57,295 nucleotides of DNA from a virus (Duplodnaviria > Caudoviricetes): positions 1-57,295 of IMG/VR virus record IMGVR_UViG_3300010158_000080. The stretch is one strand, 5' to 3'. Position 1 is the first letter of the stretch, and each line of letters begins with the position of its first letter. The position numbers and the translations under genes are program-made. Below the pieces are notes generated by a model. That model saw nothing but the letters and a program-made list of their open reading frames with translations, was not told where the DNA came from and made no database searches. Below are positions 1 to 57,295 of this stretch, piece after piece.

Positions 1-971
1 CGACGAGCGCGCAGCGCCAGAACGTCGGTCTTGGGGTTGAGGTAAAGGGTCACGTATTCTTCAGCGGTTGTGTTGGGGTCGTATTTGACCACACTTGCAA
101 ACGCAGCCTTGGCATCAGAGCGTTCGCGCTCATCGGTGATGCGCAAAAAAGGATCGCCGCCGCGCCGATGTTGGATTGTCGGGCTGCTTGGTGCCAGCGG
201 CGCAACGCGCAGCCGGGGTCGGGGGCGTGGGCGGGGTTCATCCTCAAATTCTTCTTCGCCGCCGGCCAAATTGCTTTGGGTTGGGAAGTATTGCGGGAAT
301 GCCTCAACCACTTCGGCTTTGGCTTGCTCGTACTGGTCTGTCAGTGCTTTGCCAGATACAGAGCCTTCGCGCTGGATAATAGCCAAGTGAGCGTCAATCA
401 TGGCTTGTTTCAAAATCGGCTTTTGATGAAACCATGGGTTCGCCGCCATAAAATCATCAGTTTCTTGATCGACCAATGGCGCGGATAAAGCAGGCTGCTT
501 GGCTGGTACGGTGACGTTAAATTCGGTTGAGGATGTGGCGCGCTCGGCTTCCGCTGCGTCGATCTGCTCCTGAACTTGCTCAAACGCTTCCGTATCGCCA
601 ATTGCCACAGCTTCAGCCCGCTTGGCTTTCAATTCATCCATAGCGCGCTTGTAGCCGCCGGAATCAGCACGGCGCGCAAGGTCCATTGCCGCCTTTACCG
701 CTGCGGCCTGCTCTGAGACAGTATTGCGTAAATCGGCCATGTCACGCTCTTGCCGCGCCAGCTTCTCGCTCATTCGGCGAGATTGGTCGCGCAAGATTGG
801 CAATTCAGCTTCACCGCGATCAATGAACGTCTGAGCATCCGACCAACGCCGGGGATCTCCGCCGTATTCTTCTTGCGGCTTCCAGCCCATAGCGCGGGCG
901 CGGTCCTCGACCGAAACGGGGGAAAGGGCGTCATCTTCACCCTCATCGAAATCTTGTTCAAAGTCGGTCAT
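1..971 (-). CDS. Putative capsid scaffolding protein (3' end runs off the window start)
   Basis: Not in the ORF track because there is no stop in the window. Hand translation from ATG 971 is open to base 1: MTDFEQDFDEG...EDRARAMGWKPQEEYGGDPRRWSDAQTFIDRGE... coiled coil ...FMAANPWF...AFPQYF. The acidic coiled-coil signature and position after portal/GroES fit podovirus scaffolds. Confidence 0.7.
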   Translation of the reverse strand, partial: MTDFEQDFDEGEDDALSPVSVEDRARAMGWKPQEEYGGDPRRWSDAQTFIDRGEAELPILRDQSRRMSEKLARQERDMADLRNTVSEQAAAVKAAMDLARRADSGGYKRAMDELKAKRAEAVAIGDTEAFEQVQEQIDAAEAERATSSTEFNVTVPAKQPALSAPLVDQETDDFMAANPWFHQKPILKQAMIDAHLAIIQREGSVSGKALTDQYEQAKAEVVEAFPQYFPTQSNLAGGEEEFEDEPRPRPRPRLRVAPLAPSSPTIQHRRGGDPFLRITDERERSDAKAAFASVVKYDPNTTAEEYVTLYLNPKTDVLALRAR

Positions 972-973
972 GT

Positions 974-1453
974 TCAAAGCTCCGCAACCACGAGGTCATC
1001 TGCAATCCGGCAGGCGACGCATTTTTCATCCACAACTCGATAGAGCGCGCCATCCTTGCCACGGCATTTGATGCCGGAGTATTTGTCAATGTAGATGCGT
1101 TCACCGACTTTGGGCTTATCGGCCATGTGCTGAAAGGCATCCAGACCAATGGCAAAGACACAGCCTGTCACTGCAGCTTCGTCCATGCGCTCGGTATGTG
1201 CATCAAGGTGAATAATTCCACCGGCTGTTTCGCGGGCGCAAGTATCCATTTTAACAAGGATGTTCGGGCCGAACGGTTCAAGGCCAGATGAATTGCCAAC
1301 CGCCGGGTCATATTCCGCCGTGTCGTATTCGGTCTGGTCCATCCCTTTCCAGCCCATGCCGCGATCTGGCAGCGGGTCAAGCTTGGGCGGTTCTTTCTTG
1401 TAATCGGGCAATTCTGCCTCACTGACAATTTCCTGATTTCTCGGTATCAACAT
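974..1453 (-). CDS. groES: GroES-like co-chaperonin with N-terminal extension
   Basis: LEPFGPNILVK...ETAGGII (mobile loop)...TGCVFAIG...KVGERIYIDKYSG...YRVVDEKCV matches the cpn10 pattern. Start re-assigned to ATG 1453 with a GGAG RBS. Confidence 0.8.
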   Translation of the reverse strand: MLIPRNQEIVSEAELPDYKKEPPKLDPLPDRGMGWKGMDQTEYDTAEYDPAVGNSSGLEPFGPNILVKMDTCARETAGGIIHLDAHTERMDEAAVTGCVFAIGLDAFQHMADKPKVGERIYIDKYSGIKCRGKDGALYRVVDEKCVACRIADDLVVAEL

Positions 1454-1457
1454 AGGT

Positions 1458-1793
1458 TCACTCCTGTTTTTCTTTCGGCATCTCTTGGCCGTAGAAACTT
1501 TGAATTGTCTGTATCTCGATGCCATGCAGGTGGCGCAGCGTGATAATCTGGCCGCGCAGGCAGTCGGGATTTTTGTCTTGATGAACATCGCCCTGATTGA
1601 ACTGGCCTGCCTCCAGAAGATCAGCAGCCGCTTCGCGCAAAAAGGCAACGCTGTCCTCCATGTATTGCAGGAAACCAGCGGTAATCGGGTTATGCCGCCA
1701 TTGGTTGAACTCTTGACTGGTAATCCCCGTCATGGTGTCGCGCTTGCTCTGAGCGACAGCGGCGGGGAGATATGCGGGATCGGTAATAGCCAT
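1458..1793 (-). CDS. Hypothetical protein downstream of portal
   Basis: 111-aa ORF whose start overlaps the portal stop (EFNQWRHNPIT...LRGQI). Confidence 0.7.
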   Translation of the reverse strand: MAITDPAYLPAAVAQSKRDTMTGITSQEFNQWRHNPITAGFLQYMEDSVAFLREAAADLLEAGQFNQGDVHQDKNPDCLRGQIITLRHLHGIEIQTIQSFYGQEMPKEKQE

Positions 1794-4231
1794 TATTCAG
1801 GCGCTCCAATGGGAAATGCAGCGGGGGCTTCTGGTCCGAGCGGCGAAGGTTCCGGCATTTGCGCCGGGGAAGGAGCGCTTGGCGCGACAGGAAAATTACC
1901 AGTTGGGCCGGGGGATGGCAGCCCTTGTGATGTGGGGCTGGATTGCTGGGCCAATCGCTCCTGTTGCGCGAGTTGCCGACCGTGTTGCGCATCTTGTGCG
2001 GCGCGGTCAGCGGTTGCGGCTGTGTGGCGCATTCCGGTGTCATGGTATCGGTGATCGACCGCCGCAGCCTTGACCGTCGAATTGACCGCCTCAATTTGCA
2101 GTCGCAGGAATTGAAGTTGCGCGTCGATAAACGCTTGTTGCTGGCCGTCCGCATTCTTGCGCGAAAGCGCCATGTTGAGAAATGCTTGCGTCTGGTCTTT
2201 CAATTCTCTGGCGCGGGTTGCGCCTAGTTCGGCTTGCGCCGTCTCAAGGGCCAATTGCTGCATGGTCTTGGCCATCTGTGCGGCATTCGGGTCAGGCTTA
2301 AGGAATAAGTCATCAATCCGGTCAATGTTTGCGGACTCGATAAATCGCCGCAGCACCGCCAGCCGGTCGATCCCCGGCTCATCTTTGACCGTCATTAGCA
2401 CTTGAGCGCGGCCAAGCTTCTGCATGTCGGTTGTCATGGTGGGATCAGCCACCGGCTCAACACCGCCGCCATGCACATAATCGGACGGCTTGATAATGCA
2501 GCCCTGATCGCCAATCTTGAACTCAACGTCCTCTTTGACGTATTTCTTGTTCAGCGCGTAAAGCTTATCCAGCTCGGCCTTTTCGGCTCGGAACACCCGC
2601 TTCACAATGGCGGTGTAAAACTTCATGCCCTGCTCAATCAGCGCCAGAACCGTAGTCGGCGGAGCGTTGGCAATACTGGCGTCGCCAGTCAGGATGTTTG
2701 CAAGCCCCGCCAATTTCTCCCCAGCCTGCATCAGCGCGCCAAGGATTTGGAACAGGACCACATTTGGGCCAGCAAAAGGCAGCGGGAACACCGCGTCCCT
2801 AATCGACGCACCCTTGGTCGTTACCCGGTGGAACTTGCCAGTCCCAAGCAGCGTTTGGCCAGATGGCATTCCCAATTGGTCAGATATAAATCCGCCGCCG
2901 GTGTTAGCCAGCGTCCCAGCGTCGAATAGCTGGTTCAGGGTCGTATTAATCCCCTCGTTCAAGGGACGCAGCAATTGACCGAACCCCATTGGGTACGAGC
3001 CGCCGTCAATGGATGGCAGAAACGGATAGAGCGTGTAAATGTCGTCAGCATCAATCTTGTAGATCATGTCGCCTTTGGGCGAAGCCTTGATACTTTCCTC
3101 GCAATAGCGCGCAACAATCCGCACCACTTTGCCAGAACGCAGGTGAACCGTGACGATATAAGGCTCTGGGTAACCGTCGCCGTCGAGGTCAAGCCGACGG
3201 TGCTGCTCAATATACAGGTGCGGCGCGTCGTTATCCGAATTGTCGCCACTATAAATCGGTTGCCCATTGAACGTTTCGCCAGCGCCACCGCCCGATGGGC
3301 CGTAATTGAGCGGCAAGAACATGCCGCCAATGTCTTCATCTCCTTCATCGCAAGTCCGCTCAAGGTCGATAATCTGGTTTGGGTAGAGCAAAATCTTTTC
3401 AGTATGGCGCGGCGCGGCTTCAAAGCTGGGCGCGTGATAGTTCCACACCAGATTGAGCAGGCTGACAAACAGCGACTTGCTTCTGCTCTCCACATGGTCG
3501 CGAAATGTTTTGCGCACCGCACCGCCAATCACCGGCATTTGGTGCAGCATCTGGTCCGTCTGTGGCTCCCATTCCGGCATTTCATCCAAAAGTTGCCACG
3601 ACATATGTTCCCCGATGCGGTCGGCGCGCTGGCGCTTTTCACCGGGCTTTACCAGCCACAAAGGCTGCGGTTGACCGTCTGGTCCTTGGACTATCTTTGG
3701 CTGGCCATCCGGCTTCCCATCGACCGTTACTGGCGTTCCATCATCATCACCCCAGACAACGCCCTTAACCACGTTGCGGCCCTGAACAATCGCGGGATAG
3801 GTGCGCGCAGCAAAGTCGGTCGCAGCCTGCGTAATCAGCGGGTAGATGAAATTGGAAGCCCCCGGCCAAGGGAATTGTTTTGGCTCGGTGTCTTGCGTGG
3901 CAAATTTCATGGCCTTTTCGGCCTTTGTCACCCAGTCATTGCGGCTTGTCTCGTCAATCCGGTACTCATCAACCACCAACATACCGATGCGGTCAAGCTC
4001 ATCATCCGGCATATACCGAGCAAGGTTGATGTCGTCGATCTGGTCAATCAGGTTTTGAAACAGGCTTCCGGCGGCGGGCTTATCCGCTACCTTGCGCTCT
4101 TCAACTTCCTCATCATGCTCATCCCCGTCAAGAGGATTGCCGATTTCATCAAACTCATTGCCGTCGAGGACACTCCCTTGAGCCTTTGATGTGGCACTCA
4201 ACGGGCTGATGGTGGACTCGATCAACGACAT
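1793..4231 (-). CDS. Portal protein
   Basis: About 812 aa following TerL; KQFPWPGASN, FYTAIVKRVFRAEKAELDKL, VEPVADP motifs and a Q/P-rich C-terminus typical of podovirus portals. Start at ATG 4231 with a GGAG RBS. Confidence 0.85.
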   Translation of the reverse strand: MSLIESTISPLSATSKAQGSVLDGNEFDEIGNPLDGDEHDEEVEERKVADKPAAGSLFQNLIDQIDDINLARYMPDDELDRIGMLVVDEYRIDETSRNDWVTKAEKAMKFATQDTEPKQFPWPGASNFIYPLITQAATDFAARTYPAIVQGRNVVKGVVWGDDDGTPVTVDGKPDGQPKIVQGPDGQPQPLWLVKPGEKRQRADRIGEHMSWQLLDEMPEWEPQTDQMLHQMPVIGGAVRKTFRDHVESRSKSLFVSLLNLVWNYHAPSFEAAPRHTEKILLYPNQIIDLERTCDEGDEDIGGMFLPLNYGPSGGGAGETFNGQPIYSGDNSDNDAPHLYIEQHRRLDLDGDGYPEPYIVTVHLRSGKVVRIVARYCEESIKASPKGDMIYKIDADDIYTLYPFLPSIDGGSYPMGFGQLLRPLNEGINTTLNQLFDAGTLANTGGGFISDQLGMPSGQTLLGTGKFHRVTTKGASIRDAVFPLPFAGPNVVLFQILGALMQAGEKLAGLANILTGDASIANAPPTTVLALIEQGMKFYTAIVKRVFRAEKAELDKLYALNKKYVKEDVEFKIGDQGCIIKPSDYVHGGGVEPVADPTMTTDMQKLGRAQVLMTVKDEPGIDRLAVLRRFIESANIDRIDDLFLKPDPNAAQMAKTMQQLALETAQAELGATRARELKDQTQAFLNMALSRKNADGQQQAFIDAQLQFLRLQIEAVNSTVKAAAVDHRYHDTGMRHTAATADRAAQDAQHGRQLAQQERLAQQSSPTSQGLPSPGPTGNFPVAPSAPSPAQMPEPSPLGPEAPAAFPIGAPE

Positions 4232-4261
4232 GCGGTTGCTCCAGAATGATAGGGGCAAGCA

Positions 4262-4480
4262 TCACAGCTTTACCCCCTTATACTTTCCGGCAACATGGCG
4301 GTTAAATTGATTTCCGAACGATGCAGCACCCATCAGCGTTTCCCCAATGTTGTGCGGCACCCCTCCATAGCGGAAAGTTTGCCCATTGTGAAATGTCACG
4401 TAGAGCGCTTTTTCCGCAGGTCTGTAATCAGCATGGGAGGCCATCGTTGATTTGATCTTAGGCAGGACGATCTTAGCCAT
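4262..4480 (-). CDS. KTSC domain protein
   Basis: IKSTM...Y...LYVTFHNGQTFRYGGVP...LMGAASFGNQFNRHVAGKY matches the KTSC consensus. Confidence 0.85.
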   Translation of the reverse strand: MAKIVLPKIKSTMASHADYRPAEKALYVTFHNGQTFRYGGVPHNIGETLMGAASFGNQFNRHVAGKYKGVKL

Positions 4481-4703
4481 CAGTCCCCTCCGTCAGTTGG
4501 TGAATGGCGCGGGTCAAATGCCAGAGCGCTTCGCGGCTTCCATGCGATGATCGCACTTGCAATTCACCGTCTGGCGTCCATCCGACAATGACAACTTCCC
4601 CAAACTCACCTTTGGCCATGTCAAGGATTTTGTCAGGGTCGAGCGCAATGCCGTCGCTGATCTGTCCGCTGCCGCCAATTGGAATGATTTCAGCCATGCT
4701 CAA
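4473..4703 (-). CDS. Hypothetical protein
   Basis: Translationally coupled between TerL and the KTSC gene. Confidence 0.7.
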   Translation of the reverse strand: MSMAEIIPIGGSGQISDGIALDPDKILDMAKGEFGEVVIVGWTPDGELQVRSSHGSREALWHLTRAIHQLTEGTDG

Positions 4704-6133
4704 TATCCTGTATAAGCGTTGCGGTTGCCGTCGCTGCCATAGTCGTCGTTATCACCCTCTGGCCAATCGTCATATCCGCCGGTCGATGAGGTAAGCGCAG
4801 GCGCGAAATACTGAACCATGCCATATTCCAGCGCTTCAAAGATATGCGATAGGCTGTTCTTCTCGGCCTTGTCTGCATATTTCTCGCCGCTCGTTTTCAA
4901 CCGGCGGTAGTGATACCCACCCATTAACGCCTTGCGCAGGTTCTTGCAGCGCGGGTTCAGAATGAATTGCGGCTCACCTGCCACCAATGTCCGCAGTGGT
5001 TTGCGCACAGACTCATGCCGAAGCTGCGGGTTTTGCTCCGAGCCTCGAATATCAATACCCTTGGCCTGCATGATTTCAAAGCAGGTCCGTTTGTCAGTCT
5101 GGGCGCGCTGTTCGCCAGCCGGGTCGCCCCAGTCCTCAAACTGGACATTGCCTTTGAAGGCGCGGGCGCAATGCTCAAGCACATCGTCGCTAAACTCGTC
5201 AATGCTCATGTTGTCGCTGACCATCTCGTCAAACACCAGCCACCGACCATCTGGCAAAAGCTGGCTGAATGCGCAGGCGGGCGTTAAGCCAAAGTCCCAG
5301 CTCCGAATGATCGCAACACCCGGCACCGGTTCGACTGCCTTGCAATGGATGGTGTCGCTATATTCAGGCGTAACCGGCTTGCCGTCGATGACAAAGCCAT
5401 ACTCACCATCGACATAGACCTTGATCCATTCCGCAGCCTTACCCTGCGCGAGGTTAGTGTAATAGCGTTGGCCACCGGGCAGGTTTGGCAGGTTCTCCGC
5501 ATTTGCTGCGCGGCCAGACGGCTGCTTGAATATGCGGGCGAACCCCGGTTCAAACTTGGTTTCCTCAAAAAACTTATACCATTTGCTATCATTATCCGGC
5601 GGGTTGGTGTCCATCCAAATGCCAAACCAAGTCGCGCCGCCATCGCGCATTGCTGGGTAACGTCCTACGCGCCCTTGCAGCGCCTCGATTACTGACCAAG
5701 GCACCTCGCGGGCTTCATTCACCCATGCGCCGGTCAGTTCCAACGACAAAAGCTTCTTGATGTCGTCTGGCCGGTCGAGCGCAAGGAATATCAGTTCGAT
5801 CACAGCACCGGGCAGCGCAGTTATCGTGTACGTGTGCTTATGCTCGATGTACCGCCCAAAATAATGCTCTGGCAGCCATTGCATCACCGTCTTGATCGTC
5901 GTGTCGCGCAATTCGCCATAGGTGTTACGGATCACGGCAAACCGGCTACGCTTGACGCCATCGGGGCCGGGGTTCTGTTTCATGCCCCTTGCAACCAGTT
6001 CTGCTACGCAAGCAGATGATTTCCCGGAGCCAAAGGGGCCGGAAACGCCACGCACAAAGCTATCATCGTTGGCAAAGTCCTCAAGCGTCGGAACCCCGTT
6101 ATAGCTGTATTTGATATAAACGGGGTCCGCCAT
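4700..6133 (-). CDS. terL: Terminase large subunit
   Basis: Walker A SGPFGSGKS, Walker B GAWVNEARE, coupling motif DTNPP, nuclease motif SWDFGLTPA; lies upstream of portal. Confidence 0.92.
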   Translation of the reverse strand: MADPVYIKYSYNGVPTLEDFANDDSFVRGVSGPFGSGKSSACVAELVARGMKQNPGPDGVKRSRFAVIRNTYGELRDTTIKTVMQWLPEHYFGRYIEHKHTYTITALPGAVIELIFLALDRPDDIKKLLSLELTGAWVNEAREVPWSVIEALQGRVGRYPAMRDGGATWFGIWMDTNPPDNDSKWYKFFEETKFEPGFARIFKQPSGRAANAENLPNLPGGQRYYTNLAQGKAAEWIKVYVDGEYGFVIDGKPVTPEYSDTIHCKAVEPVPGVAIIRSWDFGLTPACAFSQLLPDGRWLVFDEMVSDNMSIDEFSDDVLEHCARAFKGNVQFEDWGDPAGEQRAQTDKRTCFEIMQAKGIDIRGSEQNPQLRHESVRKPLRTLVAGEPQFILNPRCKNLRKALMGGYHYRRLKTSGEKYADKAEKNSLSHIFEALEYGMVQYFAPALTSSTGGYDDWPEGDNDDYGSDGNRNAYTGY

Positions 6134-6136
6134 CGG

Positions 6137-6571
6137 TCAGGATTTGCTGTAAAGCGCAGCCTCGGCGGCGCGGCGCTTGACCAGACCGCTCATCACCTTA
6201 CCATCTGCAAAAGTCCATTTGCCAAACTCTTTCGCGGCTTCGACATAATCGGCGGCATTGTGTTTGGCCAGAAGTGTCGAGCCACGCAGCTTTCCCAACC
6301 CCTCATTAAAGGCGAACGACACCAGCGCGCTGAACTGGTTGTCGTTGGAGAAGGGCGTGAGGTGCGTCACCCCGTCCTCAAACCGAGCAAGATCAGCGGC
6401 AAGTAGCGCGTCGGCTCGATCTATTGTGATGACCTGCCCCAGTTTCACCTCTGGTCCGGTATGACCATACCCAATCGTCGGCACCTTGGCGGGACAAAGG
6501 TATGCCTGCAATTTGCAGCCCTCGTTCTCCTTGATAATTGCCAGCCCCACAGCATTGATCTGGCGTGTCAT
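6137..6571 (-). CDS. Endolysin, GH24 phage lysozyme
   Basis: IIKENEGCKLQAYLCPAKVPTIGYGHT, NQFSALVSFAFNEG, GLVKRRAAEAALY. Confidence 0.92.
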   Translation of the reverse strand: MTRQINAVGLAIIKENEGCKLQAYLCPAKVPTIGYGHTGPEVKLGQVITIDRADALLAADLARFEDGVTHLTPFSNDNQFSALVSFAFNEGLGKLRGSTLLAKHNAADYVEAAKEFGKWTFADGKVMSGLVKRRAAEAALYSKS

Positions 6572-6840
6572 TGCGTCATCTCCTCCGGTTGCTCGATGAA
6601 ACGGTGCAGTGCGCAGCCTTGGCGCGACCGTGGCAGGCGTGGCGACATCAGTTCAACCTCAAAGGCCGGCCCTTGCGCCGTCTGTTGCGCGCGGACAATA
6701 CAGGGCGTCGGCGGGACGCCATTGCACATGATCAGCGATAGGTCAGGCGTGGCCGAATGGAAATGGCAGTTGCCGCAGGTCGCGCGTGGCCTGGGGATAA
6801 TTAGGCCGGACAATGTGGGTAGGGGTTTGATAGGCTTCAT
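6568..6840 (-). CDS. Small Cys/His-rich (putative Zn-binding) protein
   Basis: CGNCHFH...C...PP...GCALH; coupled to neighbouring genes. Confidence 0.65.
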   Translation of the reverse strand: MKPIKPLPTLSGLIIPRPRATCGNCHFHSATPDLSLIMCNGVPPTPCIVRAQQTAQGPAFEVELMSPRLPRSRQGCALHRFIEQPEEMTQ

Positions 6841-7343
6841 TTGCCGCCTCCCTGTGCTGCGATGATCTTATCGACCACGCGCTTCTCGGTGCGGCGAATT
6901 GCGCCAATTGCCTTGCCAGTGCTTTTGGCAATAGAGGCGAGGCTTTCACCAGCGCGGCGGCGGTCAAGTATGCGGGCCTCCCACTCGCTGCATCCAACCA
7001 GTTTGGCGTGAGCTGCTACCGTGTCGATAGCGCCGATCTGGCGCAAGCGGTCCATCTGCTTGGATTGGCCGGTGTTCGATGGGCGGTAGGTAGGCTTAGT
7101 GCTGCCGTCATAGATGCCGCGCCACGACGATTTATCCAGCCCAATCGTTTCATACTCGACCTGCTTGAGCCTGCTGTGGTCAATGCTGGCAATTGCTGCT
7201 CGATACCGGCGCTTGGCGTAATGATCTTCCGCGAAAACTCGACACACCAACCAAAGCGCCCAGATAGCAAGACTCATCAAGGAAACTGCTACCGCCCAAG
7301 GCAGGATGCTCAAAGTAATAGCCCAAATTTCATTTGCCGTCAT
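6837..7343 (-). CDS. Membrane-anchored protein with C-terminal sigma-region-4/LuxR-like HTH
   Basis: Hydrophobic N-terminus (residues ~6-35); C-terminal SEWEARILDRRRAGESLASIAKSTGKAIGAIRRTEKRVVDKI. Confidence 0.6.
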   Translation of the reverse strand: MTANEIWAITLSILPWAVAVSLMSLAIWALWLVCRVFAEDHYAKRRYRAAIASIDHSRLKQVEYETIGLDKSSWRGIYDGSTKPTYRPSNTGQSKQMDRLRQIGAIDTVAAHAKLVGCSEWEARILDRRRAGESLASIAKSTGKAIGAIRRTEKRVVDKIIAAQGGGK

Positions 7344-7705
7344 GTCTCTTTCCTCGTTGTCGGGTGGTCAGTCCCGTAGTGCCTCTTGACCCAGCCATGC
7401 ACCACTTCTGGCAGCACCATGGCAATCACACGGATGAGGCCCCGCTCATCCCTCGCTCTATTGAGCAATGCCTTATACCGGATCGCCGATGCGTTCAACG
7501 GTAGGTTACTTAATGCCTGTCGAGATGTGGCAGGCAGCCGGTCAAACTCCCGCATTTCGTCGTACATCGCATCCGGCACCCTGAATAGACCAACAATCTC
7601 CGCATGGCTCACCTTGCGCCGGTCGCGCTCGATCTGCTCATAGTTTGCCACATGCCTGCCACGCAGCGCCGCAATTCGGGCGATGTCGTCGGCAAGGTCG
7701 GTCAT
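7340..7705 (-). CDS. Hypothetical protein
   Basis: Start ATG 7705 overlaps the upstream stop; MREFDRLPATSRQAL segment. Confidence 0.65.
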   Translation of the reverse strand: MTDLADDIARIAALRGRHVANYEQIERDRRKVSHAEIVGLFRVPDAMYDEMREFDRLPATSRQALSNLPLNASAIRYKALLNRARDERGLIRVIAMVLPEVVHGWVKRHYGTDHPTTRKET

Positions 7706-7935
7706 CAGTTCACACCCCTCTTGCCTTGCTCGTATTCCTCGCGCCGATCCGCCGAGGCGTGAACCCAATAAAACCCGTCCTCACTGGATGGACCGCACCA
7801 GCAATCTTCGCTGTTCTCATGCGCCTTAGTGTCGTTGACCGGCGAGACATGGGTTTCAATCAGTTCGTCCTCCCAATAAACATCAATGACAGCCCAGCCG
7901 GTGTGATGTTGCGCGAGGTCTATATGGTCGTTCAT
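7705..7935 (-). CDS. Hypothetical phage protein (His/Cys metal-binding motif)
   Basis: HVSPVND..AH...CWCGP...VHASADRRE; start 7935 is coupled to the HNH stop. Confidence 0.65.
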   Translation of the reverse strand: MNDHIDLAQHHTGWAVIDVYWEDELIETHVSPVNDTKAHENSEDCWCGPSSEDGFYWVHASADRREEYEQGKRGVN

Positions 7936-8288
7936 CTCACTCCCGCCTCTTCCAGTTCGCGGATAAAGTCCTTGGCATCCATATCTGCCTTTAGCGAATT
8001 GCACACATGGCAGGCCAGAACCCAGTTTGAGAAGTGATCTGGCCCACCTTTGCAAGTCGGCACCACATGATCGACCGTCGCATACCGGTAACCGTTGGCC
8101 AAGTGATCATTGCCCTTACCCGGCAAGATGGTCGGCCCCTTGCAATAATGGCAGGTCCGCTTGCGCCTCCACTCACGCCGGATCCACACCTTGCGCTTGG
8201 TCGATTTGTCATAGGAGTAATCTGCCACCTGCTCTGGCGTGAACTCAACGAGCGCCGCCGGGTCAAGAGTAAACGTCTTGGCCATCAA
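7932..8288 (-). CDS. HNH endonuclease
   Basis: CHYCK...ATVDHVVPTCKGGPDHFSNWVLACHVCNSLK. Confidence 0.9.
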   Translation of the reverse strand: MMAKTFTLDPAALVEFTPEQVADYSYDKSTKRKVWIRREWRRKRTCHYCKGPTILPGKGNDHLANGYRYATVDHVVPTCKGGPDHFSNWVLACHVCNSLKADMDAKDFIRELEEAGVR

Positions 8289-8593
8289 TCTGCTTCCTTG
8301 GGGTCAAAGACTGAATGCTGAACCGGCGGTGCGTCAATGAAACTGATTCGCCGGCGCAACAGGATCAGCCCACCACGCATCACCAGCCGCATCCTTGCGT
8401 CAAAGCCAATGTTGTTTGGCCAGAACATCGTAAAGCCGCGAAGGTCGCTCTTGCGCTCCACTGTCAAACCAATTGAGCCTGCCGATCTGCGCAGATACCA
8501 GCGCCAGCCATCATTGCCCGGTTCTGGCTGGTGGCGGTGCCGCTCCACCTTGGCGGTCAGGGCTGGGGCAAATGGCCCGCGATCCTCGCTCAT
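8285..8593 (-). CDS. Hypothetical protein
   Basis: ATGA-coupled to both neighbours. Confidence 0.55.
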   Translation of the reverse strand: MSEDRGPFAPALTAKVERHRHQPEPGNDGWRWYLRRSAGSIGLTVERKSDLRGFTMFWPNNIGFDARMRLVMRGGLILLRRRISFIDAPPVQHSVFDPKEAD

Positions 8594-8799
8594 GCAGGCT
8601 TCCTAAAATAGCGGTTGGGAAACTCCCCCTTGTCGATCATCTCGGCAATCATACCAATAGCGCGGGGGATGCTTGATGCACCAGTCCTCCAGCGCGTCAC
8701 TGTTCGAGGCGTGAACCCGACCAACTCGGCCAGAATGTCGCGGTCGAGCGCGTTGCGGTCCATGATCTTGACCAATTCTGACGCTCTTATGCTGACCAC
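8590..8799 (-). CDS. XRE/Cro-type HTH protein
   Basis: LDRDILAELVGFTPRTVTRWRTGASSIP. Confidence 0.75.
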   Translation of the reverse strand: MVSIRASELVKIMDRNALDRDILAELVGFTPRTVTRWRTGASSIPRAIGMIAEMIDKGEFPNRYFRKPA

Positions 8800-8941
8800 G
8801 CGATACCTGCCTTCTTGTCATTGTCCACCCGAACTGCGCTTTTCTGCCATTTTCAGGCCATTATCACAAGCCCAAACGGCCTCTCTCGTTGCCTTCGTTC
8901 CTGATAATCGGGGGATAGGACCACGAAGGACGCCAAACCCG

Positions 8942-9424
8942 CTATTGAATATGCGCCCAGACCTTCACGCTGGGGGCAAAGTGGATCATGGGCAGTCTGC
9001 CACGACTATCCGCCACAATGGGCTGGGGATAGGCAGTGTCGAGCTTGGCGCTGTGAAATGGCTGCGCGACCTCCATGCTACCTTGAACCCGAAAGATCAC
9101 ACGGTCGAACGGCTCCAGCGACTTGGCCTCACCCTCGACCACGCCAATCAAATCACTCAAACTGTATGATTGCTCGGTAGGCTTGGCTAATGCTGGCGAG
9201 GGCTTGCTCTTGGGCGTTGATCTTGGCCGCTCTGGCTTTTCCGGCTCAACAGCCTTCACGGTGGCTGGTTCCCGCTCCAGCAAAAACAGCACTTCCGCGA
9301 ATGCCTTGGCCTTGCCTCGGTAATATCGCCCGTCTCCGCTGCGTTCCTCGGCATCAACAGCCTGCGCCTCCATGCCAACCCGCAGCTTCTCCACATTCTC
9401 GCGGAGCCAAGGTGTCGCAGTCAT
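8942..9424 (-). CDS. Hypothetical protein whose C-terminal domain resembles the tailspike N-terminal anchor
   Basis: Coupled to the terS stop; C-terminal FRVQGS...PIVADSRGRLPMIHF aligns without gaps to the tailspike N-terminus (see findings). Confidence 0.65.
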   Translation of the reverse strand: MTATPWLRENVEKLRVGMEAQAVDAEERSGDGRYYRGKAKAFAEVLFLLEREPATVKAVEPEKPERPRSTPKSKPSPALAKPTEQSYSLSDLIGVVEGEAKSLEPFDRVIFRVQGSMEVAQPFHSAKLDTAYPQPIVADSRGRLPMIHFAPSVKVWAHIQ

Positions 9425-9948
9425 TTGCCCTTTGACCTCTCTGTGCGCTCAATGATGAAAGTGACGGGCACGTTCAGGTCCGCGCCGTCCTTGAACATGC
9501 CTTGCAGCTTGCCCAGCTCGACCAAAGCCTGCCTCTTGTCCGACAGTTTCAGCTTCACCCGGCGCGTGGGCGTGGCGTCGTCGCCCTTGCCTGAAACAGT
9601 CGTCTCGACCAGCAACTCCGAAATGGCCGCAGATTCCTCACTCGTCACATCATCTAGGCTGCCGCTCTCCATGAGTTTGGAGTAATCCTTGAGCCTCGCA
9701 AAGCCGAGTAGAGCCAGTTCTCGCGTGATCCGATCATTGGTGACAGCGTATTTGTCGTGGATGGGTTTCCCCAATTCAGCTATGCGTTTTTTTACGCCAT
9801 CATTCTCCATCAGCCTATGCGCGTTTGCTTCCAATGATCTTTGGGCGCATTCATAGCCAGCGAGGCGATAGGCTTCCACCTGCGATTTACCGCTTATGAT
9901 CTCTCTACAGAAGCGCTCGTGGCGTATGTTGGCGAGGGGGCCAGCCAT
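9421..9948 (-). CDS. terS: Terminase small subunit
   Basis: RHERFCRE...AYRLAGY...AHRLM...VKKRIAEL...RITRELALLGF...KLKLSDKRQALVELGKLQGMF. Confidence 0.88.
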   Translation of the reverse strand: MAGPLANIRHERFCREIISGKSQVEAYRLAGYECAQRSLEANAHRLMENDGVKKRIAELGKPIHDKYAVTNDRITRELALLGFARLKDYSKLMESGSLDDVTSEESAAISELLVETTVSGKGDDATPTRRVKLKLSDKRQALVELGKLQGMFKDGADLNVPVTFIIERTERSKGK

Positions 9949-10187
9949 TACCCTGCCTCTCCAATAATCCTTGTGTGGTCGCCCATGATCCGACCAGGCT
10001 TACCATCCTTGGCACCGGGGCCGATGCGAAGGGATGATCTTGCGCCTACCTTGTAGCAGCGGCGCTTGACCTGTTGAGGATCAACACCGAGGCGGTCTGC
10101 GATCTGACAGCATGATAGACCTGCGCGCTTCATGCCGGCGGCGGTCGCGGTCATCTCATCGGTCCATGTGAGGGTGAAGCGGGTCAT
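9948..10187 (-). CDS. GcrA N-terminal-like HTH protein
   Basis: WTDEM...AGLSCCQIADRLG resembles the GcrA pattern WTDERV...GLSASQIA.LG; lacks the GcrA C-terminal Cys domain. Confidence 0.6.
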   Translation of the reverse strand: MTRFTLTWTDEMTATAAGMKRAGLSCCQIADRLGVDPQQVKRRCYKVGARSSLRIGPGAKDGKPGRIMGDHTRIIGEAG

Positions 10188-11020
10188 TTCATTTCACCAT
10201 TCAGATATGGGTCATCGGGGTGATTCATGCTCCCCATTAAATCATGGGATAATGCGAGCCTGTACTCGCGAGATTGCGCGGCGCGTTCGGCTGCTAATTG
10301 GGTTGCATCCTTTTCCAGCCATAGCCTCGGCGGGAGGGGAAATGGTGGCTGATATATGGGCAAAGGATCACCAGCCGCATTCACCTTTACCCATGCTGCA
10401 TCTCGCTCTTCTTTTTCCCTAATGTGTTTGGGCTTCCAGTCTCTCTTGGGGATTGGCTTGGGTAGTTCAACGCCCATCGCATCGCGTGATGCCCTGTCGA
10501 AATTCACGGATGCAGCCTTCATCTTGCGCAAAGCCTTGTAATGTATTTGCCGAATACGCTCTCGGGAGCAACCATCGGGATCGGCATCTTCATAAATGCC
10601 ACCTTCCATCATGTGTTCGGTGATAGCCCGCTCTCTTGGCGTCAAAGTGGCCAGCAATCTCTGGACTTCAATTTTCGCCCAAGCCGACTCCTCCATGTCA
10701 TCGCCAGCCATCAAAGATATGACGGAAGCCTCATCCATATAGGTTTCCATAGAATTGGCCGGTAGCGCCATTGTCTTTTGCGCATCGGTGAACAAATCTT
10801 CTGGGTCACACCTCAACGCAGCGGCGATATTTTCCACGCCGTGGGACCATTGCCCATTGGTTCTCTCTGGTGCGCGCCGCAACGCCACAATACTATTCAG
10901 TGTGGTGGCGCTGACACCAGCTTTGGCCGCAAGCTCTACCTGCGATTTGATTCCAAGCTCTCTCATCCGGCGAAGGATGCGGCCATTGCGAATTGTCACC
11001 TTGACTGCATAATCGCTCAT
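10184..11020 (-). CDS. XRE-HTH plus sigma70 region-4 fusion transcription regulator
   Basis: N-terminal SQVELAAKAGVSATTLNSI...IAAALRCDPEDLF; later LTPRERAI...SRERIRQIHYKALRKMK resembles RpoD region 4.2. Start ATG 11020 overlaps the upstream stop (ATGA). Confidence 0.75.
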   Translation of the reverse strand: MSDYAVKVTIRNGRILRRMRELGIKSQVELAAKAGVSATTLNSIVALRRAPERTNGQWSHGVENIAAALRCDPEDLFTDAQKTMALPANSMETYMDEASVISLMAGDDMEESAWAKIEVQRLLATLTPRERAITEHMMEGGIYEDADPDGCSRERIRQIHYKALRKMKAASVNFDRASRDAMGVELPKPIPKRDWKPKHIREKEERDAAWVKVNAAGDPLPIYQPPFPLPPRLWLEKDATQLAAERAAQSREYRLALSHDLMGSMNHPDDPYLNGEMK

Positions 11021-11328
11021 TGCTTGCGGCTCACTTCGATCAGAGTAAGCAACGGCTGCATTGCCAGCGAATAGGTGCCATCGCCGTTGTCGCGCTCCGT
11101 CCAAGGTGGGCTGCGCAATGCGTCGTCCCAGCTTCCCGCTTCGCTCTCGTCATCAATGGCGGGCGGGATCAGCGGCTTTACACCTGCCGCCATGTCAGCG
11201 ACACTCGTGCGTTCCAATGTGATGGGCGGTTCGATCGGTGGATCAGCCTTGGCAATGGCATAGACCACGGCCAGAAAAATGCCTGCGCTGAAAACATCCG
11301 CGATGTGTGTAAGGGTGGTAGTGTCCAT
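11017..11328 (-). CDS. Hypothetical membrane protein
   Basis: One N-terminal TM segment; first gene of the leftward packaging transcript. Confidence 0.6.
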   Translation of the reverse strand: MDTTTLTHIADVFSAGIFLAVVYAIAKADPPIEPPITLERTSVADMAAGVKPLIPPAIDDESEAGSWDDALRSPPWTERDNGDGTYSLAMQPLLTLIEVSRKQ

Positions 11329-11468
11329 GCTCTGCTCGTTCCTATGCAGCCTTGTCTATACCATGCGATGATAGCGAGTAAAATAGGGTATTGCAAGCCC
11401 ATATAGTTTCGTGTACTGCGTAAGTCGTCAGCGGAATAATCCCGCGATAAACCGCCAAGGAGTTCGTT
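11329..11468. promoter_or_regulatory. Divergent promoter region
   Basis: AT-richer intergenic gap between divergent operons; rightward TTGCAA at 11391 and an AAGGAG RBS before ATG 11469. Confidence 0.55.
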
Positions 11469-11786
11469 ATGCCTATCACCCTTGCACAATTTGAAGCAAT
11501 CGACGGCTTGCGCAGCCGTTTGATCGCCGATCCGTTTGAGACTTGCACCGATCCTCGCGCTTGGATCAAGGCCAGCAACCGCCTTCTTGATTATTGCATT
11601 GATGCGATGGGCGCTGCTTATGTCGATGCTTTCCCAAGCGCCGAATATGCGGCTTCAGCCATTATCACCGAAAGCCTTTTGAGCGCCGATTTTGTCATCG
11701 ACGAAACCGAGTGCATGGACGGCGACGAATATTTGGTCTGGGCGACGGCATCAGATGCCGCTCGCGCCTCTGGTTGGGAGGTTTAA
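11469..11786 (+). CDS. Small acidic early protein
   Basis: Strong AAGGAG RBS; 105 aa, D/E-rich. Confidence 0.7.
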   Translation: MPITLAQFEAIDGLRSRLIADPFETCTDPRAWIKASNRLLDYCIDAMGAAYVDAFPSAEYAASAIITESLLSADFVIDETECMDGDEYLVWATASDAARASGWEV

Positions 11787-11789
11787 GCC

Positions 11790-11987
11790 ATGAGCGATGC
11801 AGCATTTCCGACAGGGGCTTTCCCCAGCATGACGACCAAGGCGCTGTCCCTTGCGATCATGGAAGGGCGCAGCCTTGATCTGCAATTGAAAATGGAAGCC
11901 GAATTGTGGCGCAGGACGCAAGTGGAGGCTGGTGTAGTATCCGCCATGACACCGGGTGAGCGCCTCCGGTTCAATAGGAAAGGATAA
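11790..11987 (+). CDS. Hypothetical early protein
   Basis: GGAGG RBS; directly follows the previous gene. Confidence 0.65.
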   Translation: MSDAAFPTGAFPSMTTKALSLAIMEGRSLDLQLKMEAELWRRTQVEAGVVSAMTPGERLRFNRKG

Positions 11988-11994
11988 CAGGAAG

Positions 11995-12141
11995 ATGAAC
12001 AATCGCGAATATTTGCAAATATGCAAGCGTCAGCCGCTTGAATGGCTTGAAATTGCGGCAAGCGATCCCGGCCCATATATGCGACCAATACATGTCATTC
12101 TTGCTAAAATAGCGATTCGACAGAAGCGGGCCAGTTTCTAG
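11995..12141 (+). CDS. Hypothetical early protein (48 aa)
   Basis: MNNREYLQICKRQPLEWLE...; purine-rich RBS. Confidence 0.55.
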   Translation: MNNREYLQICKRQPLEWLEIAASDPGPYMRPIHVILAKIAIRQKRASF

Positions 12142-12168
12142 GGCGCATTGGCAAACGAAAGGATCAAA

Positions 12169-12606
12169 ATGATGACCACCACACCTTACAGCGACCTTAT
12201 CAAGATCGTGCGACCCTTTGTTGGGGCGAAGCTGAACCCCACGCTCGACAAGGATGGTCGTATCATGCCGCGCAATGTGGCAATCGACATCCTTTGCGAA
12301 TGGGGGCAGCGCATGGACGCTGATGTACGCGAGGTTTCAGAGTCGGGTATCACCTCGTTTTTCTACAGTGGGTGCGATGTGTTTTTCTGGCACCAGATTG
12401 AGGCAATCACCATACGCTCGGTTGATGATCTGGGCGACACCGTCGCGGCTCGGTCCTATTACTCCAGCAACTTGCGCGTCAACGCCACGGTCGCGCCGGT
12501 CGATGGGCCAGAGTTCGACCTTGCAGCCAGTCATCTTGCCAAAATGTCGCGCAAAAGCCGAGCTGCTATCGAAATCTGGTGGCAGGATTTATCGGAAAGA
12601 AATTGA
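12169..12606 (+). CDS. Hypothetical early protein
   Basis: AAGGA RBS before ATG 12169. Confidence 0.65.
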   Translation: MMTTTPYSDLIKIVRPFVGAKLNPTLDKDGRIMPRNVAIDILCEWGQRMDADVREVSESGITSFFYSGCDVFFWHQIEAITIRSVDDLGDTVAARSYYSSNLRVNATVAPVDGPEFDLAASHLAKMSRKSRAAIEIWWQDLSERN

Positions 12607-12608
12607 CC

Positions 12609-12695
12609 ATGCCATTTGAAATGTTTTTCCTCATCTACCTCGCAATCGCCGGCATCATTGTGTGCTGGCCTGATAAGGATGGAAAGCTGCCATAA
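12609..12695 (+). CDS. 28-aa single-TM peptide
   Basis: Hand translation MPFEMFFLIYLAIAGIIVCWPDKDGKLP; starts 2 nt after the previous stop. Confidence 0.45.
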   Translation: MPFEMFFLIYLAIAGIIVCWPDKDGKLP

Positions 12696-12751
12696 GCAAC
12701 ATAAACCCAGACCCGTCTTATGTACATTATGTGCGTGAACGGTTTGGCATA

Positions 12752-12785
12752 AACGGAGGGGCGGCATATGCTGCCCCTTCTCGTT
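12752..12785. other. GC-rich hairpin (terminator or processing site)
   Basis: GGAGGGGCGGCA-TA-TGCTGCCCCTTC inverted repeat in an intergenic gap; no U-tract. Confidence 0.5.
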
Positions 12786-12820
12786 GGCCCTACCACGATC
12801 ATCAAACAATGGAGGCCATA

Positions 12821-12994
12821 ATGGCGCAGGAGGCCACCGCAGCAGCTCGGCGCGCAAGGGCTGATGTAATCCGTGAACGGCGTCGCGCTGCGATCCTAAG
12901 GACCGTCGGCCTATGCAAGATATGCAAAGGCAAGTCGCCCCAATGGAAGGTCGGATCCTGTCCAAACTGCAACAACACCGGCAAGGTGGATTAA
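12821..12994 (+). CDS. Arg-rich protein with C4 zinc finger
   Basis: GGAGG RBS; AARRARADVIRERRRAA then CKICKG...CPNCNNTG. Confidence 0.7.
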   Translation: MAQEATAAARRARADVIRERRRAAILRTVGLCKICKGKSPQWKVGSCPNCNNTGKVD

Positions 12995-13004
12995 GGACTA
13001 GATC

Positions 13005-13382
13005 GTGATGAAACCCGGCAAGCCATTGCAGCGCAAGACACCGTTGCGCGCCAAGTCGCCCATAAAGCGCAGCGCGCCGATCAAAGCCAAGCGCAAACCA
13101 CCTAAACCCAAGGACGAGGCGGCGCACATGGCGCGGCTGGGCGCTATGGGGTGCCTAATCTGCGGCGAGCGGCCCGTCCAGCTTCATCATGCGACCAGCG
13201 CAGGATTTGGCAGGCTTGCGCGCACAGATCGCCGTGTTACGCCTCTCTGCCCATTTCACCATCTTGCCGATCACGGACCACACGACAGCATTCACGGCTT
13301 AGGGCCAGTCAAATTCAATGAGAAGCATGGGATCGACCTATTGGCAGAGGCCGAGCGGCTTTGGGATGAAAGCCAAGCTTAA
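13005..13382 (+). CDS. Ref/DUF968-like HNH nuclease with basic N-terminus
   Basis: K/R/P-rich N-terminus; GCLICG...QLHH...PLCPFHH...IH.LG..KF.EKHG. Confidence 0.75.
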   Translation: MMKPGKPLQRKTPLRAKSPIKRSAPIKAKRKPPKPKDEAAHMARLGAMGCLICGERPVQLHHATSAGFGRLARTDRRVTPLCPFHHLADHGPHDSIHGLGPVKFNEKHGIDLLAEAERLWDESQA

Positions 13383-13384
13383 TC

Positions 13385-13560
13385 GACGCTGGGCAGGGTG
13401 ATGTGGTTAGGTCGGGTGGCGGCTGCTTTCGCGTCAGGTAATTCCGGCTTGCCCGAACCACCACCCTATTCTGCCCGGTTGCAACGTCCCACCGGATAAG
13501 CCAGCAGGCGGGCGGAAACAAAGAACCACAACGTACTTGCGCAGCGGTTGCAGTCATATT
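13385..13560 (-). ncRNA. Candidate structured small RNA
   Basis: Intergenic; long irregular hairpin at 13391-13476, GNRA loops (GCAA, GAAA) on the minus strand, and an upstream TTGCGC-N17-TAAAAC promoter-like element at 13567-13595. Confidence 0.4.
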
Positions 13561-13762
13561 GAGCATGTTTTACCACAACGCGCATATCAGCGCAATGGTT
13601 TTACCCCGGCAGCAAATGGCTGGAATCCGCATTCGTGCCTGTGGTTATGGCCACCGGGGTAAACTGGTGAATAGTGCCGGGGTGTATAACGCCGCCTGCG
13701 TCAACAGGCCCCCGGCTGGCGATCATCCATGCGCGGAAGTGCCGAAGCCGCATGGAGAGGGG

Positions 13763-14026
13763 TTAGACTGGTTTCAGGGCGCGGATGGCTTTAACCGTGG
13801 CGGCAGTCGAAAGATCGCGATTGCTTGTTACCTTAACCACCTTAGCCGCCATTTCCAGCCCCTCGCGATGGCCTAGCAGGCGGTGGCAGGCGATGATCTG
13901 CATACCAGTTAACTTGTCATATTTCCCGTCCCTGACTGCTTGGGCGATGCCTTGTGGCATATTGTTGAATGCTAAATAGGCTTCCCGGTCCGCATCGGTA
14001 ATGGTTACGTTATCCACCAGCCACAT
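13763..14026 (-). CDS. Hypothetical protein
   Basis: Last gene of the leftward accessory operon; start uncertain (14026 or 14017). Confidence 0.6.
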   Translation of the reverse strand: MWLVDNVTITDADREAYLAFNNMPQGIAQAVRDGKYDKLTGMQIIACHRLLGHREGLEMAAKVVKVTSNRDLSTAATVKAIRALKPV

Positions 14027-14279
14027 CCTTCCATGCTTTGATTGCGTCGTCATGGCCGCAGTTGCATTCACCGGCATCATGCCAAGAGCATGTCAGCAAG
14101 TGTTCGCTATGAGCGAATAGTTGATTGCCAGCTTGTTTCAGCCGCTCGATCTCGGCTTGCATGGTGGTGATGAGGGCCACTGTGTCGTCAAACAAAGTCG
14201 CGTCAGCATCCTTGACCGCATCGTTCCAAAGGGGAGCATTATCCCATCGGGCGAGAAGTTCCTTGGCTTCGTCAGTCAT
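14010..14279 (-). CDS. Hypothetical protein with H/C motif
   Basis: MTDEAKELL...HLLTC...ECNCGHD; GGAGGG RBS. Confidence 0.65.
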   Translation of the reverse strand: MTDEAKELLARWDNAPLWNDAVKDADATLFDDTVALITTMQAEIERLKQAGNQLFAHSEHLLTCSWHDAGECNCGHDDAIKAWKDVAGG

Positions 14280-14529
14280 GGCTTTTCCCTCCATGCGCCG
14301 GGTCATTTTCAGTTCCTTTCGTTGCTGCGCGGTAGGCGGTGAGCGCTTTGTACTCATTTTCTGTTAACCACCAGTTTGGAATATCCACTTTTTCCAGAAC
14401 ATCCGCCATCTTGTCAGCAAGTTCGAGGGCTGCGATGGCGGCTTGAAAAGCGTCATGCTCTTCGGCCATACCACTATCGGGCGGTAAGCCATCACGCGCT
14501 GCCTTGATCCGTTCAATCAGTGTGGTCAT
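14272..14529 (-). CDS. Hypothetical protein
   Basis: AAGGA RBS; overlaps the next start. Confidence 0.65.
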   Translation of the reverse strand: MTTLIERIKAARDGLPPDSGMAEEHDAFQAAIAALELADKMADVLEKVDIPNWWLTENEYKALTAYRAATKGTENDPAHGGKSHD

Positions 14530-14531
14530 GT

Positions 14532-14681
14532 TCAATCCTTCAAATGCTGGTGCGCGAGGATGACGCGGCGAATTATAGGAATTGCGTCAAGCTGTTGCCT
14601 TGGTGTGATAGCCTTTGCAGCTTCGCGGGCTACCCACGCTTCCAGATCGGCGCGGCGGGTGAATTTTGGGTCAGAGTTCAT
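14532..14681 (-). CDS. Hypothetical protein (49 aa, below ORF-track cutoff)
   Basis: ATGA-coupled to the 14678 stop: MNSDPKFTRRADLEAWVAREAAKAITPRQQLDAIPIIRRVILAHQHLKD. Confidence 0.5.
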   Translation of the reverse strand: MNSDPKFTRRADLEAWVAREAAKAITPRQQLDAIPIIRRVILAHQHLKD

Positions 14682-14869
14682 AGCTGCCTAGCCTTGGCTC
14701 GCTTCGTCCAAATTTCTAATGTTTTTATGTGATTTTCCCGCTCCCTTTCCAACATCTGGCCAACATCCTGCAATGCCGCGATCAGTTCGATACGGCTCAT
14801 CTCTGAAACAGGACGACCCCGGTAATAGGTGATCGTGTCATATTCCCGTGGGGCTGGTTTCTCGCTCAT
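14678..14869 (-). CDS. Hypothetical protein
   Basis: ATGA-coupled small ORF. Confidence 0.65.
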   Translation of the reverse strand: MSEKPAPREYDTITYYRGRPVSEMSRIELIAALQDVGQMLERERENHIKTLEIWTKRAKARQL

Positions 14870-15075
14870 TCCCCCGCCTCCCCAGCCTTGGCACGGAGGC
14901 AGAACAGATAACCCGCAATAAACTCCTCGCTATCTTCACGCCCAGCGCGAATGTCGTCTGCCCGATCCTCTGCCGATTCCCTCCCAAAGCAATTATCCAG
15001 ATGCGTGATAAAAGCATCGCGGGCCTCATCAAGCCACTCCCCCTCGCACCTATTGGCTAGCTCGGTCAGGGTCAT
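14866..15075 (-). CDS. Hypothetical acidic protein
   Basis: ATGA-coupled small ORF. Confidence 0.65.
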   Translation of the reverse strand: MTLTELANRCEGEWLDEARDAFITHLDNCFGRESAEDRADDIRAGREDSEEFIAGYLFCLRAKAGEAGE

Positions 15076-15305
15076 GGTTTGGGTTCCTTAATTGGGTAAG
15101 GGGTATTGCTCCAACGACGACCATCGAAATGCCAGCATTTTGCGTAGGGCTTACGCCAGCTTACACGCCACCCCCGCCAAAAAAATCCTCCGGCATTTCC
15201 AGCGCGCCACGGCAGATAATAGCCAGTCCAGCTAGGGCAGCGCTCAATGCTGAATATCCGGGCGGGATTGGCCACGAAATAGCGTTTTAGTGTGTCGAGC
15301 ATCAC
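15072..15305 (-). CDS. Hypothetical Trp/Arg-rich protein
   Basis: GAGGTGAGG RBS; coupled to neighbours. Confidence 0.55.
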   Translation of the reverse strand: MMLDTLKRYFVANPARIFSIERCPSWTGYYLPWRAGNAGGFFWRGWRVSWRKPYAKCWHFDGRRWSNTPYPIKEPKP

Positions 15306-15532
15306 CTCACCTCGCTTTGTGTGAGGGCGGCAGTCGCCATACGCCCAATGTTATTAAGCGCGCTGAATGCCGCGACCCTTCCATCTGAAGGGATGGTTTC
15401 ATGGGCTTCTAAGCAAATTCTACGAATGGCATTTCGCAACCGCTCAATCTCATCAGCCTGCGCTGCGACTTGGGCGGCGAGTTCAGTATGATCTTTGATA
15501 TTCAGCGCTTCCACTGCGGTTAGGTTAGTCAT
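15302..15532 (-). CDS. Hypothetical coiled-coil protein
   Basis: ATGA-coupled; QADEIERLRNAI. Confidence 0.65.
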   Translation of the reverse strand: MTNLTAVEALNIKDHTELAAQVAAQADEIERLRNAIRRICLEAHETIPSDGRVAAFSALNNIGRMATAALTQSEVR

Positions 15533-16179
15533 GGGTGGGGTTCCTCCATAGAGTATTTTACCAATTGGATGAGCGTGTCCCTAAATGCCAAAGGCGTTGA
15601 ATTAGCCTCTCGCTTTGAAAGCGTGGGTTTATTCCGAGATTTACCCCGCTTGTCCTGAAATCCTATTTGATGAGAGCCAATTCGCTTTTCCCAATTCAAA
15701 TTAAAGGGTGGACTAGACCCCTTATAAAACAACCATGTTGCCTTGTTGGCGCGATGCCCATAGGCGGACTGCCACACCTCCGTCACCCAACCGCCGGAAC
15801 GTGGAAGCCAAGTTCCGAATACGGGTCTATCAAGGCCGTATTTTTCAAATGCCTTGCTTTTAGCAGGATGTTCTAGGACTCCGCCAAAAGTATTGACTGA
15901 ATGAATCGCCGCTTTAAAACAGCCATCATCATTGCCCGGTCTGTTGTGTTCTCCGCCCCATCGAGCAAAATTCACAGCGGCCAGAGCGCCCCACAACTGG
16001 CATGGCGGATGCGCAACCACAGGGTAGGGGCCATTATATTTTCTGGCATCACGCGCCTCGTCCCAAGGATCGACACCATCAAGCCCAAAATAGCAACCGT
16101 TAGTCTGCACGAAAAGAGCAGCAATCATCACCCTTCCCCCAGATCAGATACCGTTAAGTTAGTCATGGGCGGGGTTCCT
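15519..16179. repeat. 27-bp direct repeats (15519-15545 and 16153-16179) bracketing the C5-MTase gene
   Basis: gttaggttagtcatgggtggggttcct vs gttaagttagtcatgggcggggttcct, 25/27 identical. Confidence 0.8.
15529..16131 (-). CDS. Minimal DNA C5-cytosine methyltransferase-like protein
   Basis: VVAHPPCQ (motif IV Pro-Cys), GVLEHP (motif VI-like), QSAYGH.ANKATW (motif VIII-like); N-terminal SAM motif degenerate. Confidence 0.65.
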   Translation of the reverse strand: MMIAALFVQTNGCYFGLDGVDPWDEARDARKYNGPYPVVAHPPCQLWGALAAVNFARWGGEHNRPGNDDGCFKAAIHSVNTFGGVLEHPAKSKAFEKYGLDRPVFGTWLPRSGGWVTEVWQSAYGHRANKATWLFYKGSSPPFNLNWEKRIGSHQIGFQDKRGKSRNKPTLSKREANSTPLAFRDTLIQLVKYSMEEPHP

Positions 16180-16345
16180 TTGTGTTGGCAAGGGCAATGA
16201 TGTGGTCAACCAGCAAGCGCATGGCAGCCGCAATCACCGCCCTTTGCGCCCTGTCGCAGTTGTGCGGCGCAATCGCCATGGCGAGGTCGCCAACTGCCCG
16301 CAAAAGGTCGGCAGCGCGGTTTTCTACGTCGGTGCGGTCAACCAT
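16163..16345 (-). CDS. Hypothetical protein
   Basis: GGAG RBS; MVDRTDVENRAADLL...KEPRP. Confidence 0.55.
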   Translation of the reverse strand: MVDRTDVENRAADLLRAVGDLAMAIAPHNCDRAQRAVIAAAMRLLVDHIIALANTKEPRP

Positions 16346-17120
16346 GCTCCAAATCCTGTTGATGGATAGCGCAAAGCAAATCGCAGCTTGGCGCAATCGC
16401 ATTGGTGGTTGGCTGGTCGGCGGGAATATCGTCGATGAATGCCCTGATATTGTGGACCTTGCCGTCCGCATCGGTTTCGCGGCCAACTATGGCGAGGCGA
16501 ACGCCAAGCCCCCGCGCAATCGCAGCGGTGCGCGCAAAGCCCTCTGGGAACCATTTGCGGTGGTTCGCCCAATAGCCGGGCGAGGTCGCCTTGCAGCAAC
16601 CAGAGCGAAGGCAGTTGGCGTTGTGGAAGCCCATCGCATAGGTGCGCGGCGGCGCAATGCCCGCACCTTCAATCAATGCGAGGCAGTTGGCCTTGGTAAT
16701 CTTGCGATCAATGAGCGGTGTTACAACTTTCAAGTTTGGATATGTCTCGCGCAACTTATCTGCCCGCGCCCGGTCGCTCTTGTCGTCGGTGTAGCCAAAA
16801 ATGTGAACATCGCTGGGCAACTCGAAGTTCAGGCGAGGCACAAACTTCAATTCGCCAGTGCAGACCGCGCCATTAAGGCCAGACATATAGCCCCGCTTTT
16901 CCCAAACATCCCAAGTGTCCGCGTATTTCTCGGACTTGATGACCGTGACTTTGCTGCCAAACCATCCTTCGCAATCCGCACGAAATCGGGCGTTGTCCTC
17001 ATCCTCTGCACCTGTAGCGCAAGTGACAATCAAGCCGGCATCAATGCCGTGATCTTGAATGTCGAACATGGTTGCAACTGCGCTTGCGGCACCATCGCTG
17101 AACCAGCGCAAACGCCTCAC
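16338..17120 (-). CDS. PAPS-reductase-like (PP-loop adenine nucleotide alpha hydrolase) protein with Cys cluster
   Basis: WFSDGAASA (SGGKDS variant), CTGELK, IFGY, TPLID, GFHNANC...GCCK, C-terminal SCDLLC. Confidence 0.75.
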   Translation of the reverse strand: MRRLRWFSDGAASAVATMFDIQDHGIDAGLIVTCATGAEDEDNARFRADCEGWFGSKVTVIKSEKYADTWDVWEKRGYMSGLNGAVCTGELKFVPRLNFELPSDVHIFGYTDDKSDRARADKLRETYPNLKVVTPLIDRKITKANCLALIEGAGIAPPRTYAMGFHNANCLRSGCCKATSPGYWANHRKWFPEGFARTAAIARGLGVRLAIVGRETDADGKVHNIRAFIDDIPADQPTTNAIAPSCDLLCAIHQQDLEHG

Positions 17121-17530
17121 GCCCCTTCCCCCACATCAATCGAAGCGCCGGAAGCCTTGGCTTGGTGTTCAGATATGATGGTGGCGGGGTCGATGGCGCG
17201 GATGCCCTCATTCAATTTGAGGGCAGCCGCACGAGCGACCTCAAAAGCCTTGGCAAATGCCGCAACATCAAGCCGAGCTAGATCATCGGAAAAAATGCTG
17301 TTCACCGTGTCGCAGGCGAGGCAATCAAACCCCTTCACGATCCGGGTAAAGCCGCAGACCTCGCAGTAAGGATCGTGTTCACCCATCCCGCACTCGCAAT
17401 CCGTTTCAGGGTATGGATCGTCAATGGTAGCGCAGCGGTGCGCACGTACCACGCCGCGCCCTTCGCAGGTCGGGCAAGCGGTCACTACGCTGCGGTCATT
17501 CCATGCTGGTGTCTTGTTTGGCGGTGTCAT
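17117..17530 (-). CDS. Cys-rich zinc-finger protein
   Basis: CPTCEG, CEC, CEVCG, CLAC; AAGGAAG RBS. Confidence 0.7.
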   Translation of the reverse strand: MTPPNKTPAWNDRSVVTACPTCEGRGVVRAHRCATIDDPYPETDCECGMGEHDPYCEVCGFTRIVKGFDCLACDTVNSIFSDDLARLDVAAFAKAFEVARAAALKLNEGIRAIDPATIISEHQAKASGASIDVGEGA

Positions 17531-17549
17531 GTTCTCTTCCTTACTACCC

Positions 17550-17580
17550 TATGTGTCGCGAATTTTGCTTCATGCGTCAA
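17550..17580 (-). promoter_or_regulatory. Putative sigma70-type promoter of the accessory operon
   Basis: -35 TTGACG at 17580-17575 in an intergenic gap, about 45 nt upstream of the 17530 start. Confidence 0.5.
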
Positions 17581-17611
17581 CCTAGTTTCGTGTTTGTCGC
17601 AATTTATTCAA

Positions 17612-18400
17612 TCATGGCGACCTCGCAGCGGTTTTGCTAGCCATCATGTGAGCAAGAAACCCCTGATCGGGATCGGGTTGCGTTGAACGGGAGGCTGGAG
17701 TTTTCACAGTCCTAAAATTCCGACTGTTCAAAACCCATGTCTCCCAAGCATCCTGCCAGCTTACAAACCGACTCCCCTTGCTGCGATGGTGTTTGGTAAA
17801 ATGCTCAATCTGAGTTTTGATCTCACCATCAGACCAATTTGCAATCACCTCTCTGCATTTGCTGGCAGGGCCAAATTCAGCAGGTTTCCAATCGACCGGG
17901 ATTACATGCTTGCGATCTGTGTTTTTAAGATTGGGGCTTATCGGCTTTGCGGGGCTTGGCTCATCAGCATCATTCGCCACATAAATAATTGTTTCTTTGT
18001 TCCCTTGTTCTTTTGCTGTCCGGTTTCTGTCCGGTTTCTGTCCGATTTGCTGTCCGGACAAATGTCCGGTTTCGCTCGGCACTTCCTGATATTTCTCGTA
18101 GTTGCAAATAGTTATAACAGATTTACCATGTCCGGTTTCCCGTTCGATCATGTGTTCGGTTTCGAGACGGGTCAAAAACCGTTCAACAGAGCTTGGCGAC
18201 CAATTCCATTCCTTCGCCAAATGCTCCCGGCCAATGCAAATTTGCCCGCGCTTGACCTCGATAGTCCTTCCACGAGCATCATGCTGGGTATCTTTCCATG
18301 CGGCATTAGCGACCAGCCAGAACCATGCACGAAAGCGATCTCCATCCTTTAGGATAGGATGCAAAAACGCTTGGCGATACATGGCTATAAAGCCGCTCAT
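17612..18400 (-). CDS. Phage replication initiation protein (lambda O-like)
   Basis: N-terminal wHTH (KRGQ...LAKEWNWSPSSVERFLTRLE...ITICNYEKYQ), central iterons, C-terminal F..HH.SKG..FVSWQDAWETW; near DnaB. Confidence 0.8.
   Translation of the reverse strand: MSGFIAMYRQAFLHPILKDGDRFRAWFWLVANAAWKDTQHDARGRTIEVKRGQICIGREHLAKEWNWSPSSVERFLTRLETEHMIERETGHGKSVITICNYEKYQEVPSETGHLSGQQIGQKPDRNRTAKEQGNKETIIYVANDADEPSPAKPISPNLKNTDRKHVIPVDWKPAEFGPASKCREVIANWSDGEIKTQIEHFTKHHRSKGSRFVSWQDAWETWVLNSRNFRTVKTPASRSTQPDPDQGFLAHMMASKTAARSP
18016..18073. repeat. Iteron array, putative replication origin
   Basis: Five tandem ~11-bp (C)TGTCCGGTTT-like units within the initiator gene, one containing the palindrome TGTCCGGACA; a sixth at 18129-18139; AT-rich flank at 17981-18014. 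Confidence 0.75.
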
Positions 18401-18570
18401 GCGGATATAACCCCTTTCGATTTAGCATAGCGATCAGCATGTAACGCGCTACGGATATTACCCCTTGTGCCAATGCAAAGGTGATTTTGTAAAGCGCCGC
18501 AAGTCGGGCATGATGCCTTGATAGCATCCCGCCTCCTGCTTGACTGCAGGAATAGATATTGGCCCGTCAT
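18397..18570 (-). CDS. 57-aa zinc-finger protein (missed by ORF track)
   Basis: ATGA-coupled at both ends: MTGQYLF...SCPTCGALQNHLC..TRG....LHADR. Confidence 0.7.
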   Translation of the reverse strand: MTGQYLFLQSSRRRDAIKASCPTCGALQNHLCIGTRGNIRSALHADRYAKSKGVISA

Positions 18571-19913
18571 CCCCGGACTGCCTGATAGCTGGCATGAAAC
18601 TGGCCAAACGCACTACCGGTCGTTCCATGCCTCTTTTTGGCAGCGATGAACTCAATCTGCCCCCTGATTTCCTCCATCAGATCACGCCAATTTGGATATT
18701 CCGGCGCAGTCTCTGCCGGTTCGACAAGTGCAAGATAATACTCTTTTCGCAGGAGAAATATCACCATATCGGCATCCTGCTCTAACTGCCCGCTATCACG
18801 CAAATCTGAAAGCATGGGCCGCTTGTCGGGTCGCTTTTCGACCTCGCGGGAAAGCTGCGCCAATGCCAGAACCCCAACGCCATGATCTTTCGACATGGCT
18901 TTGAGCGCCATCGACACTTCTGATATATCCTCGTATTTGTTGACGCGCCTATCAGGGCGCATAAGCTGCATATAATCGACGACGACCAACTCCAACTTAT
19001 GCCCATTTGCGGCCATACGGCGGGCGTGGCGGCGAATGAGCATATTCAGCCGGCCAGTGGTAAGCCCACCAGCGTCAACGACCTGCAAGGGCAGTCTGTG
19101 AGCCAATGCGCGGGCATGGCCAATCTTGTCAATCTGGTCGCGGGATAGGTCGCGGGAAACAATCGCCCCATAGGGAACCCCGCCATTCTCAAAGCAAATG
19201 TCCGCAGCCATGCGGCCAGCCAACTGTACGCTCGACATTTCCAGCGACACAAACAGGACGCCATGCCCCTTGCGCGCCGCGCCTATCGCATAAGACAATG
19301 CCACAGCAGTCTTGCCCATCCCCGGCCTCGCCGCCAAAATGACAAATTGCTTGGCCTCGATAGGGCCGACAAGCTTATCGAAAGAGGGAATTTGGCCGCA
19401 AGTCACACCCACGATTTTTGATTCCAGACTGACGAACAATTCATCAAAGCACTGGCCACCTGTGGGCTGGTGGATCGCGTCATTGCCATTATCAGCCAAA
19501 GCCGCATCAGCATGGGCAATAATCTCGGAGGCGGTCGCATTTGGATCGGCGCAAGCATCGGCTGCCACGGTCAAGCCTGCCTGCATCCGGCGGCGGCGGC
19601 CTAGATCGGCAATCGTCAAGGCATGTTGCTTTGGCGGAATCAATGAGACTTCGCGGGTCAGGCGCGCAAGATACCCCAACCCTCCAAGCGTTACGAGCGC
19701 CTCATCACCCTCAAAATATCCTTTGATGGTGACGGGGTTGGCCTTTTTCCCCAAGGAAGCTTCTCGAACAATCGCCGCGAATATTCGGCCATGCACCGGC
19801 TCGGCAAAATCGGCATCTGTCAAAACATCCGCAATGGCATCAACATGGCTACCAGTCAGAAGCGCGCCAAGCAATTCAGCCTCGGATCCGATATTTATGA
19901 GGGCGGCGTTCAT
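18567..19913 (-). CDS. dnaB: DnaB-like replicative helicase
   Basis: ILAARPGMGKT, FVSLEMS, VVDYMQL, LAQLSREVE..PDKRPMLSDLRDSGQLEQDAD. Confidence 0.95.
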   Translation of the reverse strand: MNAALINIGSEAELLGALLTGSHVDAIADVLTDADFAEPVHGRIFAAIVREASLGKKANPVTIKGYFEGDEALVTLGGLGYLARLTREVSLIPPKQHALTIADLGRRRRMQAGLTVAADACADPNATASEIIAHADAALADNGNDAIHQPTGGQCFDELFVSLESKIVGVTCGQIPSFDKLVGPIEAKQFVILAARPGMGKTAVALSYAIGAARKGHGVLFVSLEMSSVQLAGRMAADICFENGGVPYGAIVSRDLSRDQIDKIGHARALAHRLPLQVVDAGGLTTGRLNMLIRRHARRMAANGHKLELVVVDYMQLMRPDRRVNKYEDISEVSMALKAMSKDHGVGVLALAQLSREVEKRPDKRPMLSDLRDSGQLEQDADMVIFLLRKEYYLALVEPAETAPEYPNWRDLMEEIRGQIEFIAAKKRHGTTGSAFGQFHASYQAVRG

Positions 19914-20098
19914 GCGGCGGAACCAAATACAACCACAAAGCGTTCATAGGCTTCGGACTTCATAGCTTCCCAACGGGGATCATCACGAAGGCTGGGCGCA
20001 TCACGAACGGCGCGCATCAGTGCTGAATACTCAACCCAAGCCACATCGGCTGATTTTGATTCTTGAGTTTCCCCAGCGATGGGGTTAAAAGCAGACAT
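19910..20098 (-). CDS. Hypothetical protein
   Basis: AAGGAG RBS; coupled to dnaB. Confidence 0.7.
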   Translation of the reverse strand: MSAFNPIAGETQESKSADVAWVEYSALMRAVRDAPSLRDDPRWEAMKSEAYERFVVVFGSAA

Positions 20099-20174
20099 GC
20101 CAGACGCTCCTTCTAAGCGTTATGGTAAAGGGCGGGGTCGAGAGCTGGTAACTCTCCCCCGTCCGCCCCTTCTA

Positions 20175-20519
20175 TCACTTGATTATTCGTAGATCAATAT
20201 CAGGATGGCAGGCAGCCATCAGGGAGAGCTTGATCGGCACATCGCGGGACATGAACCCGTTTTTGGCCTTCACCTCTTCCACGACCTTCTGGCTGGCCTC
20301 CTGATAGGCAAAGTCAGCCGTGTACCGCATGAACTGGCCATTGCGCATTTTCAGGTGCCGGCCATTAACGATGAAAACAAACCTTGGCTCGACCATCAAG
20401 CCGCTGATCTTTCCCCCAGCCTCCATGTGGTGCAGAGCGACGCAACGATCAGCCTCGGCCTTGCTGGCGTGGTTATGCCCATGCAGGCACACCGTCTTGC
20501 GGGCAAAAAACTTAGCCAT
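20175..20519 (-). CDS. DUF1064-like PD-(D/E)xK nuclease
   Basis: KFFARKT...SKAEA.R...L...GKIS.L...PRF...YTADF.Y....VVEEVK. Confidence 0.8.
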   Translation of the reverse strand: MAKFFARKTVCLHGHNHASKAEADRCVALHHMEAGGKISGLMVEPRFVFIVNGRHLKMRNGQFMRYTADFAYQEASQKVVEEVKAKNGFMSRDVPIKLSLMAACHPDIDLRIIK

Positions 20520-20776
20520 TAGAAAGCCAGTGAGCCTTGCAGGTCCATACCCAATGCTGATCCATAAGTTTCCAAAAGAGCGGCTACTTCTGCGCGATCA
20601 TCCGGCGTCATCTTGCGCAAAGCCACGACCTTGCGCATGATCTTGGCATCATACCCCACCGCCTTGGCCTCGGCATAGACATCGCGAATATCATCAGCGA
20701 TGCCCTTCTTCTCCTCTTCCAAACGCTCCACACGCTCGATGAGAAGGCGCAGGCGGTCGTCAGTGTTTGTTGTCAT
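20519..20776 (-). CDS. gapR: GapR/DUF2312 nucleoid-associated protein homolog
   Basis: [49 protein letters not shown]. Confidence 0.92.
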
Positions 20777-20801
20777 TTTCATTCTCCTTCGTCTTACTGG
20801 A

Positions 20802-21041
20802 TTATCCAATCAACCCCTGCATCAGATGCTTGAGATCGACAATGGCTTTGGGGAATGGGTTTTCCTTAGCGCCATCGACCTCGACAAAGCCGACGCAAAC
20901 CTTGCGATCTCCCGGAAGTCGTTTTCCTTGCAGGATGAATGAATCCGTATTCAAATATAAACAATAATAGGTATGGGAATCAGGATCATTCATTGCCTGT
21001 AGCTCTAGGGCGGCATTCCGCAACCAATTTACATTTATCAT
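20802..21041 (-). CDS. Hypothetical protein
   Basis: Co-oriented ORF filling the gap; AGAAGGG RBS. Confidence 0.55.
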
Positions 21042-21101
21042 ATAGGCAACCCTTCTAATTTCATCATCGGGGCCGAGCGTTAACTCGGCCCTCTTGGGAA
21101 A

Positions 21102-21527
21102 TCAGAGGCAGGCATCAACGACCGCATAGAAGATGCGGTGAGGCATTCTGTCTTCAACGGTGCAATCACAGTCACGCGAAGTGCGGCGCGAAACAACAAA
21201 ATCAATTGCCGATTGTTGTACATCAGTCGCGAGAAAACCCCATGTCGGAATTGAAGTGTCACCAGCGATCTGGCCATAAGCGATCATGGCTGCGTGAGCC
21301 AATTCAGCAATTTGCTCGTCAGTCAGGGCAACGATAAACTTGCCGTCCACCACATCAAAATCAGCAAGCTCGACTGGCTCTGCATCAGCCGGTGAAACTG
21401 CGCCGGGATCGTTTGGCAATTCAGGCGCAATCTCGACGGCGGGTTCGGCTGGCGATTCGGCGGCAGGTTCAACTGGGGCGCTTGCAGCCTCTTCCACAGC
21501 AACATTCGATGCTTCATCTTCAATCAT
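21102..21527 (-). CDS. Hypothetical protein with acidic P/A/E-rich N-terminus
   Basis: AAGGA RBS before ATG 21527; C-terminal IAELAHAA..AY...GDTSIPTW segment. Confidence 0.65.
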   Translation of the reverse strand: MIEDEASNVAVEEAASAPVEPAAESPAEPAVEIAPELPNDPGAVSPADAEPVELADFDVVDGKFIVALTDEQIAELAHAAMIAYGQIAGDTSIPTWGFLATDVQQSAIDFVVSRRTSRDCDCTVEDRMPHRIFYAVVDACL

Positions 21528-21529
21528 GG

Positions 21530-21829
21530 TCAGTCCTTTGGTTGGCCGATACCCTCGGCGGGGATTGGTTGTTCGACAGGCTCCACAAAAGCCTTTGGCA
21601 AAAAATCGCCGTCCTTGATCTTGACCTTGAGCCGGCGGGCAACATCCTTTAACATAGGAATGCGCGGGTGCGGGATGATACCGCGCTTCTGCCAACCCCA
21701 GATTGTTGAGGGCGCAAGCCCAGTCTCGCGCCGCACCGCGTTCAATCCCCCCAGCTTGGCAATAACGATGTTTGCCGGCGCTTCAGGGTCAAGCTTTTCA
21801 TACAGGCGGCGCTTATAGGTTGTTCGCAT
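21530..21829 (-). CDS. Cro-like HTH regulator (Carph-isopro type)
   Basis: IVIAKLGGLNAVRRETGLAPSTIWGWQKRGIIP; first gene of the leftward replication operon. Confidence 0.75.
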   Translation of the reverse strand: MRTTYKRRLYEKLDPEAPANIVIAKLGGLNAVRRETGLAPSTIWGWQKRGIIPHPRIPMLKDVARRLKVKIKDGDFLPKAFVEPVEQPIPAEGIGQPKD

Positions 21830-22000
21830 ATCTAGCCCTTTTTGGCGGAATTATCTCGCAAGAGCGTACACATTGCGGGAGATCGACGCAATAGGCGAAG
21901 TTTTGTTTTTGCATTTTTACTTTTCCTGTTGCGCCTCATGCGAAGTTATGGAATGGTAATGATTAAGCCGAGAAAACGGCGATACCGCCAAGGAGTTTAT
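21830..22000. promoter_or_regulatory. Divergent early control region
   Basis: Intergenic; rightward TTGCGC-N17 element at 21929; repeated GCGAAGTT(T/A)TG at 21895 and 21940. Confidence 0.6.
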
Positions 22001-22195
22001 ATGGGCATTCCTAAATTTCACATTGAGGCAACGCCAAACCCAAAAGCAATCCTTGCCTTGTGGCTGGGTGATGAGCGGCATGGGCAATGGAAGCCGCACC
22101 CGCATATTGTTGAGGGTGCATTTTCTGAAATTGCAAACCGCAGGCAGGGCCATCCCACCCCCATCCTGCCTGTGGCCGAGGCCGGCGTTTATTGA
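22001..22195 (+). CDS. Hypothetical early protein (64 aa)
   Basis: AAGGAG RBS before ATG 22001. Confidence 0.6.
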   Translation: MGIPKFHIEATPNPKAILALWLGDERHGQWKPHPHIVEGAFSEIANRRQGHPTPILPVAEAGVY

Positions 22196-22279
22196 GAAGC
22201 GCTGGCCTTACCGGACCTCCGCCAGTTCACTGACCCTGTCTGGCGGGGGCGAGGATAAGCCCAGTATAAAGGAATTGTT

Positions 22280-23041
22280 ATGACCGAATTGACCGTCAGA
22301 GAACCGACTGAAATGATTGTTCAGGATCAGCCGGCAAACCTGCTCGATGTGATCGCCCGCGCCGCCCGCGATCCAAGCGTTGACCTCGACAAGATGGAGC
22401 GACTGATTGCTTTGCAGGAGCGTGTTCAGGACCGCGAGGCTGTCATCGCTTTTAATTCTGCCCTTGCATCTCTACAGCCCTTGCTGCCAGTCATCAGGGA
22501 GCGCGGCGGCATTAAGGGTCGTGATGAAAAAGTACAATCTACCTATGCTTTGTGGGAAGATGTGAATGAGGCAATCCGCCCGCTTTTGGGCAAGTATGGC
22601 TTTGCCTTGCGGTTTCGCGTCGAGCGGACTTCTGATCAGATCAGCGTCACCGGCATTCTTTCGCATCAGGCGGGCCATAGCGAGGAAACCACGCTATCCC
22701 TCCCCACAGACACCAGCGGGAGCAAAAACGCGGTACAGGCGGTTGGCTCGTCCACCAGCTACGGCAAGCGGTACACCGCCTTTGCCCTTTTGAATATCAC
22801 CTCGACTGGCGAGGATGACGATGGGCGCAAGGCTGGTGAAGATCACCCCATATCGGTTGCGCAATATGACGAACTGCAAAAGCTTATCAGTGACACCCAG
22901 ACCGACGGCGGAAAGTTTCTCGACTATCTCGTCGCCAAAAAAGCCATAGGGCCAGAAGATTGCCTTTCGGATTTGCCGGCCAGCCATTTTGAGAGCGCCA
23001 AGCGTTCTTTGAAGGCTAAAGCCAAGGATGCCGCAAAGTGA
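22280..23041 (+). CDS. erf: ERF-family single-strand annealing protein
   Basis: YALWEDV..AIRPLL.KYG...QAVGSSTSYGKRY..ALLNI...EDDDG. Confidence 0.9.
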   Translation: MTELTVREPTEMIVQDQPANLLDVIARAARDPSVDLDKMERLIALQERVQDREAVIAFNSALASLQPLLPVIRERGGIKGRDEKVQSTYALWEDVNEAIRPLLGKYGFALRFRVERTSDQISVTGILSHQAGHSEETTLSLPTDTSGSKNAVQAVGSSTSYGKRYTAFALLNITSTGEDDDGRKAGEDHPISVAQYDELQKLISDTQTDGGKFLDYLVAKKAIGPEDCLSDLPASHFESAKRSLKAKAKDAAK

Positions 23042-23643
23042 TTGTGCATGATATGGAGCAGGGGACACCAGAATGGTTTGCTGTTCGGCGCGGGCTTCCT
23101 ACCGCTTCTATGTTTGGCACTATTCTGGCCAAGGGGAAGGGTGGCGGCGAAAGTTTGACTCGGCGTACCTACCTCTACAAATTGGCCGGTGAAATCATCA
23201 CCGATGAACCTATGGACAGTTTTTCCAATCACCATATGGAGCGCGGTCATTCGATGGAGGATGAGGCGCGGCTGTATTATGCGTTCTTCACCAATACCGA
23301 GGTCGATCAAGTCGGTTTTATCACCAATGGCCCCAAGGGCTGTTCCCCTGATAGCCTGATTGGCTTAAATGGGATGCTGGAAATTAAAACTAAACTCCCG
23401 CATTTGATGATCGGCGTTCTCGAATCTGGCGAATTCCCATCCGACCACCGCGCCCAATGCCAAGGGCAGCTTTGGGTAGCAGAACGCGAATGGGTGGACC
23501 TGATCTGCTATTGGCCCAAAATGCCGCCGTTCATCAAGCGGGCATACCGCGACGAAGAATATATCAAGCGTTTATCCGATGCTGTGGATCAGTTTAACGA
23601 TGAACTTGCGGCGCTGGTCGCAAAATATCGGTCAGAGGAATAG
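23038..23643 (+). CDS. YqaJ/lambda-exonuclease family nuclease
   Basis: QGTPEWFAVRRGLPTAS, GCSPDSL, LEIK, QCQGQLWV. Confidence 0.92.
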   Translation: MIVHDMEQGTPEWFAVRRGLPTASMFGTILAKGKGGGESLTRRTYLYKLAGEIITDEPMDSFSNHHMERGHSMEDEARLYYAFFTNTEVDQVGFITNGPKGCSPDSLIGLNGMLEIKTKLPHLMIGVLESGEFPSDHRAQCQGQLWVAEREWVDLICYWPKMPPFIKRAYRDEEYIKRLSDAVDQFNDELAALVAKYRSEE

Positions 23644-23645
23644 CA

Positions 23646-24095
23646 ATGGCCGATGATGTTGAGCCTTTGTTGTTCAAGGTGACGCTGGGGAACCTGCGCC
23701 CATTGAACGGAGCTGCCAGCGATGCGCTGAAAGCGTTGACCGATGGTTCAATGGTTCGCGTCGAGATTAAGCGCACCCAAGGCAACATCAAGCGCATGGG
23801 CTGGTACTGGGTAATGCTCAAGATTGTTCTCGAAAACATCAGTGACGCATTTGAGGGCGGCATGACGACCAGAATGCTTCACAAATGGCTCTTGCGAAAG
23901 AGCGGCCATGCCAAGCCGGTTGTCTCGCGTAAAACTGGCGAGGTTATCGACTACGAATATCCGAGCATATCTTTTGCCAATATGCCTGAACATCAGCGCG
24001 CCGAATATGTGGATGATGCGGCAGCGGTTCTGGCAAAGGCGCTCGGTGTCGAGCCGCAGGTACTCATGGAAGAATCAAAGCAAAGGGCAGGATGA
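23646..24095 (+). CDS. DUF1367/NinB-like recombination accessory protein
   Basis: LRPL...LK.G..VRVEIKRT...N....YW...LLRKSGH...PSISFANM. Confidence 0.7.
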   Translation: MADDVEPLLFKVTLGNLRPLNGAASDALKALTDGSMVRVEIKRTQGNIKRMGWYWVMLKIVLENISDAFEGGMTTRMLHKWLLRKSGHAKPVVSRKTGEVIDYEYPSISFANMPEHQRAEYVDDAAAVLAKALGVEPQVLMEESKQRAG

Positions 24096-24283
24096 TGGCA
24101 TGGTTTAAGAACCCCGGTCGCCTTCCCGGCATGGCAAAGGGCAAGCGCGTCCACGTTATTCTTGAGGGCGGTTACACAACCGTTGGCAAAGAAGCGTCTG
24201 GCTGGCCGGCGGATGGGCAATATGGCTGCAACTGGGCGATCAAGAACCATCCGGCGGCGATTAAGGGATATGAAGTGATATGA
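24092..24283 (+). CDS. Hypothetical protein
   Basis: Coupled small ORF, WFKNPG..P...RVHV. Confidence 0.6.
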   Translation: MMAWFKNPGRLPGMAKGKRVHVILEGGYTTVGKEASGWPADGQYGCNWAIKNHPAAIKGYEVI

Positions 24284-24915
24284 GCCAGAACCGATCCAGC
24301 GCCGTGATGCAGCAACGCACCGAGCCGCACGATAGTTTGGACGATTTCCCTACTCCGCCTTGGGCTACGAGGGCGTTGCTTGAGCGGATGGACGGCTTTG
24401 GCGCTGTCCGTGGTTTCTCTACCTGTCGAGAGCCTGCTGCCAATCGTGGTCATATGGTTAAGCCGTTGCGCGAGTATTTTGGCACCGTCGAGGCATCGGA
24501 CGTTCACGATTATGGCGCTGGTTTCCCAGTGCGGGATTATCTGTGGGGCAATGTTCCTGATACGGTTTCGTGGACCATAACCAACCCACCGTTCAAGCTG
24601 GCTGAACAATTTATTGAGCGGGCGCTGGCATCAAGTGATCATGGCGTGGCGATGATTGTCCGCGCCGCATTTCTTGAGGGGCAGGGGCGCTATGCTCGGT
24701 TATTTTCGGTCAAACCGCCGAATTTTGTCCTTCAATTCACCGAGCGCGTTGTGATGCATAAGGGGCGGCTTGCGCCGGAAGGATCAACTGCGACCGCCTA
24801 TGCGTGGCTTGTCTGGTTTGCCGGCGACAATGATGACGGCACATTTTTCGACTGGATCGCACCTTGCCGCAAGCGATTGGAGCGAGATGGTGATTATCCT
24901 ATGGAGGCCGTATGA
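24280..24915 (+). CDS. DNA N6-adenine (amino) methyltransferase
   Basis: DDFPTPPWATRALL, EPAANRGHM (SAM motif I), ITNPPF (motif IV). Confidence 0.85.
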   Translation: MSQNRSSAVMQQRTEPHDSLDDFPTPPWATRALLERMDGFGAVRGFSTCREPAANRGHMVKPLREYFGTVEASDVHDYGAGFPVRDYLWGNVPDTVSWTITNPPFKLAEQFIERALASSDHGVAMIVRAAFLEGQGRYARLFSVKPPNFVLQFTERVVMHKGRLAPEGSTATAYAWLVWFAGDNDDGTFFDWIAPCRKRLERDGDYPMEAV

Positions 24916-25160
24916 TTGCCATAGAAAGCCAAGTGATTTCCGTCATTACTCGGCGCGTTAGCATTGAGCGCAAGCACATGGTGGACGCCAACGCATTCCT
25001 TTCGGAGTTGGGGCTTTGCTCTGTCACCAAGGAGTTTACAATCCCAGTAGATCTGGAGGAGGAGTTTAGCCTTGACGAAATCCCGTACTCACAAATCGAA
25101 AAGTGGGAGCGCGTCGAAGATGTGATCGCCACTGTTACCGCAATGCGTTCAACCAAATAA
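24912..25160 (+). CDS. Acyl carrier protein-like protein
   Basis: IESQVISVI...AFLSELGLCSV...LEEEFSLDEIP..QIEKWERVEDVI aligns with the AcpP pattern IEERVKKII...SFVEDLGADSL...[20 protein letters not shown]. Confidence 0.7.
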   Translation: MIAIESQVISVITRRVSIERKHMVDANAFLSELGLCSVTKEFTIPVDLEEEFSLDEIPYSQIEKWERVEDVIATVTAMRSTK

Positions 25161-25172
25161 TAGGAGGCCACT

Positions 25173-25643
25173 TTGGCTGCATCAGTGAACAAAGTCATAC
25201 TTATCGGCGCGCTGGGCGCAGACCCGGAGGTTAAGTCTTTTGCCAATGGCGGCAGGATTTGCAACTTGCGGATTGCGACTTCTGAAAGCTGGAAGGAAAA
25301 ATCTAGCGGTGAGCGCAAAACAAAAACTGAATGGCACAGTGTCAGCATTTCCAATGATGGGCTGATTGGCGTAGCCGAGCGCTACCTCAAAAAAGGCAGC
25401 AAGGTCTATATTGAGGGCCAGCTTCAAACTCGCAAATGGCAAGATCAGCAGGGCAACGACCGTTACACAACCGAAATCGTCCTGCGCCCGTTTAATGGAA
25501 CCTTGACCATGCTTGATAGTCCGCAAGGCAGTTCAACCGGCGGCAATCGTGATAACTCATCCAACCGGGCGCAAGAGCCTTCCCCCGGCGCGCATGGCGG
25601 GTTTGGTGATGATCTGGACGATTCAGATTCAATTCCTTTTTGA
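25173..25643 (+). CDS. ssb: Single-stranded DNA-binding protein
   Basis: [15 protein letters not shown]...[18 protein letters not shown]; acidic C-terminal DSIPF; TTG start with AGGAGG RBS. Confidence 0.95.
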
Positions 25644-25667
25644 TCAGTAAAACCAAGGAGAATACCA

Positions 25668-25862
25668 ATGATACCTGAACTTATGACTGTAGAAAAATTT
25701 TTGGAATTATATTCGATTGGCCGCACCAGCTTTTACCGCGAGGCGGCGAAGCCTGATAGCCCGCTTAAGCTGCGCAAGTTTGGCACCGCAACGCGCATTG
25801 CCCGCGCCGATGCCGAGGCATGGGCCGCAAGCCTGCCTACCAGTGAAGGAAAGCACCAATGA
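25668..25862 (+). CDS. AlpA/excisionase-like DNA-binding protein
   Basis: LMTVEKFLELYSIGRTSFYRE...LKLRKFG..TRIARADAEAWAASLP. Confidence 0.8.
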   Translation: MIPELMTVEKFLELYSIGRTSFYREAAKPDSPLKLRKFGTATRIARADAEAWAASLPTSEGKHQ

Positions 25863-26116
25863 TACCCGAAGCTGAAACATTCAACGCCGCCTGTCGCGCA
25901 TTCGATGCTGCAAGGGCAAAGCGCTATGATTTGGAAATTGGTGTCAAAATTGAAGAGCGGCTTGGCAATAACCAGTCGGTCGAATTGGCCAAGAAGGCCA
26001 GTCAGGAATACATGACGCTGTGGTCAGACGCTTATCGGCTGCGGCAAGAAACTGCCTCTGCACTTTGCGGCGCTATTGGCGTTGCTTCCGACGATCTAAA
26101 GCAAGCTCTCTACTAG
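25859..26116 (+). CDS. Hypothetical protein
   Basis: Coupled; last gene of the rightward operon. Confidence 0.65.
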   Translation: MIPEAETFNAACRAFDAARAKRYDLEIGVKIEERLGNNQSVELAKKASQEYMTLWSDAYRLRQETASALCGAIGVASDDLKQALY

Positions 26117-26183
26117 ACTGGCTAAGGATAGCTTGCTATAGAGCGTATTGGCACTTGGCGGTGCTATTCTCTCCCCACCTTTG

Positions 26184-26213
26184 AGGCCCGGTTTCAACAC
26201 CGGGCCTTTTTTT
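26184..26213 (+). terminator. Rho-independent terminator at the convergence of early and late operons
   Basis: AGGCCCGGT-TTCAAC-ACCGGGCCT followed by a T-run. Confidence 0.8.
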
Positions 26214-26424
26214 AGAATTTGGCGGCGGCTGCCAGTTTGGCTTGCAGCGCTGCGTGTCCTGCATCATTCGCGGCCTGAATATCTGCAAGCGCCGCTTTGG
26301 CGGTGGCTTGATCTGCCGGATGCAGCGTAGCGACAGCCTCATGATAAAGCGCGATAAACTGCGGAGCTTGGGAAATGGTCGAGCCGACCACTTTCAAGAG
26401 ATTGAGAAGAAATGTGAGGTTCAT
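26212..26424 (-). CDS. Small lysis-cluster protein
   Basis: AAGGTG RBS; Ala-rich helical. Confidence 0.6.
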   Translation of the reverse strand: MNLTFLLNLLKVVGSTISQAPQFIALYHEAVATLHPADQATAKAALADIQAANDAGHAALQAKLAAAAKF

Positions 26425-26435
26425 GGTTGTCACCT

Positions 26436-26837
26436 TTATTTGATAGCTGCAAGAGCTTGGCTGATAGCCAATTTTGCCTGCGTAAGCGCCGCCGAGTACG
26501 TTGCGGCATTCCCGGCACTATATGCAGCACGAGCTGCGCTCAACGCGCCATATGCCCTGTTATCGAGGGTTGATGCGGTCGTAGCATTGCCACCTTTGAG
26601 CAGGCCCGCATCAACAGCCGTCTCAAGCGCTAATCGTTCAGCTTTGTACGCCAGTTCCAAGGCTGTCAGCGCATGTTCGTCAAGAACAGTACGATTGGCA
26701 ATTATCGCTGGAGCAGGGACGCCGACAGCATCCGCAGCGCTGGCCGCTGTGTTTGCAATATGGCTGGGGGTAAAAAGGGCGCATCCCCCCAAAGGAACGG
26801 ATGAGCAAAGCGCGATGGCGGCAATAATGCGTTTCAA
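26436..26837 (-). CDS. Lipoprotein, putative spanin component
   Basis: TTG start with AGGAG RBS; signal peptide KRIIAAIALCSSVPLGG-C lipobox. Confidence 0.65.
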   Translation of the reverse strand: MKRIIAAIALCSSVPLGGCALFTPSHIANTAASAADAVGVPAPAIIANRTVLDEHALTALELAYKAERLALETAVDAGLLKGGNATTASTLDNRAYGALSAARAAYSAGNAATYSAALTQAKLAISQALAAIK

Positions 26838-26847
26838 TGGACTTCTC

Positions 26848-27336
26848 CTATTTACCAGCCATGTGGATAGCAATTTTCTGGCTTGAATTAGCCATAGCTT
26901 TCACGGCATCGGGAACCTGCCCAGTCAAGGCCGCGACAATGGCATTATCGACAAGGGCGGTAACCGATGAATGCTTGGCATTCATACTCCACACGGCAGC
27001 GGCGACCGCAGCTATGGTGCTAAGGATAGTTCCTACCAATATCGAGACTTGAGACGTTACCGTGTCATTGGTGATGCCATATTTTGCCATGTAGCTGATG
27101 AGGGTTGTGGAAATGGTGCTGCCCAGAATCATAATCAGCGACCGGATTGCCGTGTCGATCACTGGGTTGCCGGTAAGAGATGTTGGAGTCGATGCTGGGG
27201 GGGGCTGACTGGTAAAATCTGTTATGGGCAAAGCGTTGTTTTGCGCACTTGCGGCAAGAGCGCTAGGCTGAATAACCTGTGCAATATCTGCTTGGGCAGC
27301 GGCAGGATCATCACCACTTGCAATAGTCTGGTCCAT
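26848..27336 (-). CDS. Putative holin (2 TM)
   Basis: AAGGAG RBS; two hydrophobic segments; WSMNAK after TM2. Confidence 0.55.
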   Translation of the reverse strand: MDQTIASGDDPAAAQADIAQVIQPSALAASAQNNALPITDFTSQPPPASTPTSLTGNPVIDTAIRSLIMILGSTISTTLISYMAKYGITNDTVTSQVSILVGTILSTIAAVAAAVWSMNAKHSSVTALVDNAIVAALTGQVPDAVKAMANSSQKIAIHMAGK

Positions 27337-27349
27337 TTCGTTTACTCCT

Positions 27350-27676
27350 TCAATCAGGCCCATCCAGCGGGCTGCGCGACTGATTTACACCTTCTTCGTG
27401 CCGCATGGCATCAAGAAGTTTGCGCGCCCGCTTTAACACATCAGCTTCCGGCGCGATCCTTTTAATTTCTTGCCAAAGCAATTCAATCACAGTTAATTGT
27501 TGATGATGACGAATTCGGCCTTCATTTTCACGATCTTCGCATTTTTTAAGCGCCTGTTTTGTGCGTTTGTTGGTAAGTTCCACCCTAGCCCACAAAAATG
27601 AAATTGCTGTGCCAAGTGCGCCAGCCACACCCACACCTGCACTGACGACGCTGCTAATTTCAGAAACTTCACTCAT
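27350..27676 (-). CDS. TM plus coiled-coil protein (holin/antiholin-like)
   Basis: N-terminal TM followed by a charged coiled coil. Confidence 0.55.
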   Translation of the reverse strand: MSEVSEISSVVSAGVGVAGALGTAISFLWARVELTNKRTKQALKKCEDRENEGRIRHHQQLTVIELLWQEIKRIAPEADVLKRARKLLDAMRHEEGVNQSRSPLDGPD

Positions 27677-27696
27677 AGAACCACGCCTCTAAAAAA

Positions 27697-30243
27697 TTAA
27701 ATGACACCGCTTTCAATCCGTATCCAAGCGCCAGCTATGGTAAACATGAAAATTGCTTGCTGGCCCGCAGCCAGAGTGGCAATAGCGCCAGCGCCACCAG
27801 ATCCCGGCTTGACCAGCACATTAAACGCCCCCGCATCAGCGCGGACCACTCTCACCAGATCACCAGGCAGGCGGTTGGCGTTGAGCAGCACCAGATCGCG
27901 CTGCGCCGTCAGATTGGTGACATATACCACCTTGTCGGGCATCCCCGTAGGGTAGCTATAAGTCGCGTCGGCAGGGTCATAATAGCCGAGCGAGATAATG
28001 CCATCATGCGGCGTTTGCGACTGGTAAACCCGGATGTTACCGATTTGAAAGGTGTCACGGACGCCAGCCGAAAAATCTAGCGGAGATGACTGCACAGCAA
28101 TCGACAGATTGCCGGTCGTGGCTCTGAAATTGACGGGGACAGTCACCGTGCGCCATGTCGAACCAAGTTTGATCGGCCTGCGGTCGCCGGCTGCATATGA
28201 ACTGTATCGGTCAAGGTCAAGTTGGACCAAAGACAGGGATCGGGATGTAGCGGCGCGGATTTCGATTTCGGCCCACAACGGAAAATTCGCGTCATAGCCC
28301 GAAACATTGCTGATATAGACGTTATCATATTTGCTAGACCCAACGAACTGCCGCGCCGTCATCATGCCTCGGGCATCCACGACGGTTGTGGACGAGCCGC
28401 CGCTTATAGCGGCCCCGATGCCCGAAGATGCCGCGAGAAGTCGGTATCCGCAATCTTTGGCACCAAGCAGCACCGTGCGGGTATTGTCTTGTGCTTCGGC
28501 GGCAAAATCCAAAGGCGTGACAAAGGTGATAATGTTGCAGAATGGCAGACCGCCCCCGCTGTCGTTGTTGAACGCGGGCGACACAGGCTCAATATACGGC
28601 ACAAAGGCATTGTTTGCGGAAAATAGGCCGGCAGTTTGCACCGCAGACCCATACTCCATGTAATAGGCCGGATAGGTGCCGGTGATAATGTTTGACGCAA
28701 AGAAATTGAATGCCACGCTGGTAACGTAAGAGCGAATAATGCCCGCAGACTCACCCGACGACCCCGCGATTGTGTTGCCCGAAATGTTGACCCCCATAAC
28801 GTAGCCATTGATGAGCGACGAAGAAGGCAATTGATCGACAGGATTTGTCGCACTGGTGTCTGGCAACGCAAAGAGAATGCGCGGCGTATTGCCCTCACCA
28901 TGGGCGGCGCGTTGCTCGTTGCCAAACTTGTTTTGCTCAATGACGCCGCCATAGCCACTGTTGTCGGACCCAGTGCGCGCAACGATCCAGATCGCAGCAA
29001 TCCGATTGGATGTGCCAGTCACATATGATCCGCTAAAGAAGCCGTTGCGCGACAGCCGGAAACTTCCGCTGACGCCGTTGACGCCGCCCAATTTCACATC
29101 AATTGCGTTTCCACCAAAAATGTTGTTTTGGCCGGTCACCTCATCGCAATATCCGCACCACGCGATGCCAAATGTTGCCCCGGTCCCACCTGCCCCCACG
29201 GTCCCAGTCGTCGGGGTGCCGTCGAAATTGCATTCCTCAACCTGTAAACCGGGGTGATCTGTAGAGTCTGAACCAATCGCAAACTTGGAATAGCCGACAA
29301 AATTGCACCGCTCAAAGATCGGTTTGGAGGCAGTCACAAGGCCGTTGGTGCTGTTCCAATAAATAAACGACCACCCGCCGATCACTTCTAGGTCGTGAAC
29401 ATAGGCGGATCGGGCGGCGTTGGCTGTAATGAAATGGCAAGCGCTTGTGATCGTCAGGCGTGTCTGGTCGCGCCCAATGCCGCAGACGTTGACCGGCGCG
29501 CTAGTGGTGCCGCCGTTGCTGTTGTCGTTCAGAAGCCCGGTGCCGGAATAAATGTAGCTACCCGCACCCAATTGCAGGTTCATAGATGGCAAGATAACGC
29601 CGCTTGGCCCATTGATCGGCGCAAGCCATGCCGCACCAAGCCGGCAATACTGCCACATATTTTCAATGCCGGTAGTGCTGTTCGTCACGCCATCAGGGAA
29701 TGCCCCAAACATATCGACAATCGGATCGACAACATTGATCGCCCATTTGTTGCCAGCGGCATCATAGAACCACCACTTGCCTTGCCCAATCGCGGGTAGC
29801 GCCGAAGGATTTGCAGACAGCGTGTATCGAGCGCTGCCAATGCCCTCAACCGAAAAGCCGGAAGTGATAACCGCAGTTGCGCCCGCAGGCATTGCGGTGC
29901 CGTTGAGACTTGTAAACAGGCCAACAAACGCAGCCGGCGCGCTCTCATATGCGCCAAAGACAGGATCAGCAGCCCAAACCTCAACCGGCGGCAACACCCC
30001 TTCTGGCGGATAGGTTTGAACAACCTTGTACGACTTGCCGGAAACAAGGAAAATATCAGGAAACGTCCCCGAATCATCCGCGACAACGGGGTTCGAGTTT
30101 GTCACGGTAAGCGCCACATCCGAATAGGTTGGCGCTCTCGTGCTGGTGCCGCTGACATAAAAATTCAGCAACGCGCCGGGAATGGGAGCGCCGCTGGGCG
30201 TGTAAGCATAGCCGTATGGGTTTCCGTAGCGCGAGCCAGTCAC
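27697..30243 (-). CDS. Tailspike / receptor-binding protein with beta-helix (depolymerase-like)
   Basis: N-terminal anchor (G.PIPGA...FYVSGT...NPVVAD..G), VDMFGA.PDGVT..T start of a pectate-lyase-like helix, G/N/S-rich repeats. GTG 30243 with GGAG RBS preferred over TTG 30255. Confidence 0.8.
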   Translation of the reverse strand: MTGSRYGNPYGYAYTPSGAPIPGALLNFYVSGTSTRAPTYSDVALTVTNSNPVVADDSGTFPDIFLVSGKSYKVVQTYPPEGVLPPVEVWAADPVFGAYESAPAAFVGLFTSLNGTAMPAGATAVITSGFSVEGIGSARYTLSANPSALPAIGQGKWWFYDAAGNKWAINVVDPIVDMFGAFPDGVTNSTTGIENMWQYCRLGAAWLAPINGPSGVILPSMNLQLGAGSYIYSGTGLLNDNSNGGTTSAPVNVCGIGRDQTRLTITSACHFITANAARSAYVHDLEVIGGWSFIYWNSTNGLVTASKPIFERCNFVGYSKFAIGSDSTDHPGLQVEECNFDGTPTTGTVGAGGTGATFGIAWCGYCDEVTGQNNIFGGNAIDVKLGGVNGVSGSFRLSRNGFFSGSYVTGTSNRIAAIWIVARTGSDNSGYGGVIEQNKFGNEQRAAHGEGNTPRILFALPDTSATNPVDQLPSSSLINGYVMGVNISGNTIAGSSGESAGIIRSYVTSVAFNFFASNIITGTYPAYYMEYGSAVQTAGLFSANNAFVPYIEPVSPAFNNDSGGGLPFCNIITFVTPLDFAAEAQDNTRTVLLGAKDCGYRLLAASSGIGAAISGGSSTTVVDARGMMTARQFVGSSKYDNVYISNVSGYDANFPLWAEIEIRAATSRSLSLVQLDLDRYSSYAAGDRRPIKLGSTWRTVTVPVNFRATTGNLSIAVQSSPLDFSAGVRDTFQIGNIRVYQSQTPHDGIISLGYYDPADATYSYPTGMPDKVVYVTNLTAQRDLVLLNANRLPGDLVRVVRADAGAFNVLVKPGSGGAGAIATLAAGQQAIFMFTIAGAWIRIESGVI

Positions 30244-30324
30244 GGCGTTCTCCAATCAATTTGGGGCGCGTGACTGGCGCTTTCAAACACTCTCTACCAC
30301 AGCAAAACGGAAATGAGAACGGCC

Positions 30325-33300
30325 CTATTGCTGTGCTTTCCTTTTGGCCATCGCGGCTTGATCTGCCCGAAACTTCTCGACCTGTTCAGGTGTAGCAATC
30401 CGCATAAAATCTCGAACTTGCTTTCCATTCATGCGGAACGACGGGTTTAGTGTCGTCCGAATAATGTAGGATTGCAAAGAAGGTGCGACTTTCAACTCGT
30501 TCATTTTTTGCCGCGCTCCAGCAACATCGCCTCGCTTTATCATTTTTCCAATTTCAGCTTTAGCCTCATCAAACCTAAACCGCTGCGATTCCTTGGCATT
30601 GTAAATGTCAGCCATGCCGGGACCGCCGGGTGCGCCGGGACTAATTGTTATGCCAGCCAAAGGTAGCATCGCGGCAAGTGCTGCGCTTTTCTTGTCTCCG
30701 GTGCCGTGGAAATAGTCGTTGACCGCATCGTATTGGCTCATCGGCAACGTACCAATTATTACATCGTAACCAAGCCTGCCTATCACAGCCCCATAGCCAT
30801 AAATCCCCTTGTCATCTGGCCCGATAATCTTGTGCCCAAACCCGCGATCATTAGCTGCAACCTCGTACATCAATTTACCCAAAAAGCTTAGTTTTCGCAG
30901 CATTATATCGCGTGGCTGCGTAACCCAGCCGATTTGATCCTCGTTCACTTTACCTGTTGGCAGCCGGCCATAGATCGCTGTGCCGTTTTCATCATAGCGA
31001 ATGAGGAATCTTCCTTCTTTTCCTTTTTCATTGTCGCTTGGAGCTTGGTAAATTTGACCGGCCAGCCATGCAGCAAGATGGGCCGCAAGCACCAAACTCA
31101 CTGTCGAAAATGCCGATTCTATCAGGAGCATACTTGCCGCTTTAAGACGGGTACGCCCTTGCGCTTTGTCCAGCATCAGGGGGCCAGCATCACGCAAAAT
31201 TTGTGCTTTCACATCCGACGGCAAACCGCCGATAACATCCTTTGCTGCGGCCATATTACCCAAAGTAAACGAACGCGAGAATAGCAGAAGGTTTGCTGTG
31301 GTCCGCGCCATTTGAGACATCGCCTCCATCGGCAATGCGCCCGCATAGCGGTTGGCAAAATGTGCCGCCTCTCGGCCAGCCGTTACCGGGTCGAGGCCAG
31401 CCTTAATTCCCTTCTCGCGCAAGTGAGCGTAAAGGCCTGCCTGCAAATCTGCAATACGATCCCACAAAAGCGTATTGTGCCAAACGTCGCCAAACTTGTC
31501 GATGGCGCGGCGCGTAGCCTCGCCAGCCGTGGGCGAAAACAAATCAACACCCTTGCCGAGAATTTGCGAGGTCCACGATTGACCGGCCTTTATCCCCTGC
31601 CCTTCCGCAGAAGCAATACCGGCAATGTCCTGATTGAAATAGCGACCCCCAATAGGGTCCATGCCATCTTTAATCGCTTGGCTCATCTGCGCGGGGTCAT
31701 TACGGACCTTGTTGCCGGCAAAATAGCGATAGAGCAACAGGACACCCAGTGGATCGGCTGGAATAGCTTTGCCCCAGATCACCGCGTTGTGCATCACCGG
31801 GTTATACATGATGATGCTCATCTGCTTGGCTTTAATGTCCATGATGGCGCGAACAATTCCGCTGCTCGGCCCGGTCAGCACAGCCTTCAATGGCCCTTCA
31901 AACTCTTTGCTGATCCACAAAGGCATCATATCGCCATTCTGATCGAGCGCTGGAACAACCTTGCCCGTCTCCGCGTCCTCAACAAATTTCACACCCCATG
32001 TTTGCAGTGCTGGCTCATCGGGCATCGTAAAGAACGACTGCGGGTTGCTCGTGGAACCTTCTTCCACCAGCACATCGCCGGTGTCTTTGCTCATAGTTTT
32101 GATATTTTCAACAAGGGTACGCCCCGCAATGGCTTGGTCGAGGCGCTGCGTCGCAACACCAAGTGTCCTAATATCGCGCACAACCTCTACGCCATTCCCA
32201 AAGGCGGCGCGGGCTGCGGCCTCCGTCTCCTCTACCGTTTCATATTTGCGCTGGCGAAGCTGGCCGGTTGTGGTCGAAATTTTGCCACCGCGCCTTTCCT
32301 GTTTCGAAGTGGTTTTGGAAATCACCTTTGGCCCACTGGCAGTCATTTCAATAATCATGCGCGGGACATAGGATTCCAGACCTTCACCCGTTACCATGCC
32401 TAAATCTTGGGCAGCCTTAAAACTGGCATCAGCTCGGCGCTGGAGTTCAAGAACGGTATCACGCTCTTTATCCGTCAAACGGTTTAGCCCTTCATTCGGT
32501 CCCGGCTGATCGCCTCGGCGTAAAATTACGCCCTGCTCGTCCGCAGCTTCCCACATCCGGCGGCGGGATTCCGCATCAAAGTTTTTGACCAGCCATTCGT
32601 CAAGCTTACCCCACTGATATGCAGCTAAGCGCTTGGCATTGGCAAAATCTTTGGCCACACCTTGCGCCCGGTCGGAACCCTCCGCAATAGGGTCAAGCCC
32701 CATCCGCACTTCATGCAAAGCGGTTTGCACTGGATCAGGCAGCGCCTTGCGGGCTGCCTCGGCTAGCTTATGCCCCACATTATCCACGCCACGGCCAAGG
32801 ATGTTGGTAATGATCCCGCCGGGACCGGTGCGAGGGGCTTCCTTGTCGTCGCGCTCCACGCGGCTCTGGCGGGCAAAACTGGCGTCCAAAGCCCCAGCCT
32901 CGGTCATGTCATTCATACGCGAGGCAATCTCCCCGCTCGACATGGCGCGCATTACGTCCTTTGCGGTGCGGAAACCGTTGCCGCGCAGCGCATTGCCGAT
33001 GGCCTCAAAGATAGCCTTGATCCGCTCCCACGCCTTTAGGAGTAGGCCGGCGGGCTGGCGCTCACCTGTTGCAAATCGAGCAAACAGATCGGACACCGCT
33101 TCCTCGACCTGATCTTCGCCAGACAATTCAAAATATCGCTTCTTGATGCTGGCCATCAACCGAGCATCTCCAGTCGCCACCCGCGACAGTGCGCGCCATT
33201 CCGCATCGGTGAAAGCACCCCGCATCGCATGGACAACTTCATGGTTCAAAGCGTGCATTGCGCTCGGCCCATCCATTGCAATGGTAATGACGTTGCGATG

Positions 33301-36300
33301 GAACTCGCCAGCCGGCCCGCCAAGGCTCTTTACGATCTTGAGCGCAACTTTGCCCTCCAAACCGACCTCGCGCAGCCGGTCGAGCATATCGGCATGAGAA
33401 GCAGAAAGTTGTTCGCTACCCGGTTCTGCAATGCTTTGCTTGGCATCACCTTCGGCCTGCGTCTCATCGCTTCGCTTCTCACCAGACAATTCGGTGATGA
33501 CCTGTTGCAGCTGCTCGCGCTTGGCTGCCAATTCATCAGTTTTTGGCCAAGGCTTTGCGACTTCCGCTTGAAGCCCTTCCTGCTCTTGCGCTGCCGCCTC
33601 AACCTTTCGTTGCTCGTATGCTGCCGCCGACCGAAACCGGATTGGGTCCATTTGCTCACGAATTTTATTGATAAGCGCTCGTGCTGTGGACGGCGTAAAG
33701 GCATCTGTCAGCGTATTGTATTGCGCCACCTCGCGCCCTTGAGCATCAAGAACCGAAATAGACGCACTGACTTTGCCGAAACTTTCACCCACATCAATCT
33801 CAGCGGGCATCCCATCAATGCTAACGCCGCTGATCGTAAATTCTTTTTTGCCTTTCGACTCTACCGCCTTTGCCCCAATGGCTTTGGCCAGATCATTGGT
33901 GTCAATAAATTGCTGGTCGCCAAGCGAACCCTCAAAATCTGGCGTTCCCAGCTTGTTTCGGATTGCATTATCCACACCATCGACAGAAGTAATTTTCTCG
34001 CCATCAATGTCGATTGAAAACCGCGCTTTTGGATCATTGGCGCGAAACTTGGCTATAATAGCCTGCGCGGCATCAGTTGCGGCCCGAACATCGTTGTAGG
34101 GCTTGCCATCGACCATAGCCATGCGCTGTGTGGAATTAGCTTGCACTCGCGCTTTTTGCGCCTCCAGCACATCCGCGAACTGGGCGTACATATCGGCGCG
34201 CTGCGGACCATTAGCCATTTGACGCACATTGCTGGCAATCTTGCTGCGCAGCGCGTTGATGCGATTATTGTAAGAGCGTTGTTGCAACTGCATTTTTTTA
34301 ATGTCGCCATCCAACTCGACGCGCTGAATCATTAGCGGATTGCCGGTCGCAAGTGCCGCCATTTCAGCCATGCCGACGCTTTCGGCATCATCAAATTCCA
34401 TAGTGTCCGCACCGTCATATTTACGGATGCCATTGATTGCCTTTAACTTTTTGGCATTCAAGTCCCACATCTTTGCATCTATGCTGCGCTCTGTCACATA
34501 AGCGATCACATCGACGGCAAATTTATCGTCGCCATATTTAGCCAGCAAAGAATTGCCTTGGCGAACAATACGTCCTTCGCGTTGCTCAATGTCAGATGGT
34601 TTCCAAGTCGTGTCGCCGTGGTGGAGCGCAACCAAGCGCTCTTGCACATTCGTACCAGCCCCCATGCGTTGCGTTGACCCAATAAGAACGCGCACTTCAC
34701 CACGGTTTACTTTACCAAACAGATCAGATTTTTGTTTATCGGTATTGGCCTCTTGCACATAAGCGACTTCGCTTTCGGGGATGCCCTGCGCCTTGAGTAG
34801 CTTTTTCAGTTCATCATAAGCATTCCACCCGCCGGCCTGCGCAACCCGCATTGCTTCAATTTCGTTCGGGTTGAATTTTTCCAAACCATCAAGAGCTTTA
34901 GCTTTTGCGTCCTCGTCGCCCTTGCTGACCGCGTCCATGAGCTTGCCATAGGCCGCATCATAGGCCGCAATTATTTTGTCATCGCCTTTCGATTTAGGGA
35001 CAGATCGGTCCAGAAAAATAATCTGGGTGCCTTTATCTGAGTTCCATTTCTTATATGTGGCTGCAACGCGGTCTGCAATTGTCGCCAGTTTGCTGCGCTC
35101 GTCCCCGACATCTATGGTTGGATCAACAGCGCGAGGATCGAGCGAGACTTTGCGCGCACGGTCCATAAGCTTCAACCGAGCAATGTTTCGAGCTTTGGGG
35201 TCCTTTTCAAATGGCAGCTCTTCGAACCCACGCACGACCTCTTCCAGAATGCGTTGCGTGGTCGGAGAAGGTGGAACAACCGCAACTTCACGGTCACGGC
35301 CATTGGCGCGTTGCGAATTGGTATCAGGCAATGGATATTTTTTGCCGGGGTTATCTTCGGCATAAGCTGCTTTAATGTCGTCATTCGTAACGGCATCAGC
35401 CACCGAGTACCACAAATCCATCAATGGGCGCATATTTGCCCAGTTGCGGCCAAGTCGATTGACCTCTTTGACGCCACCCGCCTCTGTTGGCTCCCACTCG
35501 GTTCCGGCGCTGACAAACATAGAGCGCCATGCGTCAAAATTCTCCAACCCCATTTCTTTCAATTCCTGCGGCACAAGGTTGCGCATAAGCAGGTACATTT
35601 CAGAAACAGAATTGCTAATTGGGGTGCCGGTCAGGAAAGCGATGGACGTATTGTGCCGTTCGCGGATTGCCCTCATTTTCAAGTGAAGGTCCATAGCCTT
35701 CTGCGAACCAGTCTTATTGCCCATCCCGCGAATATCTTGCAGGCGTGAGGAATAGGCGAGGTTCTTAAATTCGTGCGCCTCGTCTATTGTGAGGTCGTCA
35801 ATTCCCATTTGCTCAAACGATAGCAGGCGGTCGCGGTTGCCGCCACGTAAACGCGCCAACCGTTCCTCCAGCTTTTTAACCAGCCGTTCAGCCTCGGCCA
35901 CACCGAAAGGTTTGCGAAAACCAGACTGGCCAGCTTCTGCCGCAGCTTTTTCTGCTTCTATGACAGCAGCATGTGCCGATTGCAGTTCATCTTGGATGTA
36001 CCGTTCTTCGGTTGCCCGGTCGAGGTCAATAAAATTGAATGAGCTATGCCCAATAATCGCCATGTCAAAATCACTGGCTGCAATCCGGGCAAACAATCGC
36101 CGTCGGTTAGCGCGCTCAAAATCAGCTTTGCCCGCTGCCATAATCTTTGCGCCGGGGTAAAGCTTGATCGCGTCTTTTGCCCATTGCTCGACTAGATGAT
36201 TTGGCACCACTACAAGCGGCTTATTCGACATGCCCATGCGCCGCCGCTCCATAATGCGCGCAATGGCTGTAAAGGTTTTGCCAGCTCCCACAACATGGTC

Positions 36301-39300
36301 ATACAGCACGGCTGGATCAGTAATCCCGCGCCAGATGCCGTTCATCTGGTGCCGGCGCATTTTGATTACGGCGTCAGGAACTTTGCCAAAAAGCTGCAGG
36401 TGTGAACCATCTCTCTGGCGCAGCAATCGGCTGTTGAATTTTTCATTGAATATATTGACCAACCGATCCCGGCGCTCGTCATTGTTGAATGCCCAATCCT
36501 GAAATTCGCTGGCCAGTTCCTCGCCTTTTTGCTCACTCTCGGCGGTGCCAACCTCATCGACATGCGTTTTCTTGTTTTCGTCTTTGAATGTTACCTTCAA
36601 ACCCTTCGAGTTAAGAATTTTGTCAACAATGGCATCAGCATTGTGAGCATTGGCTGACGTTTCCCACTCAGCAGCAGGCTTGCCGTCGGTGTAAACGGTA
36701 AAAGCGTTGGTCAATTCCGAATAGCTGACATGGGCGTTATGGTAGCCAAGGTGTTTTAGAAAATCAGCATAAACGTCTGGCGGAATCCAATTGCTGCCCA
36801 AAATCGGCGTAATTCGATCGGGCGTCAAATCTTCTGGAATAATGCTCTCAAGCGCTTTGGCATTGGCATCGAGGCCGGCGGCGCGGGCCATGTTGAGTTT
36901 GCGCTTGACCAAGCCAGACAGGTAAAGATCACGCGGCTCCCAGCGTTTTGTCTCTGGGTCATAAAATGCCCTCGGCGTCTCACCTTCGGACAAAGCACGC
37001 TCGGCCCCCGGAACATCGGTCCCTAGCAGTTTGGCAATACGCTCAATGTCAATTCGACCAGACTCAGATAAGGCAATTGAAATCGCATCATTGGCATTTT
37101 CAGCATGTTCCGCAAATTTTGGCGGCGTTGTCACGCGCCGGCTCATAATGTCCGACTTGACCCATTTTCCATCAACATATTTTTCAGTTGCCAAAGGCAG
37201 TCCACCATCTGGCATTACATCGGCAAGGTTTGCTATTTTTCGGTCATTAAGCGCGCCATGTTTGGCTACAAAAGCATCATACTTAGCATTGAGCAAATTT
37301 CGACCAGCGGCAATTTGCGCATCAGTAGCACCGGATGATTCCAAAACAATTTGATTTTTGATGGCATCCCGCACCGGCAAAAGGTCACGCACAATCGCTA
37401 CACGGTCTTTGCCCCAGCGATCTTTGGGCGGAATTTCGTTTTCATTTTGGTAAGTGACAAGTTCTTTTTGGTTTCGGTTAGTGACCTTTCCACCTTCCTT
37501 GACCACTTTAAGCGGTTTTCCATCCTCGCCCAAAGTGTTGGTTGCGCGCTGCCACTTGCCATCAATCGTGTAATTATAGTCGGCGGGGAATGGGGTGTTT
37601 TCGGTCAAGGGAATCTCGCGCATAAGCGCTTTGCCCATTTCACCTGCATCAAAATCGACCACCATGTTGAGCTTATTATCAAGGTCGATTGCAATTGCGC
37701 CGGGTTCAGCGCGCATGGCTGAAAGGCGCATAGCGTCAGCCATGACCTGATAATGCCGCAAAGTTTTTTTGGCGATTCCATTAACGGGTGCAATTTCCGG
37801 CAATCTGGAAACCGCTTGGTCGAGCAAGCTTTCAAACTGCGAAGGGTCAGCCAGCGTCACATTCAGATCGGCGCGAGCGTTCATAGTGCCCGTCGCGTTA
37901 ATGTCGCCCACAACCATATAAGGGCGGCTTACAAAAAACGGGTTAGCATTGATTCGCTCACCAGAACCGGCGGGATCGTCAATGGTACTGGAAGGCACCC
38001 ACTCGTTCATAGTTTGCAACGCTCGGTCAATTTCATAGGGCGCAGGCTGTCCATGACCCTTTGGGTATTCGCCGCCCTCCATAACTTTGATCGAAGCATC
38101 GGCTACGGCTTGTTCATCTTCCGTCAGCTTTTTGAAAAATAGCATGTCGGTCACAACGGACGTTCGCGCATTTTCCTTGAATGCGGTGTCAGGCAGACGA
38201 ATGCCACCGATAAATCTACCGCGCCGCGCCATTTCTTTGCGGGCGCTTGGGTCGAGCGCATCCATGAGATTATGGCTTACCACCATTGCCATAGTCCCGC
38301 CCGGTGCCAGCGCATCAAGCGACCCAAGGAAAAACTGATTGTGGATCGACTTGCCATTAAGCGCGCTGTTGTGCGGAAAATAAAGGCTTTCCCGGCCAAA
38401 GGGTGGGTTGCCAATTGCAAGAGCAAATTGATTTTTGGGCAGCGGAAGCTGTTGGAAACCCGAATGAACAACATCGGCATTTGGGTAAAGCTTTTTGGCA
38501 ATGCGGGCGGTCAGGCCATCATACTCGACTCCAAAGGTCCGGCTGCCACCGCGCAAATTTTCAGGCATCAAGCCAAGAAAATTGCCAGTTCCCATAGATG
38601 GCTCAAGGATCGCCCCTTCGCGGAAGCCAAGCTTTTGAGCAGCTTTCCACATGGCATCGACAACGGTTTTGCTGGTATAGTGCGCAGCGGTCGTAGAATT
38701 ACGCGCAGCTTTCAATTCGTCAGGCGTCAACAATTCCTCAATCTCAGAAACGCGCTTCTCCCAGCCTTTGGCAACACCTTCGCCCTCTTTGGCCCCAGCC
38801 ACACGAAAAGCGTTTTTCAAGCCACCCCAGCCGACATAGCGCGCAAGCTGGCGCTGTTCCTCTGGGCTTGCCCGACGGTTTTCGGTTTCCAGCCGCTTGA
38901 GCGTCTTGATCGCGTCGAGATTGTCTTGAAATTTAACACCCTCGGTGCCTTCGCCCAGTTTCACATCATCGCTGATCGTAAAATCCGAAGCGGGCACATT
39001 GATTGGTGTCGAGTTCTCAATCACCTTGTTGGCAGCGATGACTTCTTCGCCGGGAGTTTCCGCGACAGGCTCACCTTTTACTCGCGGTTGATTCTTTCTT
39101 CCACCTCTGGCTCCGGTGGCAGGTTTATCAGTTGCGGAAGAACGAACTCCTCCGCGTCCTCCCTCGACAATCCCTGTCGCATCATTTGCGCTACTTGGTT
39201 CGCTGCTGTCCGGCTGGCCAATTGCGCCTGTCGGTTCAGTTCCCCCGTTTGCTTGAGGCTCTGGTACATTTTCGGACACCATTGTTTCCAATGGTCCAGT

Positions 39301-42300
39301 GCTTGGCGGGTATATTGCATCCCCAGCATTGTCTGTCTCCTTAGGGACATTATGCGCTTGTTCGGCTTCTTGCGCAAAATCTTTTAACGCTGCCGCCATG
39401 ACCTCCGGGCTATCCATGTCGGCGGTTGGCAAACCACGATCAACCAACTCATGCCTTGCACCATCATACCAATGGCGAAGGAAGGGGCGCAGTTTTTCAA
39501 ACGATTCCCCAAGATCGCCAATCATCGCCCGCGCAAAATCTGCAAACTTACGAGCGCCAGCCTCAATATGGAAAGCCGCCAGCTCGGAACCCAGCAACAG
39601 CGTTTCAGGGTCGATCCCCGCGTTAAGACGGTTCATGCGCTCCTTGAGCAACCGGCGCACCTCGGCAGCGCGATCAATGCTCACGCCCTTGTTTTGCGAT
39701 CCCCATGTAGGTTTGCGCGCAGCGGCTTCCTCTGCCGTTAAAAATTGGTCGCTGCGTTTGGAAGTATCTACGCTGGCGACATAGCCTTGATCCCTTGTCG
39801 GGACTAAGCTAACCGTTTCTTCATGGCGAATGCCATTGCGGGAATAAGAGCGAACGCCATTAGCATCTTCAAAAACATCATGGCCCTCTAGGTTTTTGCC
39901 TATGGGTTTTGCTTTTGAGGTGGCCGCTGCTTCGGGTGTAGGTTTGGCGGCATCAGGCAATGGCTTGGCTAAGTTGGCTTGATCCCATCCACGATACCAC
40001 GCCTCCCCAACAGCGGAACCCATATCATGCAAATAGCTGGGCAGCCGGCGTTCTTCACCACGCGCAAAAGCCTCAGCACCATCAGCCTTAGCTCGTTCTG
40101 GTCGATCAGCATTTTTTAAGAAAAGATAATTGCTGGCTCGAACGTCATCGGGAGAAATGCCTTCATGCGCAGCCATCTGTTCATCTGTGGCTTGACGCGG
40201 ATTTATGCCTTCAAGGGCAATCCGGGCATAATCGAGCAATTCTTTTTTGACTGGGAAACCTTGGCCCAGATCATTGGCCAAATTCCATTTTGGCACTGGC
40301 CCCCGGCTGTTGTTCACAAGGCGATCAAAACCATCGTTAATGCGCGCATCAATCCATTCACGTGCGCTCATCTCATTACCAGAACTGTCACGGACTCGCA
40401 TATTTTCAGCAGTCGAAATTGCAAATTTGCGATTGCGTTCAGCAATTCCGCGTTCAATTTCTGCTTCATGGTCAGCCGCAGCTTTGGCCACTTCGTCTTT
40501 AGTAATCCCAGCCCATTCACGCAAAACTTCACGTGTCGTAGCAAGGCCGCTAGGAAGCTTGATGCCAGTTGCCTCGGTAAAAATCAGCCGCGACTTTTTG
40601 TTGTCTGGACGCAGCATATCACGCAGCGCCCAAAAATCTTTATTGCGAATGTAATCCACAAATTTATGATCGGAAGGCAAAACATCCCGGCCAAGCAATT
40701 CGGCGCGGCGGCGCGCAAGTGCATCATAATCAATGGCTGGTTGCGCAGCCTCGGCGGCACCGGCAGCCACAGGCGCAGCTTTTTCTTTTGCTGCCAAGTC
40801 CATCATACGCTCGACATCGGCGTCGTCATGCAACTGGCCGGTGGCGTTTATGTCCTTGAGCGCGGCAAGTTCGGCTTGCTCATGGGGCGCAAGAGCGGGC
40901 TGTTCGGTATGCGCAACAACATCAGCCGCCCCCGCTGGGGGAGGTGTGGCCGGCTTGTTCAGTACATCACGGATTAAATCTTCATGCTTGGCCGAATACA
41001 GAAGCGCGCCGTCTTTGCCCGGTGATACCTTGGCATTGTCAGGTAGCGCGTCCTTGATCGCGGCAATCTGCTCTGGCGTTGCGCCAGTTAGGGTTACGCC
41101 TTTTCCGCTTGCTGTGCGCTCCAGCTTCGCCGCATTCAGTTCAGGTGATGCAGCCGCAGCAGCCTCTCGCGCTCCCGCACCACGACCTTCTGGATTCGCA
41201 ACGCGTTCTCCAGCCGCATCTTGTGCGCCGGATCGAACGTCCCTTTCGTCAGATACCTTTCCAGCGCTGCTACCCTCGCTTTGCTTTCCTCCAGAGAGTA
41301 CCTCAAGGTGGCCATTGAGGGCGACGATGTCGTTGGGGGAGAGGAGTTGTTCAGCTTGGGCCTCATGTTCGTTGGTTGCAGCATGGCTTGGCGCTCCAGT
41401 ATCGGCCTCTTGTTCGATCACATCGGCCAGTAGGGTGTCATGTGGCGCATCTGGGGCATGATCTACCCCAGCCTCCGCAGCGCGCACCTGCAGCGCCTCA
41501 GAGGCCACGGGGCGGTTGTCGTCGCGGTATTTCTCGATTGCATCCGTTGGCGGCATCTCAAACGGGGTTTTGGCCGGCTTACTCGGTTTTTTTGCCTGTT
41601 TCATGTTGGCAAAATCAGGCTCACCGGCATTAGTTTCATTCAATGGATCTGGTTTGGCTGCACGTTTTCTGATTGCATCAGCCGCCATACTTGTAGCTTT
41701 TTTACCAAGGGCAATGCCACCATGCAAAAGTTCGCCGCCGGCAGCCATAATTAGCGCCTGCTTACCAACATCATGAAAAAGTGGTCGATTAGGGTCATAT
41801 TGCTGGGCGACCGCATTATCACCTAAAGTCATAGCGCCACCGATAGCGGCGTTTCCACCTATGCGAGAGGCCGCATTCACGCCAACTCTAGCCAACCCTT
41901 TTTCAGCAATTTGCATACCAGCCTTGCCAAGGCTTTTACCAATGATCCCGCCAACAATCTTTTCGCCCGGAATCAACATAGCCGCGCCGGAAACAACCGC
42001 ACCTTCCGACGCTATAATTTGAGCTTTTTCTATTTCTTTGGCACTTGGTTGCCTTTTGGGTGCTGCTTCTGCCACTTTGGTTGCGAATGCTAGAGCCGCC
42101 TCATCTGACATGCCTTGGTTTTTACCTTTGTGAAAAGTATCCCAATATGCCTGTTCGTTGGGGGCTTGCATTTGCGCCTGAATGGCAGCTTCATAATGAG
42201 CATCATAGCTATCACCCGCTGCGACTTTTGCACCTATTATTGGATTTATGAGCAAAGGCACGGAGCCAATTGCGCCGTGCATAATTTCTTGCCCAAGGGT

Positions 42301-43248
42301 AGGGTTTTTTAATGCCGTCTCTTTTGCTTTGTTTTTCAAATTCTCCGCAAGAAGGGTGTAGCCTTCTGATAGGGCTGGTGTACCAGTTAGCGAATCTATA
42401 ACCGTACCGACAACTTGAGACGCACCAGCGCCAGCTTGGTAAAGGGCCGACCCCAATTCAGTCCCATAATCGCCCAAAGTTCCCCACCAGCCCTTTGGCT
42501 TGGCCGGAGCGGCAGCGGCGGGCGCGAATTGCGCCCAAGGATCAGATGATGATTTGGGGGCATCTTTGGCGGGCGCGAATTGCGACCAGTCATCATCGAC
42601 TTTCCCACCATGCGCAGCAGCCCAAGCATTTGCGGCTGCCATGCGCTTGCCTCGGGCTAGACCTTTCGAGCGCTCAAAATGCTGGTCAATTGCGACGGCA
42701 GCGGCGGCAGGTGTTGGCGCGTTCAAAATTGCAGCGCGTTTTGCCGCCGGCAAACGGTCGATCTCATATTTTGTAAACAACGCGACCTGCATCGGTGTGG
42801 CTTGCGACACATCAATACCCATCATTTTTTGAAATTCAGCGGCGCGATCTGGGTGCCACTGGAACACACCACGCGCAGCACCGCCATCGCCTTTTGCATG
42901 TGGATCAAAACCGCTTTCCGCAAAGCCGTTACCCATCAGGCCAGCAATGACGTTACCCGAAAACCCGACATCCTGAAAAGCATTGGCATATTTGGGCGCA
43001 GCGGCGCTGTAGTCTATCTTGCCTGCAAACGACGGGGCAAAGCCTTGTGCGCCACCCGAAGGCTGTTCTCCACGCCCCCAATCGCCTGTCGCGGCTTGGT
43101 AAAACGGGTTGTCTTTAGGATCGCCTTGCCCTTTGAGCGGGGTTCCAGTGCCAACGCCAGTCGGGATCGGCGGCGGGGTCCATTCCGTTGCGTCATCAAT
43201 AGGAATATCCCCGCTATCAGCGGATACGAATTGATCCCAATCGCTCAT
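30325..43248 (-). CDS. Giant 4307-aa polyvalent ejection protein: lysozyme-like + DarB-like N6-MTase + SNF2 helicase + HExxH
   Basis: GLMGNGFAESG...GVFQW (~42.6-43.0 kb); LEPSMGTG (~38.6 kb) and GNPPF (~38.4 kb); HVVGAGKT, DEAH, TGTPISN, QREGRIVRQGN; HEVVH (~33.23 kb); occupies the P22 gp16 position. Confidence 0.88.
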   Translation of the reverse strand: MSDWDQFVSADSGDIPIDDATEWTPPPIPTGVGTGTPLKGQGDPKDNPFYQAATGDWGRGEQPSGGAQGFAPSFAGKIDYSAAAPKYANAFQDVGFSGNVIAGLMGNGFAESGFDPHAKGDGGAARGVFQWHPDRAAEFQKMMGIDVSQATPMQVALFTKYEIDRLPAAKRAAILNAPTPAAAAVAIDQHFERSKGLARGKRMAAANAWAAAHGGKVDDDWSQFAPAKDAPKSSSDPWAQFAPAAAAPAKPKGWWGTLGDYGTELGSALYQAGAGASQVVGTVIDSLTGTPALSEGYTLLAENLKNKAKETALKNPTLGQEIMHGAIGSVPLLINPIIGAKVAAGDSYDAHYEAAIQAQMQAPNEQAYWDTFHKGKNQGMSDEAALAFATKVAEAAPKRQPSAKEIEKAQIIASEGAVVSGAAMLIPGEKIVGGIIGKSLGKAGMQIAEKGLARVGVNAASRIGGNAAIGGAMTLGDNAVAQQYDPNRPLFHDVGKQALIMAAGGELLHGGIALGKKATSMAADAIRKRAAKPDPLNETNAGEPDFANMKQAKKPSKPAKTPFEMPPTDAIEKYRDDNRPVASEALQVRAAEAGVDHAPDAPHDTLLADVIEQEADTGAPSHAATNEHEAQAEQLLSPNDIVALNGHLEVLSGGKQSEGSSAGKVSDERDVRSGAQDAAGERVANPEGRGAGAREAAAAASPELNAAKLERTASGKGVTLTGATPEQIAAIKDALPDNAKVSPGKDGALLYSAKHEDLIRDVLNKPATPPPAGAADVVAHTEQPALAPHEQAELAALKDINATGQLHDDADVERMMDLAAKEKAAPVAAGAAEAAQPAIDYDALARRRAELLGRDVLPSDHKFVDYIRNKDFWALRDMLRPDNKKSRLIFTEATGIKLPSGLATTREVLREWAGITKDEVAKAAADHEAEIERGIAERNRKFAISTAENMRVRDSSGNEMSAREWIDARINDGFDRLVNNSRGPVPKWNLANDLGQGFPVKKELLDYARIALEGINPRQATDEQMAAHEGISPDDVRASNYLFLKNADRPERAKADGAEAFARGEERRLPSYLHDMGSAVGEAWYRGWDQANLAKPLPDAAKPTPEAAATSKAKPIGKNLEGHDVFEDANGVRSYSRNGIRHEETVSLVPTRDQGYVASVDTSKRSDQFLTAEEAAARKPTWGSQNKGVSIDRAAEVRRLLKERMNRLNAGIDPETLLLGSELAAFHIEAGARKFADFARAMIGDLGESFEKLRPFLRHWYDGARHELVDRGLPTADMDSPEVMAAALKDFAQEAEQAHNVPKETDNAGDAIYPPSTGPLETMVSENVPEPQANGGTEPTGAIGQPDSSEPSSANDATGIVEGGRGGVRSSATDKPATGARGGRKNQPRVKGEPVAETPGEEVIAANKVIENSTPINVPASDFTISDDVKLGEGTEGVKFQDNLDAIKTLKRLETENRRASPEEQRQLARYVGWGGLKNAFRVAGAKEGEGVAKGWEKRVSEIEELLTPDELKAARNSTTAAHYTSKTVVDAMWKAAQKLGFREGAILEPSMGTGNFLGLMPENLRGGSRTFGVEYDGLTARIAKKLYPNADVVHSGFQQLPLPKNQFALAIGNPPFGRESLYFPHNSALNGKSIHNQFFLGSLDALAPGGTMAMVVSHNLMDALDPSARKEMARRGRFIGGIRLPDTAFKENARTSVVTDMLFFKKLTEDEQAVADASIKVMEGGEYPKGHGQPAPYEIDRALQTMNEWVPSSTIDDPAGSGERINANPFFVSRPYMVVGDINATGTMNARADLNVTLADPSQFESLLDQAVSRLPEIAPVNGIAKKTLRHYQVMADAMRLSAMRAEPGAIAIDLDNKLNMVVDFDAGEMGKALMREIPLTENTPFPADYNYTIDGKWQRATNTLGEDGKPLKVVKEGGKVTNRNQKELVTYQNENEIPPKDRWGKDRVAIVRDLLPVRDAIKNQIVLESSGATDAQIAAGRNLLNAKYDAFVAKHGALNDRKIANLADVMPDGGLPLATEKYVDGKWVKSDIMSRRVTTPPKFAEHAENANDAISIALSESGRIDIERIAKLLGTDVPGAERALSEGETPRAFYDPETKRWEPRDLYLSGLVKRKLNMARAAGLDANAKALESIIPEDLTPDRITPILGSNWIPPDVYADFLKHLGYHNAHVSYSELTNAFTVYTDGKPAAEWETSANAHNADAIVDKILNSKGLKVTFKDENKKTHVDEVGTAESEQKGEELASEFQDWAFNNDERRDRLVNIFNEKFNSRLLRQRDGSHLQLFGKVPDAVIKMRRHQMNGIWRGITDPAVLYDHVVGAGKTFTAIARIMERRRMGMSNKPLVVVPNHLVEQWAKDAIKLYPGAKIMAAGKADFERANRRRLFARIAASDFDMAIIGHSSFNFIDLDRATEERYIQDELQSAHAAVIEAEKAAAEAGQSGFRKPFGVAEAERLVKKLEERLARLRGGNRDRLLSFEQMGIDDLTIDEAHEFKNLAYSSRLQDIRGMGNKTGSQKAMDLHLKMRAIRERHNTSIAFLTGTPISNSVSEMYLLMRNLVPQELKEMGLENFDAWRSMFVSAGTEWEPTEAGGVKEVNRLGRNWANMRPLMDLWYSVADAVTNDDIKAAYAEDNPGKKYPLPDTNSQRANGRDREVAVVPPSPTTQRILEEVVRGFEELPFEKDPKARNIARLKLMDRARKVSLDPRAVDPTIDVGDERSKLATIADRVAATYKKWNSDKGTQIIFLDRSVPKSKGDDKIIAAYDAAYGKLMDAVSKGDEDAKAKALDGLEKFNPNEIEAMRVAQAGGWNAYDELKKLLKAQGIPESEVAYVQEANTDKQKSDLFGKVNRGEVRVLIGSTQRMGAGTNVQERLVALHHGDTTWKPSDIEQREGRIVRQGNSLLAKYGDDKFAVDVIAYVTERSIDAKMWDLNAKKLKAINGIRKYDGADTMEFDDAESVGMAEMAALATGNPLMIQRVELDGDIKKMQLQQRSYNNRINALRSKIASNVRQMANGPQRADMYAQFADVLEAQKARVQANSTQRMAMVDGKPYNDVRAATDAAQAIIAKFRANDPKARFSIDIDGEKITSVDGVDNAIRNKLGTPDFEGSLGDQQFIDTNDLAKAIGAKAVESKGKKEFTISGVSIDGMPAEIDVGESFGKVSASISVLDAQGREVAQYNTLTDAFTPSTARALINKIREQMDPIRFRSAAAYEQRKVEAAAQEQEGLQAEVAKPWPKTDELAAKREQLQQVITELSGEKRSDETQAEGDAKQSIAEPGSEQLSASHADMLDRLREVGLEGKVALKIVKSLGGPAGEFHRNVITIAMDGPSAMHALNHEVVHAMRGAFTDAEWRALSRVATGDARLMASIKKRYFELSGEDQVEEAVSDLFARFATGERQPAGLLLKAWERIKAIFEAIGNALRGNGFRTAKDVMRAMSSGEIASRMNDMTEAGALDASFARQSRVERDDKEAPRTGPGGIITNILGRGVDNVGHKLAEAARKALPDPVQTALHEVRMGLDPIAEGSDRAQGVAKDFANAKRLAAYQWGKLDEWLVKNFDAESRRRMWEAADEQGVILRRGDQPGPNEGLNRLTDKERDTVLELQRRADASFKAAQDLGMVTGEGLESYVPRMIIEMTASGPKVISKTTSKQERRGGKISTTTGQLRQRKYETVEETEAAARAAFGNGVEVVRDIRTLGVATQRLDQAIAGRTLVENIKTMSKDTGDVLVEEGSTSNPQSFFTMPDEPALQTWGVKFVEDAETGKVVPALDQNGDMMPLWISKEFEGPLKAVLTGPSSGIVRAIMDIKAKQMSIIMYNPVMHNAVIWGKAIPADPLGVLLLYRYFAGNKVRNDPAQMSQAIKDGMDPIGGRYFNQDIAGIASAEGQGIKAGQSWTSQILGKGVDLFSPTAGEATRRAIDKFGDVWHNTLLWDRIADLQAGLYAHLREKGIKAGLDPVTAGREAAHFANRYAGALPMEAMSQMARTTANLLLFSRSFTLGNMAAAKDVIGGLPSDVKAQILRDAGPLMLDKAQGRTRLKAASMLLIESAFSTVSLVLAAHLAAWLAGQIYQAPSDNEKGKEGRFLIRYDENGTAIYGRLPTGKVNEDQIGWVTQPRDIMLRKLSFLGKLMYEVAANDRGFGHKIIGPDDKGIYGYGAVIGRLGYDVIIGTLPMSQYDAVNDYFHGTGDKKSAALAAMLPLAGITISPGAPGGPGMADIYNAKESQRFRFDEAKAEIGKMIKRGDVAGARQKMNELKVAPSLQSYIIRTTLNPSFRMNGKQVRDFMRIATPEQVEKFRADQAAMAKRKAQQ
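39078..39329 (-). CDS. Overprinted (+1 frame) TnpV-like small protein nested in the giant gene
   Basis: TAAGGAG 7 nt before ATG; MLGMQYTRQALDHWKQWCPKMYQSLKQTGEL...EDAEEFVLPQLINLPPE. The host frame is a low-complexity linker here. Confidence 0.65.
   Translation of the reverse strand: MLGMQYTRQALDHWKQWCPKMYQSLKQTGELNRQAQLASRTAANQVAQMMRQGLSREDAEEFVLPQLINLPPEPEVEERINRE
41136..41384 (-). CDS. Possible second overprinted (+1 frame) helical protein nested in the giant gene
   Basis: GGAG 9 nt before ATG 41384 (alternative ATG 41315); amphipathic LEESKARVAALERYL...RLENALRIQKVVVRERERLL over a disordered host linker. Confidence 0.35.
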   Translation of the reverse strand: MLQPTNMRPKLNNSSPPTTSSPSMATLRYSLEESKARVAALERYLTKGTFDPAHKMRLENALRIQKVVVRERERLLRLHHLN

Positions 43249-44912
43249 TAGTGACGAGCCTTGTTTTGCAGCTTCCTGCCATCAGGCGCAATAAACCATG
43301 AACCTTGAGGGAGGGAAAGTGCTTGCTGCACTGTGCTAACAATATAAGGTTTATCGGCAGACCCGAAAGGTGATTTTGATGCGGCATATTGAGCATAAGC
43401 TTGACGTTGTGCTTGAGTGTGGTTTCCGCCTTTATTAGATGGTGAACCGCCTTGATCTGGAGCGCCCGCATTTTGAATTGTGGCCAAGTTGCTCCGATAC
43501 GCAGCCTCAATATCAAACGGCTGGCCGGGATTGTTTATGCTGGCGAGGTCTTGTTGATGGATAGCCATCCCCCGCGCCGCCACAACCTGCCGGTCAGGAG
43601 CCATTGGCTTGATGCCGACGGCAATATCATAGGCTTCCTTATCGTTGTAGCCGGCGGCTTTTGCGCCAGCTATTTTGGTTTCAAGCGTTATCGCGCCGGC
43701 ACTTTGCTTACTAACGGCTACACCGCTATCGGCGACCTCCCCAGTTTGACTATTAAGAAGGCCAAGATTTCCACTTGGGAGGTTACCAACTGGCGAATAT
43801 GAATGCGTATACGGAGCGCGAGCTTTGGCCTCGTTTGCCGCTTTTTGGCCGCTATTATCCATATATTGCGAGACGGTTTGGGCTTGTACAGTCCATCCAA
43901 TGATCTTCGACATAGTCATCTGGTCGATTGGTCGAGACAGTAAATCTTGGGCGACAAGCGGTGCCATCCACTTATGGTTGACGACGATGGCCAAAGATTC
44001 GCGCAAAGCTGCAACAGCTTCTGGGGAATTAGCGCCATACTGCGCGATCTGCGTCAGGACGTTTTGCCCAAGCGATCCCATAGTGCTTTGCTGGGTCACA
44101 AGAGCGGTTTTTTGAGCATCACTAAGCGTGTTTTCTGCGGTTGCCAGTTTTTCATAAATGGTTGGCGCATAGCGCTTAAGGTAAACGGGATTGCCCGTTT
44201 TGTTATAAGCCATCATCCCATCATTTGCGATAGCCTCAGCGGCTTCCTTGGGATAGCGAATGGCAAATTCGGTCATGGCAGGAATTGGCTTGCCGGTAAC
44301 CGGCGACACATAAACTTCCCGATCAGGGCTTGTCGTTTGGCCAAGCGCGGCAAGCGGCGAAACGGCAGCTGGGGCTTGCGCCAAGGGGCTGGGATTGTTT
44401 ACAATCGACTGAACACCATGCGATGCAGCGGCCTCGCGGTATTCCTTGGCCTTGTCGCCATGCCCAATAAACTGCGCTGCTTGCGGAACCTCTTTGGAAA
44501 GTTCCAGCATTTTCGCATCCCATACAGCCGCTTGCGCCGGGTCGCTGGGATCAACGGATCTCATTACCTCCTCGACGCGTGGATCAAGAAGCGTATTTTG
44601 ACTGGTGGCCGGAGCAGTTGGTTGGTACGCAGATTCCGCAGCGGCCAATGGCGACGATTGCCCAGTTCGCTGCGCGACAATCTTATCCATCAGCGTATTG
44701 TGCATCAGCTTTTCAGTCAATGTCATCGCATTGTCTTGGTTGGTTTGCTGCGCGCCGATGGTCCGCTGCTTGCTATACTCAACATCAAACGGCGCAGTCG
44801 CCCGCGCCACCTGCGACTGCGTTTGGGCAGTCGAGGCTTGCGCCGCCGCAAGTTGGCTCTCGGACGGCGTATTCACGTTCAAAGCCACGAACTGTCCGCC
44901 ATAACCAGCCAT
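43248..44912 (-). CDS. Ejection/DNA-transfer protein (gp20 position)
   Basis: A/Q-rich, between the gp7-like gene and the giant gene; C-terminal LPQGSWFIAPDGR. Confidence 0.65.
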   Translation of the reverse strand: MAGYGGQFVALNVNTPSESQLAAAQASTAQTQSQVARATAPFDVEYSKQRTIGAQQTNQDNAMTLTEKLMHNTLMDKIVAQRTGQSSPLAAAESAYQPTAPATSQNTLLDPRVEEVMRSVDPSDPAQAAVWDAKMLELSKEVPQAAQFIGHGDKAKEYREAAASHGVQSIVNNPSPLAQAPAAVSPLAALGQTTSPDREVYVSPVTGKPIPAMTEFAIRYPKEAAEAIANDGMMAYNKTGNPVYLKRYAPTIYEKLATAENTLSDAQKTALVTQQSTMGSLGQNVLTQIAQYGANSPEAVAALRESLAIVVNHKWMAPLVAQDLLSRPIDQMTMSKIIGWTVQAQTVSQYMDNSGQKAANEAKARAPYTHSYSPVGNLPSGNLGLLNSQTGEVADSGVAVSKQSAGAITLETKIAGAKAAGYNDKEAYDIAVGIKPMAPDRQVVAARGMAIHQQDLASINNPGQPFDIEAAYRSNLATIQNAGAPDQGGSPSNKGGNHTQAQRQAYAQYAASKSPFGSADKPYIVSTVQQALSLPQGSWFIAPDGRKLQNKARH

Positions 44913-44916
44913 TGAC

Positions 44917-45150
44917 TTAGCCTCCCATCATGCCGCCGGGAGAAGGCATTCCGCCCGGTGCCGATGGCATACCCTGATCTGGAGCCGCAGGTTTAGTGCT
45001 ACCCATGCTTGGATCACTTGGCATCCCCATCGGCGGGAACGCCATTGGAGATTGTGGAAAAGCCGTTGCAGCCGCAGTCGAGCGTTTGAGCGATTTGATA
45101 TGCCCGCCACCGCGCTTACCGCCAGATTTCATGCTTTTAATTTTTTTCAT
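44917..45150 (-). CDS. Small basic, M/P/G-rich protein
   Basis: AGGGA RBS before ATG 45150; MKKIKSMKSGGKRGGG...GMPSPGGMMGG. Confidence 0.55.
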   Translation of the reverse strand: MKKIKSMKSGGKRGGGHIKSLKRSTAAATAFPQSPMAFPPMGMPSDPSMGSTKPAAPDQGMPSAPGGMPSPGGMMGG

Positions 45151-45169
45151 GTTAAATTCCCTATAATCA

Positions 45170-46096
45170 TCAGAAAATAGATGGATTTGCCGCAATCGTT
45201 GAACCTGCACTGTTATATAAACCATTAGTAGGCGTAACAATTCCACCGGAACCATAAAGCGGCGTTCCATAGCTGCTAAATTTATTGCTGAGTTGGCTCA
45301 ATCCGCTGGTCAAAGCATTTGTTGAACCCACAATGCCCGCCGCTTGCGATTGGCCGGCTTGCAATTGAGATTGCGCCGCGTTCGCCGCCGCCGTCGCTCC
45401 CGCATTGCCCACGCCCGCCGCAGCGTTTTCGCCAAGCGAGGCTGCGGATTGAAGTGCTGACACATAGGGCTGCCAGCCCTGTTGCTGGGCATAACCTTGG
45501 CCGTAGGCTTGGGCATCTTTAAGCTGCGCGCCGGACAGCGTGAGGCCACGCGATGCCGCGCTTCGGTCGAGAGCTTGAATGCCTTGGCCAAGCCCGAACT
45601 GATAACCCGGCATTTGAGTAAGCAGTTGGGTTGCCAATTGCGGGTTGGGCTGCCCGGTATTGTTGGCGTTTACCGTCGTCCCTTGCTGGGGTTGCGTACC
45701 ACCAAGCGCAGAAACTGGGACTTGGATTTGCCCAATGCCGGGAATGTCGATTGTCGTCATGGCATTGGGGTTCGATCCCGCCGCGCCAAGCTGGCTGGTC
45801 ATGCCTGTTTGCTGGCCGCCACCGCCAAAGCCAAAAATGTTGGCGAGTTGCGAAAACGCATTATTGCCACCCGTCATAAACGGCGACAAATCATTGCGCG
45901 TTCGGTCATACATTTGCAGTTGCGTTTGCGTGGCATTGTTTGCTGCCTGCGTTTGCGCTGCCGCCGCATCGCCTGCCGCGTTACTACCTATAACTGAATT
46001 GGCAATTGTAGATCCAATTCCGACAACAGCCGCTGTAGTGCCAATTGCCGCTGCGCTGCCAAGCGCCCCAATGCCGATTGCCGCACCGATACCCAT
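45170..46096 (-). CDS. Ejection/DNA-transfer (pilot) protein, gp7-like
   Basis: Hydrophobic G/A N-terminus, AA.AQ..AA..A...Q..MY..TR.DL.PF, PGYQF...QG.QALDRSAA.RG..LSG. Confidence 0.8.
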   Translation of the reverse strand: MGIGAAIGIGALGSAAAIGTTAAVVGIGSTIANSVIGSNAAGDAAAAQTQAANNATQTQLQMYDRTRNDLSPFMTGGNNAFSQLANIFGFGGGGQQTGMTSQLGAAGSNPNAMTTIDIPGIGQIQVPVSALGGTQPQQGTTVNANNTGQPNPQLATQLLTQMPGYQFGLGQGIQALDRSAASRGLTLSGAQLKDAQAYGQGYAQQQGWQPYVSALQSAASLGENAAAGVGNAGATAAANAAQSQLQAGQSQAAGIVGSTNALTSGLSQLSNKFSSYGTPLYGSGGIVTPTNGLYNSAGSTIAANPSIF

Positions 46097-47166
46097 TACT
46101 GGACCCCCGCCAAATCAAGTCGGTAAAGATGCCCAAAATCTTGCGCGCCCATGCGGCGGTAAATGGCATTTATCCTACCACCATTTCCGCGCAATCCATC
46201 ACGCATTTGGATTTCACTGACACCACGCTCTTTGAGAACCCGCGCAGCTTGCCTTTGCAATTTCAAACCAAGGCCCGGAAAAAGAGGCGAAGCATAAAAT
46301 GTGGTATGCTCGGACGATACAATCCCAATTGCATCAAACTTTTCGCCAATAACCGTCATCAGATACCCAAACATTCGGCCATTGCACCGGGCGGTCGTGA
46401 TCTGCATCGCGCCATGCTCGTAAAGCCGGCGCATGTAGGGGATGTTGGTTTTTTCCCATTGGGCCGGGTTTTCACCAATCATCGCCATGTGGTCGCGGAA
46501 CAAATGTTCGGCTCCCGCCACCCAATCGTCGAAGCTTTCGGTCTGGAGCGTCAAGCCTTCTGGGGCAACAGGTTCCCGCATAGCCATAGCCGCAAGTGTG
46601 TGATGCTTGGCAATTGCCGCCAAACGCTCCAGCGCGGGGGCGTAGGCAGCGGCATAGCGCATCATGGCCTTCATATTGCATTGCACATTCACCGCCGCCC
46701 AGCGCGCCCAGTGCAGGCGATCATGGGAATAAGGCAGGCAATGCTCAAAAACCGCCTTGCAAGTCGCCTCATCGATCAAATCAGCATAGCGTACTGATAG
46801 CACCCCCGGCACCCTTGCCTTGATCTGGTCAAGCTTGCGGTCAAGATATTGCATCCGGCTTGTGAGCATGGCACGGTCAAACGCCACACCGGGCAGCCGC
46901 ATGAGGCTTTCCACCACTTCCTCAACTGGCCGGCGCACAACTAGCACCTTGGCGTTCGGCGCAAACTGGTCGAGCAGCCGCCACCACGGCGCTGCGGATG
47001 TTTCTGCCGTTCCAATATCCGGCTGCGCGAACCAAGCCTTAATATCGTCAACGCTACGCATGTGGCGCAATTGCTCATGGCCGCAAATCGCATCCCCATA
47101 AGTGAGGAATTGCGATAGCCATGCGGTGCGCGACCGAGGCAAAGCAAAGATCACAAACGGCGGCAT
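46096..47166 (-). CDS. Sulfotransferase-like (P-loop) plus GNAT acyltransferase fusion
   Basis: Start ATG 47166 overlaps the upstream TGA. FVIFALPRSRTAWL (5'-PSB-like), HE, KVLVVRRPVEEVVES (3'-PB-like); C-terminal TARCNGRMFGY...FYASPLFPGLGLKL...LKERGV...IYRRMGA. Confidence 0.7.
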   Translation of the reverse strand: MPPFVIFALPRSRTAWLSQFLTYGDAICGHEQLRHMRSVDDIKAWFAQPDIGTAETSAAPWWRLLDQFAPNAKVLVVRRPVEEVVESLMRLPGVAFDRAMLTSRMQYLDRKLDQIKARVPGVLSVRYADLIDEATCKAVFEHCLPYSHDRLHWARWAAVNVQCNMKAMMRYAAAYAPALERLAAIAKHHTLAAMAMREPVAPEGLTLQTESFDDWVAGAEHLFRDHMAMIGENPAQWEKTNIPYMRRLYEHGAMQITTARCNGRMFGYLMTVIGEKFDAIGIVSSEHTTFYASPLFPGLGLKLQRQAARVLKERGVSEIQMRDGLRGNGGRINAIYRRMGAQDFGHLYRLDLAGVQ

Positions 47167-47498
47167 CAGCTCGTGACTGTGCCAGAGGCAAAAAGGTTGA
47201 CCAAACCACCTGTAGCACCCTTGGCATAAATCTTGTCGCCGGGAGCAAGCGTCTGGCCGATCAGCGCAAAGATGTTGTACGGCACACCAGCCAAACAATT
47301 CTGTTCGACAATGATGCTGGCTGCGCCCGTACCACCGCCAGACGGCACCCATTCAATCGTAACCAATTCCGCCGCATTTCCGCGTGGATTATAGAGCGTC
47401 ATCGCATCGACGCGAGTATAGCCCGCCGCCGTAAAATAAGCGGTGAACGCATTGGCGATCTGTTGCGACTGGATAAGGGGTTGGATCGTGACAGACAT
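47166..47498 (-). CDS. Small beta-rich virion protein
   Basis: LIGQTLAPGDKIYA...VNLFASG; located in the tail module. Confidence 0.65.
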   Translation of the reverse strand: MSVTIQPLIQSQQIANAFTAYFTAAGYTRVDAMTLYNPRGNAAELVTIEWVPSGGGTGAASIIVEQNCLAGVPYNIFALIGQTLAPGDKIYAKGATGGLVNLFASGTVTS

Positions 47499-47587
47499 TT
47501 TGTTTCCTTTGGCCGGCTGGACCTTGGAAAGCGTGGTGTCTGCGCCCTCACATTCTCGCTATCACAAATAGGCTTGCAGGCAAAGCC

Positions 47588-48199
47588 CTAACCAATTCGC
47601 CACTGGCTTCCGCCCGATTCCCAATAAACAGGGACATGATTCGCACCGCCGCCCGCTGCAACCGTTCCAAAGTTTCCGGCGGCAACAACGGACCCATCGG
47701 TAATAAAGGCGCGCTGCCCATCATAGGCAGGAGGGGGCAAGTCTGCAAAAATCACCGCATAGCTAGGCTGGGGGGCACTTGCAGGTGTTCTGGCCAGCAT
47801 TGCAACGGCCTCGATCTCGCTGCGCGACATTTGGCCTGATATGGGCGCACTGGTTGGGGCAGAAGCCAAAATAGGTAACGATGGCAGCGAGGTCAAAGCA
47901 GGCGCAGCAGGCGCAGCAGGCGGCGCTACCGCAGGCGGGGTAAGCAAAGCAAGCGCTGCGGCCACATCGTTAATCAGCGCCAGTGCAATAGCTTGAATGC
48001 CGCCGGGGCTGGGGGAATTGGCTTCTGTCACATCGACTATGCCGCCAGTGCCATGAATTGAAGCCCATAGCTCTTGCAAAAATTGAATAGCCGGCGGGGT
48101 TAACGTCGTTGTGCCATCTTGGTTTAGCGTAGCCCAAGGAAGCCCAAATACCGGGGGCGGTGAATTACCCGCAGATTGCGGAAACGAGGGATTGCTCAT
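47588..48199 (-). CDS. Putative tail needle/accessory protein
   Basis: Follows the gp10-like gene; C-terminal FADLP....GQRAFITD...GGGANHVPVY...WRIG. Confidence 0.6.
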   Translation of the reverse strand: MSNPSFPQSAGNSPPPVFGLPWATLNQDGTTTLTPPAIQFLQELWASIHGTGGIVDVTEANSPSPGGIQAIALALINDVAAALALLTPPAVAPPAAPAAPALTSLPSLPILASAPTSAPISGQMSRSEIEAVAMLARTPASAPQPSYAVIFADLPPPAYDGQRAFITDGSVVAAGNFGTVAAGGGANHVPVYWESGGSQWRIG

Positions 48200-49608
48200 C
48201 CCATGCCCGCCTTTATATCGGCGTAGGCCGCAATGATAGTACGTCGCACTGGGTCAGTAACGACAAATTCCCACATCATTTGTCGCCCTTGGCCCTGCGC
48301 CATCCATCGCAAGCGCTTGAGATATTCACCCTCCATGCCCATAGATCGCCACAATTGCGTTTTTGACCATGTCATCCCGCCATCAATCGATCGACGCATC
48401 ATAATTTGCGGGTCAGAGCCTTGCCCGGTTGTGAGGCCAACACCAGCCTGCACTTGCAATTCGAGGCGCGAGCAAAAAATGCGCCGCCGGTCAGCATGTT
48501 GGTTCATCGACCAAATCAAGCCGATCATGGGATTGCCGATTTCGGTAAAAATATCCGAATCAACGATACCCATTTCACCGCTTAAACTGTCGCCTAAATA
48601 TACCCCATCATAAGCAGCAACCGCTGTCGAAAAGCGCCACGCACCAAGGTCGATATAATCAGCATCGACCGAATTTCGCTCATGCCATTTGCCTGTTGAT
48701 ATATCGTAGCACAGAGTTTTGTTCAGGCTGGGGACGGTCATAAATACAAGCTTGTGACCTTCCCATGTGAACGTCATACAAAAAACATTGGTAATGTTGT
48801 CAGCTTTCGCCAACAAAGTTTCGATAGGGTGCGTCGAAACCCGAAGCGCGGCATTGGCCTGCAATCGGTAAAACACATGGTCAGCACCCAAAAAGAAAAT
48901 TGCGCCATCTTGTTTGATGATTGAATAAGGTGAGATACACCCATAATTGATGATACCACCCGAATACCGCTGAAAAGGAAAATTTGCGGTGCCGGCGTCA
49001 TACCAAATCTCAATGTGCGAGCTGCAAAAAATAAATTCCAATTGCAGATTTTGAACAGTCGCGGTGACAAATCCCGGCTGCCCTTCGGCAGAGGCAAAGT
49101 CCAAGCCGTTATAGGTCAGGCCATCATAAAGGTCTGATAGGAACCACTGGTTTGTTCCGACGCGGTCAAAAATGAAATAGCCGTCCGTGAATGAAACCGT
49201 GTTCGCTGGGTAAAATGCCGCCGATGTGATCGACACCAGCCCCCCGGCCACGGTATAAATCCAGCCAGCCACACCGTTAACGATGCACAATTGTACGCCA
49301 TTATCGCTCATCGAAACGCGATTGGTGCCGCTGATCCCAATACCAACAAGGGTTCCCGCACCGTTCTTAGCTACGGACCACAACTCGCTGCCGGAAACGG
49401 TATAGATCACGCCATTGAAATTCCAACTTCCCCGGTGCGGCCCAAGCCCGACACTTTTCAAAGACAATGTGCCAGGGCAACCAATCAGCGGCATTTTGCC
49501 CTCTGCTTCTTCCGGCTGCCGCTCGGTCATAAAATTGAGCAGCCGCGTGTTCACCAATTGCGGTGTGCGGCTGACTGCAAATTCAGAAGCGAGGACAATT
49601 TCAGGCAT
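48196..49608 (-). CDS. P22 gp10-like tail hub (packaged DNA stabilization) protein
   Basis: VYTVSG..L, MSDNG.QL, DGYFIF, FASAE..P, YDISTGKWHER, S.DGG.TWS, GEY.KR.RW...G. Confidence 0.85.
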   Translation of the reverse strand: MPEIVLASEFAVSRTPQLVNTRLLNFMTERQPEEAEGKMPLIGCPGTLSLKSVGLGPHRGSWNFNGVIYTVSGSELWSVAKNGAGTLVGIGISGTNRVSMSDNGVQLCIVNGVAGWIYTVAGGLVSITSAAFYPANTVSFTDGYFIFDRVGTNQWFLSDLYDGLTYNGLDFASAEGQPGFVTATVQNLQLEFIFCSSHIEIWYDAGTANFPFQRYSGGIINYGCISPYSIIKQDGAIFFLGADHVFYRLQANAALRVSTHPIETLLAKADNITNVFCMTFTWEGHKLVFMTVPSLNKTLCYDISTGKWHERNSVDADYIDLGAWRFSTAVAAYDGVYLGDSLSGEMGIVDSDIFTEIGNPMIGLIWSMNQHADRRRIFCSRLELQVQAGVGLTTGQGSDPQIMMRRSIDGGMTWSKTQLWRSMGMEGEYLKRLRWMAQGQGRQMMWEFVVTDPVRRTIIAAYADIKAGMG

Positions 49609-50566
49609 TGTTCACCGCTTCCCAGCTCATGCCAAATTGGATAGGCTCGCTGTCGCGGTCATAATTGATTGCAAGGTCTGCGTACTGGTCCGCTTGCATT
49701 TTGATAAATTGCTGGCGCTCTGGCGGCACATCGTAAATGCCGATCAAGTCTTTAGCTAACGCCCACATCAGCGGCGCAATCCACTCCTGCGGAAAGTCGA
49801 TAGTGTTAGCCGGCGAAAAGAAGTCTTGCAACGGGCGATACCATGTGAAGCGAACTGCCCACGCTGTCATCACTGGCGATGGCCAGATATAGAAAATGCC
49901 GCGATCTCGCTGGGGGGTGTAGAACCATTGCGTCGGTGTCCCCGGAGAAAACTTGTTCGGGGTGTCCATGTACTCTTGCCGCGACATGATCCCCATAGGC
50001 GTCTCGTTCAGCCCTTGCAGAGTCAGGAGCCGCGCTGCGGGCACTTTCAAGGGGCGAGATATGGCAGTCGTATATACCAACGCAAAATTGCCGTTTGACG
50101 CAGCAGAAGGCAAATGTGCGGCTAGCGTGACCACATTGCCAGCCGGCGCTCCGTTTACGGTCGTCCAGAATGTTGCGCCATTGTCGAGGATGATGCCAAT
50201 GTTTTGCCCGCTCGTCACCAAAAGCGCGGTATTAACTGTAATCGACCCCGCGCCAGTCGGCGCAGATGCCGTCAGCGTCAACTTTTGCCATTCGTTCGAA
50301 TCAGAAGTGTTCGCATTGGTTCCCGGGCCACCAATCTCATAGCGCACCTGACCGGGCTGAAGAAAGAGGATAGCCTCCTCTTGTGTCCACACGTGCATTC
50401 CTGTTGCCTGCACCGCCGCAACAATCGAGTTCAACTGGAAAATGCCGGTTTGATACATCGCGCCGGTCGGTGTTTCATCTTCGGCGATTACACCAAGCTG
50501 GCGCAAAGATTGAGCCACAATGTCTGTGACCGCCGGGTTCCAATTTGACTGGTTGCTGGTCGTCAT
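49601..50566 (-). CDS. Head-tail adaptor (gp4/tail tubular A-like) with inserted beta domain
   Basis: DIVAQSLRQLGV...ISRQEY..PNK..G.PTQWFY...WP.P...DFPQEW..PL.W.LA. Confidence 0.75.
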   Translation of the reverse strand: MTTSNQSNWNPAVTDIVAQSLRQLGVIAEDETPTGAMYQTGIFQLNSIVAAVQATGMHVWTQEEAILFLQPGQVRYEIGGPGTNANTSDSNEWQKLTLTASAPTGAGSITVNTALLVTSGQNIGIILDNGATFWTTVNGAPAGNVVTLAAHLPSAASNGNFALVYTTAISRPLKVPAARLLTLQGLNETPMGIMSRQEYMDTPNKFSPGTPTQWFYTPQRDRGIFYIWPSPVMTAWAVRFTWYRPLQDFFSPANTIDFPQEWIAPLMWALAKDLIGIYDVPPERQQFIKMQADQYADLAINYDRDSEPIQFGMSWEAVNNA

Positions 50567-51018
50567 GCTGGTATCCCATAATCACAAACAAGGTTTCCGC
50601 TGGCAGCCATATAAGGCAACGGCGCGGCCAAAACGATAAATTCCCCGGAACCGTCTATCGACAAAAGTTTTGTCGGAAACTCGACCCCATTGTTCATCAT
50701 CACGCCGATCTTGTTGCCGACGGTCAGGCCGGTCAGATATTGCACATAGACGTGGGTCGCTCCCACATTTGCCGATGCGCTCATCTGCACATAAACAGGG
50801 CCGATGAAATGGTTTGGAGCCAGCGGGCGGGCGTCAGGGACCGTTTGCAAATCCTTGACGCCGCGCACCAAATCTTGAGGCTGGCGAGGCTCCCAGCGCG
50901 CCTCATCGACAATCAAATTATTCCATTGTTTTCGAGTTACCTCGGATCGTTGCGGGAAACCCGTCCGATCATCAACGCGGTAGAAACTTCCAGCCTTGAA
51001 ATGATAATGCCTGCCCAT
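50563..51018 (-). CDS. Hypothetical virion-module protein
   Basis: DDRTGF...W....V....WEPRQPQD.VRGV.D.Q.VP.ARP. Confidence 0.65.
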   Translation of the reverse strand: MGRHYHFKAGSFYRVDDRTGFPQRSEVTRKQWNNLIVDEARWEPRQPQDLVRGVKDLQTVPDARPLAPNHFIGPVYVQMSASANVGATHVYVQYLTGLTVGNKIGVMMNNGVEFPTKLLSIDGSGEFIVLAAPLPYMAASGNLVCDYGIPA

Positions 51019-51054
51019 AAGCCTAGCCTTTGGAAGCCACGCATGAGCGCGGCA

Positions 51055-52419
51055 TTAACGGTAGGAAATTGTAATATCTGGCGCGGCGGTTCCGGTCGTC
51101 ACAACAGTCAGGCCAGTCGAAAAGGCCACATCATAGCGATAACTGGTTTGCCCTGCCAAAGTGTTGATAACGGCGATTACGGTGCCAGAAGCCGCTGTGT
51201 TGTCGTAAATCGTCGCAGTAGAAGCAACCGTACCCAAAGTGTTCACTGTCAAAGTATGTAGAAAACCAGCCCCGCTTTTACATGTGGTCGTGGTCGCGGT
51301 CGAAATGTGGCAGTATGGCCGGCCAGATTCTTCGACAGCGGCAACACCAATACCTGTGTTGAGCGACGCTGCGGCACTGGCCGATTTTGCAAGGTCAGTC
51401 GTGCTACCATTGTAAAGCTGGTTCAAAGACGTGACGCCAAACCAGTTACCGGAAGTAGAGTTTGCCGTTGCGGCGACACTGCCAACAACGGTGGCACAGC
51501 CCGCCGATGATGTTCCAGAGCAAACCGCAGTAGTTAAACGACTGGCTAGTAGAGCAGTGGGAATGCGCTTTAGCGCGACTTTCACTGTTGACGCACCAGC
51601 TCCGACTTGAGTTAATTTGAAATTCGTGCCCGTTGGGCATTCATAGACACCTGTTGCGTTTAATGTTGCCGTCTGAAAAATAATGGTCGCGGTATTCACT
51701 GGTCGGCATTGAACCGTATTGTAGTTGCTTCCGCTATCATAGGACGCGCTAGCCGTGATTGAGGTGGCGGTCAGCGCTGTGATATGCAGCTCGACCGCTG
51801 CAAAGCCAACCGTCGAAAATGGCGTGTTGGTCAGATCGACTGCCGATGCGGCACTTGCTGCAACCGTGACGCCATCCACCACACTATCAAGGTTGGCATT
51901 AAGCGCAGTCGCGCCGGCAATACCTTGCACTGTCAGGACATCAGTTGATGCGGTGCCAGCGATGCCAAGGGCAGGCTGTTTAGCCACAGTCGCCGCACCT
52001 GTTGGCAAAGGTAAAGATGCAGCCGAAACTGCAAAGGTGCCAGTACCAGCGTTGGCTGTGACCGTTGGCGTGGCGGCAAAAGCTGGTAGTGTTCCGGTAA
52101 TGCCAATCGTGGAATCTGTCGAGGTCGTAACCCGCTGAGTGCCAGTGCTAGATGCCCCCGTCCCGACATTGACGGTCGCACCATTGACCTGCTTTAGGTT
52201 GCTATCCTGTGTCCCTGATGGCGTCGAGGTGGATGCCCCGCAAAGCTTGCCAGTGGTATCCTGCGTAACCTGCCGATTTTGGCCAGCCGCATAGGTCGTT
52301 GGAGGCGTCCCACACGAGGACACAACAATGGCGCTACTGGCTTGAGCATAGGCAGCATTGCAGCCTACCAAGCAAAACACCGGTAAAAAAGCGGCGACAA
52401 GCCAAATGGGAAATTTCAT
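51055..52419 (-). CDS. T/A/S-rich beta-fibre-like protein with N-terminal signal peptide
   Basis: MKFPIWLVAAFLPVFCLVGCNAAYA leader; T/A/G-rich body; C-terminal beta-sandwich-like segment. Confidence 0.7.
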   Translation of the reverse strand: MKFPIWLVAAFLPVFCLVGCNAAYAQASSAIVVSSCGTPPTTYAAGQNRQVTQDTTGKLCGASTSTPSGTQDSNLKQVNGATVNVGTGASSTGTQRVTTSTDSTIGITGTLPAFAATPTVTANAGTGTFAVSAASLPLPTGAATVAKQPALGIAGTASTDVLTVQGIAGATALNANLDSVVDGVTVAASAASAVDLTNTPFSTVGFAAVELHITALTATSITASASYDSGSNYNTVQCRPVNTATIIFQTATLNATGVYECPTGTNFKLTQVGAGASTVKVALKRIPTALLASRLTTAVCSGTSSAGCATVVGSVAATANSTSGNWFGVTSLNQLYNGSTTDLAKSASAAASLNTGIGVAAVEESGRPYCHISTATTTTCKSGAGFLHTLTVNTLGTVASTATIYDNTAASGTVIAVINTLAGQTSYRYDVAFSTGLTVVTTGTAAPDITISYR

Positions 52420-52847
52420 GTCTGCGGAACCCTTTTGCGAAGATAGAGAATAACCGAATAAGTCGCCCCGACCAGTGGGTCTTGGCTAATCATTTTTATG
52501 GAGCCTGTTGCTCCATCCAATCCTGTTGGCACCCGGATGCCGCCAAAACGATCCCACCGAAAATCCTCCGGCGCAGAGCCGAGCGCAAGAATGTCCTGAT
52601 CGGTAGTCGCCTCCCAGCGCATCACCATCTTCATGTCTTGGACATCATAATCCAATCCAATGATCGAGGTATAAATGCCGGGGTAAACGATCTGCCCCCC
52701 CGGCGCGGTAACGCCGAAAGAGCCGGAACTGGTCGCGTTGTAGATCGTGACGCTTTCGTTTGGCGTCCCGTCGGAAACCTGCGTGGCCCTGATAACGACA
52801 TTGCGATAGCCGTTTTCAAGGATTTGCAGCGTATTTGTGCTGGCCAT
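52416..52847 (-). CDS. Hypothetical structural protein
   Basis: QILENG.RNVV...GATGSI...YSVIL.LRK; in the head-neck module. Confidence 0.65.
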   Translation of the reverse strand: MASTNTLQILENGYRNVVIRATQVSDGTPNESVTIYNATSSGSFGVTAPGGQIVYPGIYTSIIGLDYDVQDMKMVMRWEATTDQDILALGSAPEDFRWDRFGGIRVPTGLDGATGSIKMISQDPLVGATYSVILYLRKRVPQT

Positions 52848-52867
52848 TGGTCGATCCTTTTAGCCGT

Positions 52868-53800
52868 TTAGGCTTGAGTAACACCAAAGAGGCCGGTGGT
52901 TGGGTTGGTGGCCAGCAACGACAGGCTTGGGAATACAGCCATCATCAGGCGCTTAGTCCCGTCCGAGGCCGATTGCACTGCATAAGTGCCGCGAACATCA
53001 CCCGTCACATTGGTCGCCGTAGTGGCGTCGGCGGCGACAAAACCGGTCGATGCGGTAATCAGCGTCGAGTTCCAGTTGATATGCGTATCACAAAAGTTTG
53101 GAGCGCGAATGCCAAGGCCAAAAATGTCAGCCGTCCCAACCGAATAATTGTGAGCATCGGTGAATTGCGGCACAATCGACGTGATCGCCTTGAACGCTTT
53201 TTTGCCGTTGGTCGTCGCCACACCCGCCGCCGCCGTGATTTTTTCAGTCATCGGATAGCCATAGATGTCATAGCCATAGACAATAAAATCACCCCCAGTC
53301 GTGCTAACGACACCGGTAATTGAGACTGCGCGGCCAACACAAGTTTGGCGGCTATAGAACCCTGTCGTGACGTTGCCGGCGGTGCCAAACAATTGCAACG
53401 AAGGCAATGCGTCAATCACAACGCCGGCACTCAAAGTCACGCTGGCGGGCAAAAGAAATGCAGGAGCCGCCGCTGAAAGCACGGTAATGCCCGCACCAGT
53501 CGCAGCGCGCAATGTCATTGCCGTTCCACTCACCACATTGGCAAGCGCTGCAATGTTGGCCGTGGCAATCGCACTCGGCACATAATTGGCGACAACGGGT
53601 TGAGCGCCGCCATACCAGCCAAGATAGGCCGGAAACGTAGCAGACGATCCACGCGCATTTGCTTGGAACCGATGATCTTGCAGGCCGGATGCGAGATAGT
53701 CGATATTGGGTGCCGCATTAAGCGGGATCGCGGTATTGCCATTGTTGTTTCGCGCAAGAACGCGGTGAACAGGTGCATAAAATGTGGTTGCAGCGCCCAT
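52868..53800 (-). CDS. Hypothetical structural (capsid decoration-like) protein
   Basis: A/T/G-rich; VYGYDIYGYPMTEKI...GKKAFK, TGDVRGT, GLFGVTQA. Confidence 0.65.
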   Translation of the reverse strand: MGAATTFYAPVHRVLARNNNGNTAIPLNAAPNIDYLASGLQDHRFQANARGSSATFPAYLGWYGGAQPVVANYVPSAIATANIAALANVVSGTAMTLRAATGAGITVLSAAAPAFLLPASVTLSAGVVIDALPSLQLFGTAGNVTTGFYSRQTCVGRAVSITGVVSTTGGDFIVYGYDIYGYPMTEKITAAAGVATTNGKKAFKAITSIVPQFTDAHNYSVGTADIFGLGIRAPNFCDTHINWNSTLITASTGFVAADATTATNVTGDVRGTYAVQSASDGTKRLMMAVFPSLSLLATNPTTGLFGVTQA

Positions 53801-53883
53801 GATAATTCTCCGATGCTGGACCCGAACGTGGGTCTTTCAGTTTCATCGGGTTCAGTGCGGTGACTTCAACAGTACCCGCAATC

Positions 53884-53912
53884 CTTATCGCCTGAAATGG
53901 CCCCTTAGTCAA
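53884..53912 (-). promoter_or_regulatory. Putative promoter TTGACT-N17-GATAAG
   Basis: Upstream of a structured ~80-nt leader of gene 52868-53800. Confidence 0.45.
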
Positions 53913-54194
53913 TCACACCGTTGGCCGGCCTTTGTGCCGTTCCGCAGAAGCGTACCGCATCAGGTCAAGACGGCCAAGGCGGCTGTATTCCATAAGGTGC
54001 CAAATGCCATTGCGCAGCTCGGATTGAGCCGCTGCAATGGCGCTGTCCTCGCGCTCTGGCCGCAAGCCAATCTCGTACCGGCTGCCCTCAATAATTGCCG
54101 TTGCCTTGATGACCACACCATCATCTTGAATGTTGACGGTAAAGCCATCAGGCATTGGCTCAAGAACAAGATCGGCAGGAACAACGCGGGTCAT
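53913..54194 (-). CDS. Hypothetical protein
   Basis: ATGA-coupled start at 54194. Confidence 0.6.
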   Translation of the reverse strand: MTRVVPADLVLEPMPDGFTVNIQDDGVVIKATAIIEGSRYEIGLRPEREDSAIAAAQSELRNGIWHLMEYSRLGRLDLMRYASAERHKGRPTV

Positions 54195-54358
54195 TTCTTC
54201 TTTCGCTTTTTGGCGTCGAGCGCTTTCTGTCCGGCTTTGTCCATTTTTTTGTCGGCGGGGGATTTCTCCCACGCCTTCATGGACATGCCGCTCTTTTTGG
54301 CTTCCCGCTTGTCATTTGCCTTATCGGCGCGGCTGCCTTCATATTTGCCCTGCGCCAT
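54191..54358 (-). CDS. 55-aa Lys-rich protein (missed by ORF track)
   Basis: MAQGKYEGSRADKANDKREAKKSGMSMKAWEKSPADKKMDKAGQKALDAKKRKKK; fills the gap and is coupled to the next gene. Confidence 0.65.
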   Translation of the reverse strand: MAQGKYEGSRADKANDKREAKKSGMSMKAWEKSPADKKMDKAGQKALDAKKRKKK

Positions 54359-54361
54359 CGG

Positions 54362-54616
54362 TCAGCACTTTCCGCCGCGCTGGAAATGGTCAGCAACACC
54401 CTTGCCAATGCCATGATCCGGTGCGCCTTGCATTCCGTTGTGCGCCGCAGAGCGGGCGCTGTCGGGCAAAACATCATGCTTCATGCCGCGATCAGGATGC
54501 GAAGCCGTGCGGCCCGGATAAGCACCAACGCCAAAATTCCCCTTGGAACCGGCCCCAGCCATATCCTTGTGGGCATTCATGCCGGTGGTTTCGAGTTTCT
54601 TGCTGCCATAAGCCAT
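54362..54616 (-). CDS. Small G/H/M-rich protein
   Basis: GGAG RBS; MAYGSKKLETTGMNAHKDM... Confidence 0.6.
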   Translation of the reverse strand: MAYGSKKLETTGMNAHKDMAGAGSKGNFGVGAYPGRTASHPDRGMKHDVLPDSARSAAHNGMQGAPDHGIGKGVADHFQRGGKC

Positions 54617-54664
54617 AAGAGTTCTCCAGATCAGGTTCAAATCAGTTGACGCCGGAAACTACCA

Positions 54665-54886
54665 TTAATCCGCCGGTAGGTCCATATCCCGCATACAGAC
54701 CAATTCAAAAGGCTCCCCATCAAGGATACCTGTCCACCGCCAGTGCGCATGTGGGGCGCAAGGTGTATCACCAATGTCCCGCTGCGCATGAGGCTTGGTA
54801 AACATCATCTGCCCCAGCGCAAACAGCCCGAACCCATAAATGAACAGCAAAACAGCAATTCTAAGGGCTTCAATAATCCGTTGCAT
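54665..54886 (-). CDS. Small membrane protein
   Basis: One TM segment; two Cys. Confidence 0.5.
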   Translation of the reverse strand: MQRIIEALRIAVLLFIYGFGLFALGQMMFTKPHAQRDIGDTPCAPHAHWRWTGILDGEPFELVCMRDMDLPAD

Positions 54887-54917
54887 GTCAAAACAATACC
54901 CCCGCCACGCGCAAATG

Positions 54918-54950
54918 AAAAGGGCCGGGGTTGCCCCCAGCCCTTTTTTT
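54918..54950. terminator. Bidirectional-looking intrinsic terminator after the major capsid gene
   Basis: AAAAGGGCCGGGG-TTG-CCCCCAGCCCTTTTTTT. Confidence 0.75.
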
Positions 54951-54973
54951 AGATCAGCCGTTACTGATTGGCG

Positions 54974-55894
54974 TCAAATCCCCGGTGTTCCGAAATACGA
55001 GCGCCAGTCCGTGACACCACAAGAAAATCGCATATATTGTGCGGCTTTCGCGTTACGTGTGTCGAATTCGTTGTCTGTGTCAAAGATAGGCTTATCGCGC
55101 CACATGAAACGCGCTCCGTAAGGGGCGTTGGTTTTGATGAACCACGAGGTTGCCGAGGTGAGGTAGTGGTTGGTCAGAATGCCGTCGGGGAACATGCCCG
55201 AAGCCTTGATGACGTTCACCGCGTTGTTGGCCGTGTCGTTTTGCAGCACCGAATTGATGATGCGATTTGCGTCGAACCAGTTGGCTGGCGAGATGCCGAG
55301 CGCCTTGGGGATCAGGCTGATCTTGTTGCCACGATAGTCGGTGGCTTGCATGATCTGAATGCCCAAATCTTCAATAGCGGTTTCGGACAAGTCGGCGCTG
55401 GTGGCCAGCAAGTTCGATTGGTTGCCGGTTAGCGTTGGGTGGGTGGACGAAATGAACGCCTGACCATCGCCAATCGGATAGGCCGAATTGAACGCCTGAT
55501 TGAACACGTTCGCAGCGACGATTTCCTCGGTCTGCCGGCCAGCAAAGGCAAGCATCGCCGCACGGCGCTTCGAAACGACTTCGTACAGGTTGTCGCGCAG
55601 CTCTTCGAAGGTGACGATGTAGCCACCAGCATACGCAACGTGCGTGTACCGAGTGACTGCGCCCTGCACTTCTGCGTCATAGTTCAGAGCAGCGCCCTGA
55701 TCCTTTTCACGCAGAACGCCGAAGCCGCTGATTTCAACGTCCTCTTCATAGGCCTTGTCCGAAGATTCAACCTCGAACCATTCGGGATATTCCTGCGCGT
55801 GTTCGTCGTATTGACGACCCCACCACGTTTGAATACCGGGCCAAAGGGCTTTGGGGTGTGCGCCAGTTGTAATGACGCCGCCAACAGTAGCCAT
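54974..55894 (-). CDS. Major capsid protein
   Basis: KALWPG..WWG..Y, SDKAYEE, RYTH..YA.G..VT.E..DNLY, NHYLTS..SWF.KT, DNEFDT.N.K; strong AAGGAG RBS followed by a terminator. Confidence 0.85.
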   Translation of the reverse strand: MATVGGVITTGAHPKALWPGIQTWWGRQYDEHAQEYPEWFEVESSDKAYEEDVEISGFGVLREKDQGAALNYDAEVQGAVTRYTHVAYAGGYIVTFEELRDNLYEVVSKRRAAMLAFAGRQTEEIVAANVFNQAFNSAYPIGDGQAFISSTHPTLTGNQSNLLATSADLSETAIEDLGIQIMQATDYRGNKISLIPKALGISPANWFDANRIINSVLQNDTANNAVNVIKASGMFPDGILTNHYLTSATSWFIKTNAPYGARFMWRDKPIFDTDNEFDTRNAKAAQYMRFSCGVTDWRSYFGTPGI

Positions 55895-55924
55895 AATGTG
55901 TACTCCTTCAAAATTGTTGGCGGA

Positions 55925-56527
55925 TCAAACGCCCGAAGTGGACCAGAGCGACGGCAAGTTGATGCGGACCACCCAATCGGCATTGGTGCCGATGGCGTTG
56001 TCAGGACCGCGCAACAGGCCGACGATGCGAACCTGATAGGTCGCATTGGCCGATGCCGAAACGGACGAGCTTTGCAATTGCCAGCCAGAAAACCCGGTTA
56101 CGGTCGAACCCGTACCAGCGACGAGGTTACCGTTGGCGAAGCCACCAGTTGCAGCCGCGATGGCACCGCCTACGCTATCTTCCTGCACAGCATAGAGCTG
56201 GTTGGGATCGTCGCAAATAAAGCCATAGTTCAGGATGGAAGCCTGCCGGTAAACCGGAAGGTCGCGGGTCAGCGTCGATTGCGAACCTTGCGGCCCATTG
56301 CAGACGCCGATAAAGCCGCCAAGGACGTTGTTGCCAGCGCCGGCGGTAGCGATGCCCACAAGGGGGACACCAAAAGCATCAGTGCCGCCAAGCGGAACCA
56401 ATGGATCGCCAAGAAAAATGTTGGTGGCCTGTGAGGCCGGAAAACAAACCATACGGCCCTGACCGGACCAAGGTGTGCCATTGTCATTGATTGGGCGAAT
56501 GCCCTGCGGGAAATTGCTGTTTGCCAT
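55925..56527 (-). CDS. Putative capsid decoration/minor head protein
   Basis: MAN...P.G.RP...IFLGDP...DDP..LY.VQ...GST.TG.SG; immediately upstream of MCP. Confidence 0.7.
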   Translation of the reverse strand: MANSNFPQGIRPINDNGTPWSGQGRMVCFPASQATNIFLGDPLVPLGGTDAFGVPLVGIATAGAGNNVLGGFIGVCNGPQGSQSTLTRDLPVYRQASILNYGFICDDPNQLYAVQEDSVGGAIAAATGGFANGNLVAGTGSTVTGFSGWQLQSSSVSASANATYQVRIVGLLRGPDNAIGTNADWVVRINLPSLWSTSGV

Positions 56528-56618
56528 AGCGGCGAATCCTTAAGAAAGGGTTGCACGGGGTTTTGGCGATAGTCGCCTGCCTGTGATCTTGCCTAAGAAC
56601 TCGCCGCCAGTGGCGGGA

Positions 56619-57295
56619 TTAGTTGCGCTCGACCTGCAGCGGACCTGCCTGCGCGTCGGTCGGATCGTAAAACTTGCCCTTATCGGCAGGTTTAGCCTGA
56701 CCCGGCTTGGACGAGAAGGGGGACGATTTCAGGGCGTCAACCTTGTCCGATGCAGCTTCGTGCCTTGCTGCCATATCCTCCAGCCAAAAGACTTCGGGAA
56801 TTTCCATCGCATAAGCGTAGAGCGCGCCCTTGTCTCGGCCAGTGCCTACGCAGCGAGCGATTGGTTTGCCGTCAGTGCCTTTGACATGCGCCCAACCGTT
56901 ATTGATTGCTTCACCGACCCGTCCTGCGGTGTCGTTAAACCAGTGCCGATGATAACCTGTTCGCGCCGGAAGTGCAAGCTTCTGTGAATAAGCTCCGATT
57001 GGTTTGCGAAAAGAGCGGATGCGCGCAATTTCAGCCGCCAAATCATCGGGATTTTGATTGGCTTCTTCTGCCATGTGTTCGATGATTTCACGGTCGACCG
57101 AGCCGCCTTGTTCAGTTGGCAAAGAACCATGCCGAACAGTCTTGGCAAATTGCGTCTGAAACCCGGCGCGCTTTTCCGGTTCTGCCGCCGGTTCATCAGC
57201 AGGCGAGTAAAAGCCGCCGGTCGCACCTTCCATTGGAGCAGTTGCGGCTGCCGACTTGGGCGCTGGCGCACCAGCGGCGCGGGATTTGTTGAGAG
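56619..57295 (-). CDS. Conserved head-module protein (5' end truncated by the window end)
   Basis: The frame stays open from ATG 57233 to the window edge; PARTGYHRHWFND..GRV..A...GW...VG......AYAMEIP..FWLED. Confidence 0.7.
   Translation of the reverse strand, partial: LNKSRAAGAPAPKSAAATAPMEGATGGFYSPADEPAAEPEKRAGFQTQFAKTVRHGSLPTEQGGSVDREIIEHMAEEANQNPDDLAAEIARIRSFRKPIGAYSQKLALPARTGYHRHWFNDTAGRVGEAINNGWAHVKGTDGKPIARCVGTGRDKGALYAYAMEIPEVFWLEDMAARHEAASDKVDALKSSPFSSKPGQAKPADKGKFYDPTDAQAGPLQVERN

Follow-up and report, generated by a model that had tools for sequence, protein, structure and literature searches.

The closest described counterparts of the gene studied here are, by position, the lone acetyltransferase genes of the phages Bcep22 (gp69) and JC1 (gp63). 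Both follow head-closure/tail genes, immediately precede the gene of a virion protein and have a giant DarB-like protein encoded further downstream (for JC1, accessible text of PMC9144972). In the same text, JC1 gp63 is not one of the proteins that mass spectrometry detected in the virion. By fold, the closest counterparts are tyrosylprotein sulfotransferases (TPSTs). Sulfotransferases carry two PAPS-binding motifs, and a basic residue belongs to the 5'-phosphosulfate-binding one (motif definitions as in the accessible parts of PMC5562738 and PMC6637879); in the latter source, the base, a His or Glu, sits between the two motifs. Our literature search found nothing relevant on a phage sulfotransferase or on acylated ejection proteins. 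In N-myristoylation of animal-virus entry proteins and in HlyC-type toxin acylation, a GNAT or GNAT-like acyltransferase acts on a membrane-inserting target, and N-myristoylation requires a Met-Gly start. To our knowledge, it is an open problem how podovirus ejection proteins exit the head, refold, and become inserted in the envelope of the host. The words 'acetyltransferase' and 'post-translational' do not occur in the accessible part of a 2022 review of these proteins (PMC8954989).

We analyzed a viral sequence of 57,295 nucleotides (IMG/VR record IMGVR_UViG_3300010158_000080, referred to as the window), in which one gene encodes a protein, P0001, with a sulfotransferase-fold (ST) domain and a GNAT-fold domain. 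What is new in this analysis is an association between this fusion and a Met-Gly start of the next gene's product.

Position of the fusion gene in the ejection operon

The gene lies on the minus strand (46096..47166, stop codon included) and encodes 356 amino acids. Homologues are about 355 aa long and span 92-100% of this form. We rejected a longer, 418-aa reading from 47352 because it overlaps the upstream gene and homologues do not use it. The start ATG (47166-47164) has one base in common with the TGA of an upstream 110-aa ORF (47166..47498, minus strand), which belongs to no Pfam or PHROG family and has relatives at the equivalent place in L074, L079, and L083. The stop TAA (46098-46096) has one base in common with the ATG of a downstream 308-aa gene (45170..46096, minus strand). 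The product of that gene starts MGIGAAIGIG, matches the 'DNA ejection' family PHROG 598 (E 8.6e-27) and is our proposed acceptor.

A 470-aa tail hub/head-closure protein (48196..49608, minus strand; PHROG 578 'head closure Hc3', E 3.8e-96) is encoded upstream and marks a P22-like module. The rest of the ejection operon (30325..44912, minus strand) encodes two proteins, one of 554 aa (43248-44912) and a giant one of 4307 aa (30325-43248), the latter with Phage_lysozyme2, SNF2, and helicase domains. This layout matches that of the DarB-like proteins of Bcep22 and JC1 (for JC1, accessible text of PMC9144972). In 77 of 80 related loci, the tail hub is upstream of the enzyme. An ejection-protein relative is downstream in 57 of the 80, and many of these loci end early. 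In P22-like and T7-like phages alike, the enzyme immediately precedes the ejection/internal-virion genes, and T7-like loci have it between gp13-like and gp14-like genes.

The preliminary description of this DNA, made from the sequence alone, had claimed translational coupling to the pilot protein gene, and the one-base stop/start overlap agrees with this. It had also compared the position with that of the lone GNAT-like genes before podovirus ejection genes and with that of T7 gp13. Both comparisons hold: a lone GNAT homologous to the C-domain of P0001 directly precedes the ejection gene in 13 of 80 control loci, Bcep22 gp69 and JC1 gp63 hold such a place (for JC1, accessible text of PMC9144972), and the enzyme adjoins or is fused to a gp13-family protein in T7-like relatives. 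The gene-neighborhood survey that it proposed returned a constant place before ejection genes, fusions and splits of the domains, and the Met-Gly rule.

Promoter-like sites for the P0001 gene were at chance level (6 observed, 6.2 expected), as were terminator-like sites (6 observed, 9.2 expected), and the GC content and composition of the gene equal those of its flanking genes. On these grounds, we rejected its reading as a lysogenic-conversion 'moron'. A link to a PAPS-reductase-like gene (16338-17120) was also dropped, since that gene is far from the enzyme and its likeness to Bcep22 gp73 is faint (E 0.004 over 52 residues).

Folds and conserved residues of the two halves

The AlphaFold2 model of full-length P0001 had a mean pLDDT of 94.4 and a pTM of 0.84, with a long helix (residues 176-195) joining the two halves. 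On this model, the two-domain nature of the protein is real. Because fold searches with the whole model returned the GNAT half only, the N-domain (residues 1-197; 46576..47166, minus strand; model pLDDT 95.8) was folded separately. The first ten Foldseek rows were then all TPSTs (E from 8.3e-6). VIA placed sulfotransferases at ranks 1-10 (Z 12.7-10.8) and kinases after them (Z 10.7 or less). The best VIA matches were 4gox and 5wri (both Z 12.7), and human TPST1/2 and tick TPST matched at Z 12.4-12.7 over about 162 residues. Viral clusters of 188-203 aa that share this fold are present in the Atlas.

Pfam PF13469 (Sulfotransfer_3) scored 24.6 bits on P0001, under its cut-off of 27, and PF17784 scored 16 bits, under its cut-off of 22.8. 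Homologue P0197 passes the Sulfotransfer_3 cut-off (29.2 bits), and the precomputed Sulfotransfer_3 family is present on 15 of 120 homologues among those listed. In homologues, the Sulfotransfer_3 HMM aligns to the regions of the two motifs (profile positions 1-32 and 116-210). The sub-cut-off score weakens the formal Pfam call for P0001, not the model-based assignment at the level of fold. P0001 had no match in NCBIfam, and neither its sequence nor the N-domain profile found anything meaningful among PDB sequences. The nearest phage family in PHROGs, phrog_10855, is labeled merely 'hydrolase'.

The ORF, its length and the motifs quoted in the preliminary description are all present in the sequence: FALPRSRTAWL (residues 7-17), H30-E31, and KVLVVRRPVEEVVES (residues 73-87). 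The 5'-phosphosulfate-binding-type loop LPRSRTAWL (residues 9-17; 47116..47142, minus strand) lies between strand 4-8 and helix 14-20. Its R11 is kept in 250 of 250 homologues and S12 in 244. At position 13, where sulfotransferases usually have G, 240 of the 250 carry R and 7 carry G; the replacement of the canonical G had been pointed out for this protein. The 3'-phosphate-binding-type motif RRPVEEVVES (residues 78-87; 46906..46935, minus strand) occupies a strand end and helix start; R79 (250/250) is near the end of strand 73-78 and S87 (238/250) is in helix 81-89. The eight-residue spacing of R79 and S87 equals that of SULT1E1 and TPST2. Between the two motifs is a candidate catalytic base region, C28-G-H30-E31 (47074..47085, minus strand), in which 247 of 250 homologues have H30 and 247 have an E or D next to it at position 31. 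Also conserved are E55 (240/250, the remainder Asp but for one) and T56 (245/250). R11, R79, H30, and S87 are conserved across every architecture of the family. These include, as R11, H30, and S87, all three residue types that the accessible text of PMC6637879 names as essential in sulfotransferases.

In the 5wri alignment, model residues 1-165 correspond to chain residues 69-288. R11 coincides with the catalytic R79 of TPST1 (accessible part of PMC5562738) if the first residues align gap-free. For the TPST catalytic set R78/E99/K158/S285 (TPST2 numbering), the alignment ranges give putative matches of the Arg and of a His/Glu near the Glu position only. As far as the sources accessible to us describe these enzymes, the Arg of the 5' motif is shared with TPST (R78/R79) and RaxST (R11), and the Ser of the 3' motif and an acidic or His residue between the motifs are common to the N-domain and the TPST/RaxST group. 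Unlike TPSTs, P0001 is cytoplasmic, viral, and fused to a GNAT. Its N-domain is shorter (about 197 versus about 280 residues), has RSRT in place of RSGT, and has no detectable sequence similarity to solved sulfotransferases.

Taken together, the models and motifs support the assignment of the N-domain to the sulfotransferase fold, with both PAPS-binding motifs in what are predicted to be the right secondary-structure elements. The preliminary description had read the N-half in this way and proposed a structural comparison, which returned a sulfotransferase fold with VIA Z up to 12.7. Its kinase-like alternative fared poorly. The N-domain is without a Walker A motif (GK[ST]), and every one of its ten top structural matches is a sulfotransferase.

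The same residues can be read in another way. CoA includes a 3'-phospho-ADP moiety, and inhibition of sulfotransferases by CoA compounds has been reported. The N-domain may be a non-working sulfotransferase that binds the 3'-phosphoadenosine moiety of CoA or acyl-CoA, or PAP, and serves the GNAT as a cofactor-binding, regulatory or scaffold module. The best conserved residues (R11, R79, S87) are nucleotide-binding ones, position 13 is R in most homologues, S87 is Ala in 8 of 18 gp13-ST fusions, and the domain has a CoA-using GNAT as its most frequent fusion partner, in an arrangement that the full-length pTM suggests to be fixed. However, H30, E55, and T56 lie outside the nucleotide motifs and are nevertheless near-invariant, which fits catalysis, and the ST domain also occurs alone, in 8 unique loci without a detected GNAT. 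We consider a non-working N-domain rather improbable and continue with a PAPS-type sulfotransferase.

The C-half (residues 200-356; 46099..46569, minus strand) has the GNAT acyltransferase fold, as had been noted from its sequence. Its best VIA match was 3fix (Z 16.3, 144 aligned residues, rmsd 2.6), and all 50 VIA rows listed were GNATs, spanning residues 198-356. Foldseek also matched GNATs (E 6.5e-7), and the family profile matched NAA30 (7l1k, E 1.6e-5) and other GNATs. Pfam GNAT families had no match on P0001 even at E<=10; the Acetyltransf_1 cut-off (20.7 bits) is passed by P0143 (23.1), P0191 (20.9), and the split gene in L101 (31). G298-L-G300 (46267..46275, minus strand) is a candidate for the GNAT pyrophosphate-binding loop (Q/R-x-x-G-x-G/A). 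At least 90% of 54 aligned homologues keep G298 and G300, but a non-basic residue occupies the Q/R position. The last helix has a conserved Tyr. The domain resembles RimI (5isv, Z 15.1) and NAA30 (Z 14.1), from which P0001 differs by its sulfotransferase fusion. N-myristoyltransferase and HlyC-type acyltransferases were absent among the 50 VIA matches listed. TmcA (2zpa), a Foldseek match that has a P-loop domain and a GNAT, was discarded (rmsd 16 A over 426 columns).

Fold neighbors of both halves include enzymes that act on other than proteins. NDST is likewise bifunctional, combining acetyl-group chemistry with sulfotransfer, and its ST domain matches the N-domain (Z 11.0-11.2); it differs in being joined to a deacetylase instead of a GNAT and in acting on a glycan of the animal Golgi. 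The acceptor of P0001 may be a sugar or a precursor of the envelope (intermediates of LPS, capsule or peptidoglycan), or else a small molecule, for instance an antibiotic of the aminoglycoside type, with receptor change late in infection or protection of replication as the outcome. The glycan and natural-product sulfotransferases NDST1 (Z 11.2), Stf0 (10.6), StaL (10.8), and Cpz8 (11.6) are neighbors of the N-domain, the C-domain has aminoglycoside, polyamine, and sugar N-acetyltransferases at Z 14-15, and the proteobacterial hosts have the capacity to make PAPS. At these Z values, however, fold neighbors do not separate substrates. For the gene itself, promoter and terminator signals do not rise above chance. 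It also has the composition of its neighbors and is coupled to late structural genes, unlike known conversion genes. Fusions to gp13-like morphogenetic proteins and the Met-Gly rule would be unexplained. We give a non-protein acceptor little credence and prefer an acceptor within the ejection machinery.

Family and domain architectures

We found 1,314 homologues at E<=1e-3 in one library and 1,395 cluster representatives in another, which is far more than chance would give. The family is nearly all viral, without any named or cultured-phage member. In cultured phages, whole P0001 had no tblastn match at E<=1e-5. The N-domain and a T7-like relative reached 'NTP hydrolase' genes of Pseudomonas siphophages at E 0.009-1, which we dismissed as too weak. 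Hosts are Proteobacteria. An APS kinase domain is present in 5 of 5 host genomes with such prophages and also in 11 of 14 control genomes; because it is common in the controls, its presence is a weak test of PAPS supply.

Most proteins in a set of 272 had the ST-GNAT architecture (210), followed by ST alone (29), gp13-ST (14), and gp13-ST-GNAT (12). The ST, GNAT, and T7 gp13-like domains occur fused, split, and reordered. For example, locus L100 has a gp13-like gene, an ST gene, and a GNAT gene adjacent to one another, and in L101 ST and GNAT are two genes. Counting well-supported branches of a quick tree only, architecture changed at least 4 times. These fusions and splits support the view that the three modules may be functionally linked.

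In T7-like relatives, the ST gene follows or is fused to a gene of the T7 gp13 family (PF11090, PHROG 308). Between the gp13-like part and the GNAT domain there is a weak alignment (hhalign probability 66%, E 5.6e-5), and we know of no enzymatic activity of T7 gp13. The gp13-like profile had no match among the ORFs of the window, and the gp13 domain was seen in relatives only. Bcep22 gp69 matched none of the ST, GNAT, and gp13-like domain profiles and had no BLAST similarity to a gp13-like protein.

In 26 of the 272 proteins, the enzyme is fused to a domain of the gp13 family, which is called 'internal virion protein' in PHROGs and 'probable scaffold protein' in Pfam. The enzyme itself may be an internal virion protein that is ejected with the pilot proteins and modifies host proteins, the envelope or signaling molecules at the start of infection. 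Other ejected phage enzymes offer an analogy, the gene is inside the ejection/internal-virion operon in two podovirus lineages, and the same operon of the window encodes a giant multi-enzyme protein (lysozyme, SNF2 helicase). However, a folded 40-kDa two-domain enzyme would need to pass through the portal channel, and the lone GNAT of JC1, a homologue by position, went undetected in virions according to the accessible text of PMC9144972. Ejection of the enzyme would also leave the Met-Gly rule of the next gene unexplained, and we hold it to be quite unlikely. The failure to detect JC1 gp63 in the virion fits an enzyme that acts at assembly, by analogy, and it points to no substrate.

The Met-Gly start of the downstream protein

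In a second pass, all 93 of 93 fusion loci had a next gene whose product started with Met-Gly and continued with a hydrophobic stretch rich in Gly and Ala. In the first pass, this was the case in 92 of 93 unique fusion loci, and the remaining locus had no callable ORF. The background rate is 249 in 2,481 ORFs, and same-family ejection proteins from control loci without an ST or GNAT match start with Met-Gly in 10 of 62 cases. When the first 25 residues were removed, the downstream proteins fell into 11 BLAST-unrelated groups, all 11 of which start with Met-Gly. The rule also applies in a T7-like prophage of Azospirillum rugosum (L082) and beside a portal gene (L078). It could in part reflect a recombination module made of the enzyme gene and the 5' end of the next gene, and the loci are from related phages.

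We interpret P0001 as a late-expressed enzyme that modifies the N-terminal part of the adjacent ejection protein, a reading to which we give somewhat less than an even chance. A soluble two-domain enzyme would be produced late, together with the tail and ejection proteins. Its N-domain would be a PAPS-type sulfotransferase with a fold nearest to TPSTs, and its C-domain an acyl-CoA-dependent GNAT N-acyltransferase. The target would be a segment at the N-terminus of the first ejection (pilot) protein. After the host strips the Met, the GNAT may acylate the exposed glycine amine, and the sulfotransferase may add sulfate to that substrate or to the newly attached group. Modification before or during packaging into the head might then tune membrane insertion or ejection.

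Sulfation is the harder part of this proposal. The segment after Met-Gly (GLAAAA...) is without a hydroxyl and therefore offers no obvious sulfate acceptor, and one amine cannot carry both a sulfate and an acyl group. The tyrosine of a PGYQF motif was considered and rejected as acceptor, since loci without the enzyme have the motif equally and the downstream protein of L082 lacks it. A predicted complex of the enzyme with residues 1-110 of the downstream protein scored 0.00 against a mark of 0.32, with the partner's own fold uncertain, and we gave it no weight in either direction. The earlier reading, dual sulfation and acylation of virion proteins or glycans, is partly supported.

A broader version, that short-tailed phages modify the N-terminal glycine of the pilot protein with an enzyme of their own, by an acylation that is possibly lipid and is coupled to sulfation, seems unlikely to us. 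The comparison with N-myristoylation and HlyC is an analogy only, and no lipid donor is indicated for P0001. If true, this would be a bacterial-virus counterpart of N-myristoylated animal-virus entry proteins and the first case of phage protein sulfation. Our results suggest that P0001 is an enzyme of known kinds in a new combination, and that it points to an undescribed modification of the injection machinery. Confirmation that the enzyme modifies the neighboring ejection protein would bring protein sulfation and N-terminal acylation into phage virion biology. More than a thousand viral protein clusters now called 'hypothetical' would then have a function, as would the lone acetyltransferase genes that have long been described as 'morons' of Bcep22-like phages.

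Loci with other enzyme types have other downstream N-termini. The lone GNATs of Bcep22-like and other podoviruses, which are without a sulfotransferase domain, precede proteins that do not start with Met-Gly but mostly with MVA.. or MAI... Because lone GNATs pair with non-Gly N-termini, Gly is not required by the GNAT as such. In 18 loci in which ST is not fused to GNAT, the starts were MP (7), MA (5), MG (2), MS (2), MV (1), and MN (1). Two ST-only loci also had Met-Gly downstream. In these loci, the N-terminus of the next protein changes with the type of enzyme. The MP starts in the non-fused ST loci often read MPSxSxP.

Gene and fold of the two-domain protein

The window, a 57,295-base virus record from IMG/VR with an estimated completeness of 88%, has the genes expected of a temperate phage with a short tail, among them those for terminase, portal and capsid, Erf-type recombination genes and a P22 gp10-like hub (PHROG 578; 48196..49608, - strand). 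The ORF for the 356-aa protein (47166..46096, - strand) is tightly packed. The start codon (ATG) overlaps the stop codon of a 110-aa ORF upstream by one base, and the stop codon (TAA) likewise overlaps by one base the ATG of the 308-aa gene (45170..46096, - strand), whose product matches PHROG 598 'DNA ejection'. The gene and the motifs quoted in the preliminary description were confirmed, the latter at residues 7-17, 30-31 and 73-87. GC content equals that of the flanks, and promoter- and terminator-like sites showed no excess over chance level.

AlphaFold2 with 54 homologues gave a whole-protein model (mean pLDDT 94.4, pTM 0.84) in which residues ~200-354 are assigned a GNAT fold by predicted structure and structure search. 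GNATs made up 50/50 of the VIA matches listed for the whole model; 3fix aligned with the GNAT half over 144 residues (Z 16.3, rmsd 2.6). The family profile matches NAA30 (E 1.6e-5) and other GNATs. Because whole-model fold searches returned the GNAT half only, residues 1-200 were folded alone (pLDDT 95.8). The best ten Foldseek matches listed were all tyrosylprotein sulfotransferases (E from 8.3e-6), and the best ten in VIA were all sulfotransferases: the olefin synthase sulfotransferase (ST) domain (4gox) and TPST1 (5wri), both with Z 12.7, tick TPST (12.5), TPST2 (12.4), Cpz8, 3rnl, NDST1, NST (1nst), Stf9 and StaL. P-loop kinases ranked after these in VIA, with Z 10.7 or less. The earlier reading of the protein as ST and GNAT halves, for which modeling of the N-terminal half had been proposed as a check, was right at the level of fold. 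Sequence comparisons point only weakly to the ST half: the protein scores 24.6 bits against Pfam Sulfotransfer_3 (cut-off 27), with no NCBIfam match and nothing among PDB sequences. One homologue (P0197) passes Sulfotransfer_3 at 29.2 bits, and 15 of the 120 homologues listed carry this family as a precomputed assignment.

According to PMC5562738, the 5'-PSB motif belongs to a strand-loop-helix element, and the 3'-PB motif is found where a strand passes into a helix. In the N-domain model, LPRSRTAWL falls between strand 4-8 and helix 14-20, and RRPVEEVVES runs from the end of strand 73-78 into helix 81-89. PMC6637879 names three residues as essential: one that is basic in the first motif, a Ser in the second and, between the two motifs, a base that is His or Glu. 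Among 250 family members, which cover all four architectures, R11 and R79 are conserved in 250/250, H30 in 247 and S87 in 238 (Ala in 8/18 gp13-ST fusions), while E55, T56 and E/D31 are nearly invariant. The arginine suspected of replacing the canonical glycine of the first motif is a family trait, as position 13 is Arg in 240/250 and Gly in 7/250. The TPST1 alignment sets model residue 1 onto chain residue 69; if there are no early gaps, R11 would align with the catalytic R79 of TPST1. An APS kinase domain is encoded in 5/5 bacterial genomes with such prophages, so the donor PAPS can be made, although APS kinase is a common gene. That the N-terminal half is a sulfotransferase-like module that only binds a 3'-phosphoadenosine nucleotide such as CoA seems unlikely to us.

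Family, architectures and genomic position

A search of one library gave 1,314 homologues at E<=1e-3; the top 120 are all 329-395 aa long and 56-64% identical to the window protein; another held 1,395 cluster representatives. Atlas clusters of the family are 94-100% viral, and the sole name on any member is 'hypothetical protein'. No orthologue was found in the cultured phages searched. Prophage copies occur in an isolate, Azospirillum rugosum, and in MAGs of Sphingomonas, Acidocella, Acetobacteraceae, Beijerinckiaceae, Rhodopila, Nevskia and Steroidobacteraceae. Nearest to the window phage is the Sphingomonas locus (capsid 82% identical).

Among 272 family proteins, 210 are ST-GNAT and 29 are ST alone, part of which may be truncated metagenomic ORFs. 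An extra N-terminal domain precedes ST in 14 and ST plus GNAT in 12. This domain belongs to the T7 gp13 family (PHROG 308; Pfam PF11090, 27 bits, cut-off 25) and aligns weakly with the GNAT half (hhalign probability 66%). The parts also occur as separate genes, three adjacent ones for gp13-like, ST and GNAT in locus L100 and two for ST and GNAT in locus L101. On a quick, weakly supported tree, well-supported branches alone imply at least four architecture changes. In the T7-like locus L101 the gene before ST (6603-7010, + strand) is not gp13-like; its 136-aa product matches PHROG 10255 'kinase' (E 3e-26) and a cytidylyltransferase-like Pfam family (22.7 bits, cut-off 21), and a nucleotidyltransferase beside a PAPS-type enzyme is a possible point of interest.

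A neighborhood survey of the fusion, suggested with the first description, covered 80 related IMG/VR loci. The hub gene was upstream of the enzyme in 77 of them, and a homologue of the 308-aa ejection protein was downstream in 57, many loci ending early. Across this distant set the enzyme is ~60% identical versus ~30-35% for the hub; L083, the closest relative, shows the opposite, with 53% for the enzyme and 66% for the hub. T7-like loci read tubular proteins A and B, gp13-like, ST (and GNAT), gp14-like, gp15-like and gp16-like, and in a third context (L078, L098, L111) the enzyme is flanked by terminase and portal genes. One T7-like module belongs to the A. rugosum prophage (467001-484050 of its contig), with the order tubular protein B, ST-GNAT, a 280-aa Met-Gly protein and a transglycosylase protein; as the prophage of a cultured isolate, it could offer an experimental system.

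Lone GNATs homologous to the C-domain directly precede the ejection gene in 13/80 control loci. Bcep22 and JC1 have an acetyltransferase in the same operon position as ST-GNAT (PMC9144972 for JC1), and the JC1 acetyltransferase was not among the virion proteins detected. We regard as improbable that the enzyme is packaged and ejected to act on the host. Bcep22 and JC1 also have a PAPS-reductase gene within the ejection module, two genes after the acetyltransferase. The window encodes a 260-aa protein at 16338-17120 (- strand) that matches PHROG 424 'phosphoadenosine phosphosulfate reductase' (E 2e-28) and no Pfam family at E<=0.001; it is barely similar to the Bcep22 reductase (E 0.004).

The N-terminus of the next protein and a proposed function

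The ORF after the fusion starts with Met-Gly in 92/93 unique loci, the remaining one having no callable ORF; a second pass gave 93/93. Usually L, I or V follows, then a Gly/Ala-rich hydrophobic stretch. When the downstream proteins were clustered by BLASTP without their first 25 residues, they fell into 11 unrelated groups (sizes 78, 3, 3, 2 and seven singletons), and all 11 keep the Met-Gly start. The rule holds in the T7-like prophage of A. rugosum (MGLGAVSAG) and beside a portal gene (MGLLGAAVG). Control ejection proteins, which share the motif family but come from loci without an ST or GNAT match, start with Met-Gly in 10/62, Ser, Thr, Pro and Ala being common at position 2; Gly occupies this position in 249/2,481 of all ORFs >=150 aa in the loci.

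Proteins downstream of lone GNATs mostly start MVA.. or MAI... After ST unfused to GNAT (18 unique loci), starts are MP 7, MA 5, MG 2, MS 2, MV 1 and MN 1, the MP starts often being MPSxSxP in P22-like and T7-like loci alike; MPS-x-S/T-x-P starts were seen in L093, L096, L099, L102, L104-L107 and L110. The N-terminus of the next protein thus varies with the type of enzyme, the pattern that would be expected if the N-terminal segment is the substrate. By the usual rule, all the second residues named here permit removal of the initiator Met. Shared ancestry of related phages, or a recombination unit across the gene junction, could lie behind part of the Met-Gly pattern.

The function we infer, tentatively and at slightly under an even chance, is that of a late, assembly-time enzyme whose target is the N-terminal region of the neighboring ejection protein. 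The GNAT would modify the exposed amine of the N-terminus, and the sulfotransferase would use either the same substrate or the newly added group. The proposal is weakest in its chemistry, since GLAAAA... has no hydroxyl for sulfate. A glycan or small molecule as acceptor is given the same low probability as the packaged enzyme and the nucleotide-binding module. Both kinds of enzyme are already known. Searches of the literature turned up neither a phage sulfotransferase belonging to a virion module nor an acylated ejection protein, and a term search of the ejection protein review PMC8954989 gave no occurrence of 'acetyltransferase' or 'post-translational'. The ST-GNAT fusion appears to be undescribed, as do its constant position ahead of the ejection genes in two podovirus lineages and the Met-Gly link.

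Other features of the ejection and terminase regions

The 308-aa ejection protein (45170-46096, - strand) has a low-complexity insertion of ~60 residues (residues ~100-160) before the conserved PGYQF motif; most relatives do not have this insertion. Between the first and second ejection genes lies a small ORF (44917-45270, - strand) with no family match; its likely product, starting at an internal MKKIK, has a basic part followed by a Pro/Gly/Met-rich one. The position of the last ejection protein is occupied by a 4,307-aa ORF (30325-43248, - strand) with an N-terminal phage tail lysozyme domain and SNF2 and helicase domains, resembling the DarB-like giant virion proteins of Bcep22-like phages. 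In the terminase region, the large and small subunit genes are several kb apart, with an HNH endonuclease gene (7932-8288, - strand) between them; similarly wide spacing in Bcep22-like phages is described in the JC1 paper (PMC9144972).
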